Source of the DNA: Candidatus Latescibacterota bacterium
GTDB lineage: Bacteria; Latescibacterota; UBA2968
Reading direction: 5' to 3'
Length of the DNA stretch: 64,000 nucleotides
NCBI GenBank assembly: GCA_965222605.1
Contig: OZ244960.1
Coordinates: 2,912,001 to 2,976,000, forward strand
Program-made: the position numbers and the translations under genes
The notes under the pieces: model-generated
Database searches by the model: none
Seen by the model: the letters and a program-made list of their open reading frames with translations, nothing else
Told to the model about the DNA's origin: nothing
In this document: positions 1-64,000 of the stretch, piece after piece
Position numbering within the stretch: position 1 is the first letter of the stretch
How the letters are laid out: each line of letters opens with the position of its first letter

Positions 1-1176
1 ACCTGGCCCATTGTCTTGCACGCGGATGATAACGCGGCCTCGCCCATCGGGTTGCGCCGACAGATCCACGCGGGCATTGGGACGACCTGCAAGAGCTTGC
101 ACGGCATTCCGCATCAAATTGATCAACACCTGTTCGATGAGATCGGGATCGGCAGTAAGCTCGAGCGTCCTGGGATCAATTGCCGTATGCAGGGCGATAT
201 TATTCTTGTCGCATTCCGCCTGCATGAGAAAGACGACGCGGGCAAAGAGTTCGGCGACCTGAAAAATTTGAAAATCGGGACGCGATATGTGCGTGAGTTG
301 GCGATAAGCTTCGACAAAATGGAGAAGACCTTCGCTGCGCGACTGAATCGTCTGCAGGGCGGTGTGTACATCGGGCAGTGTTTCGGGTTCGAGCGATGAA
401 GCGCGCTCAGAATCGGGCAAAAGGCCGCGCACTGTGGAAGCGAGAGAAGAGATGGGAGTAATAGAATTCATAATCTCATGAGTCAGTACCCGAATAAGCT
501 TTTGCCATGCCTCCATTTCTTGTTCTTCAAGTTCCGTCTGGATATTCTGAATAGACGCCAAAATAAAAGACTCACCCCGCATCCGCAGTTCGGTCGCATA
601 GACGATAATCTGGAGCAGTTCGTCCTCGTCCTGAATCTTAACCAGAGCCTTGTCGCCCGAGCGGAGTTTGAGCAGTGTCTCTGAAAACGCCTTACTAACC
701 GTCTCCAATTCGCGCACATCGCGCATGTGGGGTTTGCGAAGCAACCGCTGCGCCGCCGTATTCATCAGTTCGATACGGCCTTCGGGCGTATAGCAAATCA
801 GACCAATGCCCACATGCTGGACAATGGTCTGTAAATACTGAAAATTCTCTTCTTTTTCTGCGCGCGTCTTGCGAAAAGCCTCGAGGACCTCGTTAAACGC
901 ATCCTTGAGATCATTATAAGCCGATCCCAACCCGGCACCGGTGAAAGATTGGGAAAAATCCTCATAGCGAATCGCCTGCAAAAATCGCGTGAGATCGCGC
1001 TGGGTGCGCTCCACATAGTGTATAAGTGCCCAAGTCTGGTAGAGCACACACGCACCAATAATAGCAAGCGTGGCGTAGTATTCGCTAAAAAAAAGACAAA
1101 AAAAGAAAACACAAGTAGTGACGCACAAAAAGGCCACGCGCAAAACACATATCAGACGAAAGTGTTTATAAGCCAT
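1..1176 (-). CDS. Membrane sensor histidine kinase (NtrY/NtrB-like), runs off the window edge
   Basis: Translated by hand from ATG 1176 (MAYKHFRLICVLRVAFL...), two hydrophobic segments, H-box 'WQKLIRVLTHEIMNSITPISSLA'; overlaps the response-regulator stop; absent from the ORF track because it is open at the edge. Confidence 0.9.
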   Translation of the reverse strand, partial: MAYKHFRLICVLRVAFLCVTTCVFFFCLFFSEYYATLAIIGACVLYQTWALIHYVERTQRDLTRFLQAIRYEDFSQSFTGAGLGSAYNDLKDAFNEVLEAFRKTRAEKEENFQYLQTIVQHVGIGLICYTPEGRIELMNTAAQRLLRKPHMRDVRELETVSKAFSETLLKLRSGDKALVKIQDEDELLQIIVYATELRMRGESFILASIQNIQTELEEQEMEAWQKLIRVLTHEIMNSITPISSLASTVRGLLPDSERASSLEPETLPDVHTALQTIQSRSEGLLHFVEAYRQLTHISRPDFQIFQVAELFARVVFLMQAECDKNNIALHTAIDPRTLELTADPDLIEQVLINLMRNAVQALAGRPNARVDLSAQPDGRGRVIIRVQDNGPG

Positions 1177-2548
1177 GCTTTTCGAGCCTGCGATAAAGCG
1201 CGCTACGCGTGAGACCGAGTTCACGCGCAGCGTGACTGATATTGCCGCGGTGTTTCTCAATCGCTTTGCGAATAACGATTTTTTCCACGTATTCGAGATT
1301 GTAGTCGTCAAAATGAATCTCGTCACCTGCGGCGGGTTCCGAAACGCTAAGTGGAAAGTCTAACGGTTGAAGGATACCATTTTCATTCATAATCACAGCC
1401 CGTTCAATCGCGTGCTGCAATTCGCGGATATTGCCAGGCCATGTGTAATTCTTGAGGTGTTCAAGTGCTACTGACTGAATGGCAATACCCGGTTTATTGT
1501 ATTTCTGACCGTACGTATCGAGAAACACCTCAACCAGCAGAGGAATATCGTCAAGGCGATCGCGCAGAGCCGGCAGATGGAGTTCAACGGTATTGATGCG
1601 ATACAGAAGATCTTGCCGAAAATCATTGCTAACCACCATATCGTGAATGGGCATGTTGGTCGCGCAGATCAATCGTACATCAATGTCGATAGGTCGGTTG
1701 GTACCCAGGCGAATAACCGTGCGATTTTCAATCGCCGTGAGCAGTTTGGCCTGAAGCGGAAGTGAGAGATTGCCAATTTCATCTAAAAAGAGCGTACCAC
1801 CCGACGCGATTTCAAAACGCCCCGCGCGGTCTTCTCGGGCATCTGTAAAAGCGCCTTTTTTGTGTCCAAAAAGCTCGCTTTCAAAAAGGCTTTCTGAAAC
1901 AGCGCCGAGATCAACGCGGATAAATGCCTCTGACGCACACCGAGATCGACGGTGCAGGGCGCGAGCAACAGCATCTTTGCCGGTTCCATTCTCGCCGAGG
2001 ATGAGCACATTGGCATCTGTAGCACCCACTTTTTGAATGGTATCAAAGACCTCGCACATAGCGCGCGATGTACCCACCATATCGGGAAATTGACCGTCGA
2101 GATCTGCCCGAAGCTGTTCTTGTTCGGCACGCAACTGATCGACTTCGAGCCGCGACCGACGCAACCGCGCAGCAGAAGAAAGGGTCGCGAGCAACTTTTC
2201 ATTTTGCCACGGCTTGAGCACAAAATCCGTCGCGCCTTCTTTGATCGCTTGCACAGCAGTTTCAACACCGCCATAAGCCGTAATGAGAATGACCACAGCC
2301 GAAGAATCAATTTCGAGAATGCGGCTCAACCAGTGAAATCCCTCTTTGCCCGACGTGGCGTCGTGCGCAAAATTCATATCGAGCAAAATCACATCATAAG
2401 TATCATTTTGCAACAGGCTGGGAATGCGATTGGGATCGGCTTCGGTATCAACGCGTTCGGTATATTGCTTGAGAAAGAGTTGCGCGGCCAACAAAACATC
2501 GCGGTCATCGTCAACAATGAGAATTTTGTTGAAAGATTTCGATTCCAT
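1166..2548 (-). CDS. Sigma-54-dependent response regulator (NtrC family)
   Basis: Receiver domain (ILIVDDD, LLDMNF), AAA+ GENGTGK, GAFTDA loop, C-terminal Fis-type HTH. Confidence 0.95.
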   Translation of the reverse strand: MESKSFNKILIVDDDRDVLLAAQLFLKQYTERVDTEADPNRIPSLLQNDTYDVILLDMNFAHDATSGKEGFHWLSRILEIDSSAVVILITAYGGVETAVQAIKEGATDFVLKPWQNEKLLATLSSAARLRRSRLEVDQLRAEQEQLRADLDGQFPDMVGTSRAMCEVFDTIQKVGATDANVLILGENGTGKDAVARALHRRSRCASEAFIRVDLGAVSESLFESELFGHKKGAFTDAREDRAGRFEIASGGTLFLDEIGNLSLPLQAKLLTAIENRTVIRLGTNRPIDIDVRLICATNMPIHDMVVSNDFRQDLLYRINTVELHLPALRDRLDDIPLLVEVFLDTYGQKYNKPGIAIQSVALEHLKNYTWPGNIRELQHAIERAVIMNENGILQPLDFPLSVSEPAAGDEIHFDDYNLEYVEKIVIRKAIEKHRGNISHAARELGLTRSALYRRLEKHGL

Positions 2549-2587
2549 AACAACCTCGGACTTTGCAGCCCTGTACCTACCGCCCTT

Positions 2588-3688
2588 TTATTTTCCGAAT
2601 TTGAGAATCATAATCCACAGAGGTTGTTCGCCCACATCATAGACTTTGAGAGGGATGAGATCACCCGTCTCCGTATCGATGCGATACCCGGCCATTTTGT
2701 CTGATTTTTGACCCGCTGCAAAGAGAAAATTGCCATCGGGATCGAGATTAAATGGCCGTGGGATGGGTTCCGTGAGCGTTTGACCCAGCGATCTGAGAGA
2801 ACCATCGTCCTGCACGGCGTAGCGCGCAATGCTATTGTGCCCGCGATTGGATATATAGAGGAATTTGCCCGAAGGATGAATGTGGATTTGAGCGCAGGTA
2901 TTGCGTTCTGTAAAGCCCTCTGGCAGCGTTGAAAGATTTTGGCGGCGCGCAAGAGTTCCACTGTCGGGATCCAAATCATACACCGTGACACTGGACCCAT
3001 TTTCATTTGCAACATAAACCACATCTAAAGTCGGATGAAACTCATAGTGTCGCGGGCCTTCGCCATGGCGCGCATCGACTTTCACCACCTCATTAGCTGC
3101 CAACTCACCTGTGGTCTCATCAAAGGTAAATTGATAAATGGCATTGGGCGGCATGGTGTGCGGTACAAACAAATATCGATTAGAAGGATCGGAAAAAAAG
3201 CAATGCGCGTGTTCATCCGTGGGAATCCACTGGCGATGCGGAGCGAGCACGGCCCCATCTTTGTCAATAGCATTGATGGCGACTGCGCCCTCGCCGTAAT
3301 ACGCAGAAAAAAGATACCGCCCGGTTTTGTCCGTGCTAATATAACAAGAGCCACCATCAAAAGGCGCAGTGGCAATATGCTCAAGAGCGCCCGTTTCCGG
3401 ATCAATTTTGTAAGTGACGAGTTCTTTAGACTGGCGCAAGGCCGCGTACAGATATTTTTGTCGCGGATCGGTACAAAGCGGACCGATACCGCCTTTGGCG
3501 GGAAGTTCTTCAACAAGCGTGAGGTCGCCGGTATCGGGGTCCATATCATAACGCAAAAGCTTCTTGTCTCCAGAGACAGCGACGTACATGTGATACTTCA
3601 TACTGGGTTCCTTTCTATTGAATTGTTGGGCAAACAAACTGCCCGTTAACATGACATAGAGAAGAAAAAAAATCGTTTTCATGGACAT
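2588..3688 (-). CDS. Lactonase family beta-propeller (6-phosphogluconolactonase-like)
   Basis: HAHC, GPRH, SNRGHNSI and PRPFNLDPDG motifs; start may be 3682 or 3601. Confidence 0.85.
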   Translation of the reverse strand: MSMKTIFFLLYVMLTGSLFAQQFNRKEPSMKYHMYVAVSGDKKLLRYDMDPDTGDLTLVEELPAKGGIGPLCTDPRQKYLYAALRQSKELVTYKIDPETGALEHIATAPFDGGSCYISTDKTGRYLFSAYYGEGAVAINAIDKDGAVLAPHRQWIPTDEHAHCFFSDPSNRYLFVPHTMPPNAIYQFTFDETTGELAANEVVKVDARHGEGPRHYEFHPTLDVVYVANENGSSVTVYDLDPDSGTLARRQNLSTLPEGFTERNTCAQIHIHPSGKFLYISNRGHNSIARYAVQDDGSLRSLGQTLTEPIPRPFNLDPDGNFLFAAGQKSDKMAGYRIDTETGDLIPLKVYDVGEQPLWIMILKFGK

Positions 3689-3843
3689 ACTCCAAAAAAG
3701 TGGCAGTTATTTTTCACAATATAGCATTGGATCAGGCGAATAGAAAGCAGAAAGGGAGACACCATTTTGCAGGCTTGACTTTGTGACAAGAGAAGCGTTT
3801 ATTGCTCGCTTGGGACCCTCTAACACCTTTTCAGGAGAAAAAT

Positions 3844-5235
3844 ATGAGCAAAAAACCCAATATCTTCTTCTTTTTTACAGATGACCAGCGATTTGACACC
3901 ATTCGCGCGCTGGGCAATAGTGATGTGCAAACGCCGACAATGGATCAGTTGGTAGCAGAAGGCACGACATTTACACACGCACATATTCCCGGCGGGACAT
4001 CGGGCGCGATTTGCATGCCCAGCCGCGCCATGTTGCACACGGGACGCACGCTATTTCACCTCAACGGCGCTGGCCAGGGCATTCCCAATGACCATGTGAT
4101 GCTGGGCGAACATCTGCAAGCCAACGGCTATCGCACATGGGGCACGGGAAAATGGCACAATGGCTCCGCTTCTTTTGCGCGCAGTTTTTCAGACGGCGCA
4201 GAGATCTTTTACGGCGGCATGGACGACCACTGGAATGTCCCCGCATTTAATTACGACCCCACCGGCAAATACGACTCCGTGTTGCCGCAGTGCCCGAATG
4301 CCAACAAATCGAATGTCTTAAAAATTCGAAGAGGCGACCACGTAACCGCGGGCAAACACTCCAGCGAATTATTTGCCGAAGGTGCGATTGATTGGCTGAA
4401 AAAATACGATTTCGATAATCCATTTTTTATGTACATCTCATTTATGGCTCCCCACGACCCGCGCACAATGCCGCAAAAATATCTGGACATGTACGATCCC
4501 GAAGACACTCCGCTTCCCGAAAATTTTATGGGCGGACATCCCTTTGACAATGGCGACCTGAAAGTCCGCGATGAAGTACTCGAAGATTTTCCCCGCGATC
4601 CCTACAAAGTGCGGCAACATATTGCCGAATACTATGCGATGATCACCCATTTAGACGCGCAAATGGGGCGCGTGCTCGACACAATAAGCGCGCGCGGAAT
4701 GGCGGATAACACCATCGTGATTTTTGCCGGGGATAATGGTCTTGCCGTAGGACAGCACGGGCTTTTTGGCAAACAGAACATGTACGAACACAGCGTGCGC
4801 GTACCCTTGATATTTTCCGGACCAGGCGTACCCGCGGGTGAAAAACGATCTGCCTATGTGTATTTGCACGATATTTTCCCAACCCTGTGCGACCTGATCG
4901 GCACCAACACGCCAGACTCCGTGGAGGGAACAAGTCTGGTATCGGCACTCAACAACGGCGATGAACTAGTGCGCGACACCCTGTTCTCTGCGTATCGCGA
5001 GTGGCAGCGCATGGTAAAAGACAACCGGTACAAGCTCATTGAATACGCAGTAAATGGACGTCGCACAACGCAGCTATTCGATCTGGAAAACGACCCATTG
5101 GAACTGCACAATCTCGCAGACGACAAAGCACACGCGGACAAGGTAGCTGACCTGCGAGAAGTACTTTTTAAATGGCGCGACGACTGGGACGATGCGAAAA
5201 GCGAATGGGGAAAAACATTTTGGGAAGCGTTTTAA
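3844..5235 (+). CDS. Sulfatase (formylglycine-dependent)
   Basis: KPNIFFFFTDDQR, CMPSRAMLHTG (CxPxR), GKWH, GDNG; AGGAG RBS before ATG 3844. Confidence 0.93.
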   Translation: MSKKPNIFFFFTDDQRFDTIRALGNSDVQTPTMDQLVAEGTTFTHAHIPGGTSGAICMPSRAMLHTGRTLFHLNGAGQGIPNDHVMLGEHLQANGYRTWGTGKWHNGSASFARSFSDGAEIFYGGMDDHWNVPAFNYDPTGKYDSVLPQCPNANKSNVLKIRRGDHVTAGKHSSELFAEGAIDWLKKYDFDNPFFMYISFMAPHDPRTMPQKYLDMYDPEDTPLPENFMGGHPFDNGDLKVRDEVLEDFPRDPYKVRQHIAEYYAMITHLDAQMGRVLDTISARGMADNTIVIFAGDNGLAVGQHGLFGKQNMYEHSVRVPLIFSGPGVPAGEKRSAYVYLHDIFPTLCDLIGTNTPDSVEGTSLVSALNNGDELVRDTLFSAYREWQRMVKDNRYKLIEYAVNGRRTTQLFDLENDPLELHNLADDKAHADKVADLREVLFKWRDDWDDAKSEWGKTFWEAF

Positions 5236-5257
5236 AACAAGCGGAAAGGAGACGGCC

Positions 5258-6103
5258 ATGGATGTTTCAAGTCTGGCGCATAGCCTAACAGAAGAAGAGC
5301 GGTTGCGGTTTGATCGCGAGGGGTATCTTATTATCGAAAATGCACTTGAACCCGATCACGTCGCGCGCCTCTGCGCTGTGGTTGATCGCGTAGATGCCGA
5401 AATGCGTCCCAAACAAGGCGTAGATCAGCTCGGGCGTTTGAGCGTCAGAGACTTTATCGGCCTCGACTGGAAATTTGTCGAACTGGTAGATTGGCCCAGG
5501 ACCATTGCAAAAGTGTGGGATATTTTGAGCTGGAATTTGCAAATCTATCACTCGCATCTCAACGTCACCCCCCCGGTGCCAAACGGAAGTGGCGAAAAAA
5601 ATCTGCGCTGGCATCAAGATAGTGCCCTGCTCAATCGGGAATTGGAAACAGATCCCAGACCCCGCATTTCAATCAAAGTGGCATACTTTTTAACGGATTG
5701 CAGTGAAGATGGTCGGGGCAACTTTTACATTATTCCGGGCAGTCATTTGACCAACGACTACGGCTTTCCCAATGGCGACCGCACATCTGAACCCAAAGAT
5801 GCAATACCCGTGCTGGTCAAGCCGGGAACAGCCGTGTTTTTTGATCGCAGACTCTGGCACTCGGTAAGTGTAAATTACTGGACAGAAGCGCGTCGGGCAT
5901 TGTTTTACGGATATAGCTATCGCTGGTTCCGCCCCCGCGATGATGTAACCATGGATCACTGGTGGGACCGGTTAGATCCCATTCGCAAACAATTATTTGG
6001 CAATGCACCAACCGGCGGGTATGGTTTTACGTCTCCAACAGACGAAGATGTGCCCTTGCGCGGATGGCTATCTGAACACCTGGGCGAAGAAGCCGTGGCA
6101 TAG
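5258..6103 (+). CDS. Phytanoyl-CoA dioxygenase (PhyH) family 2OG-Fe(II) oxygenase
   Basis: WHQD, IPGSH, distal LWH; AGGAG RBS. Confidence 0.88.
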   Translation: MDVSSLAHSLTEEERLRFDREGYLIIENALEPDHVARLCAVVDRVDAEMRPKQGVDQLGRLSVRDFIGLDWKFVELVDWPRTIAKVWDILSWNLQIYHSHLNVTPPVPNGSGEKNLRWHQDSALLNRELETDPRPRISIKVAYFLTDCSEDGRGNFYIIPGSHLTNDYGFPNGDRTSEPKDAIPVLVKPGTAVFFDRRLWHSVSVNYWTEARRALFYGYSYRWFRPRDDVTMDHWWDRLDPIRKQLFGNAPTGGYGFTSPTDEDVPLRGWLSEHLGEEAVA

Positions 6104-6135
6104 CCCAGATGTGAGACAACAAAGAGGATCGGGTT

Positions 6136-6894
6136 ATGGAATGGGAACCCATTTTTCACGATTTTACATTTGGCGAATCCGAACGCGAAGAAATGGATCG
6201 CGAAGGGCATATCGCTTTCCCGAGTCTGCTGAAAGACGATGCACAGGAAAAGTTGACAGAATCCCTGTCCTATATTGAATCACTCAGACCACAGGCAAAA
6301 GAAGGACATGAACCCAATCGCTTCGCGGCTGAGTTTGACTGGTATCTCGAAAGCTTAATCGGCCATCCCCAAATGCTCAGATTGGCGCGAGATATTCTGG
6401 GCGAGAATATCCGGTATGATCACTGCGTCAGCCTGAACCGCCCCGGGGGCAATCGCGGAACACACTGGCACACACATGGGTATGGAGAAGAAGACCCCAG
6501 CCTGGGATTTGTTCGCATCTTCTTTTATGTCAACGGATTTGAACCCGACGATGGTGGGTTAAAAGTAGTGCCCGGCAGCCATCTGTTCCGCGACCGCATC
6601 GGGCGTGTTGACTCAGACAAGGCATTGCAAGCGCAGTGGATCAGCGGAAAAACCCACCCGATAACGGGTGAACCCCTCCAAATACACGCGCTCTCCGTCC
6701 CGCCTGGAACCGTAATCGCCATGTGGACATTTGCCGCTCACGGGGTAAACCCGCGACAGCCGCACAGCGATACGCGGTGGTGCGTGGTATATGCCTATCG
6801 CAATCCCGGCTTGCCGTCAAATGCGCGATGGATATCTGAAGAATACGAAAAACGGCGCGTCCCCGGCGCCGAGGGACTATTGAGTCTTTATTGA
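6136..6894 (+). CDS. PhyH family dioxygenase
   Basis: WHTH, GGLKVVPGSH, AAHGV motifs. Confidence 0.8.
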   Translation: MEWEPIFHDFTFGESEREEMDREGHIAFPSLLKDDAQEKLTESLSYIESLRPQAKEGHEPNRFAAEFDWYLESLIGHPQMLRLARDILGENIRYDHCVSLNRPGGNRGTHWHTHGYGEEDPSLGFVRIFFYVNGFEPDDGGLKVVPGSHLFRDRIGRVDSDKALQAQWISGKTHPITGEPLQIHALSVPPGTVIAMWTFAAHGVNPRQPHSDTRWCVVYAYRNPGLPSNARWISEEYEKRRVPGAEGLLSLY

Positions 6895-6911
6895 GCAGAA
6901 AGGAGAAAAGC

Positions 6912-7577
6912 ATGAATATCTTATTCTTGCGGCACTCAGCGGGTTTTGAACACAGCTATTTGCCCGATGCAGAAGTGGCATTAAAAGCAATTGGGAAAGA
7001 AAATGGATGGCGGGTTTTAACCACGCATCGGTTGGACCGCATCTCGGCTGAGAACCTGGAAAAATTTGACATCCTCGCATTTGCGACAACCGGAAACCTG
7101 TCCTTTACCGATGAACAAAAAACCGCGATTCTGGATTTTGTCCGCAACGGCAAATCATTTCTTGGCATACACAACGCAACCGATACGTGCTATGACTGGC
7201 CCGAATACGGCGAAATGCTCGGCGGATGGTTTAACGGCCATCCCTGGCATCAAGAAGTGGGGATTATTGTCGAAGACACCAATCACCCCGCGACAAAAAT
7301 GCTGGGCGACTATTTTCGGGTAACAGATGAAATTTACACATTTAAAAATTACGACCGCAACAAGACGCATGTCTTGATGCGGATCGATAACGAAACCGTG
7401 GATCTAAAAAAAGGCAACCGCGAAGATAACGACTACGCCATGGGCTGGTGCCACGAATACGGCAAAGGCCGCGTCATGTACACCGCTCTGGGACATCCCG
7501 ATGCCCTGTGGCACGAAGACTGGTTCCACGCGCACATCACGGGATGTATCAAATGGGCTGCGAGATTGGAGGATTAG
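6912..7577 (+). CDS. ThuA-like domain protein
   Basis: GFEHS, GIHNATD, GGWFNGHP, DEIY, GRVMYTALGH. Confidence 0.88.
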   Translation: MNILFLRHSAGFEHSYLPDAEVALKAIGKENGWRVLTTHRLDRISAENLEKFDILAFATTGNLSFTDEQKTAILDFVRNGKSFLGIHNATDTCYDWPEYGEMLGGWFNGHPWHQEVGIIVEDTNHPATKMLGDYFRVTDEIYTFKNYDRNKTHVLMRIDNETVDLKKGNREDNDYAMGWCHEYGKGRVMYTALGHPDALWHEDWFHAHITGCIKWAARLED

Positions 7578-7578
7578 A

Positions 7579-8544
7579 ATGCCAAAATTTGTATTCATGC
7601 CCCCGCAGGACGACCTCAGGCGCTCATTCGCCACCCGCCTATCGGACGAACTCCCCGAATACGACGTCCTATCGCCCGAATACGACGAAGACGCCATAGA
7701 GGCAATACGTGACGCCGACGCCGCATTCGGCTGGATACCACCTGAAGCGCTCGCTGTCGCCGAAAAACTCACCTGGCTACACAATCCAGACGCCGGTCCC
7801 TTCTTCGGATACTACTACAAAGAACTGACCGAACACCCGCTGACCATCACAAACCCGCGCGGTATATACTTCGACCACATATCGCACCACATCCTGATGT
7901 TCCTGCTCGCATTGGCACGCGGGCTACCGTGGTACATGGACGCGCAACGCCGCAGGGAGTGGGACAAGACCGCACGCAAATCCCCGTACATAGACCTCGC
8001 TGGCGCAACAGCGCTCATCAACGGCGTCGGCGGTATCGGACACGAGACAGCGCGCTTGTGCAATGCCCTGAGAATGGACATCATCGGCATCGAACCTCGA
8101 CCCGAGTACGAACTGTCCTATGTCGAATTCCACACCCCGGACGAGATTGACGCACTCCTCCCGCAAGCGGACTTTGTGATCACCACCGTCCCACACACAC
8201 CCGAAACCGAAGGCATGTTCGACGCGCGGCGCTTCGCCCTGATGAAACCCTCGGCGTACTTCATCAACATCGGACGCGGCAAAGTATGCAAAATAGATGA
8301 CCTCGCCAACGCCATCGAATCGGGCACAATAGCTGGCGCCGGTCTCGACGTATTCGAGCAAGAACCACTGCCCTCCGACCACAAGCTATGGGGCCTGCCC
8401 AACGTACTGATGACGCCCCATGTGGCAGTCAGGGACGCCAGCAACATAAACGAGCGACGCTTTGAAATACTCATCGACAACGCGAGACGCTTCCTCGCAG
8501 GCGAAGAACTGACCAATGTCGTGGATAAATCAAAGTGGTATTAA
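7579..8544 (+). CDS. D-2-hydroxyacid dehydrogenase
   Basis: GVGGIG Rossmann motif, INIGRG, AGLDVFEQEPLP, TPHVA. Confidence 0.92.
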   Translation: MPKFVFMPPQDDLRRSFATRLSDELPEYDVLSPEYDEDAIEAIRDADAAFGWIPPEALAVAEKLTWLHNPDAGPFFGYYYKELTEHPLTITNPRGIYFDHISHHILMFLLALARGLPWYMDAQRRREWDKTARKSPYIDLAGATALINGVGGIGHETARLCNALRMDIIGIEPRPEYELSYVEFHTPDEIDALLPQADFVITTVPHTPETEGMFDARRFALMKPSAYFINIGRGKVCKIDDLANAIESGTIAGAGLDVFEQEPLPSDHKLWGLPNVLMTPHVAVRDASNINERRFEILIDNARRFLAGEELTNVVDKSKWY

Positions 8545-8616
8545 TGGGAATTACGGTCAGATGAGAGAGATGAGAGAATAATAAAGAGTAACAAAACACT
8601 TACAATCTCGGGAGTA

Positions 8617-8889
8617 ATGACAATGCAACTAGCCCTGAATGAAGCTGAAACACGCCTTTCCGAACTCGTTATCGCAGCTCAAAACGGCGAGCGGGTCGTT
8701 ATCACCAAGGACGGTGAACCGGCCGTCGAGCTCGTGCGCTGTCGCAAGAAGCGCGGCGGTATCGACTTTGACAAGCTGGAGGCCGCCCGCAGGCAACTCG
8801 GAATCAAGGGGGATAGAGAGCGGTGGCCGGAGGAATTTAACGATCCAGCCTTCAGCCGCCGCGTGCTCGGCCTCGAAGAAAACGAATAG
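8617..8889 (+). CDS. Phd/YefM-family antitoxin
   Basis: 'EAETRLSELVIAAQNGERVVITKDGEPAVELV' is the Phd signature. Confidence 0.85.
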   Translation: MTMQLALNEAETRLSELVIAAQNGERVVITKDGEPAVELVRCRKKRGGIDFDKLEAARRQLGIKGDRERWPEEFNDPAFSRRVLGLEENE

Positions 8890-8901
8890 AGGACAAAACC
8901 C

Positions 8902-8979
8902 GTGCGCATTCTTCTCGACACGTCTTACCTCTACGATCTAATGGAGACACACGGCAAGTTCTCGGATAGAGAACATTGA
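8902..8979 (+). pseudogene. Truncated VapC/PIN toxin stub (25 aa)
   Basis: GTG-RILLDTSYLYDLMETHGKFSDREH-stop directly after the antitoxin; only the first PIN strand (ILLDT) remains. Confidence 0.7.
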
Positions 8980-9011
8980 GCACCCACTGGCCATCACAGT
9001 CTGAACTCAGA

Positions 9012-9908
9012 CTATCCCAATCCCTTTAGATGGGTACGGGCACGGTACAAATACCCATCTATAGCCGTGACATAGAGCGACTGCAAATCTTCATCGCCAA
9101 AAGCGCAATTCGTCGGATTAATGGGAAAAGGATGCGTTTCGAGCACCCGTCCGCTGGGCGCAAAAACATAGATCATCGAGCCGGGACCGCTGTCCGGCCA
9201 ACCTGCGGACGCGACAATATTGAGATCGGCATCCAGCCTCATACCATCTATACCTCGATGAGGACCAAAATTGTGGAGCACCTCATAAGCACCCAGCGAC
9301 CCATCTTCCTCAATCGGATAAGCGCGCAGTTCCCGAGCAGTTTCGGGGAGATAATCGCTTTGCGCCACATACAGGATCTTCATATCGGGCGTAACAATCA
9401 GACCATTGGGCTTTGTCGTATCAAAAGTTACCCGCACCGTCGTGTACGTGCCATCAGCCTGGGGATCCGCGCGATACACCGACTCATGACCGATATCCAT
9501 ACATGATCTGTCATTGCCATATCTCGGATCCGTGAACCAGACGCGGCCTTTTGCATCCACGACGAGATCGTTGGGACTGTTAAAACGATTCCCCTCAAAA
9601 TTGTCGGAAATCACAGTCGTCGAGCCATCGCTTTCATAGCGTGCGATGCGACGCCCTGGACCATCCACGAATCTGTCACCACTCGGATCAAACGTGCCCT
9701 CTGCGCCATAAACCCGGCCCTGCGCATCAGTAGTCAGGCCATTGGCTCTGTTAGTACCCGTGCGCCACTCGTCGCAAACACCCGTCTCGGGATCATAACG
9801 CATCGCGCGATCCCCCGGCATATCTGTAAATAACAGCACATCTCCTATCCACACCGGACCCTCGGTAAACCCAAACGGACCAGCCACCTGTTCAAAATTC
9901 CATTCCAT
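9012..9908 (-). CDS. SMP-30/gluconolactonase/LRE family protein
   Basis: FTEGPVW, RFNSPNDL, WFTDP, PNG, DGM, PTNCAFG. Confidence 0.92.
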   Translation of the reverse strand: MEWNFEQVAGPFGFTEGPVWIGDVLLFTDMPGDRAMRYDPETGVCDEWRTGTNRANGLTTDAQGRVYGAEGTFDPSGDRFVDGPGRRIARYESDGSTTVISDNFEGNRFNSPNDLVVDAKGRVWFTDPRYGNDRSCMDIGHESVYRADPQADGTYTTVRVTFDTTKPNGLIVTPDMKILYVAQSDYLPETARELRAYPIEEDGSLGAYEVLHNFGPHRGIDGMRLDADLNIVASAGWPDSGPGSMIYVFAPSGRVLETHPFPINPTNCAFGDEDLQSLYVTAIDGYLYRARTHLKGLG

Positions 9909-10046
9909 AAAACTCTCCTTTGCTTCTCATCATAAAATTGCGCGATTTCGCCCCAAACATACGCGATTGCCAATACGAGACGCAATATTTTTATTTTCTA
10001 TAAAAAATGTCGGACCATTCCCCGTGCCCGCCCGTATCTATTTCCC

Positions 10047-10075
10047 GTAGGGGACGGTCCCCGTGCCGTCCCGTG
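10047..10075 (+). repeat. GTAG-type REP palindrome (family A)
   Basis: GTAGGGGACGGTCCCCGTGCCGTCCCGTG; exact reverse complement at 38146-38174, variant near 56420, related GTAG element near 55350. Confidence 0.8.
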
Positions 10076-10202
10076 CGATCCAGAAGGTTTTGACCGCTAA
10101 TCACAATCTGAAGGGTGGCGCAATTTCGCCTGATTCCGTACATTAAACCCTTTAAGATGCATGCCTACTGTGCAATATTGATTACCCTGAGTGAGGACCA
10201 CC

Positions 10203-10236
10203 GTCATCGCGGCATGCTTAAAGCCGCGATCCAGTA
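10203..10236 (+). repeat. GTCAT...ATCCAG palindromic repeat (family B)
   Basis: GTCATCGCGGCATGCTTAAAGCCGCGATCCAGTA; near-identical reverse copies at 38111-38144 and about 49670-49703. Confidence 0.75.
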
Positions 10237-10250
10237 ATTATAGATAAACA

Positions 10251-11027
10251 ATGAAAATCGAAAAACCACCATACACAATCACGTCGGACATTCTCTTCCG
10301 CATTGAAGAAATTGGTGAAGCGATTGGCCGCGCAACGGGCATCTCACAGGACTTGCGCCTGCGACGAATCAATCGCATCCTCACGATTCGCGGATCCCTC
10401 GCCATTGAAGGCAATATCCTCAGCGAAGAACAAGTCTCCACAATTCTCGACGGCAAGCCCGTTATTGCGCCATTCAGAGACATACAGGAAGCCCGCAACG
10501 CCATCAAAGCCTACGATCAATACCAGCAGTGGAACCCCGCCAGCGAGACCGATCTGTTGCGTGCCCACGAAGTCCTGATGGCCGGTTTATTAGATGCGCC
10601 CGGACAATATCGCCGCAGAGACATTGGCGTTATGGGCGGAGGCGAAGTCCATCACATCGGCCCACCCCCCATGCGCGTGCCACAACTCATGGCAAACTTG
10701 CTGGCCTGGCTGGGCAGCACCGATGAACACCCGCTAATTGCCAGTTCGATCTTCCACTACGAATTTGAGTTCATTCATCCCTTTGAGGACGGCAACGGAC
10801 GAATGGGACGGCTCTGGCAAACCCTGATACTGACCCGCTGGAAACCCCTGTTCGCCCACATCCCCGTAGAAAGTCTGGTCTATGCCCGACAAAGCGACTA
10901 CTACAAAGCCATCAGACAGAGTTCGTCAGAGGGCGAGAGCATGCCATTCATTGCGTTCATGCTGGAAATTATACTGGATGCAACAACTACATTCGCCCGG
11001 CAATCTCCGCAGGACTCGTGGAAATGA
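10251..11027 (+). CDS. Fic family protein
   Basis: Canonical HPFEDGNGRMGR motif and SLAIEGN inhibitory-type motif. Confidence 0.93.
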   Translation: MKIEKPPYTITSDILFRIEEIGEAIGRATGISQDLRLRRINRILTIRGSLAIEGNILSEEQVSTILDGKPVIAPFRDIQEARNAIKAYDQYQQWNPASETDLLRAHEVLMAGLLDAPGQYRRRDIGVMGGGEVHHIGPPPMRVPQLMANLLAWLGSTDEHPLIASSIFHYEFEFIHPFEDGNGRMGRLWQTLILTRWKPLFAHIPVESLVYARQSDYYKAIRQSSSEGESMPFIAFMLEIILDATTTFARQSPQDSWK

Positions 11028-11130
11028 CACGCCCCGAATCGCCCACCGCGAGAAACCAAAAATATCGCCTCACCGCACGCGGAAGGGAGATGCAATAATT
11101 TGAATAAATCACTCACAAATCGAAAGCACT

Positions 11131-14100
11131 ATGACCTTAAGCGAACAGCAACATCATAAAAAACTGAAGGAAGAACTTCAGCAAGGCGGAAAACCATCGA
11201 ATCTCGAACATCTCGCGGCTGCACTGCTCGACCGCCTACTTGATGTGCCATTTCCTGTCGCCGAATCTGGCTATCAACATGGCGGGGATGCCGGAACAGC
11301 AGGACATCAAGGACGAAAGCTTCGCCTCGAATGCAAGAAGTATAGTGACACCAGTTCTCTGGGCGAACGGGGATTGCTTGGGGAGATTGATCAAGCACTT
11401 AAACGAGACCAAGCACTTGAAGCGTGGATATTGGTTGCAACACGCCCCGTTGGAGGGACCCTACAGGATTCGCTTGTGCAGAAAGGCGAGAGCATTGGGG
11501 TTCCCATTGTAATTATCGATTGGGCAAAAAATCACGATATAGCAGAACTCGCAGCATTATGCGCGTTCGCTCCTGATGTGGTTGAGGAGCAGTTTTCAAA
11601 AGAGGCTGGCGAAGCAGCTCACGCCCTTCAACCCATATCAGGGAAAGCAATCGAAAGGTTGCGACGCAATCTGCAATCCTGGTATCTGGGGTATGATGCT
11701 TTACGCACACTATCTCACAAGTGTCTCGACGAGATTTGGAACTCTCCCGAAGAGTCGAACGCTAAACTTGGACAAAACGCCGCTGGAGGTGCTCAGGAGA
11801 AGAAGGTCAAACGTAGCACCGTACATGAAGCACTGAATACATGGTGGGAGGGTCCAGCTCATAATGACGCACCAGTTGCCGTCGTAGGCTTGGAAGGCAT
11901 CGGTAAAACGTGGGCAACGCTCGATTGGTTGATAGACAAAAGGGATGAACAACCAATTGTTCTGGTAATACCATCCTCTGCGGTAGTCGCTGGGCACGTC
12001 TCTGAAACCAGTGTGAAGCAAATTCTGGCAGATCGCCTTCACGAAATGAGCAAAGGGATACGGGACAGGGACCATTGGCTTCGCCGTCTCGAAAATCTAC
12101 TGAAGCGTCCGACCAATGAGGGGCCTGTCCTGACAGTCTTCTTCGATGGCCTGATTCAAGAGTCATCCACTCCTTGGCTACACATTCTGAAAATTCTTCA
12201 GGGTAAAACATTTAAGGAACGAGTACGGATAATCGTCAGTACTCGAACTCATCATTTTGAAGAAACGTTGTCGGAGCTCCGCGGCCTTGTCAATTTAGCT
12301 GAGCGGGTTGATGTAGATCTCTATGATACAGCACCGGGAAGTGAACTTGACCAGATGCTTGCGTTCGAGAATCTCACGCAAGCCGACCTACATCAAGATG
12401 TAATTGAATTGGCTCGTAAACCCCGTCTCTTTAAGCTCGTAGTACATTTCCGAGAAGAGTTGGTTGAGGCGGATCAAATAACAGTCCATCGTCTGCTGTG
12501 GGAGTACGGACGCGACTATTTCGGAGTTCGTGCTGACAGATCGTTCAGCCAAAACGAGTGGAGTGACTGGCTTACAGAAATTGCTCAAAAACATCGAACC
12601 GATATCGAATATAAATATTCACTGAGGTCGCTCGGTGAAACCGTAGCCCGTCCCGACCTTAGCAAAAATGAGGTCTATGCAAGGCTCAGCGACATTATTG
12701 ATGGGCGGTTCGCTACCCGTAACTCATCAGGCAATTTCAAAATTATTCCCGCAGTCGTTGCACATGCCCTCGGTGCTGCACTTCTGAATGACCTATATCA
12801 AGAAGCCTCGCCAAATTTAGAAAATCTAAATGCCAAGTTAGCGGAATGGTTTGATCCCATTTCTGGTCTTGATGAAAGAACTGAAATCCTGCGTGCGGCA
12901 GTATCAATCTTAGTGGAGCAGGGACGTGCAGCAGAGTCACTCATTCCTGGAGTGCTCGTCACGGCGTGGTTACAAAGTCAGAATGTTCCCGATGAGCACC
13001 GTCAAGAACTCGCCGATCTCGCTCCGAATTTTCCCGATGCACTGCTTGATACGATTGAGCATTCAGACAGTTACGTTTATGATTCTGCCAGATTTTGGGC
13101 TGTGAACGCGCTACGAAATATTCCCAGGGAAGATACTGCTGCTTTTACCAAAATTATCCAGCGATCTCTGCGCTGGATGAGTATTGTATCCCGTGATGTC
13201 GATATGCAACCAAATGCCAACAAAGAGCGCGACAAGCAACGCTCAGATCGACTGAAAAACTTGATTGGGATTGACTCTTCGCAACGCATTAAAGTCTGCG
13301 ATGTTGAACTTGAGTGGGTTGATCACGACACTGGCTTTGGCGCATGGCAAACTACTGTGCCTTCAATCATTGAAGTTTTTCCGCTGTCTAAAGCCCTGCC
13401 AATTTTCGAGGTAGCTGCAGTTTCCGTAGCAGTCAGAGGCCAAAACGCGAGTTGGGATGGATTGAAGTGGATTTGCCTGCTTAAAGAAGATGATCCCGAC
13501 GACATGGTGAAGGCTTTGAGAGACTTATCCGAAGAAATCCGTCTCCGAACTCCAGAACCGGGCATACATCCGGATCTCCCGAAGCGCGTCGCTGCACTTC
13601 TACTCAAGCTCACCGGACACAAGGCTGACGAAGACAAAGCAGTGGATATTGATCCTGATCTGGACCGCCTGTTCTCTTACGAGAAAGACTATCTACAAAA
13701 GCCTAGCCAAAGCTGGTTTCCGCTGGAACGGCGCCATGCGGAAATTACTCTTGATGATCGAGAATTGCCTTTGACCTATCGCGTGCAACGGACCAAAGAA
13801 TTATGGCTCGACCCGAGCTTCGAGCCTCCAGCCACCTTTGTAGCCGAACTGCTTAAGGCAGCAGAGAGCATAGATGTCGAAAAGCTGGACAGGTATATGG
13901 AGACCACCAGCGAGGATTACGACTTCGAAGTCCTCGAACCAGTGCTTGCGCGTTGTGCGCCTGATCTTCTGGCGGATTTGATTCGTCGGAAAATGCAGAA
14001 TCTATCTACCTCTCCCCCAGAATTTCGACAGTCGAGGGTCATTCAGGCGACCAATCATCTTATTCTGGCAGACGAAGCCGAAATAGAAGCGATGCGGAAG

Positions 14101-15579
14101 TTGCGTTTGATCAGCGAAAATGATAATGAGAATACTGATGCCCATGTCACAGAGAGACTTTTGTTGATGGAGTTTCAAAACCTGGAGGCACAGGCTCAAT
14201 TCGATCTATTACTTCAATCAGACTTGGAAAATTTTTCGTGGGACTTCTGTAAAGTTTTGCGTCGTCCGACCCGGGACGATATTGGCGCATTAATCACCCG
14301 TTACGCGACCTCTTCGTCCTCTAAACAACGTGTTTTGCTTATCTTATTATCGCATTTACCAGTTGAACTCACGGACAACGCTTGGTCATGGGTTGAGCGT
14401 TTCCGGAAACACCAAGACGATGAACTTCGGGGATTTGCATTCCAGATTCTGACTTGTGCCAATCCAATGCGATTTGGTCGGACGCTTGAAGCTGAGGGTT
14501 GGTCTTGGAGTCCGAGTGAAAACATTTATGTAAATCATTGTGGCACGAGTGCTCTTATCAAAGCCACGTTAGATATTCCTTTCGAAGATCTTGTACCACG
14601 ACTGGCACCTTGGCAACTGCTAAAAGCTACTCGCCTGCGCGGAGCTATTCCCACGGAAGTTCAGTTGGCAGCTAAAAAACTCAATCCGCGATCCTTAAAT
14701 AAAAACATCAGAATTGACTCAGAAGATTTCGAGCTAGTTCTGACGCATGCAATGGATACAGTGGAACAATGGCTTGCGGACTATTGCGAGATGACGGAGG
14801 TTTCTCGTTACAATTCCTCAGCCGATAAATTCTTCTTGGCTCTTTGTCAGGCTCTGCTTACTCATGCACCTGAGAAAGGGGCGCAGTTGTGGCATAAGTT
14901 ACGCTCGAACAGTATAACGCGATACATTGGTAAGGCAGGTGTGGAAGACCTCATCCACATGGTATTCAGAGTGCCACACTCACCAGAGGTAATGAAACTC
15001 CGAGAGGAGTCGGTTGGATTAGAATACTTTCACAACGATCAGAAGCTTTTCGAACTCGCAATCGCTGCGTCATTCAATGGGCAATCCCATTGGCTTGACA
15101 GCTTTATTCAAAATGACCGAGCATCAGCACTCGTTTGGCGGCAGAGCCGCGCGGAAGTGCTTGCGGGTTTCACCGTGAACAATTCACTACCTGTTGCTGG
15201 AGCCTGGCCGGATGGCGAGACCCGCACAACCCATGCGAAATTTACTCTGATATCAGCACACCATAGATGGATTGAAGCGTGCGCTCACCACTGGTGGCGA
15301 GCTTTTCTCAACGCTTGCGACCCGGCCGAGGCTTGCGCAGCCTGGGTACTGTTTTTGCACTCTGCTGATCGTCGCGCCTGGGTGTGGATCGGTCAAGACA
15401 TTGAAACCGCTGATCATTCGACAGATCTTTTTCAACGGAAGATAAACCATTTTCGACTTAACCGATCGAACCTGGAGAGAGCCATGAAGAAACGAGAAGG
15501 AAATTTTGGTGACAAACTGGACCAGCACTTTTTGTACCGCAAGACTGTGCGGAGTGCAGGTCCCTGGTTCGGGCGATGA
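11131..15579 (+). CDS. 1482-aa PD-(D/E)xK nuclease - STAND/NACHT-like NTPase with long helical C-terminus (Avs-like)
   Basis: N-terminal 'QHGGDAG...LECKKY' nuclease motif, Walker A GLEGIGKT, Walker B LTVFFDGL, IIVSTR; located in a defence island. Confidence 0.7.
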   Translation: MTLSEQQHHKKLKEELQQGGKPSNLEHLAAALLDRLLDVPFPVAESGYQHGGDAGTAGHQGRKLRLECKKYSDTSSLGERGLLGEIDQALKRDQALEAWILVATRPVGGTLQDSLVQKGESIGVPIVIIDWAKNHDIAELAALCAFAPDVVEEQFSKEAGEAAHALQPISGKAIERLRRNLQSWYLGYDALRTLSHKCLDEIWNSPEESNAKLGQNAAGGAQEKKVKRSTVHEALNTWWEGPAHNDAPVAVVGLEGIGKTWATLDWLIDKRDEQPIVLVIPSSAVVAGHVSETSVKQILADRLHEMSKGIRDRDHWLRRLENLLKRPTNEGPVLTVFFDGLIQESSTPWLHILKILQGKTFKERVRIIVSTRTHHFEETLSELRGLVNLAERVDVDLYDTAPGSELDQMLAFENLTQADLHQDVIELARKPRLFKLVVHFREELVEADQITVHRLLWEYGRDYFGVRADRSFSQNEWSDWLTEIAQKHRTDIEYKYSLRSLGETVARPDLSKNEVYARLSDIIDGRFATRNSSGNFKIIPAVVAHALGAALLNDLYQEASPNLENLNAKLAEWFDPISGLDERTEILRAAVSILVEQGRAAESLIPGVLVTAWLQSQNVPDEHRQELADLAPNFPDALLDTIEHSDSYVYDSARFWAVNALRNIPREDTAAFTKIIQRSLRWMSIVSRDVDMQPNANKERDKQRSDRLKNLIGIDSSQRIKVCDVELEWVDHDTGFGAWQTTVPSIIEVFPLSKALPIFEVAAVSVAVRGQNASWDGLKWICLLKEDDPDDMVKALRDLSEEIRLRTPEPGIHPDLPKRVAALLLKLTGHKADEDKAVDIDPDLDRLFSYEKDYLQKPSQSWFPLERRHAEITLDDRELPLTYRVQRTKELWLDPSFEPPATFVAELLKAAESIDVEKLDRYMETTSEDYDFEVLEPVLARCAPDLLADLIRRKMQNLSTSPPEFRQSRVIQATNHLILADEAEIEAMRKLRLISENDNENTDAHVTERLLLMEFQNLEAQAQFDLLLQSDLENFSWDFCKVLRRPTRDDIGALITRYATSSSSKQRVLLILLSHLPVELTDNAWSWVERFRKHQDDELRGFAFQILTCANPMRFGRTLEAEGWSWSPSENIYVNHCGTSALIKATLDIPFEDLVPRLAPWQLLKATRLRGAIPTEVQLAAKKLNPRSLNKNIRIDSEDFELVLTHAMDTVEQWLADYCEMTEVSRYNSSADKFFLALCQALLTHAPEKGAQLWHKLRSNSITRYIGKAGVEDLIHMVFRVPHSPEVMKLREESVGLEYFHNDQKLFELAIAASFNGQSHWLDSFIQNDRASALVWRQSRAEVLAGFTVNNSLPVAGAWPDGETRTTHAKFTLISAHHRWIEACAHHWWRAFLNACDPAEACAAWVLFLHSADRRAWVWIGQDIETADHSTDLFQRKINHFRLNRSNLERAMKKREGNFGDKLDQHFLYRKTVRSAGPWFGR

Positions 15580-15673
15580 GATGATCCTCCAGCCTGCCTG
15601 ATGCGAGAAGGGCTACGGGCATTAGATCAGACGTAAAAATGCCTGATGATGAGCGAGGATTTCCAACCCATGG

Positions 15674-17185
15674 TTGATTGACCATTCATGTAACGAGACT
15701 TCCACGAAAGAGCAAACAGCAGTGACTTCAAACTTCTCACTCCACGACCTGACCGCCCTCGGCGAAGGCTTTACCACAGAGTTCAAACGCTCTATGTCTA
15801 ATCTGGGCCGTGAAATCTGTGCCTTTGCGAACGCGACTGGCGGCGTCATTCTGATCGGCGTAACAGACGGCGGCGAAATCGTTGGTGTTGCGAACCACAA
15901 CAAGCTGAAGTCGCAGGTCCAGTCCATCGCGCGATCAGCGGATCCGCCGATAGCAGTGGAAATGGACTCCGTCAATGGCGTACTCTGTATCACAGTGCCA
16001 GAGCAACATGGCAAGCCCTACTCCTTTGGCGGCAAGTATTACATCCGCGAGGGCGCGAGTTCCCAACAAATGTCACGCGACGAAATCCGCGAGTTCTTCT
16101 TCAAGGAAGGCCTGATTCGATTCGACAAGACGCCGTGTCAGAACTTCAAAATAGATAGAGACTTGACACCAGAGGCGTGGGCGCGGTTTGCCGCGAGGGC
16201 GCATATCCCCGATGGAATGGACCCAATCGTGGCATTGGAGAACCTGCACTTGCTCGAAGGTGGGACCATGACCCATGCTGGCGCGTGGCTATTAGCGGAA
16301 GACATCACACGCTACACATTGACAGCGGGCGTGACCTGCGCGGTTCTTCGCGGCGTGACCAATACGCATATCATCGACCTCAAGAACTTCACAGGCGATA
16401 TCTGCGCCATCTACGATGACTGTATAGCCTACATGCAGGCGAAGCTGAACACAGCCCTGATCCCCCATGCTCACGGACGGGACGAACGGCTCGAACTGCC
16501 CGAGGATGCACTCCGCGAGGCAATGGTCAACGCCATCGCGCATCGAGACTACCGCTCCAACGCTAACGTGCAGGTACACATATTCCATGATCGACTGGAA
16601 ATCGTCACACCGGGCGGGTTGCCAGCAGGAATGCGTGAAGAAGATTTGGGAATCAGAAGCGTACCGAGGAATCCACTTCTATTCGGGATGTTCCACCGCA
16701 TGGGAATGGTAGAACAGATCGGCAGCGGTATCCGGCGCATTCGACAGGAATGCCGTGACTACGGGGTAGATGAACCCGTGATTGAGGTCTCAGATAATTG
16801 GGTAGTCACAACATTCAAGCGACAAGTTGAACATGGTGGGCAGATAACCCCGCATGTCACCGAACAAGTGCCCTACAGATATCCTATAAGTCTGGAGCAA
16901 GTCAAGACCAAGCCAGAGTCACAGCCAGAGTCACAGCCAGAGTCACATCAAGCAAGCCTGGAACAGAGAGTTTTGTCACTTCTTATCCAGGCTCCCCTGT
17001 CGAAATCGTCCATCTCAACTGGTCTGGGTCAAAAAACCGTGTCAGGACAGCTCAACAAAGTGATTCGCTCGTTGAGAAAAACCGGGTTGATCAAATACAC
17101 AATTCCAGAAAAACCGGGAAGCCGGTTGCAGAAGTACCAAATTACGGAAAACGGCAGAAACAGATTGGCAGAATTAGCAAATTGA
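15674..17185 (+). CDS. AlbA_2/Schlafen-domain protein with HATPase_c_4 (RecG-C-like) domain and C-terminal HTH
   Basis: GEGFTTEFKRS, CAFANATGGVILIGV, REAMVNAIAHRDY, PRNPLL, EQIGSGI, TIPEKPGSRLQKY; start may be GTG 15722. Confidence 0.85.
   Translation: MIDHSCNETSTKEQTAVTSNFSLHDLTALGEGFTTEFKRSMSNLGREICAFANATGGVILIGVTDGGEIVGVANHNKLKSQVQSIARSADPPIAVEMDSVNGVLCITVPEQHGKPYSFGGKYYIREGASSQQMSRDEIREFFFKEGLIRFDKTPCQNFKIDRDLTPEAWARFAARAHIPDGMDPIVALENLHLLEGGTMTHAGAWLLAEDITRYTLTAGVTCAVLRGVTNTHIIDLKNFTGDICAIYDDCIAYMQAKLNTALIPHAHGRDERLELPEDALREAMVNAIAHRDYRSNANVQVHIFHDRLEIVTPGGLPAGMREEDLGIRSVPRNPLLFGMFHRMGMVEQIGSGIRRIRQECRDYGVDEPVIEVSDNWVVTTFKRQVEHGGQITPHVTEQVPYRYPISLEQVKTKPESQPESQPESHQASLEQRVLSLLIQAPLSKSSISTGLGQKTVSGQLNKVIRSLRKTGLIKYTIPEKPGSRLQKYQITENGRNRLAELAN
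16911..16946 (+). repeat. 3 x 12-bp tandem repeat AGCCAGAGTCAC (PESQ linker)
   Basis: Read directly; identical array at 38252-38287. Confidence 0.9.
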
Positions 17186-17212
17186 TGTGTGCATCAACGG
17201 AGAATTGGAAAA

Positions 17213-19252
17213 ATGGATACCCGGCAAGACACGATATTCGGCGACTCCAGCGAGAGCCAGATGTCATTCGGAATGGATGACGGAAGCGGCCTTCGTGTGG
17301 TAAACGCGAAATTCAACTCAGAAAAGAAATTCGACTGGGACGTATTCAATGGATTCGACACCCTGCGGGTGTTGACCTATTCAGTGAGCGTGGATGCCAT
17401 CGTTAGAATGCTGGATAAATACTCTTTCACGACCTTCGAGTGCGTATTCGGCTATGAAGGCATTATCCGCGACATGAAAGACATTCTCGCATTTCAGAAG
17501 ACAGTAGTCGGCAATACCCGTGCCGCAATCATGGGCCTCAAAGACGAACGGCACATACAAATTCTCGAAAAAGTACATGCGGGACAAGCCCACTTCAGAG
17601 TCTTGAGAAAGTCCATAGCCCACGCAAAGCTCTACCTGCTATCCAATTCAGATGGCCGAAAACGAGTAATAATCGGATCCGCCAACCTGTCGGAACGGGC
17701 ATTCTCCGGTGACCAACCAGAGACACTGGTCATGTTCGACAATGATGCGAATGCCTGGGAACACTACAATAATATGTTCAACACCATCCGAGACTCCGCC
17801 TCAGACGAAATCGAGCTACCCGATGAGAAAATAACGCGAGCAGAAATAGAAATTCGGGAAACTCCGTCTATGAACGATGGACCGGCCACACTCATAATTG
17901 AGCCACCTGCACCCGATGAAGTCGAAACCTCCTTTCCGGTTCAGGTAGAGCGCGTAGAAAAGGTCCGTGCCGCTCTCGGCCCTGCGCTATCATCGGTCAT
18001 GCCGCCCATACGCAATGGCAAACAACGCATCACCCAAAACATCAAGCGCCAGATAAATCGCGTGGTCCTCGTCAAGTCTGCCGAGGAAGTCGATACCCGC
18101 AACTTCCATATCGACAGAACCACGCGCCAGGCCACCCTATCGGGCGAGATATTCCCACTAAAATGGGATGCCGATTCGGTAAAAACAGATGCGCGTCTGC
18201 TCCTGGAATACTTCGAGAACTACGCTGCCTTTGAGGGAGATGTAAAACGGCTGCAACGGGATTACTTCACCTTGATGGCGTGGCTGTACTTCTCGCCCTT
18301 CATGTGCGACATGCGGACACTTGCCATGGTGCGAGACAGCGATGTGGTCCGTTTTCCTTCTTTTGGTATCGTCTTTGGAAAATCCAACTGCGGCAAAACC
18401 AGCCTGATTGACACGCTCATGACATCCATGTTCGGTTATGCCAACACAGTGGATAAACGAAGTTTCACCACATCCCGGCTTCGCGGATTGCAGGCGTCGT
18501 ACAAGCGGTTTCCGGTTGTGTTTGATGATATAGGGCAACGTGCCTTCAACCAGTATGGCAAAGATATGATTAAAGAGGAATTACAGCCCCTTGTTTCTGA
18601 ATATCCGTGCTTCATACTCGCAATGAATGCCGAACCCCAATCATTTCCCGACGAAATAGTCAAGCGCAGCCTGATGATATACACGACGACTGCGCTGCCC
18701 TCTCACGATGAGGAAATCCGGCAGCGTTTGCAAGGTGATGTACAGAAGATGCGCCGCGGTCTAACGGGACATCTCTATAAGCGATATCTCGCTGAAATTA
18801 TGGAACGCATTGACCCCGGACATCTTCCGGATGATTGGCTGGCGATTTCATCTCAGGTTATAAGCGACATTATATCAGAGGGAATAGGCAAAACACCGCC
18901 CGAATGGTGCCGCAAAATAACCTGGCAAAACTATGCGGGAAAGCGATACGACAGAGTTAAAGCAGCCCTCGAAAGTCTATTGCGTCAGGCGTCCTATGTA
19001 AAAAAAGAAGGCGATGCATCCAAAGGATGGACAATTGACGGAGAGAAAATCATCGTCTGGGAACCACGCGATGCCTTTGGGAGACGTGCATTCAACTGGG
19101 AAGATGTTCCCTCTACACTAATTGACCAGGACGCCAGCCACGGCGACACGACGATTTTGCACAAGACCAGCTTGCAGAAATTTATAGGCCACACGCTCTA
19201 CCCGCCTGGTAAACTGAATAAAATAAAGAGTTTGTTCAGTTATCGTTCCTGA
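17213..19252 (+). CDS. PLD/HKD-type nuclease (NgoFVII-like) fused to a P-loop NTPase
   Basis: HAKLY...IIGSANLS nuclease motif; Walker A GKSNCGKT and Walker B VVFDD; alternative start GTG 17189. Confidence 0.72.
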   Translation: MDTRQDTIFGDSSESQMSFGMDDGSGLRVVNAKFNSEKKFDWDVFNGFDTLRVLTYSVSVDAIVRMLDKYSFTTFECVFGYEGIIRDMKDILAFQKTVVGNTRAAIMGLKDERHIQILEKVHAGQAHFRVLRKSIAHAKLYLLSNSDGRKRVIIGSANLSERAFSGDQPETLVMFDNDANAWEHYNNMFNTIRDSASDEIELPDEKITRAEIEIRETPSMNDGPATLIIEPPAPDEVETSFPVQVERVEKVRAALGPALSSVMPPIRNGKQRITQNIKRQINRVVLVKSAEEVDTRNFHIDRTTRQATLSGEIFPLKWDADSVKTDARLLLEYFENYAAFEGDVKRLQRDYFTLMAWLYFSPFMCDMRTLAMVRDSDVVRFPSFGIVFGKSNCGKTSLIDTLMTSMFGYANTVDKRSFTTSRLRGLQASYKRFPVVFDDIGQRAFNQYGKDMIKEELQPLVSEYPCFILAMNAEPQSFPDEIVKRSLMIYTTTALPSHDEEIRQRLQGDVQKMRRGLTGHLYKRYLAEIMERIDPGHLPDDWLAISSQVISDIISEGIGKTPPEWCRKITWQNYAGKRYDRVKAALESLLRQASYVKKEGDASKGWTIDGEKIIVWEPRDAFGRRAFNWEDVPSTLIDQDASHGDTTILHKTSLQKFIGHTLYPPGKLNKIKSLFSYRS

Positions 19253-19283
19253 CATCACTTAAAAACAAAAAAGGAAATGACTC

Positions 19284-21350
19284 TTGCCTCAACTCGAACA
19301 CATTGAAGCCATTGAAAAGCGCCTGTGGGGAGCAGCCGATAACCTGCGGGCCAACTCCACTTATGCCAGCAACGAATACTTTCTCCCGGTCATGGGCCTG
19401 GTATTCCTGCGCTATGCGTACAGCCGCTACCTATCTGTAAAGGACGACATTGAAGCCAACCTGCCCACCCGCGGCGGTAAAAAACGAGCACTCACCAAAG
19501 AGGACTTCTCCCAGAAAAACGCCATCTATCTCCGGCCCAACGCACAGTTCGATTACCTCGTCGCCCTGCCCGACAGCGAGGACCGCGCCAAAGTCGTCAT
19601 CGAAGCAATGGAATCCATTGAAGCCGACTATGAAAGCCTGCGAGGTGCATTGCCCAAGAGCGAATACCAGGAACTGGACAACGACGTTCTCGGCCAACTC
19701 CTCCGCACACTCAACCCCGGCGCACTAAAACAAGTCTCTGGCGATGTCTTCGGACGCATCTACGAATACTTTCTCACCCAATTCGCCGACGACAAGGCTC
19801 ACGACGACGGCGAATTCTTCACTCCCGTCTCACTCGTGTCCCTAATCGCCCATGTACTCGAACCCGACTGCGGCACAGTACTCGACCCGGCCTGCGGATC
19901 TGGCGGCATGTTCGTGCAAAGTGCACGCACGGTTGAAGAACACGGCCAGCATCCCACCGAACAACTCACCTTCCGCGGCATAGAAAAAAACGCCACCACC
20001 ATCCGCCTTGCCAGAATGAACCTCGCAGTACATGGCCTTGAAGGCGACATCCGTCAGGCCATCACCTACTATGAGGACCCGCACGAATTGCTCGGCAAAG
20101 CCGACTACGTAATGGCCAATCCTCCCTTCAATGTCGATGAGATCGACGCGGACAAAGTCAAAACAGATCCACGCCTGCCCTTCGGCCTGCCCGGCGTGAA
20201 TAAAGAGAACAAAGTCAGCAGCGGCAACTACGTCTGGATCAGCTACTTCTATAGCTACCTGAATGAAACGGGCCGCGCAGGCTTTGTCATGTCCTCCCAG
20301 GCATCGAGTGCTGGCAGTGGCGAAGCCAAAGTGCGCCAAAAACTGGTAGAAACCGGCGATGTAGAAGCCATGATCGCCATTCGCTCCAACTTTTTCTACA
20401 CCCGCACCGTCCCTTGCGAATTGTGGTTTCTCAACCGCGCCAGACCCGAAGCCCATCGCGACAAAGTACTGATGATCGACGCCCGCAACATCTATCGCCA
20501 GGTCACGCGCAAAATATACGACTTCAGCCCCGAGCATGAGAAAAACATCCTCGCCATTATCCACCTCTATCGCGGCGAAACCGAGCGATTCCTCAACCTG
20601 GTATCCAACTACTTGCGTCGCGTCGTGGAAGAATCCCATGCGTGCTTCGAAATCAACGATGGCGAAACCATCCATCCCCTACCCGACTTCGTCAACGCGC
20701 TCACCCGGTTGCACGACCTGTTCGCGCCATCCCTGAAAACCCTGCCGAAAAACGGACAGCATGCCGAAACCCTCGCCGAATACGACAAAGCGCGGACAGC
20801 ATTCGCCGAGGCTATTGAGCAATTCCGCACCACCATCACAAAAACCGCACAAAATACCAGCACCGACCTGAACAAACAGGTGGCAGAATTCGCCCCCCTG
20901 ATCGAAATTAGTCGCGAACTATCCGAACACACCGACAGCCTCTACAAACTCGCCATCCGCATAACAGATATCTGCGAGACCTCGATCAATAACAGGACCG
21001 ACATCACCCGCGCCCGTAGAACCGCAGACGAAGCGCGAAAGATCGCTGTCGAACAACTCAAACAAGTACACTACTTCTACCAGCAGGCACAATGGCTCAT
21101 CAGGCGTTTCCCTGAAGCGAAACTATGCGACGTAGAAGGACTGGTCAAACTCGTAGATCGCGCCGAAATCGAAGCCAACGACTGGAGCCTGACCCCTGGC
21201 CGCTACGTCGGCGTTGCACCCGAAGAAGAGGACGAAAATTTTGACTTTGCCGAGGCCCTGCACGAGATCCACAAGGAAATAGAAGAACTCAACATCGAAG
21301 CCGTATCATTGGCAGCGACGATTAAGCGGAATTTTGAAACACTGCTTTGA
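19284..21350 (+). CDS. hsdM: Type I restriction-modification methyltransferase subunit
   Basis: LWGAADNLR, GEFFTP, DPACGSGGM, ANPPFN, WSLTPGRYVG. Confidence 0.95.
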   Translation: MPQLEHIEAIEKRLWGAADNLRANSTYASNEYFLPVMGLVFLRYAYSRYLSVKDDIEANLPTRGGKKRALTKEDFSQKNAIYLRPNAQFDYLVALPDSEDRAKVVIEAMESIEADYESLRGALPKSEYQELDNDVLGQLLRTLNPGALKQVSGDVFGRIYEYFLTQFADDKAHDDGEFFTPVSLVSLIAHVLEPDCGTVLDPACGSGGMFVQSARTVEEHGQHPTEQLTFRGIEKNATTIRLARMNLAVHGLEGDIRQAITYYEDPHELLGKADYVMANPPFNVDEIDADKVKTDPRLPFGLPGVNKENKVSSGNYVWISYFYSYLNETGRAGFVMSSQASSAGSGEAKVRQKLVETGDVEAMIAIRSNFFYTRTVPCELWFLNRARPEAHRDKVLMIDARNIYRQVTRKIYDFSPEHEKNILAIIHLYRGETERFLNLVSNYLRRVVEESHACFEINDGETIHPLPDFVNALTRLHDLFAPSLKTLPKNGQHAETLAEYDKARTAFAEAIEQFRTTITKTAQNTSTDLNKQVAEFAPLIEISRELSEHTDSLYKLAIRITDICETSINNRTDITRARRTADEARKIAVEQLKQVHYFYQQAQWLIRRFPEAKLCDVEGLVKLVDRAEIEANDWSLTPGRYVGVAPEEEDENFDFAEALHEIHKEIEELNIEAVSLAATIKRNFETLL

Positions 21351-21404
21351 AGTGGGAAGTAGGAAGTGTGAAGTAGGAAGTGTGAAGTAGGAAGTGTGAA
21401 ATGT
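21349..21404 (+). repeat. Heptamer tandem repeat (GAAGTAG/GAAGTGT x8, degenerate ends)
   Basis: gaagtgg gaagtag gaagtgt gaagtag gaagtgt gaagtag gaagtgt gaaatgt, starting at the hsdM stop. Confidence 0.9.
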
Positions 21405-21461
21405 GCTGCCGCATGGGATGACCGCCAAATTGTGCAACGCACCGTTGCACAAATTCTATAG
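21405..21461 (+). pseudogene. DUF1016/YhcG nuclease fragment
   Basis: Reads AAAWDDRQIVQRTVAQIL-stop, resembling the DUF1016 'AW...IVQ..VAQIPW' motif. Confidence 0.55.
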
Positions 21462-21541
21462 TTCCACGATGCGTCCTTCTTGACATAGCCCTATTTTTGT
21501 GATTATCGACCTGATATTTGGAAGATAAAGGGGTACAACAG

Positions 21542-21730
21542 ATGAAAAAATATCAAATCCCTGTGTCCAAACTGGACGATCCCGACATGCAAGCGGCACC
21601 CACCGCGCTTATGCGAGCCGCAAAACGCGCACACCTGATCGCACACCAGACCGGGACCAAAGTCGTGGTCATGCGCGATGGTAAAGTCGTGGAAATTGAA
21701 CCGGATCCGGAGATGTACAACGACATTTGA
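21542..21730 (+). CDS. Small hypothetical protein (type usually found beside zeta-toxin-like kinases)
   Basis: RAAKRAHLIAHQTGTKVVVMRDGKVVEI; a diverged second copy lies at 22990-27133. Confidence 0.65.
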   Translation: MKKYQIPVSKLDDPDMQAAPTALMRAAKRAHLIAHQTGTKVVVMRDGKVVEIEPDPEMYNDI

Positions 21731-21748
21731 ATTTGTTGGGCAATCGCG

Positions 21749-22675
21749 TCACGCCGTTGAATCTAACATGCCCTCAAAGTCATCAAGACTGGACACCTGT
21801 ATCGCCGCACGGTGCAACTGCTTGAGCTGCTGCACATCGTCAACAGCCGAAATACGAGCAGATAAGGGATGCGTCTCGCTCAGACCAAATCGAATCTCCA
21901 ACACTTCAAGGATAGCTTCGAGCGTGCTTTTTCTTTCCCCTCGCGCAATACCCTGCTCAATGCCTTCCTCAATACCTTCCTCTCTGCCTTCTTGCTTAAA
22001 GTATTGAATAAGAGATGATTCGCGGATGAGATCCATGAGACCCTCCTTCAAAATAATATCAGAAACCGTTTCAGACGCGTAAACCAACTCGCTCAAAACC
22101 GCCATGCCTGCCAGATAATTGGACTTGCGCGTCCGTTCTATGCGGCGCGTCCGAGCCGTGTGAATACACTGATGCAACCACGCTTCTGAGGCCATCCCCT
22201 CAGGTGGTTTCATCAATGGCGTGAAAGGAATCAAACCCGATTGCCCCGATTCGAGGACACGCTGACCTTCTATCTCGATCAGCCGGATCACCTTGTATTG
22301 AATCACCACGCGGTAGCCGGAACGCTCCTGAACATAGTGCCCCGGGTCGGTCTTTCCCGCATTGGGACGCAGGTAAATGACGTTAGAATAGATCGGCAAA
22401 CCGTGATGCTCAATGGCGCGTCCGATATACCCTGCCATACGGCGTGGCATAGGCGGATTGGTACTATCGGTGGTTTGAAATTCATGGTGTACCAATACTT
22501 CTTCATCGCCGATTCGCACGCGGATGAAGCTGTCGCTGCGACGGGCTTCCACCGTGGTTTGCTCTGTTTCGATGACTTCAATGACCTCGACATCGTCTCG
22601 TGCGAGGGCAAAATGGGCGAAGTGGTCGGGATAGTGTTGAATGAGGTATTTGGAGATGGTGTCAATGTCTGCCAT
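21749..22675 (-). CDS. Rpn/YhgA-like recombination-promoting nuclease (PD-(D/E)xK)
   Basis: RRSD...HHEFQ...MPRRMAGY and C-terminal EGREEGIEEGIEQG repeats. Confidence 0.85.
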   Translation of the reverse strand: MADIDTISKYLIQHYPDHFAHFALARDDVEVIEVIETEQTTVEARRSDSFIRVRIGDEEVLVHHEFQTTDSTNPPMPRRMAGYIGRAIEHHGLPIYSNVIYLRPNAGKTDPGHYVQERSGYRVVIQYKVIRLIEIEGQRVLESGQSGLIPFTPLMKPPEGMASEAWLHQCIHTARTRRIERTRKSNYLAGMAVLSELVYASETVSDIILKEGLMDLIRESSLIQYFKQEGREEGIEEGIEQGIARGERKSTLEAILEVLEIRFGLSETHPLSARISAVDDVQQLKQLHRAAIQVSSLDDFEGMLDSTA

Positions 22676-23132
22676 AAGCGATGCCCTGGGTCTGAGGATT
22701 GGCGTCTTTTTAGAACACGAACAGTCAGAATTCCAGCAAACATCAGGCCAATGTCACAACATCGTGCAACAAATGGTATGGACAGCAATCAAATACCCTT
22801 ATTATGTCTTCAATATGCTGTATCGCGCCCTTTTTTTCAACTTGAATTTGTGGATTGCGTGTTTGGCGCAGAACAGCCTCTGTATATTTTGAGCGATGAA
22901 TGGGCGGTCATGTGAAAGATATGCACTATTCGCCTATATGTTCGCCGCGATGTTGCTTGTGTAACATCATTGAGTTATCTTTTGCTTTCGCACTTGTACG
23001 AGCCGCCAAACGCACACACAAAAACGCGCACCAGACCGGCACCAAAGTTGTGATCATGCGCGAGGAGACTATGTAGAATAGTGCCGAAGCGGGTAAAAAA
23101 GTGCGGGATCACGCCATAAGGATAGAGAGGGC

Positions 23133-23171
23133 AATAAAAATAGGACTTGCGCCATAAGCAAGTCCTATTTT
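23133..23171. terminator. Bidirectional intrinsic terminator inside the element end
   Basis: AAAAATAGGACTTGC-loop-GCAAGTCCTATTTTT. Confidence 0.7.
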
Positions 23172-23263
23172 TAATTACAGCTTTTTCAGGAGAAAGTTAT
23201 GGACAAAAAAAAGGCGCCAGAAATGGAACCTGACGTCCGGGATTTTGAAAAAGTTCTTGATGG

Positions 23264-23491
23264 TTATGAAGATTGGCGCCGGCGAAAGGTGCGTCTTTGT
23301 TCAAGCCGAATTTCGAGATCAGCGATCATAGAAGTGGCCACCCCTGCCGCGAACATTACAATCGCCCTTGCTTGATGTTCGTTGAATTGAGATTGGATTA
23401 CGAAGCCTTTGAGTATATCCAAATTCACGTCAAAGGACGGATACCGATATTTAATAAATTCCATCAAATCATCAAATTCTTTGTCGGTCAT
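23264..23491 (-). CDS. Hypothetical 75-aa cargo protein
   Basis: Strong GGGAGG RBS, own predicted promoter and leader terminator. Confidence 0.6.
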   Translation of the reverse strand: MTDKEFDDLMEFIKYRYPSFDVNLDILKGFVIQSQFNEHQARAIVMFAAGVATSMIADLEIRLEQRRTFRRRQSS

Positions 23492-23506
23492 TTCAACGTC
23501 CTCCCA

Positions 23507-23620
23507 TAAAAAAAGCGCAGATTACCCATGATTGCGAGTAACCTGCGTTTTGTGTTGTGTGGTACTTTGTGAGATACCCCTGTGCCCTGACAAAGTAAGG
23601 CAGGAGTCGGGCGTTGTCAA
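23507..23620 (-). promoter_or_regulatory. Sigma70-like promoter with leader terminator hairpin
   Basis: TTGACA (23620-23615) - 17 bp - TACTTT (23597-23592); hairpin plus U-tract at about 23553-23507 immediately before the RBS. Confidence 0.6.
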
Positions 23621-23661
23621 CCCAAAAAAAGGTTCGATTACAAGTTTTTACAAAAAGTCTA

Positions 23662-23805
23662 TTGATTTAACAATAGTATCAACCTATCTTATATACTGTC
23701 ACCAGCTACTGTTGCGATAGAATATGAGATTAAAAGCCTTGACGGACATCCTTACTGGATTCAAAGCCCAGTAGTTTGGTGACAGCCGTCAAGGCTTTTT
23801 TGTTT
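23662..23805 (+). promoter_or_regulatory. Sigma70-like promoter with two-state attenuator-like leader
   Basis: TTGATT - 17 bp - TATCTT; terminator stem AAAAGCCTTGACGG (23732-45) / CCGTCAAGGCTTTT (23786-99); 5' CTGTCACCAGCTACTG (23696-711) is complementary to 23769-85. Confidence 0.6.
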
Positions 23806-23821
23806 TGGGAGGGTATTTGTA

Positions 23822-24001
23822 ATGCAGAGGAATCCACACAAGTGCTACGAACATCGGGACAAAGAGCACCCAGATGTAGTCAACTTAGTCTCGATGTTGG
23901 CGAAATTGCGGAGTTATGGCGGCGGAGATGCTTATTACAGGTGTCCCTATTGTGCGTACTTGAAAGGATTTGAGGATGGCCGCAAAGAGAATGCGACGTA
24001 A
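23822..24001 (+). CDS. 59-aa putative zinc-binding protein (below the ORF-track cutoff)
   Basis: GGGAGG RBS; MQRNPHKCYEH...RCPYCAYLKGFEDGRKENAT. Confidence 0.6.
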   Translation: MQRNPHKCYEHRDKEHPDVVNLVSMLAKLRSYGGGDAYYRCPYCAYLKGFEDGRKENAT

Positions 24002-24265
24002 AACGCCGTGCTAATGGTTGGAGGACCACCGCGCGGCATCGGTTGGTAGGAGAGCCGGGGGTTGTTGTCTGAATAAGTGATTGCGAGCACTGTCAGAGCA
24101 ACGTCCCCCCGGCGATCCCGCCGGAACATGCACACACAGAAAAGGACTTTCTATGATTGATATTCACAGCGGGTAAATGAATTATCGAATAGAGATGTGG
24201 CGTAAAGAGGAACGTATAAACAACAAGGTGATGCAAACTTTGTCAACCCATATTTGGAGAAAGCT

Positions 24266-25153
24266 ATGCAGAAATTCGTTCTGATATTGTGCATTTTAAT
24301 AGTGGGCTGTGCGAAAGTGCCACTGCCTACACAGCCGGAGCAGAGAGAAAACACGACGCCTAATCCGTTGGCCGTTCAGGAATACGAACCGCCCATTCCA
24401 GAAAAAGAACCTTTTAACATTACGATTAAAGGGCTTGAACCCTACCACATGGCCACTTATGGCCTATTCGCGAGGGCGGCGGCAGACAAGTGGGAAAAGA
24501 TTATTGTCGAAGGGTTGCCCGATGTGGGAGAGATTGACGATGTGGTCATAGAATTTCAATGGGGCGGTACAGTTAAAAACTATCTCGCATCAGCACGCCC
24601 TTCCTTACAGCATTTGAGACACGGGAGCGGGCTGCCGTGTTACGGTGTCATAACGCTATACGACCCCATAGATGGATATATCAACAATTATGCTGATTTA
24701 AAAAACAGTGATATAACAAAAATCATCTTCCACGAAATGGGACATATTCTGGGGTTTGATTTGTGGACGCTGACTTACGGCGGACAAGGTGACAAGATAG
24801 AAAGTATTAATGGGGCGCAGTATTTCACGGGAGGAACGGCGATAGACGCCTACCGGGAAGCCCTTTATCAACAGGGCGAAAAATTGGCATACGCGATTCC
24901 CGACCTGCGCCTTCCTATTGAACCCGACGCTTTCCACTGGCGATACCCCGCACTTAAATGGGATGTTATGGCTCCGTTCTTTCACACAGACAACGTGGTG
25001 ACCAAAGTGACAATATGTGCATTAGACGATATGGGCTACACAGTAGATTTGTCGCAGGCTGAGGATCCAAAACCATCTCGGCTTACCAAACCCGCGATTG
25101 GCCGCCCAATTTTCAGGTGTGACGACAACGCCATATACGGGGTGGAGCCATGA
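24266..25153 (+). CDS. Lipoprotein zinc metallopeptidase, leishmanolysin (M8)-like
   Basis: Lipobox LIVGC, HEMGHILGF, distal HW and Met-turn DVM, 'ALDDMGYTV'. Confidence 0.75.
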   Translation: MQKFVLILCILIVGCAKVPLPTQPEQRENTTPNPLAVQEYEPPIPEKEPFNITIKGLEPYHMATYGLFARAAADKWEKIIVEGLPDVGEIDDVVIEFQWGGTVKNYLASARPSLQHLRHGSGLPCYGVITLYDPIDGYINNYADLKNSDITKIIFHEMGHILGFDLWTLTYGGQGDKIESINGAQYFTGGTAIDAYREALYQQGEKLAYAIPDLRLPIEPDAFHWRYPALKWDVMAPFFHTDNVVTKVTICALDDMGYTVDLSQAEDPKPSRLTKPAIGRPIFRCDDNAIYGVEP

Positions 25154-25407
25154 TAGACGAAAAAAAATTGATAGACATTTCTTATGATTATAATGACTGG
25201 ATAGAAGGGGAAGCGTGGAAAAAGATAGAGAAAGAGTTTGGCGTAGAAATTTGGACACTCATAGAACGAGAAGTAAATTTGAAGATAGACTCTTTTATTA
25301 AGACTGAGCTATTAAAGAGAGACCGCACGATCTACGCCCACAGCACTGTTTTCCTTCTAATTGCTGTTGCTCTGACAATTGCTATTTGTTTTTTCTTTTG
25401 GGGATAA
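25150..25407 (+). CDS. Small membrane-anchored hypothetical protein
   Basis: ATGA overlap with the peptidase; C-terminal hydrophobic helix. Confidence 0.55.
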   Translation: MIDEKKLIDISYDYNDWIEGEAWKKIEKEFGVEIWTLIEREVNLKIDSFIKTELLKRDRTIYAHSTVFLLIAVALTIAICFFFWG

Positions 25408-25522
25408 GTGATTTTGGGTTGCATTCCCCCATGCGATTGGTTAAATTAAAAAGGCCGTGTCTATTGCCAGACACGGCCTTCGCTACGAATCACCACTTCC
25501 TCCATAGAAAGAAGGTGTTAAT

Positions 25523-25690
25523 ATGAAAATACGCAAAGATACCAGACAGGTCAAGCCCGGAGACTATGACATTGTATTGAACGCTCCGAAGAAGAAGAAA
25601 GACTGGCGATTGCGAGGGATTAAACAACCGAAGGGCGATTGGCGCATCGCAGGACTTCGTAAAAATAGAAAGGAGAGAGCAAATGTATAA
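25523..25690 (+). CDS. 55-aa basic hypothetical protein
   Basis: GAAGG RBS; internal repeat DWRLRG/DWRIAG; overlaps the next ORF start. Confidence 0.4.
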   Translation: MKIRKDTRQVKPGDYDIVLNAPKKKKDWRLRGIKQPKGDWRIAGLRKNRKERANV

Positions 25691-25880
25691 ATGTTTTTCA
25701 TGTAGTAATTTGGAAAGTCTTGAAAAACGCCTTAATGAATACTCGGAAGAAGGGTACCACGTTCTTGAGATATTCCAAATGCCAACAGAGTCACGCTCGC
25801 AGATAACATTTGCCGTCGTGATGTTCCAAGACAAATCCAGCGATAAGACTGGCGGAGCCAGTTACACTACTGATAAGTGA
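25683..25880 (+). CDS. 65-aa hypothetical protein (DUF4177-like pattern)
   Basis: AGGAG RBS; 'LEKRLNEYSEEGYHV' pattern. Confidence 0.5.
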   Translation: MYKCFSCSNLESLEKRLNEYSEEGYHVLEIFQMPTESRSQITFAVVMFQDKSSDKTGGASYTTDK

Positions 25881-26820
25881 TCGGCACGGGCGCAACCAAA
25901 TCCCGATAACGCAGCCTTTTCCCTTCAAATCCTTGCACGATCAGTTTCATCTGGTCGATGGTATCACGCGGTCGGATGTTCTGGCGTGTGACAAATTCGA
26001 GAACATATCTCTCCAAATGTTTTCGGCTGACGTAGTGGTACACGCCCATAATGGCGCGTTTTATCATCGACCAGAAAGATTCGATGCCGTTGGTGGAGCA
26101 CTCCCCGCGCACATATTCGCCCCGTGAATGACTGACCCATTCGTGGGGGTAGTCCATCCCCCTGTATTCATAAGCACCGTCGGTATAGACGGTGGCCCCA
26201 TCCTCTACGTGCTCGGAAATAAAGCCTTTGAGCGTTTCTTCGTCTGCCTGGTCAATAACGGTTGCGGAGACTTGTTTTGTCTCCCGCTCTTTCATACCGA
26301 CAACGCCCATTTTCCCGTCTCGCCAGTTCTCATGCAGCTTCTTCTTTGCGTGTTTGTTGGCTTCCTTTCCCCCGATATACGTTTCATCGACTTCTACCGG
26401 CCCGCCAAACAGGGTTTTTTTCCCGGAGAATGATTCGCGTATCCTGTGCATCAAGAACCACGCCGTTCTTTGTGTGACATTCAGATCGCGGTGCATCTTG
26501 AGAGAGGAAACCCCCTTCAAAGATGTATCGAACAGATACAGGGCGATTATCCATATCTGATAACCGAGATTTGAGGATTCCATCATCGTACCCAGCTTCA
26601 CCGAAAAGCGTTTGTCGCAATCTCGGCAGCGGTGGGGCATACTCGCGTGTGCGGCATGCTCGTTCACGTTGACACTTCCACAGCGCGGACACGCCATACC
26701 ATCAGGCCAGCGTGTGTGAATGAACCACTTTTCGGCACTCTCATCATCGGGGAACATCTTGAACAACTGAATCAGAGAGATACCTTCACGTTCAAACCTA
26801 CCTGGTGCGTTGTTAGCCAT
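25867..26820 (-). CDS. IS1595-family DDE transposase
   Basis: Zn ribbon RWPDGMACPRCGS...CRDC, VEVDETYIGG, VYTDG, TNGIESFW, YVLEF; GAGG RBS before ATG 26820. Confidence 0.95.
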   Translation of the reverse strand: MANNAPGRFEREGISLIQLFKMFPDDESAEKWFIHTRWPDGMACPRCGSVNVNEHAAHASMPHRCRDCDKRFSVKLGTMMESSNLGYQIWIIALYLFDTSLKGVSSLKMHRDLNVTQRTAWFLMHRIRESFSGKKTLFGGPVEVDETYIGGKEANKHAKKKLHENWRDGKMGVVGMKERETKQVSATVIDQADEETLKGFISEHVEDGATVYTDGAYEYRGMDYPHEWVSHSRGEYVRGECSTNGIESFWSMIKRAIMGVYHYVSRKHLERYVLEFVTRQNIRPRDTIDQMKLIVQGFEGKRLRYRDLVAPVPITYQ

Positions 26821-26877
26821 GGGCACACCTCATAGCTTTGCCTTGACTTTTGGCTCAACACACCTTATTTTTGTTTT

Positions 26878-26966
26878 ATCGGGGAAGGAACTTATGTCTG
26901 CAATGACCAATTCCCTTTAGGGGCTTACGTTTTTGGCGAAACGTAAGCCTTCTTTTTATCCCCATA
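26878..26966 (+). ncRNA. Putative small RNA antisense to the transposase leader
   Basis: TTGACT - 17 bp - TATTTT promoter (26843-71); hairpin GGCTTACGTTT/AAACGTAAGCC plus U-tract; opposes a minus-strand promoter TTGATT - 17 bp - TATCTT (27023-26995). Confidence 0.4.
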
Positions 26967-27144
26967 AAAAAATAAGGGGTTACGAATTACTATTAAGATA
27001 ACTCTGCAACCCCTTGAAATCAAGTGATTTTATGCTCATTTGAGCACTGTTTTTTTCGGCACTATTCTACATAGTCTCCATGCGCGATGGCAAAGTCGTG
27101 GAAATTGATCCAGAGATGTACAACGACATTTGAGGTAGAGTATA

Positions 27145-27290
27145 TCTGCCCATATAGATGTGCAGAGGTGGCACGATTTCACATGATTCGCTACATTTAT
27201 TGTATAGTGGTATTTCAAAGAAATCTTCGGGCTGAATGGGATTGGGAGAAATGAACTCTGAACATTTTGTGATAGATACCAACTGTTTCA
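27145..27290 (+). pseudogene. Deleted copy of the 41570-41904 antitoxin/PIN module
   Basis: Two blocks similar to 41570-41623 and about 41837-41899; PIN stub MNSEHFVIDTN from 27251. Confidence 0.7.
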
Positions 27291-27348
27291 GTCTGCGCTT
27301 CAACGATCTTCTGGCAGAATTGTTGCCTCGTGGAAAAAAGGAGGATAT

Positions 27349-27837
27349 ATGAAAACTCAACAATTGAAAGTCTGGAGGTGGACATCAACAGGATTTCGAA
27401 CAGCAGATGGTGCTTCGGTTATCGCAGAAGGGCAAACTTATGCGACATCGGCGGGGTGGCGTTTTGAAAACCGATCTGAAATGATTGTAGCAATAAAAGA
27501 AGGATTGCCAGTAGCGACATTTGACGCATTAAAAAATGCTATGGGTATTTCTGAACAAGCTCTGGCTACTGTAACTAAAATTGCTGTACAGACACTGACA
27601 CGCCGAAAAAAAGAGGGACGATTGCATATCGATGAATCGGAACGACTGTTGCGTATTGGTATGCTGTATGATCGGGCTGTAGAGGTTTTGGGAGGACAGG
27701 AAGTTGCTCGTCAATGGTTTGCAACGCCATTAACTGCTCTTGGCAGCATTTCTCCACTGGATTATGCAGATACAGAACCAGGTGCTCGAGAAGTTGAAGA
27801 CCTTTTGGGACGCATTGAGTACGGGGTATTTTCATGA
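27349..27837 (+). CDS. Xre/MbcA/ParS-family antitoxin (DUF2384)
   Basis: TLTRRKKEGRL..DESERLLR, ARQWF..P..ALG, GAREVEDLLGRIEYGVFS. Confidence 0.9.
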   Translation: MKTQQLKVWRWTSTGFRTADGASVIAEGQTYATSAGWRFENRSEMIVAIKEGLPVATFDALKNAMGISEQALATVTKIAVQTLTRRKKEGRLHIDESERLLRIGMLYDRAVEVLGGQEVARQWFATPLTALGSISPLDYADTEPGAREVEDLLGRIEYGVFS

Positions 27838-27875
27838 TGCTGACAGCCTGGCGAATTGTGCAGGCACATCAAACC
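27834..27875 (+). pseudogene. RES toxin stub
   Basis: ATGA-coupled MMLTAWRIVQAH, then similarity is lost. Confidence 0.6.
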
Positions 27876-28038
27876 ACCGCTGAACCCCTGGTAAGGGGAT
27901 TATCACATCGTCCCACATTCCGCAAAACTACATTACTGATCACTCTGAAAAACTCGCGCCACTGGTGCGAGAAATAGGTTAGTTGCATAAGAGAATCAAT
28001 GTGATGAACTTGCAGAAGAATTTTAGAGGGCAGGGAAT

Positions 28039-29241
28039 ATGAGTTGGCAAGAACTTACATTTGGTAACTTCGCAGAAATCCAACCGCAGGTGAAACTCGA
28101 GAAGGGCACTGCCTATTCATTTATTGGAATGGCCGATGTTCTGCCTCACACAAAGAATGTTATTCCAGGTAGCACACGAACTTGGAAGGGTAGTGGCGGC
28201 TCTAAATTCGAGAACGGAGACATAATTTTTGCTCGCATTACCCCATGTTTAGAACACGGAAAGACTGCAAAAGTTAGCAATCTTACCGATTCTAAAGGTT
28301 TTGGTTCTACAGAGTTCTTTGTCTTTCGTGATCGGGAAGGCATATCCGACCCAGACTACATTTACTATTTAGCTCGTTCGCCTGTGATTCGAGAGCCAGC
28401 AATTAAAAGCATGACTGGAGCCTCTGGAAGACAGCGAGCACAAAAAATAGTCGTCGAGAACACGAGCATCCGAGTACCGGAAATCCAAGAGCAACGCCGC
28501 ATCGCCTCCATCCTCTCCGCATACGACAACCTGATCGAAAACAACCAGCGGCGGATTCAATTGCTGGAACAGTCGGCGCAGCTACTCTACAAGGAGTGGT
28601 TCGTCCACCTTCGCTTCCCCGGCCATGAACACGTCACCATAACCGATGGCGTCCCGGAAGGGTGGGAGAGAAAGACGATTGCCGAGGTGTGCGAAACTGT
28701 CGGTGGGGGCACTCCGTCAACTAAAGTATCGGAATATTGGGGCGGTGATGTGACATGGATCGTTCCCACCGATGTGACGAAAAACGACTGCCTGATCCTA
28801 CTTGACTCGGAACGCAAAATTACCGAGAAGGGGCTTCGTGAATCGTCCGCCAAAATGGTACCAGCTAACACCATTCTGATGACAAGCCGCGCATCTGTGG
28901 GATTTTTCGCGCTTATGGATATTGCAGTCTGCACGAATCAGGGATTTATCAATATCATTCCTCATGATGAGGAAATGAGAATGTACCTGCTTTTTAACCT
29001 TATGAGCCGGGTCGCCGAGATTCGTAGTAACGCGAAGGGCACAACCTATCCTGAGATAAGCAAAGGACGATTTCGGCAGATGGATATTGTGATTCCGACA
29101 AGAAATCTCGTCGTTGACTTTGCCAAAACCGTCTGCGATATTATGCAACAAGTGCGCTACCTGAAGCATTCAACGCTCAAACTCACCCAAGCCCGCGACC
29201 TGTTTCTGCCGCGGTTGATGAATGGGGAGATTTCAGTATGA
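28039..29241 (+). CDS. hsdS: Type I RM specificity subunit
   Basis: Two TRDs, EQRRIASILSAYDNLIENN central spacer, QARDLFLPRLMNGEI tail. Confidence 0.95.
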   Translation: MSWQELTFGNFAEIQPQVKLEKGTAYSFIGMADVLPHTKNVIPGSTRTWKGSGGSKFENGDIIFARITPCLEHGKTAKVSNLTDSKGFGSTEFFVFRDREGISDPDYIYYLARSPVIREPAIKSMTGASGRQRAQKIVVENTSIRVPEIQEQRRIASILSAYDNLIENNQRRIQLLEQSAQLLYKEWFVHLRFPGHEHVTITDGVPEGWERKTIAEVCETVGGGTPSTKVSEYWGGDVTWIVPTDVTKNDCLILLDSERKITEKGLRESSAKMVPANTILMTSRASVGFFALMDIAVCTNQGFINIIPHDEEMRMYLLFNLMSRVAEIRSNAKGTTYPEISKGRFRQMDIVIPTRNLVVDFAKTVCDIMQQVRYLKHSTLKLTQARDLFLPRLMNGEISV

Positions 29242-32200
29242 ATCAATCTGAACTTCGTCAGGAACTCGACCGTCTGTGTGAACTTCCGCATGAGACTGAA
29301 TGGCTCGAGTTCAAGGAAGCTAAAAATCAGTATGACTTCGATAAGTTGGGCAAGTATTTCTCTGCCCTGTCCAACGAAGCCAACTTGAAAAAACAAGCGT
29401 GTGGCTGGTTGGTATTTGGTGTAAAAGATGATCGTTCGGTTTGCGGCAGTCAGTTCCGCGAAGCTCCAGCGCATCTTGACAGCTTGAAACAGGAAATTGC
29501 CAATCATACAACTGGCAACCTCACATTTGATGAGATTTATGTGCTCAATCACCCAAGTGGCCGCGTTGTAATGTTCAAGATTCCGCCCGCCTTGCAAGGC
29601 GTACCAACCGCCTGGAAAGAACATTGGTATGGACGCAACGGCGAGTCCCTCGGTGGGCTCAGTTTGCGAGAAATTGAGACGATTCGGTTGCAGTCTTCTG
29701 ACGAGCATCAAACCAATTCAGACTGGAATCAGCACAAATACGCTTCTGACCTGGCGATTGCCAACCTTCTTGGCGCGTGGAATGAACTAAACGAAGCTGA
29801 TTTAGAAATTGTGCGTCAGCTTGCCAATGAAGAGGATTACGCAAGGTGGATTCCCAAACTGAGGGAAATGTTACAACAAGCCATAAGCCCTGTGACGTTT
29901 ATGAATGGAAGATGGCAGGTCATTGATCGAAAAGGGATGTGGAAGGCATTAGGCGGACGTGTTTTTGATGATACGCTGGAAGTGCTGAAACAGTGCGTGG
30001 TTACAGTCCTGTCCGAGCGCGACCCTCAGTTTGACTTACCTCCTGATGAACGCTATGCTGCCAATATCTATGGAAAGGTATTGAATTACTCAACCGGACT
30101 TCGGGAAGGTTTGGTCGAAACGCTGGCACTTCTCGGCACTAATCCCGGTGCTTTGAAGAACTTTTCACCACAACATCAGGGTTGGAAGCCAAAAGATACA
30201 GCTAATCTTGCCGTTCGAGAAATTTTCGAGAATGCGGATTGGGTATTGTGGGGTAGCCTCAATGATCTTCTCCCTGTACTGGCAGAAGCAGCCCCGAATA
30301 ATTTTTTGGCCGTGGTAGAAAATGCGTTGGGCCAATCTCCTTGCCCATTTGACGCACTGTTTTCACAGGAACGCGGTGGTGTAGAAGGTAGAAATTACCT
30401 CGTTGGCCTACTCTGGGCATTGGAAACACTCGCCTGGGATGCCGATTACCTCGTCCGAGTGTGCGTAATTCTCGGTGATCTTGCGGAGCGTGATCCCGGT
30501 GGGAATTGGGCGAACCGCCCTGCCAATTCACTGACAGAAATTATACTTCCGTGGCATCCGCAGACTATTGCACCCATAGAGAAGCGCGAAGTTGCTGTAA
30601 AAACGCTGAGGAATGCAGTCCCGGATGTGGCATGGAACCTATTGATCAGCCTATTGCCAAGGCAACATCAGATGTCCTCTGGCACTCGCAAACCTGCATG
30701 GCGAAATACTATTCCCGATGATTGGGAAGATCGCGTTACTCAAGAGGAGTACTGGAAGCAAATTACCTCTTACGCTGAAATAGCGGTTTCGATGGCAAGC
30801 AATGACATTGATAAATTAACTGAGTTGGCAAGTGATCTTGATAACTTACCAAAACCTTCTGATGACAAATTGCTCGAGCATCTGTCATCAGAAGATATAT
30901 GTGGGAAACCTGAAGATCAGCGTCTAAAACTTTGGACAAAATTAACCGAGCTTGCCTCAAAACACAGACGTTTTTCCGACGCAGAATGGGCTTTAAGCGA
31001 TAAAATTGTTTCTAAAATCGAGAATGTTACTGCAGAACTCGCCCCTAAAAATCCATTTCATCTTCATCGCAGATTATTTAGCTACAAGGTCTGGCACGAT
31101 TACTACGAAGAAAGTGGCACTCGGGAAGAACAGCAGCAAGAACTCGATCAACGCCGCCACCAGGCTATAAACGAGATTATGGTTGACGATGGGATAGATA
31201 TGGTACTTCAATTCGCCGAAAGTGTTGAGGCACCCTGGTTTGTTGGCCGTTCTCTAGGTAATATTGCCCAGGCGGAAACCGACAACCGCATCCTTCCTGC
31301 ATTGCTGGAGACAGAGAATACCAAACTCGCGCTGCTTACAAGTGCCTATGTCCGTTGTCGCCAAGACCTCAATGGATGGGAATGGGTTGATGGCTTTGAT
31401 ACCTCGAACTGGTCAGGCGCACAAATAGGTCAGTTCTTAGCCTATTTGCCCTTGGTAAAGGAAACTTGGACTCGTGCAAAGGATTGGATTGGCTCGGATG
31501 AAAAAGAGTATTGGAGTAAAATTAGTGCAAACCAATATCCCACCGATGATGACCTCGGTTTTGCCATTGATAAATTGATCGCGTATGACAGACCTCATAC
31601 TGCCATCGAATGGCTATATAGCAAAAAACCATTGGACAAAACCCGAAGTGTAAAAGCTCTCAGGGCTGCTATTTCTTCTCAAGAACCTCCACAGGAAATG
31701 GGCACACATACCATCATTGAAATCATAGAGACTTTACAGGACGACCCGGACACCGATCCAGATGATCTTTTTCAAATTGAGTGGGCATATCTGCCCTTAT
31801 TGGATCAATACGCATCGCCGAAGTCATTGGAAAACCGCCTATCTTCTGACCCAGATTTTTTCTGCGAAGTGATACGCCTTATCTATCGTTCAAAAAAGGA
31901 AACGGAACCTCCAAGAGAATTTAGCGAACAGGAGAAATCCATTGCTGATAACGCATACGAACTCCTTGATAAATGGAAAACTCCTCCGGGTAAGCAATCA
32001 GATGGTCAATTTTTACCTGACCAATTCGAGAAGTGGCTTAAGAGAACAAAAGAAGCGTGTAATGAATCCGGACATCTTGAGGTCACTCTTATGCATATAG
32101 GCAAAGTTCTCATTCACGCGCCACCTGATCCAGAAGGGTTGTGGATACATCAAACAGTCGCATCTGCGCTCAATGCAACGGATGAAGAGGAAATGAGGAA

Positions 32201-32537
32201 TAGTTTCCGATCCGGAATGTACAACTCTCGCGGAGTTCACACAGTTGACCCGACGGGAAAACCCGAACGAGAGCTTGCCGAGGAATACAAACAAAAAGCC
32301 GAAGAAGTTGAAAATGAGGGCTATCACCGCTTTGCTGTTACACTCCGGAAATTAGCAGAAGGATATGAGCGAGAAGCGGAAACATATATTGCTAAGTATG
32401 ACGAGAAAGTGAGAAGGCTTCAGAACCAAAAATTGATTGAACGCGAAAGTGCCCGACGGTTGGCAAATCGCGGAGGGAGCGAGCCACAACTACAAGCTGT
32501 CCCGCGCCGTCGGAGTGATCCCACTTACCAAATTTAA
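29238..32537 (+). CDS. 1099-aa protein: N-terminal AlbA_2/Schlafen domain plus large uncharacterised helical region
   Basis: ETEWLEFKEA...SALSNEA...LVFGVKD; GLLWALETLAW, RPANSL, YNSRGV motifs; ATGA-coupled to hsdS. Confidence 0.75.
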   Translation: MNQSELRQELDRLCELPHETEWLEFKEAKNQYDFDKLGKYFSALSNEANLKKQACGWLVFGVKDDRSVCGSQFREAPAHLDSLKQEIANHTTGNLTFDEIYVLNHPSGRVVMFKIPPALQGVPTAWKEHWYGRNGESLGGLSLREIETIRLQSSDEHQTNSDWNQHKYASDLAIANLLGAWNELNEADLEIVRQLANEEDYARWIPKLREMLQQAISPVTFMNGRWQVIDRKGMWKALGGRVFDDTLEVLKQCVVTVLSERDPQFDLPPDERYAANIYGKVLNYSTGLREGLVETLALLGTNPGALKNFSPQHQGWKPKDTANLAVREIFENADWVLWGSLNDLLPVLAEAAPNNFLAVVENALGQSPCPFDALFSQERGGVEGRNYLVGLLWALETLAWDADYLVRVCVILGDLAERDPGGNWANRPANSLTEIILPWHPQTIAPIEKREVAVKTLRNAVPDVAWNLLISLLPRQHQMSSGTRKPAWRNTIPDDWEDRVTQEEYWKQITSYAEIAVSMASNDIDKLTELASDLDNLPKPSDDKLLEHLSSEDICGKPEDQRLKLWTKLTELASKHRRFSDAEWALSDKIVSKIENVTAELAPKNPFHLHRRLFSYKVWHDYYEESGTREEQQQELDQRRHQAINEIMVDDGIDMVLQFAESVEAPWFVGRSLGNIAQAETDNRILPALLETENTKLALLTSAYVRCRQDLNGWEWVDGFDTSNWSGAQIGQFLAYLPLVKETWTRAKDWIGSDEKEYWSKISANQYPTDDDLGFAIDKLIAYDRPHTAIEWLYSKKPLDKTRSVKALRAAISSQEPPQEMGTHTIIEIIETLQDDPDTDPDDLFQIEWAYLPLLDQYASPKSLENRLSSDPDFFCEVIRLIYRSKKETEPPREFSEQEKSIADNAYELLDKWKTPPGKQSDGQFLPDQFEKWLKRTKEACNESGHLEVTLMHIGKVLIHAPPDPEGLWIHQTVASALNATDEEEMRNSFRSGMYNSRGVHTVDPTGKPERELAEEYKQKAEEVENEGYHRFAVTLRKLAEGYEREAETYIAKYDEKVRRLQNQKLIERESARRLANRGGSEPQLQAVPRRRSDPTYQI

Positions 32538-32650
32538 GGGCAAACTATGGTCCGCACTATCTCTTGCCCTCGCTTGATGAACGCAGCTTTTCGGTCACGC
32601 ACTGGTCAGCAGAATTTCCTTTTTTATTCTCTAAAAAATTAGTTCTTTAG

Positions 32651-34357
32651 CCCGAAAAATTCATAAAAAAGGTAGTTTCCCTATTCAAGTTATTGTATTA
32701 TATTAGGTTATACGCATAACCATTGAACAATGAACTTGGGAGAAACTACCGTGAGCACACAAGATAATCATTGCAAGGTTCCTTTGGCAAGCATTTTCGG
32801 CAAACGTCTCAACCTCGCCTTTGATGGGGGTATTCTCACCAGCGATAGCGGAGCCTTATTGCTTCGAGAAGTGGAGGCCAAAACGGGTATTTTATCACGT
32901 TTGAGTCGCGCGATTAAAGACCATCGGCATCAAAGTTATGTGGCGCATAGCACGGCAGAGTTGATCAAACAGCGCGTGTTTCAAATTGCCTGTGGGTATG
33001 AAGATGCCAATGATTGCAATGCCTTACGCAGCGATCCCGGCTTCAAGGTTGCCTGTGATCGCTTGCCCATAAGTGGTGAGAACTTGGCCAGTCAACCCAC
33101 GATGAGTCGGTTTGAGAATCAGATGAGCAGAAGCGATTTGTATCGCGTTGCTCGTGCCTTTGTCGATTGTTTTATTGCTTCGTATAAAAAGCCGCCTTCG
33201 TCGATCATCTTAGATATTGATGATACGCAGGATAGGGTTTATGGGACGCAGCAGTTGTCCTTATTCAATGGGTATTTGGGTGCCTACTCCTACCAGCCTT
33301 TGCATATTTATGAAGGGCAATCGGGCAAGCTAATCACGACGATTTTACGTCCGGGTGTGCGTCCTGATGGCAAACAGATTGTCACCATTCTCAAGCGGTT
33401 AGTCGCTTATATTCGTCAGGCTTGGCCAAAGGTGGCACTCTTTTTGCGAGGCGATGCCCACTTCTCAAGTCCAGAAGTCCAGGACTTTTGTGCGACAAAG
33501 GACCTCTTTTTTATCCTCGGACAAAGTGCCAATACCCGACTCTTAGCCCTTTCAAAGCCCCTGATGGATCAGACCAAAAGCCTTTATGCACAAACCGGCA
33601 AGCCCGTGCGACTTTTTACCTCATTTTATTACCAAGCCCAGACTTGGGCCTGTGCCAGACGCATCTTATGCAAAGCTGAAATCACCACCCGAGGCCAAAA
33701 CACACGCTTTGTCGTGACCAACCTTGAAAGTTCAAGGGCCTCCTTTATCTACCAAAATATCTATTGTGCGCGCGGACAGATGGAAAACTTCATTAAAAAT
33801 CACAAAACCTTTCTCCACTCAGACCGCACGTCCTGTCACGCTTTTGGAGCCAATCAGTTCCGCCTCTTCCTCCATTCGGCTGCCTATGTCTTGTTGCACA
33901 CCTTAGCGCACATCGGATTACAAGGCACAACGTGGATAAACGCACAGGTCAATACCCTCCAAAATCGTTTCCTTAAAGTCGCCGGACGCGTCTGTGAGTT
34001 GAAAACAAAGATCACCTTCCATCTGCCTATGTCATTTCCATTGCCACACCTTTTTGATAAAATCCTGTGCAATCTGGCAAAGGCGGTGCCATAACCCATC
34101 AACGGGGAAGGAATAGGGGTCTGTCCCATCACTTGCTGACTTTACAAATACACGGACTTATCCACAGACAGGACTGGCAAGGGACCGGTCTGTACTTTTG
34201 ACACTGGCAGAGCCTGTCAGGGGACGATTTGGGCTGCTTGAACTCTATGAAGACGCCTATGACGGCAGACAAGATAGAAAGCACCCTCATTTTGATGCTT
34301 GGAACCGATGCCGCCTGACAAACAACCCCAACCATTACAGTTCATGAATTAGTCGGG
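32651..34357 (+). mobile_element. IS1380-family insertion sequence (1707 bp)
   Basis: Imperfect TIRs CCCGAAAAATTCAT / ATGAATTAGTCGGG; 4-bp TSD TTAG (32647-50 and 34358-61). Confidence 0.9.
32730..34094 (+). CDS. IS1380-family transposase
   Basis: FDGGILTSDSG, GYEDAND, LASQPTMSRFEN, LDID, RGDAHF, YCARGQMENFIK. Confidence 0.95.
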   Translation: MNLGETTVSTQDNHCKVPLASIFGKRLNLAFDGGILTSDSGALLLREVEAKTGILSRLSRAIKDHRHQSYVAHSTAELIKQRVFQIACGYEDANDCNALRSDPGFKVACDRLPISGENLASQPTMSRFENQMSRSDLYRVARAFVDCFIASYKKPPSSIILDIDDTQDRVYGTQQLSLFNGYLGAYSYQPLHIYEGQSGKLITTILRPGVRPDGKQIVTILKRLVAYIRQAWPKVALFLRGDAHFSSPEVQDFCATKDLFFILGQSANTRLLALSKPLMDQTKSLYAQTGKPVRLFTSFYYQAQTWACARRILCKAEITTRGQNTRFVVTNLESSRASFIYQNIYCARGQMENFIKNHKTFLHSDRTSCHAFGANQFRLFLHSAAYVLLHTLAHIGLQGTTWINAQVNTLQNRFLKVAGRVCELKTKITFHLPMSFPLPHLFDKILCNLAKAVP

Positions 34358-34565
34358 TTAGGTTCAGGAGCAATTTTTTGTCGCAATTAGAAAAAGACTT
34401 TCAGGGAGTTGCGCTTTTGCAGGTATATGACAGGATCGCTGATATATTTATGGAGCAGGTCATACCAGTTGATCTTCAAATTGAGAAACTCTATCAGTCA
34501 AATGAACAACTCATCCAGGCCCGTGACCTGCTCCTACCGCGTTTGATAAGTGGAGGGGTGGCGGT

Positions 34566-35327
34566 GTGAGCGTATCCTATCCAACTAAAATCCTCTTGGC
34601 CTACCGAAGTGGCGACAGATGTGCTTTGCCCGATTGTGGACGAAATTTGTCGCCAGAGAGTGAAAGCGGCGATCCTATCAACGTGGGAGAGGCTGCACAT
34701 ATCGCTGGTGAAAATCCTGGATCAGCTCGTTATGATGAAAATATGACCCCTGAAAATAGAAACCATTATAACAACCTCATCTATCTATGCGGAACCTGCC
34801 ACACCATCATTGACGCCATACCGCAAGGCGAGAACGACTACCCCGTAGAACGCCTCCACAAGATCAAGAATGAGCACGAGCAAAAGGTCCGTGATGCAAT
34901 AGCCGATGCATTCGTAGATGTTGGATTCCCAGAATTGGAAGAAGCCACTCTATGGATCATGCAAGTTAATCTACAACAGACTGACCCTGACAATGACTTT
35001 TCGGTAATTGCGCCCGAGGACAAAATAAATAAGAACGCATTAGAAAACAGCTCTCGAATGATCATCACAATGGGCCTCAGTGTTTCGCGTGAGGTTCGAG
35101 TGTTTATTGAAAGCGTGGCGCAGACGGATCAAGATTTTCCAGAACGCCTGAAGTTGGGATTTCTACAAGAGTACTATCGGCTGAGGCAAGATGGGCATTC
35201 GGGAGACGTTCTTTTCGATTTAATGTGTAGATTTGCACAGCGAGGCTTCACGGAGCAAGCTAAGCGGTCCGCCGGATTAGCGGTACTGGTTTACCTGTTT
35301 GAGACCTGCGAGGTATTCGAGAAATGA
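34566..35327 (+). CDS. HNH effector with ABC-3C C-terminal domain (Lamassu LmuA-like)
   Basis: SGDRCALPDC, EAAHI, NLIYLCGTCHTIID; C-terminal 'VLVYLFETCEVFEK'. Confidence 0.85.
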   Translation: MSVSYPTKILLAYRSGDRCALPDCGRNLSPESESGDPINVGEAAHIAGENPGSARYDENMTPENRNHYNNLIYLCGTCHTIIDAIPQGENDYPVERLHKIKNEHEQKVRDAIADAFVDVGFPELEEATLWIMQVNLQQTDPDNDFSVIAPEDKINKNALENSSRMIITMGLSVSREVRVFIESVAQTDQDFPERLKLGFLQEYYRLRQDGHSGDVLFDLMCRFAQRGFTEQAKRSAGLAVLVYLFETCEVFEK

Positions 35328-35551
35328 TCCTTCCATCAAAGCATATTTCCCAAGACCAAGCTCTAATCGGTATTGGTGCCATCCTGCTCAAAGAGATTGA
35401 CCAGCCACAGACGGTGACCAGCCTGTGGGAGACTGTCCGCGAGGAAGACGCCATAGGCACTTTCGAACGGTTTGTGCTGGCACTTGACATGCTTCACATC
35501 ATCGGTGCTACAAATCTGGAAAACGGTCTGATTGTGAGGATGAAGCAATGA
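35324..35551 (+). CDS. ABC-three-component middle component (LmuC-like)
   Basis: MILPSKHI...LW...TFERFVLALDML; ATGA-coupled on both sides. Confidence 0.8.
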   Translation: MILPSKHISQDQALIGIGAILLKEIDQPQTVTSLWETVREEDAIGTFERFVLALDMLHIIGATNLENGLIVRMKQ

Positions 35552-37308
35552 TTCATCGAATTACGGCCAACAAATCTTCATTTCATCCAGTGGAATTTAC
35601 ACCGGGACTGAATGTCGTTTTAGCAGACCGCACGGAAACATCCACCCAAAAAGACACGCGAAACGGTCTGGGTAAATCTACTCTAATTGACATCATTGAC
35701 TTTTGTCTGGGTTCCAACGTTAGCACGGGGCAGGGCCTCTCTATAGAGCCATTACAAGATTGGGAATTTACATTGGAAATTACGCTTGCGGGCAACCACG
35801 TGAAAGTAACTCGTGCTATTAAAAGTCCGAACTGGCTGAATATAGAAGGCTCGACGCTTGGCTGGGTTGAACAACCTGATAGTGTCGATCTCTTTGGAGG
35901 AAGTAGATTCAAATTAGACCGCTGGAAGGCACTCTTGGGGCGGGCTTTATTTGGCTTACACCCGAGCGATGACACCAAGCACAAGCCTTCTTTCCGTAGT
36001 CTGGTTGCATATTTCATAAGACGCGGTGCCGACGCTTACCTTGACCCATTCAGTCATACCCGTCATCAACTGACATGGGACAAGCAACTTCACATCGCGT
36101 TTCTACTTGGCATGAATTGGGAGAATGCGTCTAAATGGCAAGCACTGAAAGGCCAGGAAAAAGGTATTAAAACAATTAATGACGCGATTGAGTCCGGTGC
36201 TATGGAAGGCGCAAGGGGTTCAGTTGGCGAGTTAGAGGCGGAATGCGTTCAATTGGAAAGTCAACTACAACGTGAATCAGATGCCTTAGAAGGATTCAAA
36301 GTACACCCGCAGTACGAAACCATTCAGAACGATGCCGATAGGATCACCGAAACCATTCACAATTTGACCAACCAGAACATTGTCGATCAAAGAAGATTGT
36401 CGCGATACAAAGAGTCAGTCGAAGCAGAGACACCGCCTTCTAACACAGCCATTGACAATATCTACGAAGAAACCGGTGTGACTTTTCCCAACTCAGTTCG
36501 TCGTACGCTTACCGAAGCCAAAGAGTTTCATTCGAAAATTATCGAGAACAGACGAGCCTTTCTCGAAACGGAAATCAGACGCATAGAACGTAAAATCAGA
36601 CTTCAAAATGAAGAAATCAGACGACAAACTGATGAGAGGGCTGACTTGCTTAGCATCCTTGAAACACACGGAGCACTGCAAGAACTGGCTAAACTCCAAG
36701 AACGCATCATTGAAATACGCGGCAATCTAAAACAGAAACGTATCCGGCTCGAAGAAATAAAGGATAGAATCTCGAGGAAACGCAACATAAATATAGCGAA
36801 AGTGGAACTGACTAAGATTGCTGAGCAAGATCATGAAGAACGCAGAGATATTTGGAGCGTTCCACTGCGTCTCTTCAACGACAATTCTCAGGCACTTTAC
36901 GAGACGCCTGGACACCTGGTGATTAATATTGATGAAACAGGGTTCAAGTACAATGTCGAGATAAACAAGAGTGGTAGCGAGGGCATAGAGAAGATGAAAA
37001 TTTTCTGCTTCGATTTGATGCTATTACAAATCATGTCAAAGCAGAATAACAGACTCAATTTCTTGATTCATGACAGTATCCTCTATGACGGTGTTGACTC
37101 CAGGCAACGAGCACTTGCGCTTGAGCAGGCGAGCAAGGTATCAAGAGCAAATAATGCACAGTACATTTGCACCCTAAATTCCGATATGGTTCCGCGAGAG
37201 GACTTCAGCGAGGACTTTAACTTCGATGAGCATGTTCGGCTGACTCTCACCGACGAGGCCCCCTCTAAAAGTCTGTTGGGTTTTTATTTTGATCGACCAC
37301 CCAAATGA
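35548..37308 (+). CDS. SMC/Rad50-like ABC ATPase, DUF2326 (Lamassu LmuB-like)
   Basis: Walker A NGLGKST, coiled coil, GSEG signature, FLIHDS Walker B, DGVDSRQ, YICTLNSD. Confidence 0.88.
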   Translation: MIHRITANKSSFHPVEFTPGLNVVLADRTETSTQKDTRNGLGKSTLIDIIDFCLGSNVSTGQGLSIEPLQDWEFTLEITLAGNHVKVTRAIKSPNWLNIEGSTLGWVEQPDSVDLFGGSRFKLDRWKALLGRALFGLHPSDDTKHKPSFRSLVAYFIRRGADAYLDPFSHTRHQLTWDKQLHIAFLLGMNWENASKWQALKGQEKGIKTINDAIESGAMEGARGSVGELEAECVQLESQLQRESDALEGFKVHPQYETIQNDADRITETIHNLTNQNIVDQRRLSRYKESVEAETPPSNTAIDNIYEETGVTFPNSVRRTLTEAKEFHSKIIENRRAFLETEIRRIERKIRLQNEEIRRQTDERADLLSILETHGALQELAKLQERIIEIRGNLKQKRIRLEEIKDRISRKRNINIAKVELTKIAEQDHEERRDIWSVPLRLFNDNSQALYETPGHLVINIDETGFKYNVEINKSGSEGIEKMKIFCFDLMLLQIMSKQNNRLNFLIHDSILYDGVDSRQRALALEQASKVSRANNAQYICTLNSDMVPREDFSEDFNFDEHVRLTLTDEAPSKSLLGFYFDRPPK

Positions 37309-38087
37309 CACAGAAGATACAAAAGACTTTATTCCTTGCATGGCAGTACAAAACAAGGGAGGACCGACCCTGGTTTCCATTGGGCAGACTGGACATTGAA
37401 CCGTCGCTTTATCGCTTCCGCTATACGGGCGGGGCTGTGCGAGCACAGCAAGAGTTGAATTATCCTCCCATCTTGAGCTTTCCTCAACTGCATAGAGATT
37501 ACCGATCCTCAGTACTATTTTACCTGTTCCAGAATCGGGTTATGAAGCCGAACAGACCGGACTTCGCCGATCATGTTCAGCGACTCGGTCTGCCTGAAAG
37601 TGCCGATGATTTCCATATGCTATCGGTAAGCGGTGGCTATCGAGTAACCGACGATTACGAGGTCTTTCCAAAACTGGTCAAAGCCGACGATGGAAGTTTT
37701 GTCTGTCGGTTTTTCCTGCACGGATGGCGATACACAAGCCTCCCCGCGCAAGAACGGCTGAATGCTCTAAAGCCAAGAGAAGAACTTTATATAGCACTGG
37801 AACTTGCCAATCCAGTGACTGGTCTGGCCGTGCAACTCCAGACAATGGACTACCACATGATTGGCTGGACCCCGCGTTATATCGTTTCCGAGATGGCGAG
37901 GGCAATGGCCGAATCGCCCGGTGGAGAGGTGTACAACTGCGGCAGCAGTTCGTACGCGGCACATGTGGTGCGGGTCAATCCCGTACCGTCTCCGATGACA
38001 CAGCGTGTTTTGATTGAGATGCGCGGTCGCTGGGACGGGTATGAACCGATGGAGAGCGAGGATTTCCAACCTCTAATTGGTGATTGA
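37305..38087 (+). CDS. HipA-N-like plus HIRAN domain protein
   Basis: LFLAWQ...GRL..YRFRY, FQNRVM..RPD, GG.R.TD.YE; HIRAN 'E..NP...AV...IGWTPRY'. Confidence 0.75.
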   Translation: MTQKIQKTLFLAWQYKTREDRPWFPLGRLDIEPSLYRFRYTGGAVRAQQELNYPPILSFPQLHRDYRSSVLFYLFQNRVMKPNRPDFADHVQRLGLPESADDFHMLSVSGGYRVTDDYEVFPKLVKADDGSFVCRFFLHGWRYTSLPAQERLNALKPREELYIALELANPVTGLAVQLQTMDYHMIGWTPRYIVSEMARAMAESPGGEVYNCGSSSYAAHVVRVNPVPSPMTQRVLIEMRGRWDGYEPMESEDFQPLIGD

Positions 38088-38110
38088 CCGTTTATTACAA
38101 GTATTGATTT

Positions 38111-38174
38111 TACTGGATCGCGGCTAAAACCATGCCGCGATGACACACGGGACGGCACGGGGACCGTCCCCTAC
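38111..38174 (-). repeat. Adjacent family B and family A REP-like palindromes
   Basis: Reverse-complement copies of 10203-10236 and 10047-10075. Confidence 0.8.
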
Positions 38175-38195
38175 AACACCTATAGACTGCGACTG

Positions 38196-38290
38196 ATCGC
38201 ACAAGTTACCGCATAAGTCACCGCACAAGTTGGGGACCAGGTCGGGATCAAAGCCAGAGTCACAGCCAGAGTCACAGCCAGAGTCACAGC
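38196..38290 (+). repeat. Orphan 12-bp tandem arrays (ACCGCACAAGTT-like and AGCCAGAGTCAC x3)
   Basis: Encode TAQV/GDQV/PESQ-type linkers but lie in no intact ORF. Confidence 0.8.
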
Positions 38291-38312
38291 ACAGATTGGT
38301 AGCGCTACCAGA

Positions 38313-41300
38313 ATGAATTCAACCCCCTACACCGAAGACACCCTCGTTCAACAGACCACAGCCGAGTTCCTCGAACAACAACTCGGCTGGGAATCCGTCT
38401 ATGCCTACAACAGCGAGGACTTCGGACCAGATAGCCTGCTCGGTCGCACCTCTGACCGCGAAGTAGTGCTCACGCGCTATCTACTCACCGCGCTACGAAC
38501 TCTGAACCCCGGCCTGCCCGAAGACGCCTACAACGACGCGATCCGGCAAATTACATCCACCACCGCTTCGCAAAGCATCGTCGCCACCAACCGCGAAAAG
38601 TACGACCTCATCCGCGACGGCGTACCTGTCACATTCCACAACGCCAATGGTAAGCGAGAGAGGAAACACCTCCGAGTCTTTGATTTTAAAACACCTGAAA
38701 ACAACCACTTCCTCTGCGTGCGCGAATTGCGAATAAAGGGCGACCTCTACCGCAAACGGGCAGACATCATCGGCTTCGTCAACGGCCTGCCCCTCCTCTT
38801 CATCGAATGCAAAAACATCCACCGAGACCTCAAAGCCGCCTACAACGACAACTACTCGGACTATCGCTATACCATCCCCCACATCTTCCACCACAACGCC
38901 ATCGTCATGTTTGGCAACGGCGAAAAAGCAAAACTCGGCTCCATCACCAGCGAGTGGGATCACTTCCACGAATGGAAACGCCTATCCGAAGAAGAACCCG
39001 GCGTCGTCGATATGGAAACCCTCCTCAAGGGCGTCTGCAACAAACGCGACTTCATGGACATCATAGAAAACTTCATCCTCTTCGATGACACATCGGGCGA
39101 AACAAAGAAAATCCTCGCACGCAACCACCAGTTCCTCGGCGTAAACCGCGCAATTGAAGCCGTGCGCGACCACAAAGCACGCCAGGGCAAACTGGGCGTC
39201 TTCTGGCACACACAGGGCGCCGGTAAAAGCTACTCAATGGTACTCTTCACCCGCAAAGTACACCGCAAACTCGGCGGCAACTTCACCTTCCTCATCCTGA
39301 CCGACCGCACGGACCTGGACACGCAAATCTACAAAACCTTCGCCGGTTGCGGCGTCGTAGATCACGACCGAGACCCCTGCCGCCCAGCAGACGGGCCACA
39401 CCTGAACCAGCTATTGACCGAACACAAATCGCACATCTTCTCCCTCATCCAGAAATTCAACCAGGACATAGACACCAACAAAGGCTACACCCAGCGCGAC
39501 GACATCATCGTCATCACCGACGAAGCGCACCGCACACAATACGGCGAGTTAGCAGCCAACATGCGCGCCGCCCTGCCCAACGCAGCCTACATGGGCTTCA
39601 CCGGCACACCGCTATTCAAAGACGACGAAATCACGCGCCGCGTCTTCGGCGAATACGTCTCCACCTACGACTTCCAGCGGGCAGTAGAAGACAATGCCAC
39701 GCTACCCCTCTACTACGACGCGCGCGGCGACAAACTCGGCGTAGCTGTCGATAATTTGAACGAACGCATCGCCGAAAAATTGGAAGAATCCGAAATTAGC
39801 GACATCAACGAAGAACAACTCCTCGAGCGAGAACTCAAACGCGCCTACCACATTATCACCGCGGGCAAACGCCTCGACCAACTGGCGCGGGACTTCACGC
39901 GACACTACTCGGCCGCATGGGAAACCGGCAAAGCCATGCTGGTCTGCATTGACAAAATAACCTGCGTGCGAATGCACAGATTGATTGAGTTCTACTGGCA
40001 GGAACACATCGGGAAACTGGAAACCAGGCTATCGCAGACAACGGACGAAGAGGAAAGAACAGACCTGCAGCGGAAGATCAACTGGATGTGCGAGACCCGC
40101 GTAGCAGTGGTAATCAGCGAAGAACAGGGCGAAATCGAAAAATTCAACAAATGGGACCTGGACATCATCCCGCACCGCAAACTCATCAAAGAAGGCATAG
40201 ACTTGCCAGAAACCATGAGAGACAAACCGCAGTACCGCAACATGCAACGCATGGAACTGGACGAAGCCTTCAAAGCCGAGGAACACCCATTCCGCATCGC
40301 CATCGTCTGCGCCATGTGGCTAACGGGTTTCGATGTCCCGTGCCTTTCAACACTCTACCTCGACAAACCACTCAGAGCACACACCCTGATGCAGGCCATT
40401 GCCCGCGCCAACCGCGTGAAAGAAAACAAAAACAACGGCCTGATCGTAGATTACTGCGGCGTCCTCGTACACCTGCGCCAGGCACTCGCGACCTTCGCCG
40501 GCACGCGACCAGACGGAGATAGCGAAAACATCGACCCCGCAAGACCCGACGAAGAACTGCTGGCCGACCTCGCCGAAGCCATCGCCCTGGTGCGGAATTT
40601 CCTCAATAAGCGCAACACACCACTGGACGACATCACCAAAAAAACGAGCTTCCAGCGCAACGCAGCTATCATAGCCTGCAAAGAAGCCGCCAACGAAAAC
40701 GACGAAACCCGCAAACGCTTCGAGGTCATGTGCCGCGAAGTATTCAAAAAATTCAAAGCATGCGTCAACGTGAAAAACATCAACACGTATCGCGAAGACC
40801 GCAACGCCATTGACATCGTGTACAAAAGCCTCCAGCAAGACCGCAACCAGGCCGACATCTCAGAAATCATAAGGGAATTACAGCGGGTAGTAGATGCGGC
40901 CATTGAGCCGACAGCCAGTAATGTGGCTGAAAACCCGCATCCTGATGAAGATCGGCGTCCTTACGACATCAGCCAGATAGACTTCGACCATCTGAAGCGA
41001 GAATTCGCGCGCGTCAAAGAAAAAAACACCACCGTTCAGAACCTCAGACAAGCTGTAGAACAAAAATTGCAACGCCTCCTGAAGCAAAATCCATTACGCA
41101 CGGACTTTCAGCACTACTACGAAGAAATCGTCGCAGCGTACAACCGCGAAAAGGACCAGATAACAATAGAGCGAACCTTTGAGGCATTGCTCAAACTGGT
41201 GCAGGAATTGGATGAAGAAGAAAACCGAGCAATTCGTGAAGGACTTGACGAAGAATCCCTCGCAATCTTCGATCTGTTAAAAAAACCCAACCTGAGCGCG

Positions 41301-41567
41301 AGCGAAATCGCACAAATCAAGAAGATAGCGAAAGATCTGCTAAAAAAACTGAAAGTTAGTAAACTGGGTGTCCACCAATGGCGCGAAAAAGAAGCGACCC
41401 GGGACGCCGTGTGGTCTTCCATTAATGACTTTCTCTACAACGACCAAACCGGCCTGCCTGAAAGATACACACTTGAGGACATAGAAACAAAAACCGAAGC
41501 CGTCTTCCACCACATCTTCCGGGCCTACCCCAAATTGCCATCGCCATATTACGAAAGTGCGGCTTGA
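38313..41567 (+). CDS. hsdR: Type I RM restriction subunit
   Basis: DIIGFVNGLPLLFIECK, WHTQGAGKS, DEAHRTQYG, GFTGTP, MWLTGFD, QAIARANR. Confidence 0.96.
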   Translation: MNSTPYTEDTLVQQTTAEFLEQQLGWESVYAYNSEDFGPDSLLGRTSDREVVLTRYLLTALRTLNPGLPEDAYNDAIRQITSTTASQSIVATNREKYDLIRDGVPVTFHNANGKRERKHLRVFDFKTPENNHFLCVRELRIKGDLYRKRADIIGFVNGLPLLFIECKNIHRDLKAAYNDNYSDYRYTIPHIFHHNAIVMFGNGEKAKLGSITSEWDHFHEWKRLSEEEPGVVDMETLLKGVCNKRDFMDIIENFILFDDTSGETKKILARNHQFLGVNRAIEAVRDHKARQGKLGVFWHTQGAGKSYSMVLFTRKVHRKLGGNFTFLILTDRTDLDTQIYKTFAGCGVVDHDRDPCRPADGPHLNQLLTEHKSHIFSLIQKFNQDIDTNKGYTQRDDIIVITDEAHRTQYGELAANMRAALPNAAYMGFTGTPLFKDDEITRRVFGEYVSTYDFQRAVEDNATLPLYYDARGDKLGVAVDNLNERIAEKLEESEISDINEEQLLERELKRAYHIITAGKRLDQLARDFTRHYSAAWETGKAMLVCIDKITCVRMHRLIEFYWQEHIGKLETRLSQTTDEEERTDLQRKINWMCETRVAVVISEEQGEIEKFNKWDLDIIPHRKLIKEGIDLPETMRDKPQYRNMQRMELDEAFKAEEHPFRIAIVCAMWLTGFDVPCLSTLYLDKPLRAHTLMQAIARANRVKENKNNGLIVDYCGVLVHLRQALATFAGTRPDGDSENIDPARPDEELLADLAEAIALVRNFLNKRNTPLDDITKKTSFQRNAAIIACKEAANENDETRKRFEVMCREVFKKFKACVNVKNINTYREDRNAIDIVYKSLQQDRNQADISEIIRELQRVVDAAIEPTASNVAENPHPDEDRRPYDISQIDFDHLKREFARVKEKNTTVQNLRQAVEQKLQRLLKQNPLRTDFQHYYEEIVAAYNREKDQITIERTFEALLKLVQELDEEENRAIREGLDEESLAIFDLLKKPNLSASEIAQIKKIAKDLLKKLKVSKLGVHQWREKEATRDAVWSSINDFLYNDQTGLPERYTLEDIETKTEAVFHHIFRAYPKLPSPYYESAA

Positions 41568-41644
41568 AGTCTGCCCATATAGATATGCAGGGGTAGCGCG
41601 ATTTCGCATGATTCGCTACATTTGTCCATAAAGAGGCAACAACC

Positions 41645-41881
41645 ATGAAATTGATTGAGAAAGAAATCGTCATCGCCGAAGACGGCAAACTTCCTACAGA
41701 CTTTCGCGAAGCATTTGGTCGAAAGGCGCGTGTTGCCGTTTACCTGCAGGAAGAGGAACAAGAAAAAACAAAAGGTGCAGATATTCTGTCAGATCTGGAT
41801 GGTAAGATTCGGGCGTTTCGAGACATTGATGACCCGGTGGCATTTCAACGAAATCTTCGGGCTGAATGGGAACCGAGTTGA
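41645..41881 (+). CDS. Putative antitoxin, followed by a 5-aa stub MNTEN (41887-41904)
   Basis: 'DDPVAFQRNLRAEWE' tail typical of VapC partners; the homologous copy at 27251 continues into a PIN-like IDTN. Confidence 0.6.
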   Translation: MKLIEKEIVIAEDGKLPTDFREAFGRKARVAVYLQEEEQEKTKGADILSDLDGKIRAFRDIDDPVAFQRNLRAEWEPS

Positions 41882-41910
41882 GAGAAATGAACACTGAAAA
41901 TTAGAGCTTG

Positions 41911-41946
41911 CCGACCAAGTAACCGACCAAGTAACCGACCAGGTAG
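41911..41946 (+). repeat. 3 x 12-bp CCGACCAAGTAA
   Basis: Read directly; TDQV-type linker remnant at the island's right edge. Confidence 0.8.
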
Positions 41947-41971
41947 CACCCACCTTTCACACAACTCACCC

Positions 41972-43270
41972 ATGCCCAAAACTTCCAACCGAAAAACCAT
42001 TATCTCGTGGATGATGTATGACTTTGCAAACTCGTCTTTTGCCAACAACGTCACCACATTTATCTACGCGGCGTTTTTCACCAAAGTCATCGCTGAAAAT
42101 GAAATTGTGGGCACGACCTTATGGTCTCGCGGCGTCGGCATCATTATGCTCATCGTCGCACTGTTATCGCCACCCCTCGGCGCGTTGGCGGACCAGGGCG
42201 GATATCGCAAACGCTTTTTAATGTTTGCAACACTCCTCGCGGTCATCTTCACCGCACTGCTCTATTTCCCGCAACAAGGGCAAGTCACCTTTGCAATAGC
42301 CATATACATTATCGCCTGCATCTGCTTTGAAATGGGCACGGTATTTTACAATGCCTTCCTGCCCGACATTGCCCCACCCGAGCGCATCGGTCGCATATCG
42401 GGACAAGCATGGGGCGTGGGTTATTTTGGGGGCCTGCTCTCAATGGCCGTCCTCATGGTCGGTTTTATATCCGCAGAAACCCCGTGGTTTGGCCTATCCA
42501 AAGAAACCCACGAACACATCCGGGCGACAAATATCGGCGTTGCAATCTGGTTTGCGATCTTCAGCCTCCCTGCCTTCTTCTATTTACCCGAACCGCCTGC
42601 GCGACAAACCGGCGGCAAACCAGGCCTAATCGCATCCTACCGACGCATCCTGCAAACCTTCCGCGAACTCCAGCGCTACCGCGAAATCTTCAAACTACTG
42701 CTCGCACGCCTCGTCTATAACGACGGCCTGGTCACGGTCTTTGCTTTTGGCGGTATTTATGCGTCAGGCACATTTGGATTCACATTTGAAGAAGTCCTGT
42801 TCTTTGGCATCATCGTCAACATCGCAGCCGGCATCGGCGCATGGTGTTTTGGCTACCTGGACGACCGCCTGGGCGGCAAACTCACCATCCAAATCACCCT
42901 CATCGGATTCGTCATCGCAGCTACCATTGCCGTCGTACCTCAGGAAAAAATCTGGTTCTGGATCGCGGGCATTCTCGTCGGCCTATTTGCCGGACCGAAC
43001 CAATCGGCCAGCCGCTCACTCATGGGGCGTTTTGTCCCCCAAAACAAAGAAACCGAATTTTACGGCTTCTACGCCTTCTCGGGAAAAGCCACCGCATTTC
43101 TCGGTCCCCTCCTCATGGGCGTCCTCACACAAGCCTTCCAATCTCAGCGCATCGGCATGGCAACCGTGGGCCTGTTCTTCATAGTGGGCGGCCTCCTCTT
43201 GCGCACCGTTGACGAACAAAAGGGCATCCGCATGGGGCGTGAAAAAACGCCATCGGAGACAGACCCCTAA
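41972..43270 (+). CDS. MFS transporter (UMF1/Atg22-like)
   Basis: SWMMYDFANS, FYNAFLPDI, GPNQSASRS, FYGFYAFSGK; about 12 TM segments. Confidence 0.9.
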   Translation: MPKTSNRKTIISWMMYDFANSSFANNVTTFIYAAFFTKVIAENEIVGTTLWSRGVGIIMLIVALLSPPLGALADQGGYRKRFLMFATLLAVIFTALLYFPQQGQVTFAIAIYIIACICFEMGTVFYNAFLPDIAPPERIGRISGQAWGVGYFGGLLSMAVLMVGFISAETPWFGLSKETHEHIRATNIGVAIWFAIFSLPAFFYLPEPPARQTGGKPGLIASYRRILQTFRELQRYREIFKLLLARLVYNDGLVTVFAFGGIYASGTFGFTFEEVLFFGIIVNIAAGIGAWCFGYLDDRLGGKLTIQITLIGFVIAATIAVVPQEKIWFWIAGILVGLFAGPNQSASRSLMGRFVPQNKETEFYGFYAFSGKATAFLGPLLMGVLTQAFQSQRIGMATVGLFFIVGGLLLRTVDEQKGIRMGREKTPSETDP

Positions 43271-43326
43271 CGCAAAATCTCGCCCCAGCACCTCTTCAAA
43301 CCTGAATGCTGAAATAGAGATTGCCC

Positions 43327-43369
43327 TTGACAATTATTTGTCTTATTGTCATATTATACTATGACAATA
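43327..43369 (+). promoter_or_regulatory. Promoter with palindromic operator (probable GntR autoregulation)
   Basis: TTGACA at 43327; perfect IR TATTGTCATA-6 bp-TATGACAATA (43344-43369) over the -10 region. Confidence 0.65.
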
Positions 43370-43454
43370 GTAAAACATGGATCATATGACTCATTGAAGA
43401 GATCGAAAGACTGATAGCTGGATAAAAACCAATTCCACAGGAGAACAGCTCAAG

Positions 43455-43832
43455 ATGCATTTTGCGTTAGACCCCAAAAGTGGTATCCCTTTCTATCGCC
43501 AGATCATTGACCAGATTCGTTATGGCATTGCTGCTGGCAAATTGAAAGTAGGAGATCAATTGCCCACTGTTCGAGCTTTGGCCGTAGAACTTAAGGTCAA
43601 TCTCAATACCATCAGCAAAGCCTATAGGGAACTGGAAATTAAAAACATTCTGGAAACACAGCAGGGTTCCGGAACATTTATCGCTCCGGTAAAAGTAGAT
43701 ATTTCCGACGATGAAAAGGAAAAAAAGCTAACTGGTATATGCAATGAATTCCAGAGCATTGCCGCGATCTACGGATTCAATCTTGAAGACTTAATCAAAG
43801 AACTACAACAACGACATCGACGTGCTCCCTAG
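43455..43832 (+). CDS. GntR (YtrA subfamily) regulator, C-terminus altered by the insertion
   Basis: PFYRQII, LPTVRALA, NLNTISKAYRELE, QGSGTF. Confidence 0.92.
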   Translation: MHFALDPKSGIPFYRQIIDQIRYGIAAGKLKVGDQLPTVRALAVELKVNLNTISKAYRELEIKNILETQQGSGTFIAPVKVDISDDEKEKKLTGICNEFQSIAAIYGFNLEDLIKELQQRHRRAP

Positions 43833-45291
43833 ACTGAAGTCAAGGGATTCCGGGGGTCACCCTTTATCAGGCGGCCTCCCGAGAACTTGCAGCTTCGTGG
43901 ACCGTATGGTGATCAAACACCAAGACCACGGGGCGCGCCGAACGCCCACTACTGGGAACCCCAGATACCTGCCGATGGATATTAAAAGCACCTACCAGGT
44001 CTGCTTGGCCTTCAAAGCCGCAACGACAGGAGTACCAACCCCGATGCTTGCGATTGGATTTCTTTCTTATACCACAGTGCGGGCAAGTCTGCGAGGTATA
44101 TTTTTCCGAGACGACTTTAACCTTTATGCCAAGCAGCGCGGCCTTGTATTCAATCATTGCCCTGAGCCTGTCATATGGCCAGACGTGCAGGCGTTGATTC
44201 ATCCTTTTGCCATAGGCGATGTGCTCTCGGATGCCGGTCAGGTCTCCCAAGATGATGGTGCCTACACCCTTATTGGCACACACATCCACAAACCGTCTGC
44301 TGGCCATATGGAGAGCATGTGTGATTTGTCGGGATTCTTTTCGGGCGATCTGGCGATAGCGTCTCGACATCACAGGATGGTCCTGGCTGGGCGGTTTGAC
44401 CTTTGCTCTGACCTTCTGCCAGTATCGACGTGTGGCCTTGAGCAGGCGTCCACAGACCAGATACCGAGAGCCATCACAGAAATCTGCTGCGATGAGCCAG
44501 TCTTCACCTATATCTACACCAACAGTGGCCTCTCCGGATTTATTAGGAACATCCACTTCGACCACCAGACGGGCTTGGAAATCCCGTGTGTGCGTATCGT
44601 AGATGATCTGGACGTTCTTCAACTGGGAAAGGTCAACATCTGGGCGGGTGTGGAGGCGAAAGACGAGATGGCGTACACTGTCCTGCCGAGTGGTGCCAAG
44701 CGAGATGCGAAGAAAGGTCATCCCACGCTTGTGGATTACCTTGATGGAGCCATTGTTGGGATGGGAATAGCGCAGCGGAGAGAGTCGTGTCTTCTTCCTG
44801 AATCCTGGAGGCCGTGCCTTCTTATCGCGCTTGCGCTTTTGAAAGAACGACCCAAAAGCCCATCCCACCTCTTGGCGCGTGGTATCTACCACATCGGAAT
44901 ACAATTCCTTGTGGCGTGGCAACTGGCGTGCAATGCGGTTGAGATGGCTGACCGAATAACAGGCTTTTCCCTGTTGCTCGTATTCTTGACGCAGATGAAA
45001 GATCAAGCCATTATAGACTTTGGTAGCAGACAGCATTGCGTCACGAAGGATGGCAAAGCGTTCAGGTGCGCCACGAAGATGGGCTTTTATTGTCAGGTAT
45101 GGCATTTAAGACTGACCCTTCTCAATGCGGATTTATAGATACAACCTCTTGTTTTTATTAACTTAATCATACTATAATATACTTGCAAATGGTATGGATG
45201 TCAACATCTACATGCAACATAACATTCACTCACGTCGCATTATTGGCATTGTGCTTCGCGTGCCTCCCCGTCTAAATTCGGGGGTCTCCTG
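43818..45291 (-). mobile_element. tnpB-only IS200/IS605 (IS1341-type) element
   Basis: Subterminal hairpins at 43826-47 and 45266-83; removal restores gntR ...QQRHFLGADHEH* overlapping the SPFH start; CGACAT flanks both sides. Confidence 0.85.
43867..45105 (-). CDS. tnpB: RNA-guided endonuclease TnpB
   Basis: PPGFRK, VGVDIG, ILGDL, SEKYTSQTCPHCG, CRCG, ADLVGAFNI. Confidence 0.93.
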   Translation of the reverse strand: MPYLTIKAHLRGAPERFAILRDAMLSATKVYNGLIFHLRQEYEQQGKACYSVSHLNRIARQLPRHKELYSDVVDTTRQEVGWAFGSFFQKRKRDKKARPPGFRKKTRLSPLRYSHPNNGSIKVIHKRGMTFLRISLGTTRQDSVRHLVFRLHTRPDVDLSQLKNVQIIYDTHTRDFQARLVVEVDVPNKSGEATVGVDIGEDWLIAADFCDGSRYLVCGRLLKATRRYWQKVRAKVKPPSQDHPVMSRRYRQIARKESRQITHALHMASRRFVDVCANKGVGTIILGDLTGIREHIAYGKRMNQRLHVWPYDRLRAMIEYKAALLGIKVKVVSEKYTSQTCPHCGIRKKSNRKHRGWYSCRCGFEGQADLVGAFNIHRQVSGVPSSGRSARPVVLVFDHHTVHEAASSREAA

Positions 45292-45313
45292 CGACATTTT
45301 TTAGGAGCAGATC

Positions 45314-46225
45314 ATGAACACTAAAATTCCTCCGAACAAGCATGTCAATCTCGTCTCGATCTTCATTTTCGTCGTCCTCACGTTGGCAAACGCGATCCTG
45401 CTCTATTCGGAACTGATTTCTTTAAACATTGCCCTGACCGGACTGGCTGCTGCGCTGTTCATTGCCGCCACATTGAAAATCTCTGATCAGTGGGAAAAAG
45501 CCGTGGTCTTGCGTATGGGAAAATTTATTGGGTTAAAAGGTCCGGGTTGGTTTCTCATTATTCCCGTCATCGACCGAGTCGATAAATATATCGACCAACG
45601 AGTCCGGGTTACTGACTTTAGAGCCGAATCTACACTGACAAAAGACACGGTGCCGGTCAATGTCGATGCCGTCGTCTATTGGACCGTTTGGGATGCTGAA
45701 AAAGCCGCCCTCGAAGTTCAAGAATATGAATACGCCGTTTCACTCGTCGCCCAGACGGGTCTGCGTGACATCATCGGCAAACACGAATTGGCAGATCTCC
45801 TGCAGAATCGAGAAAAAATCGCCGAGGCCCTGCAACAGACCCTCGACGAAACGACCAGTTCCTGGGGCATTACCTGTCAGAGTGTAGGCATCAAAGACAT
45901 TGTTATACCAACCGCCCTTGCAGATGCCATGAGTAAGCAAGCCCAGGCAGAAAGAGAACGTCAGGCCCGGATCATCCTGGGCACAGCCGAAACCGAAATC
46001 TCAGAAAAATTCTCCCAGGCCAGCAAAAACTATCAAAATAACCCCGTTGCCCTTCAACTGCGCGGTATGAACATGCTCTTTGAAGGGCTAAAGGAAAAAG
46101 GTTCTCTGATAATCGTGCCGAGTTCTGCCCTGGAATCGATGAACCTGGGAGCTATTGGTGGACTGACTGCCCTTGCTGAGAACAACACAAACCAAACACC
46201 CAGCCCGACTGAAAAGACGGCGTGA
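45314..46225 (+). CDS. SPFH/stomatin (slipin) family protein
   Basis: EKAVVLRMG, TLTKDTVPVNVDAVVY, AQTGLRDIIG, QAQAERERQA. Confidence 0.93.
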   Translation: MNTKIPPNKHVNLVSIFIFVVLTLANAILLYSELISLNIALTGLAAALFIAATLKISDQWEKAVVLRMGKFIGLKGPGWFLIIPVIDRVDKYIDQRVRVTDFRAESTLTKDTVPVNVDAVVYWTVWDAEKAALEVQEYEYAVSLVAQTGLRDIIGKHELADLLQNREKIAEALQQTLDETTSSWGITCQSVGIKDIVIPTALADAMSKQAQAERERQARIILGTAETEISEKFSQASKNYQNNPVALQLRGMNMLFEGLKEKGSLIIVPSSALESMNLGAIGGLTALAENNTNQTPSPTEKTA

Positions 46226-46381
46226 GAGTCTCGAATTAATCATAGACACAAAAAAACCGGCTCAAATGAGCGGCTTTTTTTACAAAGTCGGATGTGACGC
46301 GGGCATTGCCGTATTTTTTGTTGTTAAAGGGGATGCGGCGGCCCTTAAATTCGCCAGCGATGATGCGCATAAGAGAGTGTT

Positions 46382-48733
46382 TTAATTCCCATATCGGAAG
46401 CGCACTTCGCGTTCGACGCTCTTGCCACTGACCAGGTCGGTTACGATGACTTCGAGTGCGTTGACGCCGGGTCTGACTTTGTTGAGTACGATTTCGACGT
46501 ATTCGCGTTCGTCAGCTTCGCGTCCCGTGAGTTCGTTGGTGATGGCCACCTGGGGTTTGCTGGTTCTAAAGATGGCCCGCAACCCCGTGGCTACAGCGCC
46601 AAATACGCCAACAGCGGGCATGGCGCTGGAGCGAATGCGATATTCGGTTTTGTAACGGGTTTGTCCAAAGGTGTCTTTGGTCAGGTTGTAGATTTCGAAG
46701 TAGGCATAGACATTTTGCGTTGCGGCATAACTGCGCGTGGGAATGGGAATGATCCACACGTCTTCTTTTTGGAATTTTGTCGCGCCTTCTTCCGCAATGC
46801 TCGAAGCCAGTTGAATTTCACTGACCTGTAGCTCTGGGATTTGATAGTCTCTGACTTCGAGTTCTTGCCGATAGAGTCCGGTGCGTCCAGATATGAGGTC
46901 TTTCATTTGTACTTGAAGTTCGTATTTGCCGGGCGGTACCTGTGTTTTGATGATTTCAGGGACAAAAGCACCCTGTTGAGTTGTGCTGGGTACTTGTGGG
47001 CCGCGATACGCGAACTCATCGGTTGTGCGATAGATGGATGTGTGACCTTCATTTGCCAGCGCAACGGCCAATTGTACGTGTATGAAACTCGAATCGGCTT
47101 CTTGCTCAATCTCGACCTGCTCGGGCGGGATGCCGTAATAAATCTCGAGATTGGTTTGTCCATCTGGCCCGCGGAAGTGCGCCAGGTCATAGTAGAAATT
47201 GAGTATATCGCCGGGAAGACCAGGGCGATAAAAATCGGGCGAAGTCGATACGGCTTGCTGATAGATGACTTCGGGCATGTGTTCGGTCATGCGGGCGATA
47301 TAGGCGATGGCTTCGGGATCTCCGGTTGTGGCTTCGGGCAGTGGGGCAAAGTCATAGCGTCCATTGCCCATTTCGTCGGTAAAGGTAATCTCTATGCCCC
47401 CATTGAGTTGAATATAGGTCCAGGTTTCCCAGGGCACGGTATCAATTTCACTGCCAATGGTAACGGGTGAATAGCGGCCAAATTGCAAGCGAGTGTTGAG
47501 TTGCCCGGTTTGCTCATCAAGGACGCTTTCGATGGTGCCATCGCGCTCAAATGGATTGCCCTCAACGAGTTCGAAACTTATGTCGCGGTTGGTGCGAATG
47601 GGGAAGACGGGACCTGTGAAGGTGAAAAGGGCCGCTTCGGGACCGTAGATATCAACGGCCATCTGCGTGCGCACGCGCTCTACTTCGGTGGTTTGGACAA
47701 AGTTGCGATCATTGGAGCGCGAGCGGTAGTCGGGTTCGCCATATCGAATATAAACGGCACCTCGCTCATCCCAGGGATAGACATTGGATGAAAAATAGGT
47801 GCGTGCATACCAGGTGCGGCGGTAGTGTTCGATGACGCGCTCGTTGAGTTTGGTGAGAATGTCGGGGTCGCGCCGTGCCCAGAATTGCTCGCGGTATGCC
47901 TGTTGTTCGGGTCCCGGTGTGGCGGCGCGGTATTCTTCGAGTTCCGTATCTGAGGCAACGTAGGAAATATTGGTGTAGTGTGCGCGTTCACTGCTTTTGA
48001 TGTTGGCGAGATAACGTTCGAAGAGTTCGAGGGCTTTTTGCGCCTCGTCGTTGTAAAAATGACCCTGTGCAACAATAGGCAAGAGTTGAACGACGTCGGG
48101 ATTTGCCGAGAGATAGGGGGCAATATGTTCGAGAATGGTGTCAAACTCTTTGGCCTGTACACAGGCTAAGCCGTAATAATAAAGATTCTCGGGATTATCG
48201 GGTTCGAGTTCGACGTATTTCTGATAGTACTGCATGGCCCTGGTGTGGTCTTCTTCAAATCGCTCATAGACTTCGCCGAGCAAGCGATAGGCCGGGCCGT
48301 AGTTGGGATCGAGTTTGGTGGCGCGCTTGGCTTCGCCAATAGCTTTGTAGAAATTGTAATAAGATTGCAGGCCCCGCGTGGGTGCTTCGGCATACGTAAG
48401 ACCAAGCCCGACATAGGCTTCGACGAGGCTTTTGTCGAATTTTTTGGCTGTTTTGAAGGCGCCTTCGGCTTCTTTGTATTCTTTCCGTTTGAGATAGATA
48501 TAACCCAGTTGAGAATACACATGGGCGTCTTCGGGAAAGTTTTCTAAAATGCGTTGAAGGGTCGCCATGGCCTCGTTGATTTCACCCGCTTGAATCTGAC
48601 GCTGGCCCAGGGCAAACATCGTATTTCGGACAATTTTGTCTTGTTGAGGCGTTTCATCTTCTTCGGCAAAAAGAGGCAGTGCAATGCAAGAGACACAGCA
48701 GACAACCATCCAGAACCGCAATCCAATTTTCAT
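46382..48733 (-). CDS. Secreted TPR plus GWxTD-domain protein
   Basis: Signal peptide, TPRs, FWARRDP...NER..EHYRR, WDERGAVYIRYGEPD. Confidence 0.82.
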   Translation of the reverse strand: MKIGLRFWMVVCCVSCIALPLFAEEDETPQQDKIVRNTMFALGQRQIQAGEINEAMATLQRILENFPEDAHVYSQLGYIYLKRKEYKEAEGAFKTAKKFDKSLVEAYVGLGLTYAEAPTRGLQSYYNFYKAIGEAKRATKLDPNYGPAYRLLGEVYERFEEDHTRAMQYYQKYVELEPDNPENLYYYGLACVQAKEFDTILEHIAPYLSANPDVVQLLPIVAQGHFYNDEAQKALELFERYLANIKSSERAHYTNISYVASDTELEEYRAATPGPEQQAYREQFWARRDPDILTKLNERVIEHYRRTWYARTYFSSNVYPWDERGAVYIRYGEPDYRSRSNDRNFVQTTEVERVRTQMAVDIYGPEAALFTFTGPVFPIRTNRDISFELVEGNPFERDGTIESVLDEQTGQLNTRLQFGRYSPVTIGSEIDTVPWETWTYIQLNGGIEITFTDEMGNGRYDFAPLPEATTGDPEAIAYIARMTEHMPEVIYQQAVSTSPDFYRPGLPGDILNFYYDLAHFRGPDGQTNLEIYYGIPPEQVEIEQEADSSFIHVQLAVALANEGHTSIYRTTDEFAYRGPQVPSTTQQGAFVPEIIKTQVPPGKYELQVQMKDLISGRTGLYRQELEVRDYQIPELQVSEIQLASSIAEEGATKFQKEDVWIIPIPTRSYAATQNVYAYFEIYNLTKDTFGQTRYKTEYRIRSSAMPAVGVFGAVATGLRAIFRTSKPQVAITNELTGREADEREYVEIVLNKVRPGVNALEVIVTDLVSGKSVEREVRFRYGN

Positions 48734-48821
48734 GGTGTTCTCCCGATGGAAAAGTCGATTGTAATGTTTGCAGTGATACATAGTTCCTGCTTATCTTAAG
48801 TGTGATGTTGTAAAACTGCTT

Positions 48822-49631
48822 TTACACCGTCGCCTGCAAATCCCTCAAATAGCCCAACGTATCGCGAATACTCGCCTCTGTCGTCTCCGACGCCCCCTTC
48901 TCCACACACAGCGGGCCAGCGTAATCTGCCGCGCTTAAAATTTGCAAACACGTCTTCAAATCATAACCCATAGCTTTGCCATCCCGCTCCCATACCTGCA
49001 CGCCGTCGTCACTGTAATTAAACACCTTGACATGACACGAAAACGCGCGCGGCGCCAGCACGCGCATCCCCGCCTCCCAATCGCCATCGGGAAAATTTGC
49101 CGTATCTGGACAGGTGCCAAACCAATCGGACTCCACACCATCCAAAATCCGCTGCAAATTCTCAGAAGACGACGACACGCCCCCGTGGTTTTCCACCAGC
49201 AGCTTCACCCCCGCCTGCTCGCCCACAGCTACCAACTCCCGATACCCCTCAATCACCCGGCTCATCGCCCCATCGTCATCCGCGTGCCCCGTATTAATCC
49301 GTATCGCCTCAGAACCCACAGCCGACGCCGTATAAAACCACTGCTTCAACGCCTCCAAATCCGTGCGCCGCACACCCTCATCCGCACCTGCAATATTGCC
49401 CATATCCACTGCGATATTGCGTACCGAAAGACCATTGTCCGCCAACCGATTCCGAAGCTCATTCAAATACCTCGCATCCTGAGACTCAAAAAACCGCGAA
49501 CACAACTCCACCGTCTCCACACCATGCGCGGCACACACCTCGGGAAACTCCAGCAAAGTCAAAGACTCCTCCCGCAAAATTTCACCACTAAGCACCCATC
49601 CGGCAATACCGACATCGAGATCCATAGTCAT
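48822..49631 (-). CDS. Sugar phosphate isomerase/epimerase (TIM barrel)
   Basis: LLVENHGG, CPDTANF, HVK, LCVE. Confidence 0.85.
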   Translation of the reverse strand: MTMDLDVGIAGWVLSGEILREESLTLLEFPEVCAAHGVETVELCSRFFESQDARYLNELRNRLADNGLSVRNIAVDMGNIAGADEGVRRTDLEALKQWFYTASAVGSEAIRINTGHADDDGAMSRVIEGYRELVAVGEQAGVKLLVENHGGVSSSSENLQRILDGVESDWFGTCPDTANFPDGDWEAGMRVLAPRAFSCHVKVFNYSDDGVQVWERDGKAMGYDLKTCLQILSAADYAGPLCVEKGASETTEASIRDTLGYLRDLQATV

Positions 49632-49669
49632 TTCTCCTTTTGTTAAAATCACAGATTAAGTAAAAACAA

Positions 49670-49747
49670 ACTGGATTGCGGCTCAAAACCATGCCGCAAT
49701 GACGATTAGTGGTCGTCACGCCTGCATGCCTGAAACAGGCGTCCAGG
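49670..49747. repeat. Pair of family B palindromic repeats
   Basis: ACTGGATTGCGGCTCAAAACCATGCCGCAATGAC followed by GTCACGCCTGCATGCCTGAAACAGGCGTCCAG. Confidence 0.65.
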
Positions 49748-49866
49748 ATGGGGAATTGCCTTTAACTCTTGTCGCATTAGATCACTGAATATACCAACAG
49801 ATTTGGCACGCGCTCTTATATTTATTATGTTACATCACACTCCCCCACAACACAAGGAGGTTTTGC

Positions 49867-51132
49867 TTGGAATCCGTTATCGGTGTCATCTTAGGCGGCG
49901 GAGCGGGGTCGCGCCTCTATCCCCTGACCAAATACCGCTCCAAACCCGCGGTCCCTATCGGCGGCAAATATCGCCTCATCGACATACCCATCAGCAACTG
50001 TCTGCACTCCGGCCTCGCACGCATCTACGCACTCACCCAATTCAACTCCGCCTCTCTCAACCGCCACATCTCACAAACCTATCGCTTCGACGCCTTTTCA
50101 AACGGCTTTGTTGAAATCCTCGCCGCCGAACAAACACAAGATCGCCTCGACTGGTATCAGGGCACAGCCGACGCTGTTCGCCAGCACCTCCACCACTTCA
50201 TGTCCTACCAGATAGACCAATACCTCATCCTCTCTGGCGACCACCTCTACCGCATGAACTACCGGGACTTTATCTCCGAACACCGCGAAAAAGGCGCAGA
50301 CCTCACCATCGCAGTCAAACCCGTCACCCGAGAAATCGCGCCCGACCTCGGCATCCTCAAAGTAGATGACACCCGGCGCATCACCGACTTCGTAGAAAAA
50401 CCACAAACCAACGCCGCACTGGACGACCTCAAACTCGACCCCGCACCCGGCAGCAATCCCAACGAAGCGTACATGGCCTCAATGGGCATATACGTCTTTG
50501 AAAAAGACAAACTAAGAACTCTCCTCGCGGAAAACACCGGCGACGACTTTGGCAAACACATCATCCCAGCCGCCATTCACACCCACAAAGTCTATGCCCA
50601 CCGATTCGAGGGATACTGGGAAGACATCGGCACCATCCGCGCCTTCTACGAAGCCAACCTCGCACTCACAACCCCATCGCCCCCCTTCACCTTTTATCAG
50701 CCCGGCGCCCCCATCTATACGCACCCGCGCTACCTCGCCGCGGCCAAATTGGATGGATGCCACCTCAAACAGTGCAAAATCGGCGACGGCTCCGACATTC
50801 AAGACGCAGAAATTGAACACGCCGTCATCGGCATACGCAGCATCGTTGGTCCCCGCGCTAAACTCACCAACACCGTCATGATGGGGGCTGACTTTTACGA
50901 AACACCCGAAGACAGAAAACGCAACAAACAAAAAGGCATCCCAAACGTCGGCATCGGTTCGGGATGCGTAATCGACAGCGCAATCATCGACAAAAACGCG
51001 CGCATTGGGGAAAACGTCACCATCCAAAACGCAAAAAATATCCGCGAAGCAGAACACGACGCCTACTCCATCCGCGACGGCATCGTCGTCATCACCAAAG
51101 ACGCCATCATCCCATCGGGGACGGTGATTTAA
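49867..51132 (+). CDS. glgC: Glucose-1-phosphate adenylyltransferase
   Basis: [52 protein letters not shown]. Confidence 0.96.
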
Positions 51133-51134
51133 GA

Positions 51135-51962
51135 TTATCCGCGCTTTTGTGCAAATAGCCAGTCCCATACATTTTCGGTTTTGTCGCATTGATCGCTGGC
51201 AAAGTGCGTGATAAATCCGCGTTGTGGGTCGTCGCCTGTGTACGCAAATCCGTAAGCGCTGGCATTGTGTCCTACGTCTTTTAATTCGGTGTATTTGGTA
51301 TTGGCATCTATCGCGTTTAGTTGACGGAAGGCGTCCTGGGTTAATTCGACGGGTACGGTTGCATCGGCATCGCCGTGAAATGTCCAGATGGGTATTTTGA
51401 CGATGCGGCTGATATCATTCCAGGGTTCGCATCCGCCAGCAGAGGGAATCGCGGCGGCGAAACGGTCGGGTTGTGCGCAGATGGCGTTCCAGGTGCCAAA
51501 TCCACCCATTGAATGCCCGAGTACGTAGATGCGGTCTCGGTCAATTGGAAATTCATCGCATATTGTGTCGAGCAAGTCAAAGGCTTTGCCCAGGTCGCCG
51601 ACTGAGAGATCGTCGCCTCGATCCAGCAGTCGCTTGACGCGCGTTTGCCAGATGCCGGAGAGCGAGTCGATATATTCCTGTGTGATTTCGGGCAGGGTGT
51701 TGGGCATGAGCCAGCGCAGGGGTGTTTGTGGGGCGAGTACGAAACAGGGATATCTGCGACGGTGTGTTTCTTCGGCCAGTGGTGTTTGGTTCCAGTGGCG
51801 CAGGTTTTTTATGTTGTCTGTGCCTTTGCCTCCCGCGCCGTGCAGGCTGAAGATGAGGGGATACGCGGTGTCGGGGTGGTCTGCGATGTCAATGGGTCTT
51901 AGCAGGCGATAGGGCATACTGCCGTAGTTTCGTTTTTCGTAGATGTCCATCCAGTTGTCCAT
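51135..51962 (-). CDS. Alpha/beta-hydrolase (esterase/phospholipase-like)
   Basis: LHGAG, GHSMGG, FHGDAD, GH. Confidence 0.85.
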   Translation of the reverse strand: MDNWMDIYEKRNYGSMPYRLLRPIDIADHPDTAYPLIFSLHGAGGKGTDNIKNLRHWNQTPLAEETHRRRYPCFVLAPQTPLRWLMPNTLPEITQEYIDSLSGIWQTRVKRLLDRGDDLSVGDLGKAFDLLDTICDEFPIDRDRIYVLGHSMGGFGTWNAICAQPDRFAAAIPSAGGCEPWNDISRIVKIPIWTFHGDADATVPVELTQDAFRQLNAIDANTKYTELKDVGHNASAYGFAYTGDDPQRGFITHFASDQCDKTENVWDWLFAQKRG

Positions 51963-51984
51963 GGTTGTCTCCTTTGGGAATGGA

Positions 51985-52431
51985 TTAACTTTTACGCAGA
52001 TAAAGATGTAGATCTTTCTCAGCCTCTTCCTCTAAGAGACCGATCTGCACGGGAATATCCGCGTTTTTGAGGATTTGAATGCCGCGTCCGCGATTTTTGG
52101 GATGCGGGTCGATGAGTGCGACAAAGACATCGCGGATTTTTCTCTGCACGAGTGCCTGCGCACACGATGGCGTGCGTCCGTGAAAAGAGCATGGCTCCAG
52201 GGTGACGAATGCGGTGACATCTTTTAGTGATCCCGCTACTTGCGCGAGTGCCATTGCCTCTGCGTGAAATTGGCCCGGTGGATTGGTATGCCCCCGGGCG
52301 ATTATTTTTTCCTCTCGCACGAGCACACAGCCCACTGGTGGATTGGGTAAGCACCCGGGAAGCGCTTTTCTGCCTTCGACGAGCGCGGCGGTCATGAAGT
52401 TTTCCAATTCAATTTGAGAATATTTGGACAT
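51985..52431 (-). CDS. Stand-alone RibD-type deaminase domain
   Basis: PNPPVGC, HAE, VTLEPCS..GRTPSC, DPHP; no reductase domain. Confidence 0.8.
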   Translation of the reverse strand: MSKYSQIELENFMTAALVEGRKALPGCLPNPPVGCVLVREEKIIARGHTNPPGQFHAEAMALAQVAGSLKDVTAFVTLEPCSFHGRTPSCAQALVQRKIRDVFVALIDPHPKNRGRGIQILKNADIPVQIGLLEEEAEKDLHLYLRKS

Positions 52432-52514
52432 TGGATAAGAGATTGGATTTACCTGGCGCGAAAAACGCCCCGGCACAACGATACTGGGGCGTTCTCTGTT
52501 TGGACAGATTCCGT

Positions 52515-53816
52515 TTACTCCCCACTGAGACCAATACAGTACAAATGTGTCGCCGTCCGAATAAAAAGCTGTGATCCAGATGACACGGGCGATGACAGCG
52601 TGTATGTACCATCCAGTTCATTAGTACCCAAAACCTCAAATTTGGGACCAGCAGCCAAAACAGTCGTCACGGCATTTTCATTCAGCAAAAACAACTTGCC
52701 ATCGGCCAGATGAGGTGACGCACTCACAACACCCTGCGCCGTCCTCTCAGGCCCCCACACCACAGCCCCGGTCTTCGCGTCCAGACACATTGCCCGCCCG
52801 CGATCATCAACCATATAAAAATACTTCCCATCACAGACCGGCGTAGGCACATCCGGCGCAGCAGCACCCTCCCACTTCCACACCACATTGTCGGAAACAT
52901 CGCCCGTGCCACCAGCAGCCAACGCCAGCAAAGGCCGCTGTCGGGTCGGCGCATAAATCATATCGCCGACCACCACAGGAGACGCCACAATCCGATAATT
53001 ACCCCTCCGCTGGGGATTCAACCCATTGGCACGCCAGATTTCACGCCCCGTATCGGGATCGTGCCCCGTTACACAATCCCCACCCGTAATAACAACCTGA
53101 GTCTCGCCATCGCGCTTCAACAGCGCAGGCGTCGTGTACGAATCCGGAGACTCCCGCAAAGCGTCTGTCGCGCGCTCCTCCCGCCAGACCTCCTTCCCAT
53201 TATTGGCCTCTAACGCCACAATATACGAAGGATCATCCGTACGCATCCCGTGAAGCACCTGCATGATGAGCTTGCCTTCATAGAGAATCGGCGAAGACGC
53301 ATACCCCCAGTTCAAACCGAAGTCGCCGTAGTCTTTTTGAAGGTCGCGCGCCCAGACCGCTTTCCCATCCACATCCAAACACGTCACAACGCCATTCCCT
53401 GTGACCACCCACACATGCGCGCCATCCGTAACAGGTGAAGGCGACGTATTGTTCTGCTTGCGCCACAGCACATTGCCTTCATCCAATTTGTAGCGCCAGA
53501 TTTCACTGCCGTCTTTTGTTGCGAAACAGAGGATATAAATTTCCGGCCCACCCGATTCCTGCTCTTCTGATGTTCGCGCAGGCGATGGCGCCGTCAGAAA
53601 AATGCGATCTTCCCAGATAACGGGCGTACTACCGCTCCAAGAAGGCAATTCGGTCTTCCAGATGATATTCTCTTCAAGACTCCAGGACGCGGGCAGATTT
53701 TTGGCCGTACTAACCCCATTTTGCTGCGGACCGCGCCACTGCGGCCAGTTATCTGCATCAACACTTAGTGGAACAAGTGCGACAATACAAACCATACGAA
53801 CTATTCGACCAACCAT
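52515..53816 (-). CDS. PQQ-like beta-propeller repeat protein
   Basis: Signal peptide, WPQWRGP, repeated SSP/xDGxxxW motifs. Confidence 0.9.
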   Translation of the reverse strand: MVGRIVRMVCIVALVPLSVDADNWPQWRGPQQNGVSTAKNLPASWSLEENIIWKTELPSWSGSTPVIWEDRIFLTAPSPARTSEEQESGGPEIYILCFATKDGSEIWRYKLDEGNVLWRKQNNTSPSPVTDGAHVWVVTGNGVVTCLDVDGKAVWARDLQKDYGDFGLNWGYASSPILYEGKLIMQVLHGMRTDDPSYIVALEANNGKEVWREERATDALRESPDSYTTPALLKRDGETQVVITGGDCVTGHDPDTGREIWRANGLNPQRRGNYRIVASPVVVGDMIYAPTRQRPLLALAAGGTGDVSDNVVWKWEGAAAPDVPTPVCDGKYFYMVDDRGRAMCLDAKTGAVVWGPERTAQGVVSASPHLADGKLFLLNENAVTTVLAAGPKFEVLGTNELDGTYTLSSPVSSGSQLFIRTATHLYCIGLSGE

Positions 53817-53926
53817 AGAATCTCCTCCTCAACAGTGTGATTTTCAACTTGTTTTTCACCCAATTTGACAGATATTTCCCCTTGATTGTTCCTGTCTCCC
53901 ATCAAAGTCAAAATAGAGAGGCTCAC

Positions 53927-55348
53927 ATGCAGCGTCAACCCAATATTTTACTATTCATCACCGATCAACAACGCTCCGACACCATGGCGTGTTATGGCAA
54001 CGACTGGATCCAAACGCCGAACATGAACGCCCTTGCCAACGAAAGCTTTGTCTTTGAAAACCCCTATTGCACACAACCCGTCTGCACGCCATCGCGCGCC
54101 ACCCTCCTGACAGGACTGTATCCACATTCTGCCAGAATGATCAAAAACAACATCCTGCTCGATCCGGCAATCAAATCCATCGCCGAAATGACATCAGACG
54201 ACTACCACAAAGCCTACTACGGCAAATGGCACCTGGGCAAAGAAACAACGCGACAACACGGATTTGATGAATGGCTACCCGTCTTTGAACTGCCCTGGGT
54301 CATTGACCACCCGGATACACCGTATCATCAGTTTCTGGTAAAAAATGGAATCGAACCAGACAATACAACCCAGGCCGGACACCGCGTATTCTCTCCACAA
54401 CTGCGCGCAAATTTGCCCGAACACCTGTCCATGGTATCTTTTTTATGCGATGAGGCCGCCCGCTTTTTGATGGCAGAACGCGACAAGCCATTTATGCTAC
54501 AGGTCCATTGCCCCGAACCACACCCGCCTGTTTCGGGACCAATGAAACATATACACGACCCGAACAAAATGCCCGTTGGTCCCGCATTTACGCGCTATCC
54601 CGGTGGCGCATCGCTATTTAACAGACTGAGAGCAGAACGAAATATACAACCCGATGCAACCCCCGAAGAACAACGCGCCGCAGAAGTAAAACTGCATAAA
54701 TTCCGCGCGGAATACTACGGCACAGTCACACTCGTAGATCGCGCGCTGGGCAAATTGATGGACGCCCTTGAAAAATCGGGTCACGCCGACAACACCGCCG
54801 TTGTATTCAGCTCTGACCACGGCGAAATGGCCGGTGACCAGGGCATGCGGGAAAAACGCGCATTTTACGAACCATCCGCCAAAGTACCCCTCCTGATGCG
54901 GATTCCCTATCTCGGGTGCGAACACCGAATGATTCCCGGCAACATCAGCCACATCGATCTCGTACCCACCTTATTAGACCTCATGGGACAACCCGTGCCC
55001 GAACACCTGCAAGGAAATAGTCGCGTACCCGTTCTCGAAGGCAGAGAAACACTTGTCGATAACGACGTCTTCATTCAGTGGAACGGACTGGGAGATCGCA
55101 ACCTCGGCTCGCCGCAAATCAACCTGATCGCCACCCTCCCCTGGCGCTCAATCGTAACAGCCGACCGCTGGAAACTCAACCTGTGTGCAGGCGACCAATG
55201 CGAATTATTCAACCTGAACAGCGACCCCCATGAACTCACAAACCTATTCGATGAACCTGTACACAGAGATCGCATTCGCAAAATGGCGGCAAAAATTCGC
55301 CTCTGGCAACGCGAAACAGGTGATAACGCGCCATTACCCACAGTGTAA
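53927..55348 (+). CDS. Sulfatase
   Basis: PNILLFITDQQR, CTPSRATLLTG, GKWHLG, SDHG. Confidence 0.93.
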   Translation: MQRQPNILLFITDQQRSDTMACYGNDWIQTPNMNALANESFVFENPYCTQPVCTPSRATLLTGLYPHSARMIKNNILLDPAIKSIAEMTSDDYHKAYYGKWHLGKETTRQHGFDEWLPVFELPWVIDHPDTPYHQFLVKNGIEPDNTTQAGHRVFSPQLRANLPEHLSMVSFLCDEAARFLMAERDKPFMLQVHCPEPHPPVSGPMKHIHDPNKMPVGPAFTRYPGGASLFNRLRAERNIQPDATPEEQRAAEVKLHKFRAEYYGTVTLVDRALGKLMDALEKSGHADNTAVVFSSDHGEMAGDQGMREKRAFYEPSAKVPLLMRIPYLGCEHRMIPGNISHIDLVPTLLDLMGQPVPEHLQGNSRVPVLEGRETLVDNDVFIQWNGLGDRNLGSPQINLIATLPWRSIVTADRWKLNLCAGDQCELFNLNSDPHELTNLFDEPVHRDRIRKMAAKIRLWQRETGDNAPLPTV

Positions 55349-55393
55349 CGTAGGCGCGGGTTTCCCAACCCGCCCACTCAGGAGAAATACCTC

Positions 55394-56416
55394 ATGAACA
55401 CAATCAAAACGCGAACAATCGGGCGAACAGGCTTCGAAGTAACCGAAATGGGCATGGGCGGCGCGCCCCTGGGTGATCTATTCGAACTCGTAAGTGAAAC
55501 ACAGGCGCAAGACACCTTGCAAGCCGCCTGGGATGCGGGTATCCGGTATTTCGACACAGCCCCCTTTTACGGCTATGGCAAAAGCGAGCATCGCCTCGGT
55601 CACTTCTTGCGACAACAGGACAGAGAAGAATTTGCCATCTCCACCAAAGTCGGACGCGTATTAAAAGCCACGCGCGACCTCAAAACATTTGACAAAGACA
55701 TGTGGATTGGTGGCTTGCCCTTTGAATACGCCTTTGACTACAGCTACGACGGCATCATGCGGTCCTATGAAGACAGCCTCCAGCGACTGAGCTTGCACGC
55801 CGTAGATCTGCTCCTCATCCACGACCCCGATTACTTCTTTCACACCTCCGAAGAAATGGTAACCTCCACCCTTGCCCAAATCTACACAAGCGGCTGGCGC
55901 GCCCTTGACGAACTGCGCTCAAGCGGACAAATCAAAGGCATTGGCGTGGGACTCAACATGATGGGACTCATCCCCCGATTCTTAGACATGGTCGATATCG
56001 ACTTCTTCATCGTCGCCATGCCCTATACCCTCCTTGACCAGGACCCACTGGACGAGGAATTTCCAAAATGCGCCGAACACGGCGCCGACATCGTCATCGG
56101 ATCCGTATTTGCCTCGGGCATCCTCGCCACAGGACCAGTACAAGGCGCATTATATGCGTACGACACGGCACCCTCAGAAATACTTAAAAAAACCCGAAAA
56201 ATTGAAACAATATGTCAGGCGCACAACGTACCACTCCCCGCAGCAGCCATCCAATTCCCACTCGCACACCCAAGCGTCGCCGCCATCATCCCCGGTGCCC
56301 TCAAACCCGAATACATCCATGCAAATATCAAAAACTACCAGTACCCCATACCCTCAGACCTCTGGGCAGAATTAAAATCCGAGGGCCTATTGCGAGATGA
56401 CGCGCCGACACCATGA
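55394..56416 (+). CDS. Aldo/keto reductase (D-threo-aldose dehydrogenase-like)
   Basis: GMGGAPLG, FDTAPFYG, STKVGR, FDYSYDG, LIHD. Confidence 0.9.
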   Translation: MNTIKTRTIGRTGFEVTEMGMGGAPLGDLFELVSETQAQDTLQAAWDAGIRYFDTAPFYGYGKSEHRLGHFLRQQDREEFAISTKVGRVLKATRDLKTFDKDMWIGGLPFEYAFDYSYDGIMRSYEDSLQRLSLHAVDLLLIHDPDYFFHTSEEMVTSTLAQIYTSGWRALDELRSSGQIKGIGVGLNMMGLIPRFLDMVDIDFFIVAMPYTLLDQDPLDEEFPKCAEHGADIVIGSVFASGILATGPVQGALYAYDTAPSEILKKTRKIETICQAHNVPLPAAAIQFPLAHPSVAAIIPGALKPEYIHANIKNYQYPIPSDLWAELKSEGLLRDDAPTP

Positions 56417-56475
56417 ATTGTAGGGGACGGTCCCCGTGACGTCCCGCATGAAACCACAGATCGGAAACAATATCC

Positions 56476-57029
56476 ATGATCCATTCACACGCGCTCATTA
56501 AAGTCGCCTGCAAAATTCTCGGATTATTTTTTTTAATACATGTGGTGACTATACTTGGATTTATACCCCAGGGTATTATAATGATCCAACAAGATGATAC
56601 GTGGGCAAGGGAGATTTATGGATATTTCGCTCTGCCGCTTCTCTATTTGATCTTCGCTTATGTATTTATAAAATATGCCGACGCAATCGCGCGAAAATTG
56701 GACCCTGTTGAACGGGAAATTGAAATTTCTCCCGACAATAACTGGTCCCAGGTACTTTACAAAACGGGCGTTCACTGGCATACCCAAAGTGATCAATGAG
56801 GGAATCACGCCTCATCGGGGTCTATATGGTGTTCAATGAGGGAATTAAAATTGTTGCAAGATATCACCAAATAAACATACTGCTACCCCCGCATAGACTT
56901 GGTACCTTGTTAGATATCTGGTCAGAGGGAATCGCCGCTGTGATTTATCTCGGCCTGGGAATCTATCTGCTCGCAGGTGGATCCTTGCCGTCAATGTTAC
57001 AGAATCTTGTGAATCGAGATAATGGCTAA
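56476..57029 (+). pseudogene. Membrane protein split into two ORFs (56476-56799 and 56796-57029)
   Basis: The halves look like two repeats of a TM pair; local rearrangement with duplicated TCAATGAGGGAAT at the break. Confidence 0.55.
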
Positions 57030-57148
57030 ACTTGATTGAAAGAAGATCCTGATGCCCTTGAGGATTTTATGTCAGATAGAGAAAAGACAGAACCCGCAAT
57101 CATTCTGGAATTGCGGGTTCATAGTTTAATCCATATTTTCACAATGAT

Positions 57149-57535
57149 CTACTTCTTCTGATAAGGTGTAATGATCTCCTTTAACATGGGGAAGTGTCTT
57201 CGGTTCAACGTGACCAGTTTTGCCTGGCGGACATCCGCCGTAGCCGCAATCAGAGCATCTGCCAGACCTGTGTTATGGCTCTTCACATAATCCCGACGAT
57301 ATGTACCGCCTTTAATTGCTATCTCCCGATCAACAGGTACGATCTCAAAGGCTTTCAAGAAAGTTTCTAATGCTTCACGCTCTGATTCGTCACGAACGCC
57401 AGAATAGAGTTCGGCTACCGCAATAGAAGAAATCAACAATTCTTCTGGACGATTTTCGAGATATTGTACTGCATCTGCTTGATCACGCAAGTAATCAATC
57501 ACAACATCTGTATCCAATAAAAGTCGGATAGCCAT
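57149..57535 (-). CDS. vapC: VapC/PIN toxin
   Basis: LLDTDVVID, AELYSG, DALIAATA, TLNRRHF. Confidence 0.92.
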   Translation of the reverse strand: MAIRLLLDTDVVIDYLRDQADAVQYLENRPEELLISSIAVAELYSGVRDESEREALETFLKAFEIVPVDREIAIKGGTYRRDYVKSHNTGLADALIAATADVRQAKLVTLNRRHFPMLKEIITPYQKK

Positions 57536-57538
57536 ATC

Positions 57539-57772
57539 TTATAATCTGTCCCATTCGCGCCGAAGCTCCTCAGCAGAAGGTAGATCTGTACGATCTTTCC
57601 ACATTCCGCGAGCACTCTGAAGCAAGGCGCGTCGGTCTGACTGCTGAAATTGCGAAATCATAAGATTAATAGCATCGCGCAGTAATTCATCCTGGCTCTT
57701 GCCAGTCTCGCGTGCAATTGTCATAAGACAATCATTTTCGCGATCTGTCAGATCAATGTGAACTATAGCCAT
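57539..57772 (-). CDS. RHH/CopG-type antitoxin
   Basis: Directly upstream of vapC; ARETGKSQDELLRDAI...RGMWKDR...LRREWDR. Confidence 0.85.
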   Translation of the reverse strand: MAIVHIDLTDRENDCLMTIARETGKSQDELLRDAINLMISQFQQSDRRALLQSARGMWKDRTDLPSAEELRREWDRL

Positions 57773-57960
57773 AACGTTCCTTTTTAATTATTGTGAGGCA
57801 ACGTGACGCTCATAATAGCTGTCCATAAAATGAATAGTTAAGAAAATCATCCCTTGCCTGTCAAGCCAATTCTGTCAGAGCACGTGATGCTTGTCTCCGC
57901 GTGAACTTCTGAGCTTGCGAGAGGAAGCAAGGGGCTGAACTTTATCGAAAGGACTTTCCC

Positions 57961-58932
57961 ATGCAAACAGTAAAATGGGGCATCATCGGTTGTGGTAACG
58001 TATGCGAAGTAAAAAGTGGCCCGGGATTTTACAAAGCGGACCACTCAGAACTCGTCATCGTCATGCGTCGAGACGGTGAAAAAGCCGCGGACTTCGCCAA
58101 ACGCCACGGCGTATCGCAATCCACCAACAACGCCGACGAAGTCATCCATCATCCCGACGTCAACGCCGTGTACATCGCCACCCCGCCCTCCTCACACTGC
58201 GAATACGCCCTGCGAGTTGCCGAAGCGGGCAAACCCTGTTATGTCGAAAAACCCATGGCCATGAACCACCGCGAATGCGTACAAATGGTCGAAGCCTTCA
58301 AAGCCAAAAACCTTCCCCTCTACGTCGCCTATTACCGCCGCAGACTCCCGCGCTTCACAAAAGTCCGCCAACTCCTCCGCGAAGGCGCCATAGGAACCCT
58401 CACATCTGTACACATCGTCCAATACGGCAAACTCGACACAAACCCCAACAACTGGCGATTCGACCCATCCATCGCCGGCGCGGGCAAATTCCTCGACCTC
58501 GCATCACACGGCATCGACATCCTCGACTTCCTCGTCAGCCCCATCACCCGCGCCAGCGGCTTCGCACTCAACACCGGCGGAACGTACGAAGCCGAAGACG
58601 TAACAACCGCTGCGTTTGAATTTGAAAGCGGCGTCCTGGGCACAGGCACCTGGAACTTCCACGCCGACCACGCCGACAACCGCATCACATTCACAGGCTC
58701 CGAAGGCGAAATCCAAACACCCGTCTTCGCAGACACCGACATCATCCTCAAACGCAATAGCACAGAAGAAAGCATATCCGCACCCAATCCACCACACGTC
58801 CAACAACCCCTGATACAAACCATCGTCAACGAACTGCGCGGCAAAGGCCAATGCGTATCCACCGGCGAAAGCGGTGCCCGTGCATCATGGGTCATGGACC
58901 AGTGTCTGATCACCTACTACGGCGAGCGATAG
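57961..58932 (+). CDS. Gfo/Idh/MocA oxidoreductase
   Basis: GIIGCG, YIATPP, EKPMA, DLASHGID. Confidence 0.92.
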   Translation: MQTVKWGIIGCGNVCEVKSGPGFYKADHSELVIVMRRDGEKAADFAKRHGVSQSTNNADEVIHHPDVNAVYIATPPSSHCEYALRVAEAGKPCYVEKPMAMNHRECVQMVEAFKAKNLPLYVAYYRRRLPRFTKVRQLLREGAIGTLTSVHIVQYGKLDTNPNNWRFDPSIAGAGKFLDLASHGIDILDFLVSPITRASGFALNTGGTYEAEDVTTAAFEFESGVLGTGTWNFHADHADNRITFTGSEGEIQTPVFADTDIILKRNSTEESISAPNPPHVQQPLIQTIVNELRGKGQCVSTGESGARASWVMDQCLITYYGER

Positions 58933-58957
58933 TCGTTCAAAAAAAAAGGAGAACACC

Positions 58958-59905
58958 GTGAAATCCGTAAGACTCCTCAGCGTCTCATTTCCCAGAGGTG
59001 GGTACAAAAACGTAGAACAAAATGTAGAACACATGGTACGCCACCTCGAAGAAACAGCCCCGTACCGCCCCGACTTTGTGTGCTTCACCGAAGTCGCGCG
59101 AGAACTCGGCTGTCCGCAAGACAGCGATGCCTGGATGGGCGAACCCATACCCGGTCCCGCAACAGAAGCTATTGGCAAAGTAGCCGCGGAAATTGGCACC
59201 CATGTCATCGTCGGCATGCAAGAGCGGTGGGAAGACCAGACCTTCAACGCGGCCGTCCTGATCGGTCGAGACGGAAACGTCATGGGTCGCTACCACAAAG
59301 TACAACCCACCGTCAACGAAATGGCGCGCGGCACCCTGCCCGGCACACAGGCCAACACGTATGCCACAGACTGTGGTCGCGTGGGCATGTGTATCTGCTT
59401 TGACCTCAAATTCCCCGAAGTCGCCATGATGCTCGCCCGCTCGGGTGCGCGCATGGTCTTCTTCCCCAGCATGTTCAACGGCGGCATGCGACACGCCGCC
59501 TGGGCACGCGATTACGGCGTCTTCCTCGTCGTTAGCCAATCCCAGGAAAGCTCCATCACCGACATGTGCGGCCACCGCCTCGCCTGGCAAGGATATAGTG
59601 AACCCCTCGTGGAACAAGGCAAACTCCCGCCCTTTGCATTTGCCGAAATCAACGCAGACACCAAAGCGTATCACCTCGACTTCAACCAGAACAAACTCGG
59701 CGACATACACAGCACCTATCGCGCAGGCGTCCGCATCCACATCATGCGCCCCGAAGCCACATTCGTACTCGAATCCCTCATGGATGATATATCCGTAGAA
59801 GATATCGAAGCAGAATTTGAACTCGAAGACCTGTGGACCTATTACGACCGCTCGCGCACCATGCGCGACGAATGTCTCACAGAACCCGTCGCAATCACCA
59901 ACTAA
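58958..59905 (+). CDS. Carbon-nitrogen hydrolase (nitrilase superfamily)
   Basis: E-K-C triad: FTE, YHK, ICFD. Confidence 0.9.
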   Translation: MKSVRLLSVSFPRGGYKNVEQNVEHMVRHLEETAPYRPDFVCFTEVARELGCPQDSDAWMGEPIPGPATEAIGKVAAEIGTHVIVGMQERWEDQTFNAAVLIGRDGNVMGRYHKVQPTVNEMARGTLPGTQANTYATDCGRVGMCICFDLKFPEVAMMLARSGARMVFFPSMFNGGMRHAAWARDYGVFLVVSQSQESSITDMCGHRLAWQGYSEPLVEQGKLPPFAFAEINADTKAYHLDFNQNKLGDIHSTYRAGVRIHIMRPEATFVLESLMDDISVEDIEAEFELEDLWTYYDRSRTMRDECLTEPVAITN

Positions 59906-59917
59906 CAAGGAGGCTAC

Positions 59918-60496
59918 ATGCAACTTTTTGACGGCAAAACCCTCAACGGCTGGGCAGCCACCGGCAATCCCGACGGTTGGGTTGTGGATCACGGCTGTAT
60001 CTTCTGCACCGCAGAACAAGGGAAATACCTGTACTACATAGAAGATCAATTCAAAAACTTTGAACTCTCGCTCGAGTTCAAACACCCGCCTAAAACCAAC
60101 AGCGGCGTCTTCTTCCGCTGGACCGATCTGGACAACCCCGTGCAAACGGGTATTGAAATCCAAATTCTGGACACGTATGGTCATGACCCCGCAACCGTCA
60201 AATGCTGCGGCTCAGTCTATGATTTACAAGCCCCCACGCACAACACCTGCAAACCCGCGGGCGAATGGAATCACATGATCCTCTACGCCATGGACAACAT
60301 CATCCGCGTCACCTTAAACGGCGAGCAAATCACCGACATGGACCTCAATCGCTGGACCACGCCGAACCAGAACCCCGACGGCACGCGCAACAAATTCAAC
60401 CGCGCATTCCGCGAAATGACCGACCCCGGCTACATCGGCCTACAAGACCACGGCAACCAGATCTGGTTCCGCAACATAGACATTGAAAAACTCTAA
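59918..60496 (+). CDS. DUF1080 (3-keto-disaccharide hydrolase) domain protein
   Basis: LFDGKTLNGW, NSGVFFR, EIQILD, GYIGLQDHG, FRNI. Confidence 0.9.
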   Translation: MQLFDGKTLNGWAATGNPDGWVVDHGCIFCTAEQGKYLYYIEDQFKNFELSLEFKHPPKTNSGVFFRWTDLDNPVQTGIEIQILDTYGHDPATVKCCGSVYDLQAPTHNTCKPAGEWNHMILYAMDNIIRVTLNGEQITDMDLNRWTTPNQNPDGTRNKFNRAFREMTDPGYIGLQDHGNQIWFRNIDIEKL

Positions 60497-60513
60497 CACA
60501 TAGCACAACAACA

Positions 60514-60544
60514 AGCAGGCGCGACCAGCCCGGTCGCGCCTGCT
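60514..60544. terminator. GC-rich 13-bp stem-loop after the operon
   Basis: AGCAGGCGCGACC-AGCCC-GGTCGCGCCTGCT. Confidence 0.55.
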
Positions 60545-60563
60545 GTTACCGCGAATATTCGAT

Positions 60564-62081
60564 ATGAAGCACTACGCGCACATCATTATTCTCGCATGCC
60601 TCTTGCCGTGTACCTGCACGGCCTACGAGCTTATCGGCACAGCGACATTATCTGAAACACTCGTCGCACAGCACTACACCATCAACCCGAAGCTCGACGC
60701 CGTCATCGTCGTCGATCGCACCATCCCGACCTTTGAATACCAGACCTTCTACTGCGCGGGTTCCGCAGATGAAGCCGAAGGCAAACAAGGATGGCTCCAC
60801 TTTTTAGAGCATATTATGATTGGTACGGGAAGCTATGAACCGGGCAAACTCAACCAGATTATCGCCGACAATGGCGGACAAAGACACGCCGCGACGTATT
60901 ATCACTTCACGCGCTTTACACTCAGATTTCCAAAAGACAAATTTGACCTCGCCGTTGAGATAGACCGCAACATATATTACGATACAGTAATCGATGAAGA
61001 AGTCGTGGAAAAAGAAAAAAAGAGCGTACTGACAGAAAGAAGTCAAAGACTGACACAATCAACACGCCAATCTGCGAATTATTTTTATGGTTTGATCTAT
61101 GGAAAGAAAAATTTTAATAGCCTTGGCTCGGAGACATTTATTCGACAACTCGAACCCGTTGGCTTGAAAGATTACTACGAAAATTTCCTGCGCGAGCAAA
61201 AAAGACTCATCGTTGTCATCGGCGATGTGGATATTGACCACGTCCTCACCAAACTCGATGAAGCTTATGGCAATGAACTGACACCGATCAAATTGTACGC
61301 GCGGCCATCCCCTGACCATGATGTGCTTGGAAAAAGATTAAAAAACTCATCGAACACTCTCAGCCTTACCATATTCAGAAAGGCCTGGTACACCCCCAAT
61401 TTAGGCCATCGCGACTATGCGGGTCTGCTCATTGTGGAACGTCTGCTGGAAAAGCCCTCAAATTCCCTGGGTGCTTCTCTGGTCGATTCTCGGCTCGCAA
61501 AATCTTTCAGCATATCAATAGGCAGCTATAAGGGATTCGGCTTGATGACTTGCTATGCAGAACTGCCCCATAATACATCCCGAAATACGATCCAGGACAT
61601 GATCCATGTGGCATTGGTGAATCTGAAAACCATTTCTGATGCAGAACTCAATGCCGCCCGAAACCAGCAGTTGACCACAATGTATTCCACATTTTACAAC
61701 CGATCGAGCATGGCGACTTCATTTGGCAGAGCATTTGCCCACGCCAACGATCCCTTGCTATATCCCAAATTGATACAAGACCTTAAATCCATCCGCGCAG
61801 AAGATATTCCGCGCATCATCGATCAATATCTAAAAGATGACAATTCAATCACCCACTCCCTCACAGAAATAGAAAAAAAAGAACCGCCTCCGCGAAAGCC
61901 CCGAACCCTTGGAGACTATGTACGTATAGTATTGGTATTGGTCGGTTTTCTAACGCTATTAGGCGGTCTTGTCGCGCTATTTGTATGGGGAATAAAAAAA
62001 TGGCGGAGAAAGGCCAAGACGACTTTCTCCACCTCTCAAAAGGTGATATTTAATGACAAGATTTTTAACCCCGATATTTAG
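60564..62081 (+). CDS. M16 (insulinase) peptidase subunit with C-terminal TM helix
   Basis: HFLEH (HxxEH), signal peptide, VVIGDVD. Confidence 0.82.
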   Translation: MKHYAHIIILACLLPCTCTAYELIGTATLSETLVAQHYTINPKLDAVIVVDRTIPTFEYQTFYCAGSADEAEGKQGWLHFLEHIMIGTGSYEPGKLNQIIADNGGQRHAATYYHFTRFTLRFPKDKFDLAVEIDRNIYYDTVIDEEVVEKEKKSVLTERSQRLTQSTRQSANYFYGLIYGKKNFNSLGSETFIRQLEPVGLKDYYENFLREQKRLIVVIGDVDIDHVLTKLDEAYGNELTPIKLYARPSPDHDVLGKRLKNSSNTLSLTIFRKAWYTPNLGHRDYAGLLIVERLLEKPSNSLGASLVDSRLAKSFSISIGSYKGFGLMTCYAELPHNTSRNTIQDMIHVALVNLKTISDAELNAARNQQLTTMYSTFYNRSSMATSFGRAFAHANDPLLYPKLIQDLKSIRAEDIPRIIDQYLKDDNSITHSLTEIEKKEPPPRKPRTLGDYVRIVLVLVGFLTLLGGLVALFVWGIKKWRRKAKTTFSTSQKVIFNDKIFNPDI

Positions 62082-63390
62082 CTTTATTCTGTTTGGTACC
62101 CTATCTGCGTTTGCCGAAATTCCCAACCACCACATCTTTTATCGCATCGACAAACGCGCCCCCCTCACCAGAATTGAAATTGTCTTTCTCGGCGCGGGAA
62201 GTGGTGCGGAACACCCTTCGCAGATTGGCCTTGCAGAAACAGTCTTTGATTTGATTTGGGAGGCGGCCAAAAAACAGGGACACATGGATCAACTTGAAGC
62301 ATTGGGCACCCATCTGACTATCACGACCAACAACGCATACCAGACCATCTCCATTCATGGCTTATCCGAGAACAGTGGCAAAGCAATAGAAATAGTCCGC
62401 GACCTGATATATAATCTCGCGTTTTCCGAGTATGATCTGAAATACGTAAAAGCACAACTAAGTGCTGATTACAAAAATGAGATCAAAAGAGCAACCTACA
62501 GGCTAATGAAAAACCTGGCACTGTCACAAACTCTTGGCATCATGAAAATGCGCTCATTAAAAACACTGAATGATCTCTCATTAGATGACGTCAGACAATA
62601 CGCGGATCGGCTCCTGAAAACAGACGTGATATTCTTCAAGGTCATCTCAGACCGCGATTCCACTGAAATTGCGAACGCACTTCGTCCTCTAACAAAAGAA
62701 AGGAAGATGCGCGGGCAGGCGGGTGGATTTGTACATTCATTGAATATTCCATCAACAAAGGATAAAGTTGGTCCTACTGCTTTTATTTTTGAAGGTTATT
62801 CACACGTAAAAAATGTATTCTGCCATTGGATGATCCCCTGCGGCCGCACGGGTGAAGAAAATTATATTCCAAACATGATATCGGACACGCTTGGCCGATC
62901 TCCTGAGTCCAGGTTGCTCTATAAATATTTCAGAGAAGAATTGAAATTGATCTATACGACTTATTCCAGATATCTATCCGAACAAAATGCCCGATATCTC
63001 GAAATTTATGCCGATCCCCAGCTCGATAATAGCGAAGAATTGATCACAAAAATGGCCGACTTCATCCAAAACCTGCCCGACAACCCTCGCTTTTGGGAAA
63101 CACTCAAAGAACACCGCGAAACTGACGATATATCTTTTGTCCACGACGAAACACCGCAGCAAAGCCTCAACCACGAGGTAAGCAGAGCCATTTACAATCC
63201 ACCGAGCCGCAAAGGCGGCTTTGATGCTGTCACCGATGATGAAGTGCGTGCCTTTCTCGAAAAATTCTTTGTGTCTCAGAATATGATCATGATCTTCCTC
63301 GGCCCGAAGGATCACATTACCGAAATCCTGAATACTCATTGGCCCGAAGTCGATATTCGCGTTCGCAATGCCAAAGAATTGATTGAATGA
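62053..63390 (+). CDS. M16 peptidase partner subunit (no HxxEH)
   Basis: GAGS..E...GLA, SRLLYKYFREELKLIY; overlaps the upstream gene. Confidence 0.7.
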   Translation: MTRFLTPIFSFILFGTLSAFAEIPNHHIFYRIDKRAPLTRIEIVFLGAGSGAEHPSQIGLAETVFDLIWEAAKKQGHMDQLEALGTHLTITTNNAYQTISIHGLSENSGKAIEIVRDLIYNLAFSEYDLKYVKAQLSADYKNEIKRATYRLMKNLALSQTLGIMKMRSLKTLNDLSLDDVRQYADRLLKTDVIFFKVISDRDSTEIANALRPLTKERKMRGQAGGFVHSLNIPSTKDKVGPTAFIFEGYSHVKNVFCHWMIPCGRTGEENYIPNMISDTLGRSPESRLLYKYFREELKLIYTTYSRYLSEQNARYLEIYADPQLDNSEELITKMADFIQNLPDNPRFWETLKEHRETDDISFVHDETPQQSLNHEVSRAIYNPPSRKGGFDAVTDDEVRAFLEKFFVSQNMIMIFLGPKDHITEILNTHWPEVDIRVRNAKELIE

Positions 63391-63418
63391 AAGTTACTTC
63401 ACAGTGAACTGGTCTGGA

Positions 63419-64000
63419 CTACGACCAGTTGTACACCGTCCCTCCCGTCTCCAAAAACGCATGCAATGTGTCCAAATCCATCCCCTCAATCCCCAACTCG
63501 CGCACGCTGCGCCCTGTCGTCCACCCATCAAAACCCATCACCACAGACGCGATATCCACCAGCCCCCGCATCAAAGGCGCACCCACTCCGTATTGCGCGC
63601 CCACATCGTGCCAGGCTGAAAGACCGTATGGAATATCCTCCGTGAGCCATCGGCTCTCAAGCGACCCCGGCGCCTTGAGTTGCGTCAGCATCCGGCTGCC
63701 ATTAATCGTCGCCCACAAATCGCCCTTCGGACCAAAACCCGCCCGATAAAACGCCTCATCAGCCGCCACCAGATCGTACCCCAAAGCCTTTGCGATAGCT
63801 CTGCGCTCCGCATCCACAGCCATAATCGTCTTCGCCACAGACGGGGAAACTCCCTCCTCGTAAAAATAGAACTCCCCGTGTGAATACTCAATCCGCCCCG
63901 CATTCATCAACACACCCGCGGGATGCACAACCGGATTCATAGCAGACAAACCACACGCCATCACCGTTGGATACGCCTGAATACCCGGGAAAAAAGGCGA
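63419..64000 (-). CDS. NAD/NADP octopine/nopaline (opine) dehydrogenase, 5' part outside the window
   Basis: NPVVHP, FYFYEEG, DAERRAIA, RWLTEDIPYGL. Confidence 0.85.
   Translation of the reverse strand, partial: SPFFPGIQAYPTVMACGLSAMNPVVHPAGVLMNAGRIEYSHGEFYFYEEGVSPSVAKTIMAVDAERRAIAKALGYDLVAADEAFYRAGFGPKGDLWATINGSRMLTQLKAPGSLESRWLTEDIPYGLSAWHDVGAQYGVGAPLMRGLVDIASVVMGFDGWTTGRSVRELGIEGMDLDTLHAFLETGGTVYNWS

Follow-up and report, generated by a model that had tools for sequence, protein, structure and literature searches.

Two small genes that diverge from each other at the left end of a transposon may, in what is a tentative reading, share a leader-attenuation control region, one that is regulated on its plus side and plain on its minus side. 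The genes, encoding unrelated proteins of 75 and 59 amino acids (aa), lie back to back. As they diverge, their promoters must lie within the approximately 185 bp found between two hairpins, and every sense transcript would therefore cross an intrinsic terminator before reaching a ribosome site. With a terminator preceding each ribosome site, expression would be set by read-through, that is, by leader attenuation. Positions given here are those of the window, i.e., of the whole 64,000-nucleotide stretch of DNA that was analysed.

The element and its passengers

The transposon, at 23064-27079, is a 4,016-bp transporter IS of the IS1595 family. It is bounded by perfect 25-nt terminal inverted repeats (23064..23088 on the plus strand and 27055..27079 on the minus strand; two matches with 0 mismatches in the repeat search, versus 0 expected) and by two copies of an 8-bp target duplication, ATGCGCGA, the right one (27080..27087) matching the left (23056..23063). 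Target duplications of 8 bp are characteristic of the IS1595 family. The flanks of the element, if rejoined, yield a copy of the 21518-21730 ORF. The transposase (25867..26826, minus strand), which has an N-terminal zinc ribbon, matches DDE_Tnp_IS1595 (1.2e-37) and Zn_ribbon_IS1595 (1.4e-6), both above cut-off, as well as 442 plasmid records, of which the best is 41% identical and annotated as an IS1595 family transposase. The claim of an earlier sequence-only reading that the small genes sit inside a transposon is thereby borne out, i.e., by transposase, by inverted repeats identical at 25/25 positions, and by target duplication. No related element was found at the DNA level by blastn, either for the whole element against plasmids or for its left part against phages. 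The HIP1 motif occurs once in 64 kb, that is, there is no cyanobacterial signature.

Carried as passengers within the repeats are the two small genes, a gene for a metalloprotease-like lipoprotein, and further small ORFs. The lipoprotein-like zinc metalloprotease (24266..25153, plus strand) carries an HExxH motif, and its profile matches (Peptidase_M8, E 0.0021; NF038122, E 3e-6) both fall below cut-off. The spacer 5' of the protease gene (24002-24265) is itself structured (structure z -3.46) and includes a long plus-strand hairpin, at 24049..24118, that shows the strongest local complementarity among sampled windows. At the left end of the element is another hairpin (23135..23173), possessing a 16-bp perfect stem, a 7-nt loop, an A-run 5' and a T-run 3', with folding energies of -24.4 kcal/mol (plus) and -23.7 kcal/mol (minus) and structure z of -5 to -7; from its sequence it looks like a two-way terminator. 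Other terminator-like hairpins, at 25481-25450, 26920-51 and 27033-46, are found at the ends of the element and between transposase and cargo genes. Terminator-like sites are indeed enriched in the element (12 versus 3.9 +/- 2.0 expected), which is not the case for two host stretches (19 versus 23.1 +/- 4.8 and 29 versus 23.8 +/- 4.1).

The 59-aa protein (23822..24001, plus strand; from the ORF list and alignment) belongs to no known family. Its C8-x2-H11 and C41-x2-C44 pairs make it look like a small zinc ribbon, with matches to zinc-ribbon proteins being non-significant (E 0.7-0.8). A word-index search returned two relatives, P0002, at 73% identity and encoded on 11 contigs, and P0003, while none of 176 candidates scored as a longer form of the family. 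P0003 possesses an N-terminal extension that is inconsistent with a simple frame shift of P0002. Scanning genome contigs with the family alignment matched 37 stretches, from which four loci were kept. Two of these, L001 and L004, are spurious, being motif-only matches in unrelated ORFs, and at the other two, L002 and L003, 11 residues matched only.

The 75-aa protein (23264..23491, minus strand, its ATG at 23491; ORF list) is likewise of no known family. A word search with it returns itself alone. Of three matches from an exhaustive HMMER search, one was the protein itself and another, a repetitive 1053-aa protein, was discounted as an artefact of low complexity; the third, P0006, is a distant relative (69 aa, 32% identity over residues 1-65, E 4.3e-5). 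As both ORFs have relatives, both probably are genes. Neither small protein has a significant match in PADLOC, PHROGs, Pfam, NCBIfam or PDB sequences, nor was a DNA-binding domain found in either by profile search. Searching plasmids and phages by tblastn with the small proteins and P0006 gave nothing but an E 0.4 match, which was taken as noise. The two genes had been described as 'twins', and this is apt in terms of layout but not of descent: The proteins show no similarity on alignment and the two leaders align over their last 31 columns only, that is, over U-tract, Shine-Dalgarno (SD) site and ATG. As judged by alignment, genes and leaders alike are not homologous to each other.

It had been suggested as well that the proteins could be toxic, for which the database searches just described provide no match. 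Nor is there an antisense RNA to a toxin mRNA, as expected of type I toxin-antitoxin systems: Complementarity between leader and opposite mRNA shows no excess, with 50/300 and 218/300 shuffles as good. Type I toxins are small hydrophobic membrane peptides; here, maximum 19-residue hydropathy is 1.71 for the 75-aa protein (residues 43-61), which is borderline, and 0.53 for the 59-aa protein, and P0006 carries N and R within the stretch matching those residues 43-61. A type III (ToxIN-like) system would show tandem RNA repeats 5' of the terminator and a toxin of known family 3' of it. The only tandem repeat here (8 nt x 2) falls within the 75-aa gene, and PADLOC gives no match.

Terminators, folds and promoter motifs

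The features that the sequence-only reading described are present where it placed them, including both 17-nt promoter spacers and, in each leader, a hairpin and U-tract directly 5' of a GGGAGG ribosome site. Both leaders, that is, hold by sequence what is recognised as an intrinsic terminator, a G+C-containing stem-loop followed by a U-tract, with SDs starting no more than 2 nt after the U-tracts of these sense-oriented terminators. In the minus leader (23508..23547, minus strand, from the terminator scan) the hairpin spans 23547-23516, with a 13-pair stem including six G-C pairs and a loop of 6, and is followed by T7 at 23514-23508, i.e., U7 in the RNA. It folds at -18.2 kcal/mol on the minus strand and -15.4 on the plus strand. 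GGGAGG (23500..23505) lies 8 nt 5' of the ATG. After the 75-aa gene there is a further terminator-like hairpin of 7 pairs plus T8 (23207..23235, minus strand), with tail CCTTTTTTTT, also from the terminator scan.

The plus-leader terminator (23732..23806), as found by inverted repeat search and folding, has an outer stem, an inner hairpin and a U-tract. Its arms, 23732-23745 and 23786-23799, are 14/14 complementary, the top is structured, and the U-tract is T6-G-T4 at 23796-23806; GGGAGG (23807..23812) follows, 9 nt 5' of the ATG. No sequestering of this SD is predicted by folding of the read-through form. Here, though, there is a second structure, as the sequence-only reading had proposed in describing two competing folds. 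The segment 23696..23711 pairs with 23769..23785, inside the terminator loop, in a helix of 16 pairs, with one G-U and one bulged U, that excludes the terminator and whose 3' arm ends at the base of the terminator 3' arm. A terminator-excluding helix able to form first, as is required of an attenuator, was found in the plus leader only. In the minus leader there is no competing fold, with 158/500 and 244/500 shuffles pairing equally well with the terminator arms. Of the two leaders, one consequently has a switch-like alternative and the other does not.

The terminator is the minimum free energy (MFE) structure of the complete plus leader (-41.1 kcal/mol versus -34.6 for the forced antiterminator), whereas by transcript end the MFE structure is the antiterminator for 23785-23790, giving way to the terminator once 23795 is reached. 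Barriers, which are rough figures given a heuristic path search and an assumed rate constant, amount to 3.1 kcal/mol for reaching the terminator and 7.7 for reaching the antiterminator, while conversion of antiterminator into terminator would require 21. By these figures the leader would be kinetically poised, which lends no support to the supposed 'off by default' state. Also present is a putative 16-codon leader reading frame (23724..23774, plus strand), itself lacking a ribosome site, which covers the terminator 5' arm and stops within the antiterminator 3' arm.

How far does this exceed chance? The first 20 nt of the plus leader pair with its remainder at -25.2 kcal/mol, while shuffles give -11.3 +/- 2.8 (0/1000 as good). 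The upstream 37 nt pair with the terminator region at -29.1, against -16.0 +/- 2.9 (0/500 as good). Of 5112 windows of 117 nt sampled from the same 64 kb, approximately 10 show local complementarity equally as strong. Structure z-scores peak at non-coding blocks only, i.e., at -4.7 for the plus leader and -3.4 for the minus leader, relative to a background of -0.26 +/- 1.12 with values of -3 or below in 1/120 windows. Under loose rules, nine junctions of terminator, then SD, then ORF occur in the 64 kb. The two small-gene leaders are those with stems of 12 and 14 pairs, and a third lies within the same transposon. SD sites are found at 19/35 mechanically called host gene starts. The 16-nt segment 23696-711 has no further copy in the window (3 or fewer mismatches, both strands, the one match being itself), and its sole complement is the bulged one in cis. 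Viewing 23696-23785 as a MITE was rejected because its flanks are without a target duplication.

Promoters were claimed as well, and their motifs and spacers exist but at scores which are no better than chance. The minus motif (23592..23620, minus strand) is TTGACA (23620-23615), 17 nt, TACTTT (23597-23592), at 9/12 with a -10 of 3/6, and the plus motif (23662..23690) is TTGATT (23662-23667), 17 nt, TATCTT (23685-23690), at 8/12. Both fall below the rule of the motif scan, which considers consensus hexamers only, and there are 11 promoter-like sites of at least 9/12 in 3 kb, versus 4.9 +/- 1.7 in shuffles. Counted from these motifs, the minus leader would measure approximately 78 nt and the plus leader approximately 110 nt, rather than approximately 100 nt each as had been stated. 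Overlapping candidates reach equal or higher scores, namely GTGACA-18-TACTAT, extended by TG, on the minus strand (23702-23673) and CTGTCA-16-TAGAAT on the plus strand (23696-23723), the latter reaching 9/12, above the earlier plus motif. That plus alternative would place the RNA start near 23730, 3' of the antiterminator 5' arm, and so would abolish the switch.

Readings of the control region

In the attenuation reading, we infer transcription starts, actual termination, and use of the alternative fold. The first 16 nt of the plus leader would pair with the terminator-loop segment and so block terminator formation, with outcome decided in the short interval before the terminator 3' arm is made. 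The balance could be tipped by pausing of RNA polymerase, by ribosomes translating the 16-codon frame, or by some factor through which the 5' arm is freed or occupied. For the minus gene, the plain strong terminator might impose constitutive damping or, instead, a trans-acting antitermination factor might be needed. As noted, this reading is offered with something short of even confidence, and other readings of the same features must be weighed.

One of these, which we think improbable, is that the terminators are real and the antiterminator helix is a product of chance, the genes being expressed at a low, constant level via leaky termination or representing silent cargo. The equally strong complementarities found among sampled windows fit this, as does a minus leader that does without any alternative fold. 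An alternative plus promoter would leave out the 5' arm, and the protein families are tiny (two relatives and one, respectively). Shuffles nevertheless failed, in all 1000 and in all 500 instances, to reach the observed pairing, and the placement of the 3' arm, exactly in the terminator loop and with its end at the base of the terminator 3' arm, is antiterminator geometry.

Similarly unlikely is that transcription chiefly yields the terminated leaders themselves, i.e., divergent small RNAs of approximately 78 and 110 nt accompanied, as with IsrK, by occasional read-through mRNAs. In each unit, a promoter-like region is followed by a structured RNA and then by a strong terminator, and IsrK of the Gifsy-1 prophage, as presented in the relevant portion of PMC4825925, supplies precedent. 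There is, furthermore, an exact 10-nt complementarity between the minus terminator loop and the apical loop that the 24049-24118 hairpin forms in plus-strand RNA, a match which is a direct repeat, TGATTGCGAG, at 23529-38 and 24078-87. That match may nonetheless be chance (three exact direct repeats of at least 10 nt in 1237 nt, with approximately 0.9 estimated). Leader and opposite transcript, as described above, are not complementary beyond what shuffles achieve, no Rfam small RNA family matches, and strong SDs directly after the U-tracts argue for translation of the downstream ORFs.

Less likely still is a role at the level of DNA, or of insulation, in which the 16-nt repeat is an operator pair flanking the plus promoter and the hairpins are two-way terminators shielding the small genes from transposase or outside transcription. 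Arm centres are 73.5 bp apart, or approximately seven helical turns, and by motif scan the arms, the 5' one included, overlap promoter-like hexamers on both strands. Each leader hairpin is preceded by an A-run and followed by a T-run, and loses little stability when folded antisense. As the plus leader gives -34.2 kcal/mol on the antisense strand versus -40.5 on the sense strand, a DNA-level palindrome is a possibility. Similar hairpins recur elsewhere in the element, i.e., at 23135-73 and the three further sites listed above, and the IS200 two-way terminator, according to what PMC4513863 says of it in the part drawn on here, shields against impinging transcription. Against this, in both hairpins it is the sense direction that has the longer U-tract (U7; U6-G-U4), by which sense transcripts would be terminated no less efficiently than antisense ones. 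Folding of both structures on the sense strand is further strengthened by G-U pairs, profile search found no DNA-binding domain in either small protein, and the repeat has no further copy in the window.

Very improbable, finally, is a self-contained RNA circuit in which two divergent terminator-gated units, their short leader RNAs also acting in trans, for instance by the minus-leader terminator loop contacting the 24049-24118 hairpin of the cargo transcript, would couple small proteins and cargo to the state of element or host. We know of no such regulatory module described for IS1595-family elements.

To return to attenuation, if the plus leader truly switches, transporter IS cargo would here include an unclassified attenuator. 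Transporter IS elements would then bring with them their own insulated, tightly gated expression units, which bears on how passenger genes remain tolerable in new hosts. At present the plus leader is, as sequence, a single-copy candidate of a very common regulatory design.

Comparison with known systems

Terminator/antiterminator leaders are textbook attenuators, found in riboswitches as expression platforms and, where a protein or the ribosome makes the decision, in leaders like those of trp and pyr. As in these, the plus leader has its terminator just 5' of an SD and an upstream segment that pairs with part of the terminator, thereby excluding it. Unlike these, it has no recognisable sensor, Rfam aptamer match, SD for its leader frame, or repeated protein-binding motif, and its antiterminator 3' arm, instead of overlapping the 5' arm of the terminator, occupies the terminator loop. 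Across the window, Rfam 15 gave 0/4227 families at gathering score, a negative which covers riboswitches and leaders, and C4, P4-type and IsrK RNAs if within release 15. For 23100-24300, with E up to 10, there were 12 matches, all of E 1 or greater and of 13.6-21.8 bits versus cut-offs of 44-83.

A resemblance to attenuation by phage P1 c4 and P4 CI had been proposed. In P4, as covered in the pertinent part of PMC4825925, termination is caused by a processed RNA on pairing in trans with seqA and seqC, its two targets. Shared with the P4 and P1 systems, to the extent of that account, are complementary segments in one leader, premature termination, and a mobile element. Here, by contrast, there is one cis segment pair, pairing would prevent termination, the window has no further copy to serve as second target, and Rfam gives no match. 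With IsrK, which in its short form targets the read-through form in trans (same portion of PMC4825925), the commonality is residence in a horizontally acquired element together with a short RNA that would end at a terminator 5' of small ORFs, read-through yielding mRNA. It differs, so far as described there, in that here there is no sequence or Rfam match and no sequestration of the SD is predicted upon read-through.

The sequence-only reading knew of no description of such an arrangement. The kind, that is, terminator/antiterminator leaders, is familiar, and terminators within IS elements are described for IS200, the left end of which, per the section of PMC4513863 consulted, has a two-way terminator and an SD-sequestering hairpin. 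Like IS200, as there portrayed, this element encodes hairpins that would limit expression and shield against impinging transcription. Unlike IS200, where the terminator is upstream of the transposase start site, here it is two passenger genes, not the transposase, that terminators separate from the only region where promoters could lie. Relative to other IS1595-type transporter IS, the cargo differs in being without known families except for the weakly matching metalloprotease. The architecture is that of such elements, with a single IS1595-type transposase and an 8-bp duplication, and with passengers enclosed by terminal inverted repeats.

The element and its setting

The sequence-only reading placed two divergent small genes inside a transposon, which is borne out. 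That is, perfect 25-nt terminal inverted repeats (23064-23088 and 27055-27079; 2 matches, 0 expected) are both flanked by an 8-bp duplication, ATGCGCGA, and the sole transposase of the element (25867-26826, minus strand) shows, by domain search, DDE_Tnp_IS1595 and Zn_ribbon_IS1595; its closest matches on plasmids share about 41% identity with it and bear an IS1595 family annotation. Rejoined, the flanks amount to part of a further copy of the 70-codon ORF at 21518-21730, which belongs to no known family; 22989-23063 matches that intact copy, 1.4 kb to the left, at 83% identity and 27088-27133 at 92-96%. Given these repeats, this duplication, the rejoining flanks and an IS1595 transposase, the element is a 4,016-bp transporter IS, a class that, according to the TnCentral preprint (10.1101/2021.05.26.445724), occurs only in the IS1595 and IS66 families. 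Besides the pair of small genes, it carries as cargo a lipoprotein-like metalloprotease (HExxH) whose family matches are weak, and several small ORFs. Terminator-like sites are about threefold enriched within it (23064-27079: 12 versus 3.9 +/- 2.0 expected), with no enrichment in host stretches 1-20000 (19 versus 23.1 +/- 4.8) and 41001-61000 (29 versus 23.8 +/- 4.1). Strong sites include 25481-25450 (minus), 26920-26951 (plus) and 27033-27046 (plus), of which the last lies a short way in from the right end.

The element has inserted into a stretch rich in defence genes, where a type I restriction system has hsdM on one side of it and hsdS on the other. These restriction genes are spread out (hsdM 19284-21350, hsdS 28039-29241, hsdR 38313-41567), with several genes among them (19284-41567), including this transposon, an Rpn-like gene (21749-22675; weak TIGR01784 match), a Schlafen/AlbA-domain gene whose product has 1099 aa, an IS4-type transposase (32730-34094), and genes with ABC-3C CTD10 and DUF2326 domains. 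At 21349-21400, starting at the hsdM stop codon, a repeat with a 14-nt period (GAAGTGTGAAGTAG-like) occurs in three overlapping copies. An antitoxin gene of the Xre/MbcA/ParS type (162 aa) lies within 27349-27977; between it and hsdS there is just a 47-codon ORF. The usual toxin partner seems missing or shortened. The window also has sulfatase- and glycoside-related genes, a content like that of planctomycete- or verrucomicrobium-like heterotrophs, as well as a 1482-aa ORF (11131-15579). This ORF, flanked by one gene with a Fic domain and one of Schlafen/AlbA-HATPase type, matches nothing in PADLOC and nothing in Pfam at 1e-5.

Two divergent genes behind predicted terminators

Reading the sequence directly recovers every element that had been listed for the two units, each in its place. 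On the minus strand a promoter-like motif, TTGACA/17 nt/TACTTT (23620-23615 and 23597-23592), is followed by a hairpin of 13 pairs with a 6-nt loop (23547-23516; terminator scan) and then seven U, by the ribosome site (SD) GGGAGG (23505-23500) and, after 8 nt, by a 75-codon frame with an ATG start (23491-23264). On the plus strand TTGATT/17 nt/TATCTT (23662-23667 and 23685-23690) precedes a compound hairpin whose outer arms are 14/14 complementary (23732-23745 with 23786-23799), a U6-G-U4 tract ending at 23806, GGGAGG (23807-23812) and, after 9 nt, a 59-codon frame that likewise starts with ATG (23822-24001). Both terminators, as predicted from sequence, are canonical in form, and the locus is a real, orderly arrangement of two small genes in a transporter IS, each predicted to be gated by its terminator. 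A loose home-made scan for a terminator, then an SD, then an ORF of at least 40 codons returns 9 such junctions in 64 kb, with stems of 12 and 14 pairs at the two small-gene leaders. A third junction in the element (23135-23375, plus strand) joins the left-end hairpin, AGGAGA and a 58-codon ORF (23199-23375), which shares 112 nt with the 3' end of the 75-aa gene and so is probably not a gene; it has no Pfam match.

The genes had been described as twins, a term that does not hold for their sequences, as their proteins give no mutual BLASTP alignment and the leaders align over their final 31 columns only (U-tract, SD, ATG). The 59-aa protein has two relatives, 73% and 74% identical over the aligned part, with which it shares a strictly conserved core and a C-x2-H ... 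C-x2-C pattern suggestive of a zinc ribbon. Its PDB sequence matches to zinc-ribbon proteins are non-significant (E 0.7-0.8), and no longer form scored among 176 candidates. For the 75-aa protein, exhaustive HMMER searching leaves P0006 (69 aa, 32% identity, E 4.3e-5) as the single true relative; a second match, to a repetitive 1053-aa protein, was set aside. Neither small protein has a match in Pfam, NCBIfam, PADLOC or PHROGs. No evidence was seen for the possible toxicity suggested earlier. Hydropathy is borderline for the 75-aa protein and low for the 59-aa protein.

The promoter motifs fare less well, scoring no better than chance (9/12 minus, with a -10 matching 3/6, and 8/12 plus) and both falling below the scan's rule. 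Promoter-like sites of at least 9/12 number 11 in 3 kb (4.9 +/- 1.7 in shuffles), and the motif scan offers one overlapping alternative per strand of equal or better score: CTGTCA-16-TAGAAT (23696-23723, plus) and GTGACA-18-TACTAT with a TG extension (23702-23673, minus).

Folding of the leaders and what it may do

Because the genes diverge, any promoter for either would have to sit between the two hairpins, and every sense transcript would consequently have to cross a terminator abutting its SD. That leader attenuation controls both small genes is thus a tentative proposal, to which we give somewhat less than an even chance. Folding z-scores (110-nt windows) peak in non-coding blocks only, i.e., at the left-end hairpin (-5 to -7), the minus leader (-3.4), the plus leader (-4.7) and 24024-24133 (-4.8), against a background of -0.26 +/- 1.12 with 1/120 windows at or below -3.

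Competing folds are found in one leader but not the other. The minus leader shows no excess pairing of upstream sequence with its terminator arms (158/500 and 244/500 shuffles do equally well), and would work by its terminator alone. In the plus leader a 5' arm (23696-23711) is predicted to pair with 23769-23785 (16 pairs, one G-U, one bulged U), such that an antiterminator is plausible. The first 20 nt pair with the remaining leader at -25.2 kcal/mol (shuffles -11.3 +/- 2.8; 0/1000 equal), and the upstream 37 nt with the terminator region at -29.1 (shuffles -16.0 +/- 2.9; 0/500 equal). Real sequence has a heavier tail of pairing strength than shuffles, and about 10 of 5112 sampled 117-nt windows pair equally strongly, so this pairing is above chance and unusual, but not unique. 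It is unlikely that the helix is a chance occurrence and both genes are simply damped; an RNA starting near 23730, from the alternative plus motif, would exclude the 5' arm.

At full length the plus leader's minimum is the terminator form (-41.1 kcal/mol; forced antiterminator -34.6). Folded by transcript end, transcripts ending at 23785-23790 take the antiterminator and those from 23795 on the terminator. Heuristic path search puts barriers from early local hairpins at 7.7 kcal/mol to the antiterminator and 3.1 to the terminator, with 21 from antiterminator to terminator. The step to the antiterminator would take about 0.2 s, given an assumed rate prefactor of 1e6 per second, which is of the same order as transcription of the next 15-20 nt. 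The plus leader is thus predicted to be poised, rather than off by default as the sequence-only reading had it. It might be tipped by a protein or RNA on the 5' arm, by polymerase pausing, or by translation of a 16-codon frame, 23724-23774, that lacks an SD and extends over the 5' arm of the terminator.

The spacer between the 59-aa and metalloprotease genes (24002-24265; no Rfam match) is itself highly structured (z -3.46; minus-strand 24114-24223, -5.7), and no local complementarity sampled anywhere in the window is stronger than that of its hairpin 24049-24118. Through an exact direct repeat of 10 nt (23529-23538 / 24078-24087), complementary sequences come to lie in the minus-leader terminator's loop and this hairpin's apical loop, which may reflect a loop-loop contact or be fortuitous. 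The two regions share two more exact 10-11-nt repeats.

Short terminated RNAs could instead be the products themselves, for which IsrK is a precedent (PMC4825925). The 10-nt complementarity between minus terminator loop and plus-transcript apical loop fits, but may be chance, and shuffles match leader-to-mRNA pairing overall; we consider this doubtful. Less likely still, the features would serve as insulation or act on DNA rather than RNA: the repeat arms lie 73.5 bp apart and overlap promoter-like hexamers, opposite-strand folding of both hairpins is nearly as good, both ends of the element carry terminator-like hairpins and IS200 has a two-way terminator with a shielding role (PMC4513863), but the longer U-tracts of both hairpins point in the sense direction.

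Comparison with known systems

Rfam returned no family and the leader holds no recognisable sensor. The locus does not fit type I or type III toxin-antitoxin systems on the tested features, leader-mRNA pairing being, for type I, as in shuffles. The suggested likeness to P4 CI and P1 C4 does not carry over: that type, according to PMC4825925, employs a processed RNA that acts in trans, has two target copies and causes termination, whereas here a single cis pair, with no further copy found, would prevent termination. The plus leader instead shares its design with the classical terminator/antiterminator leader, that is, with a very common kind of control of which this locus would be a further case.
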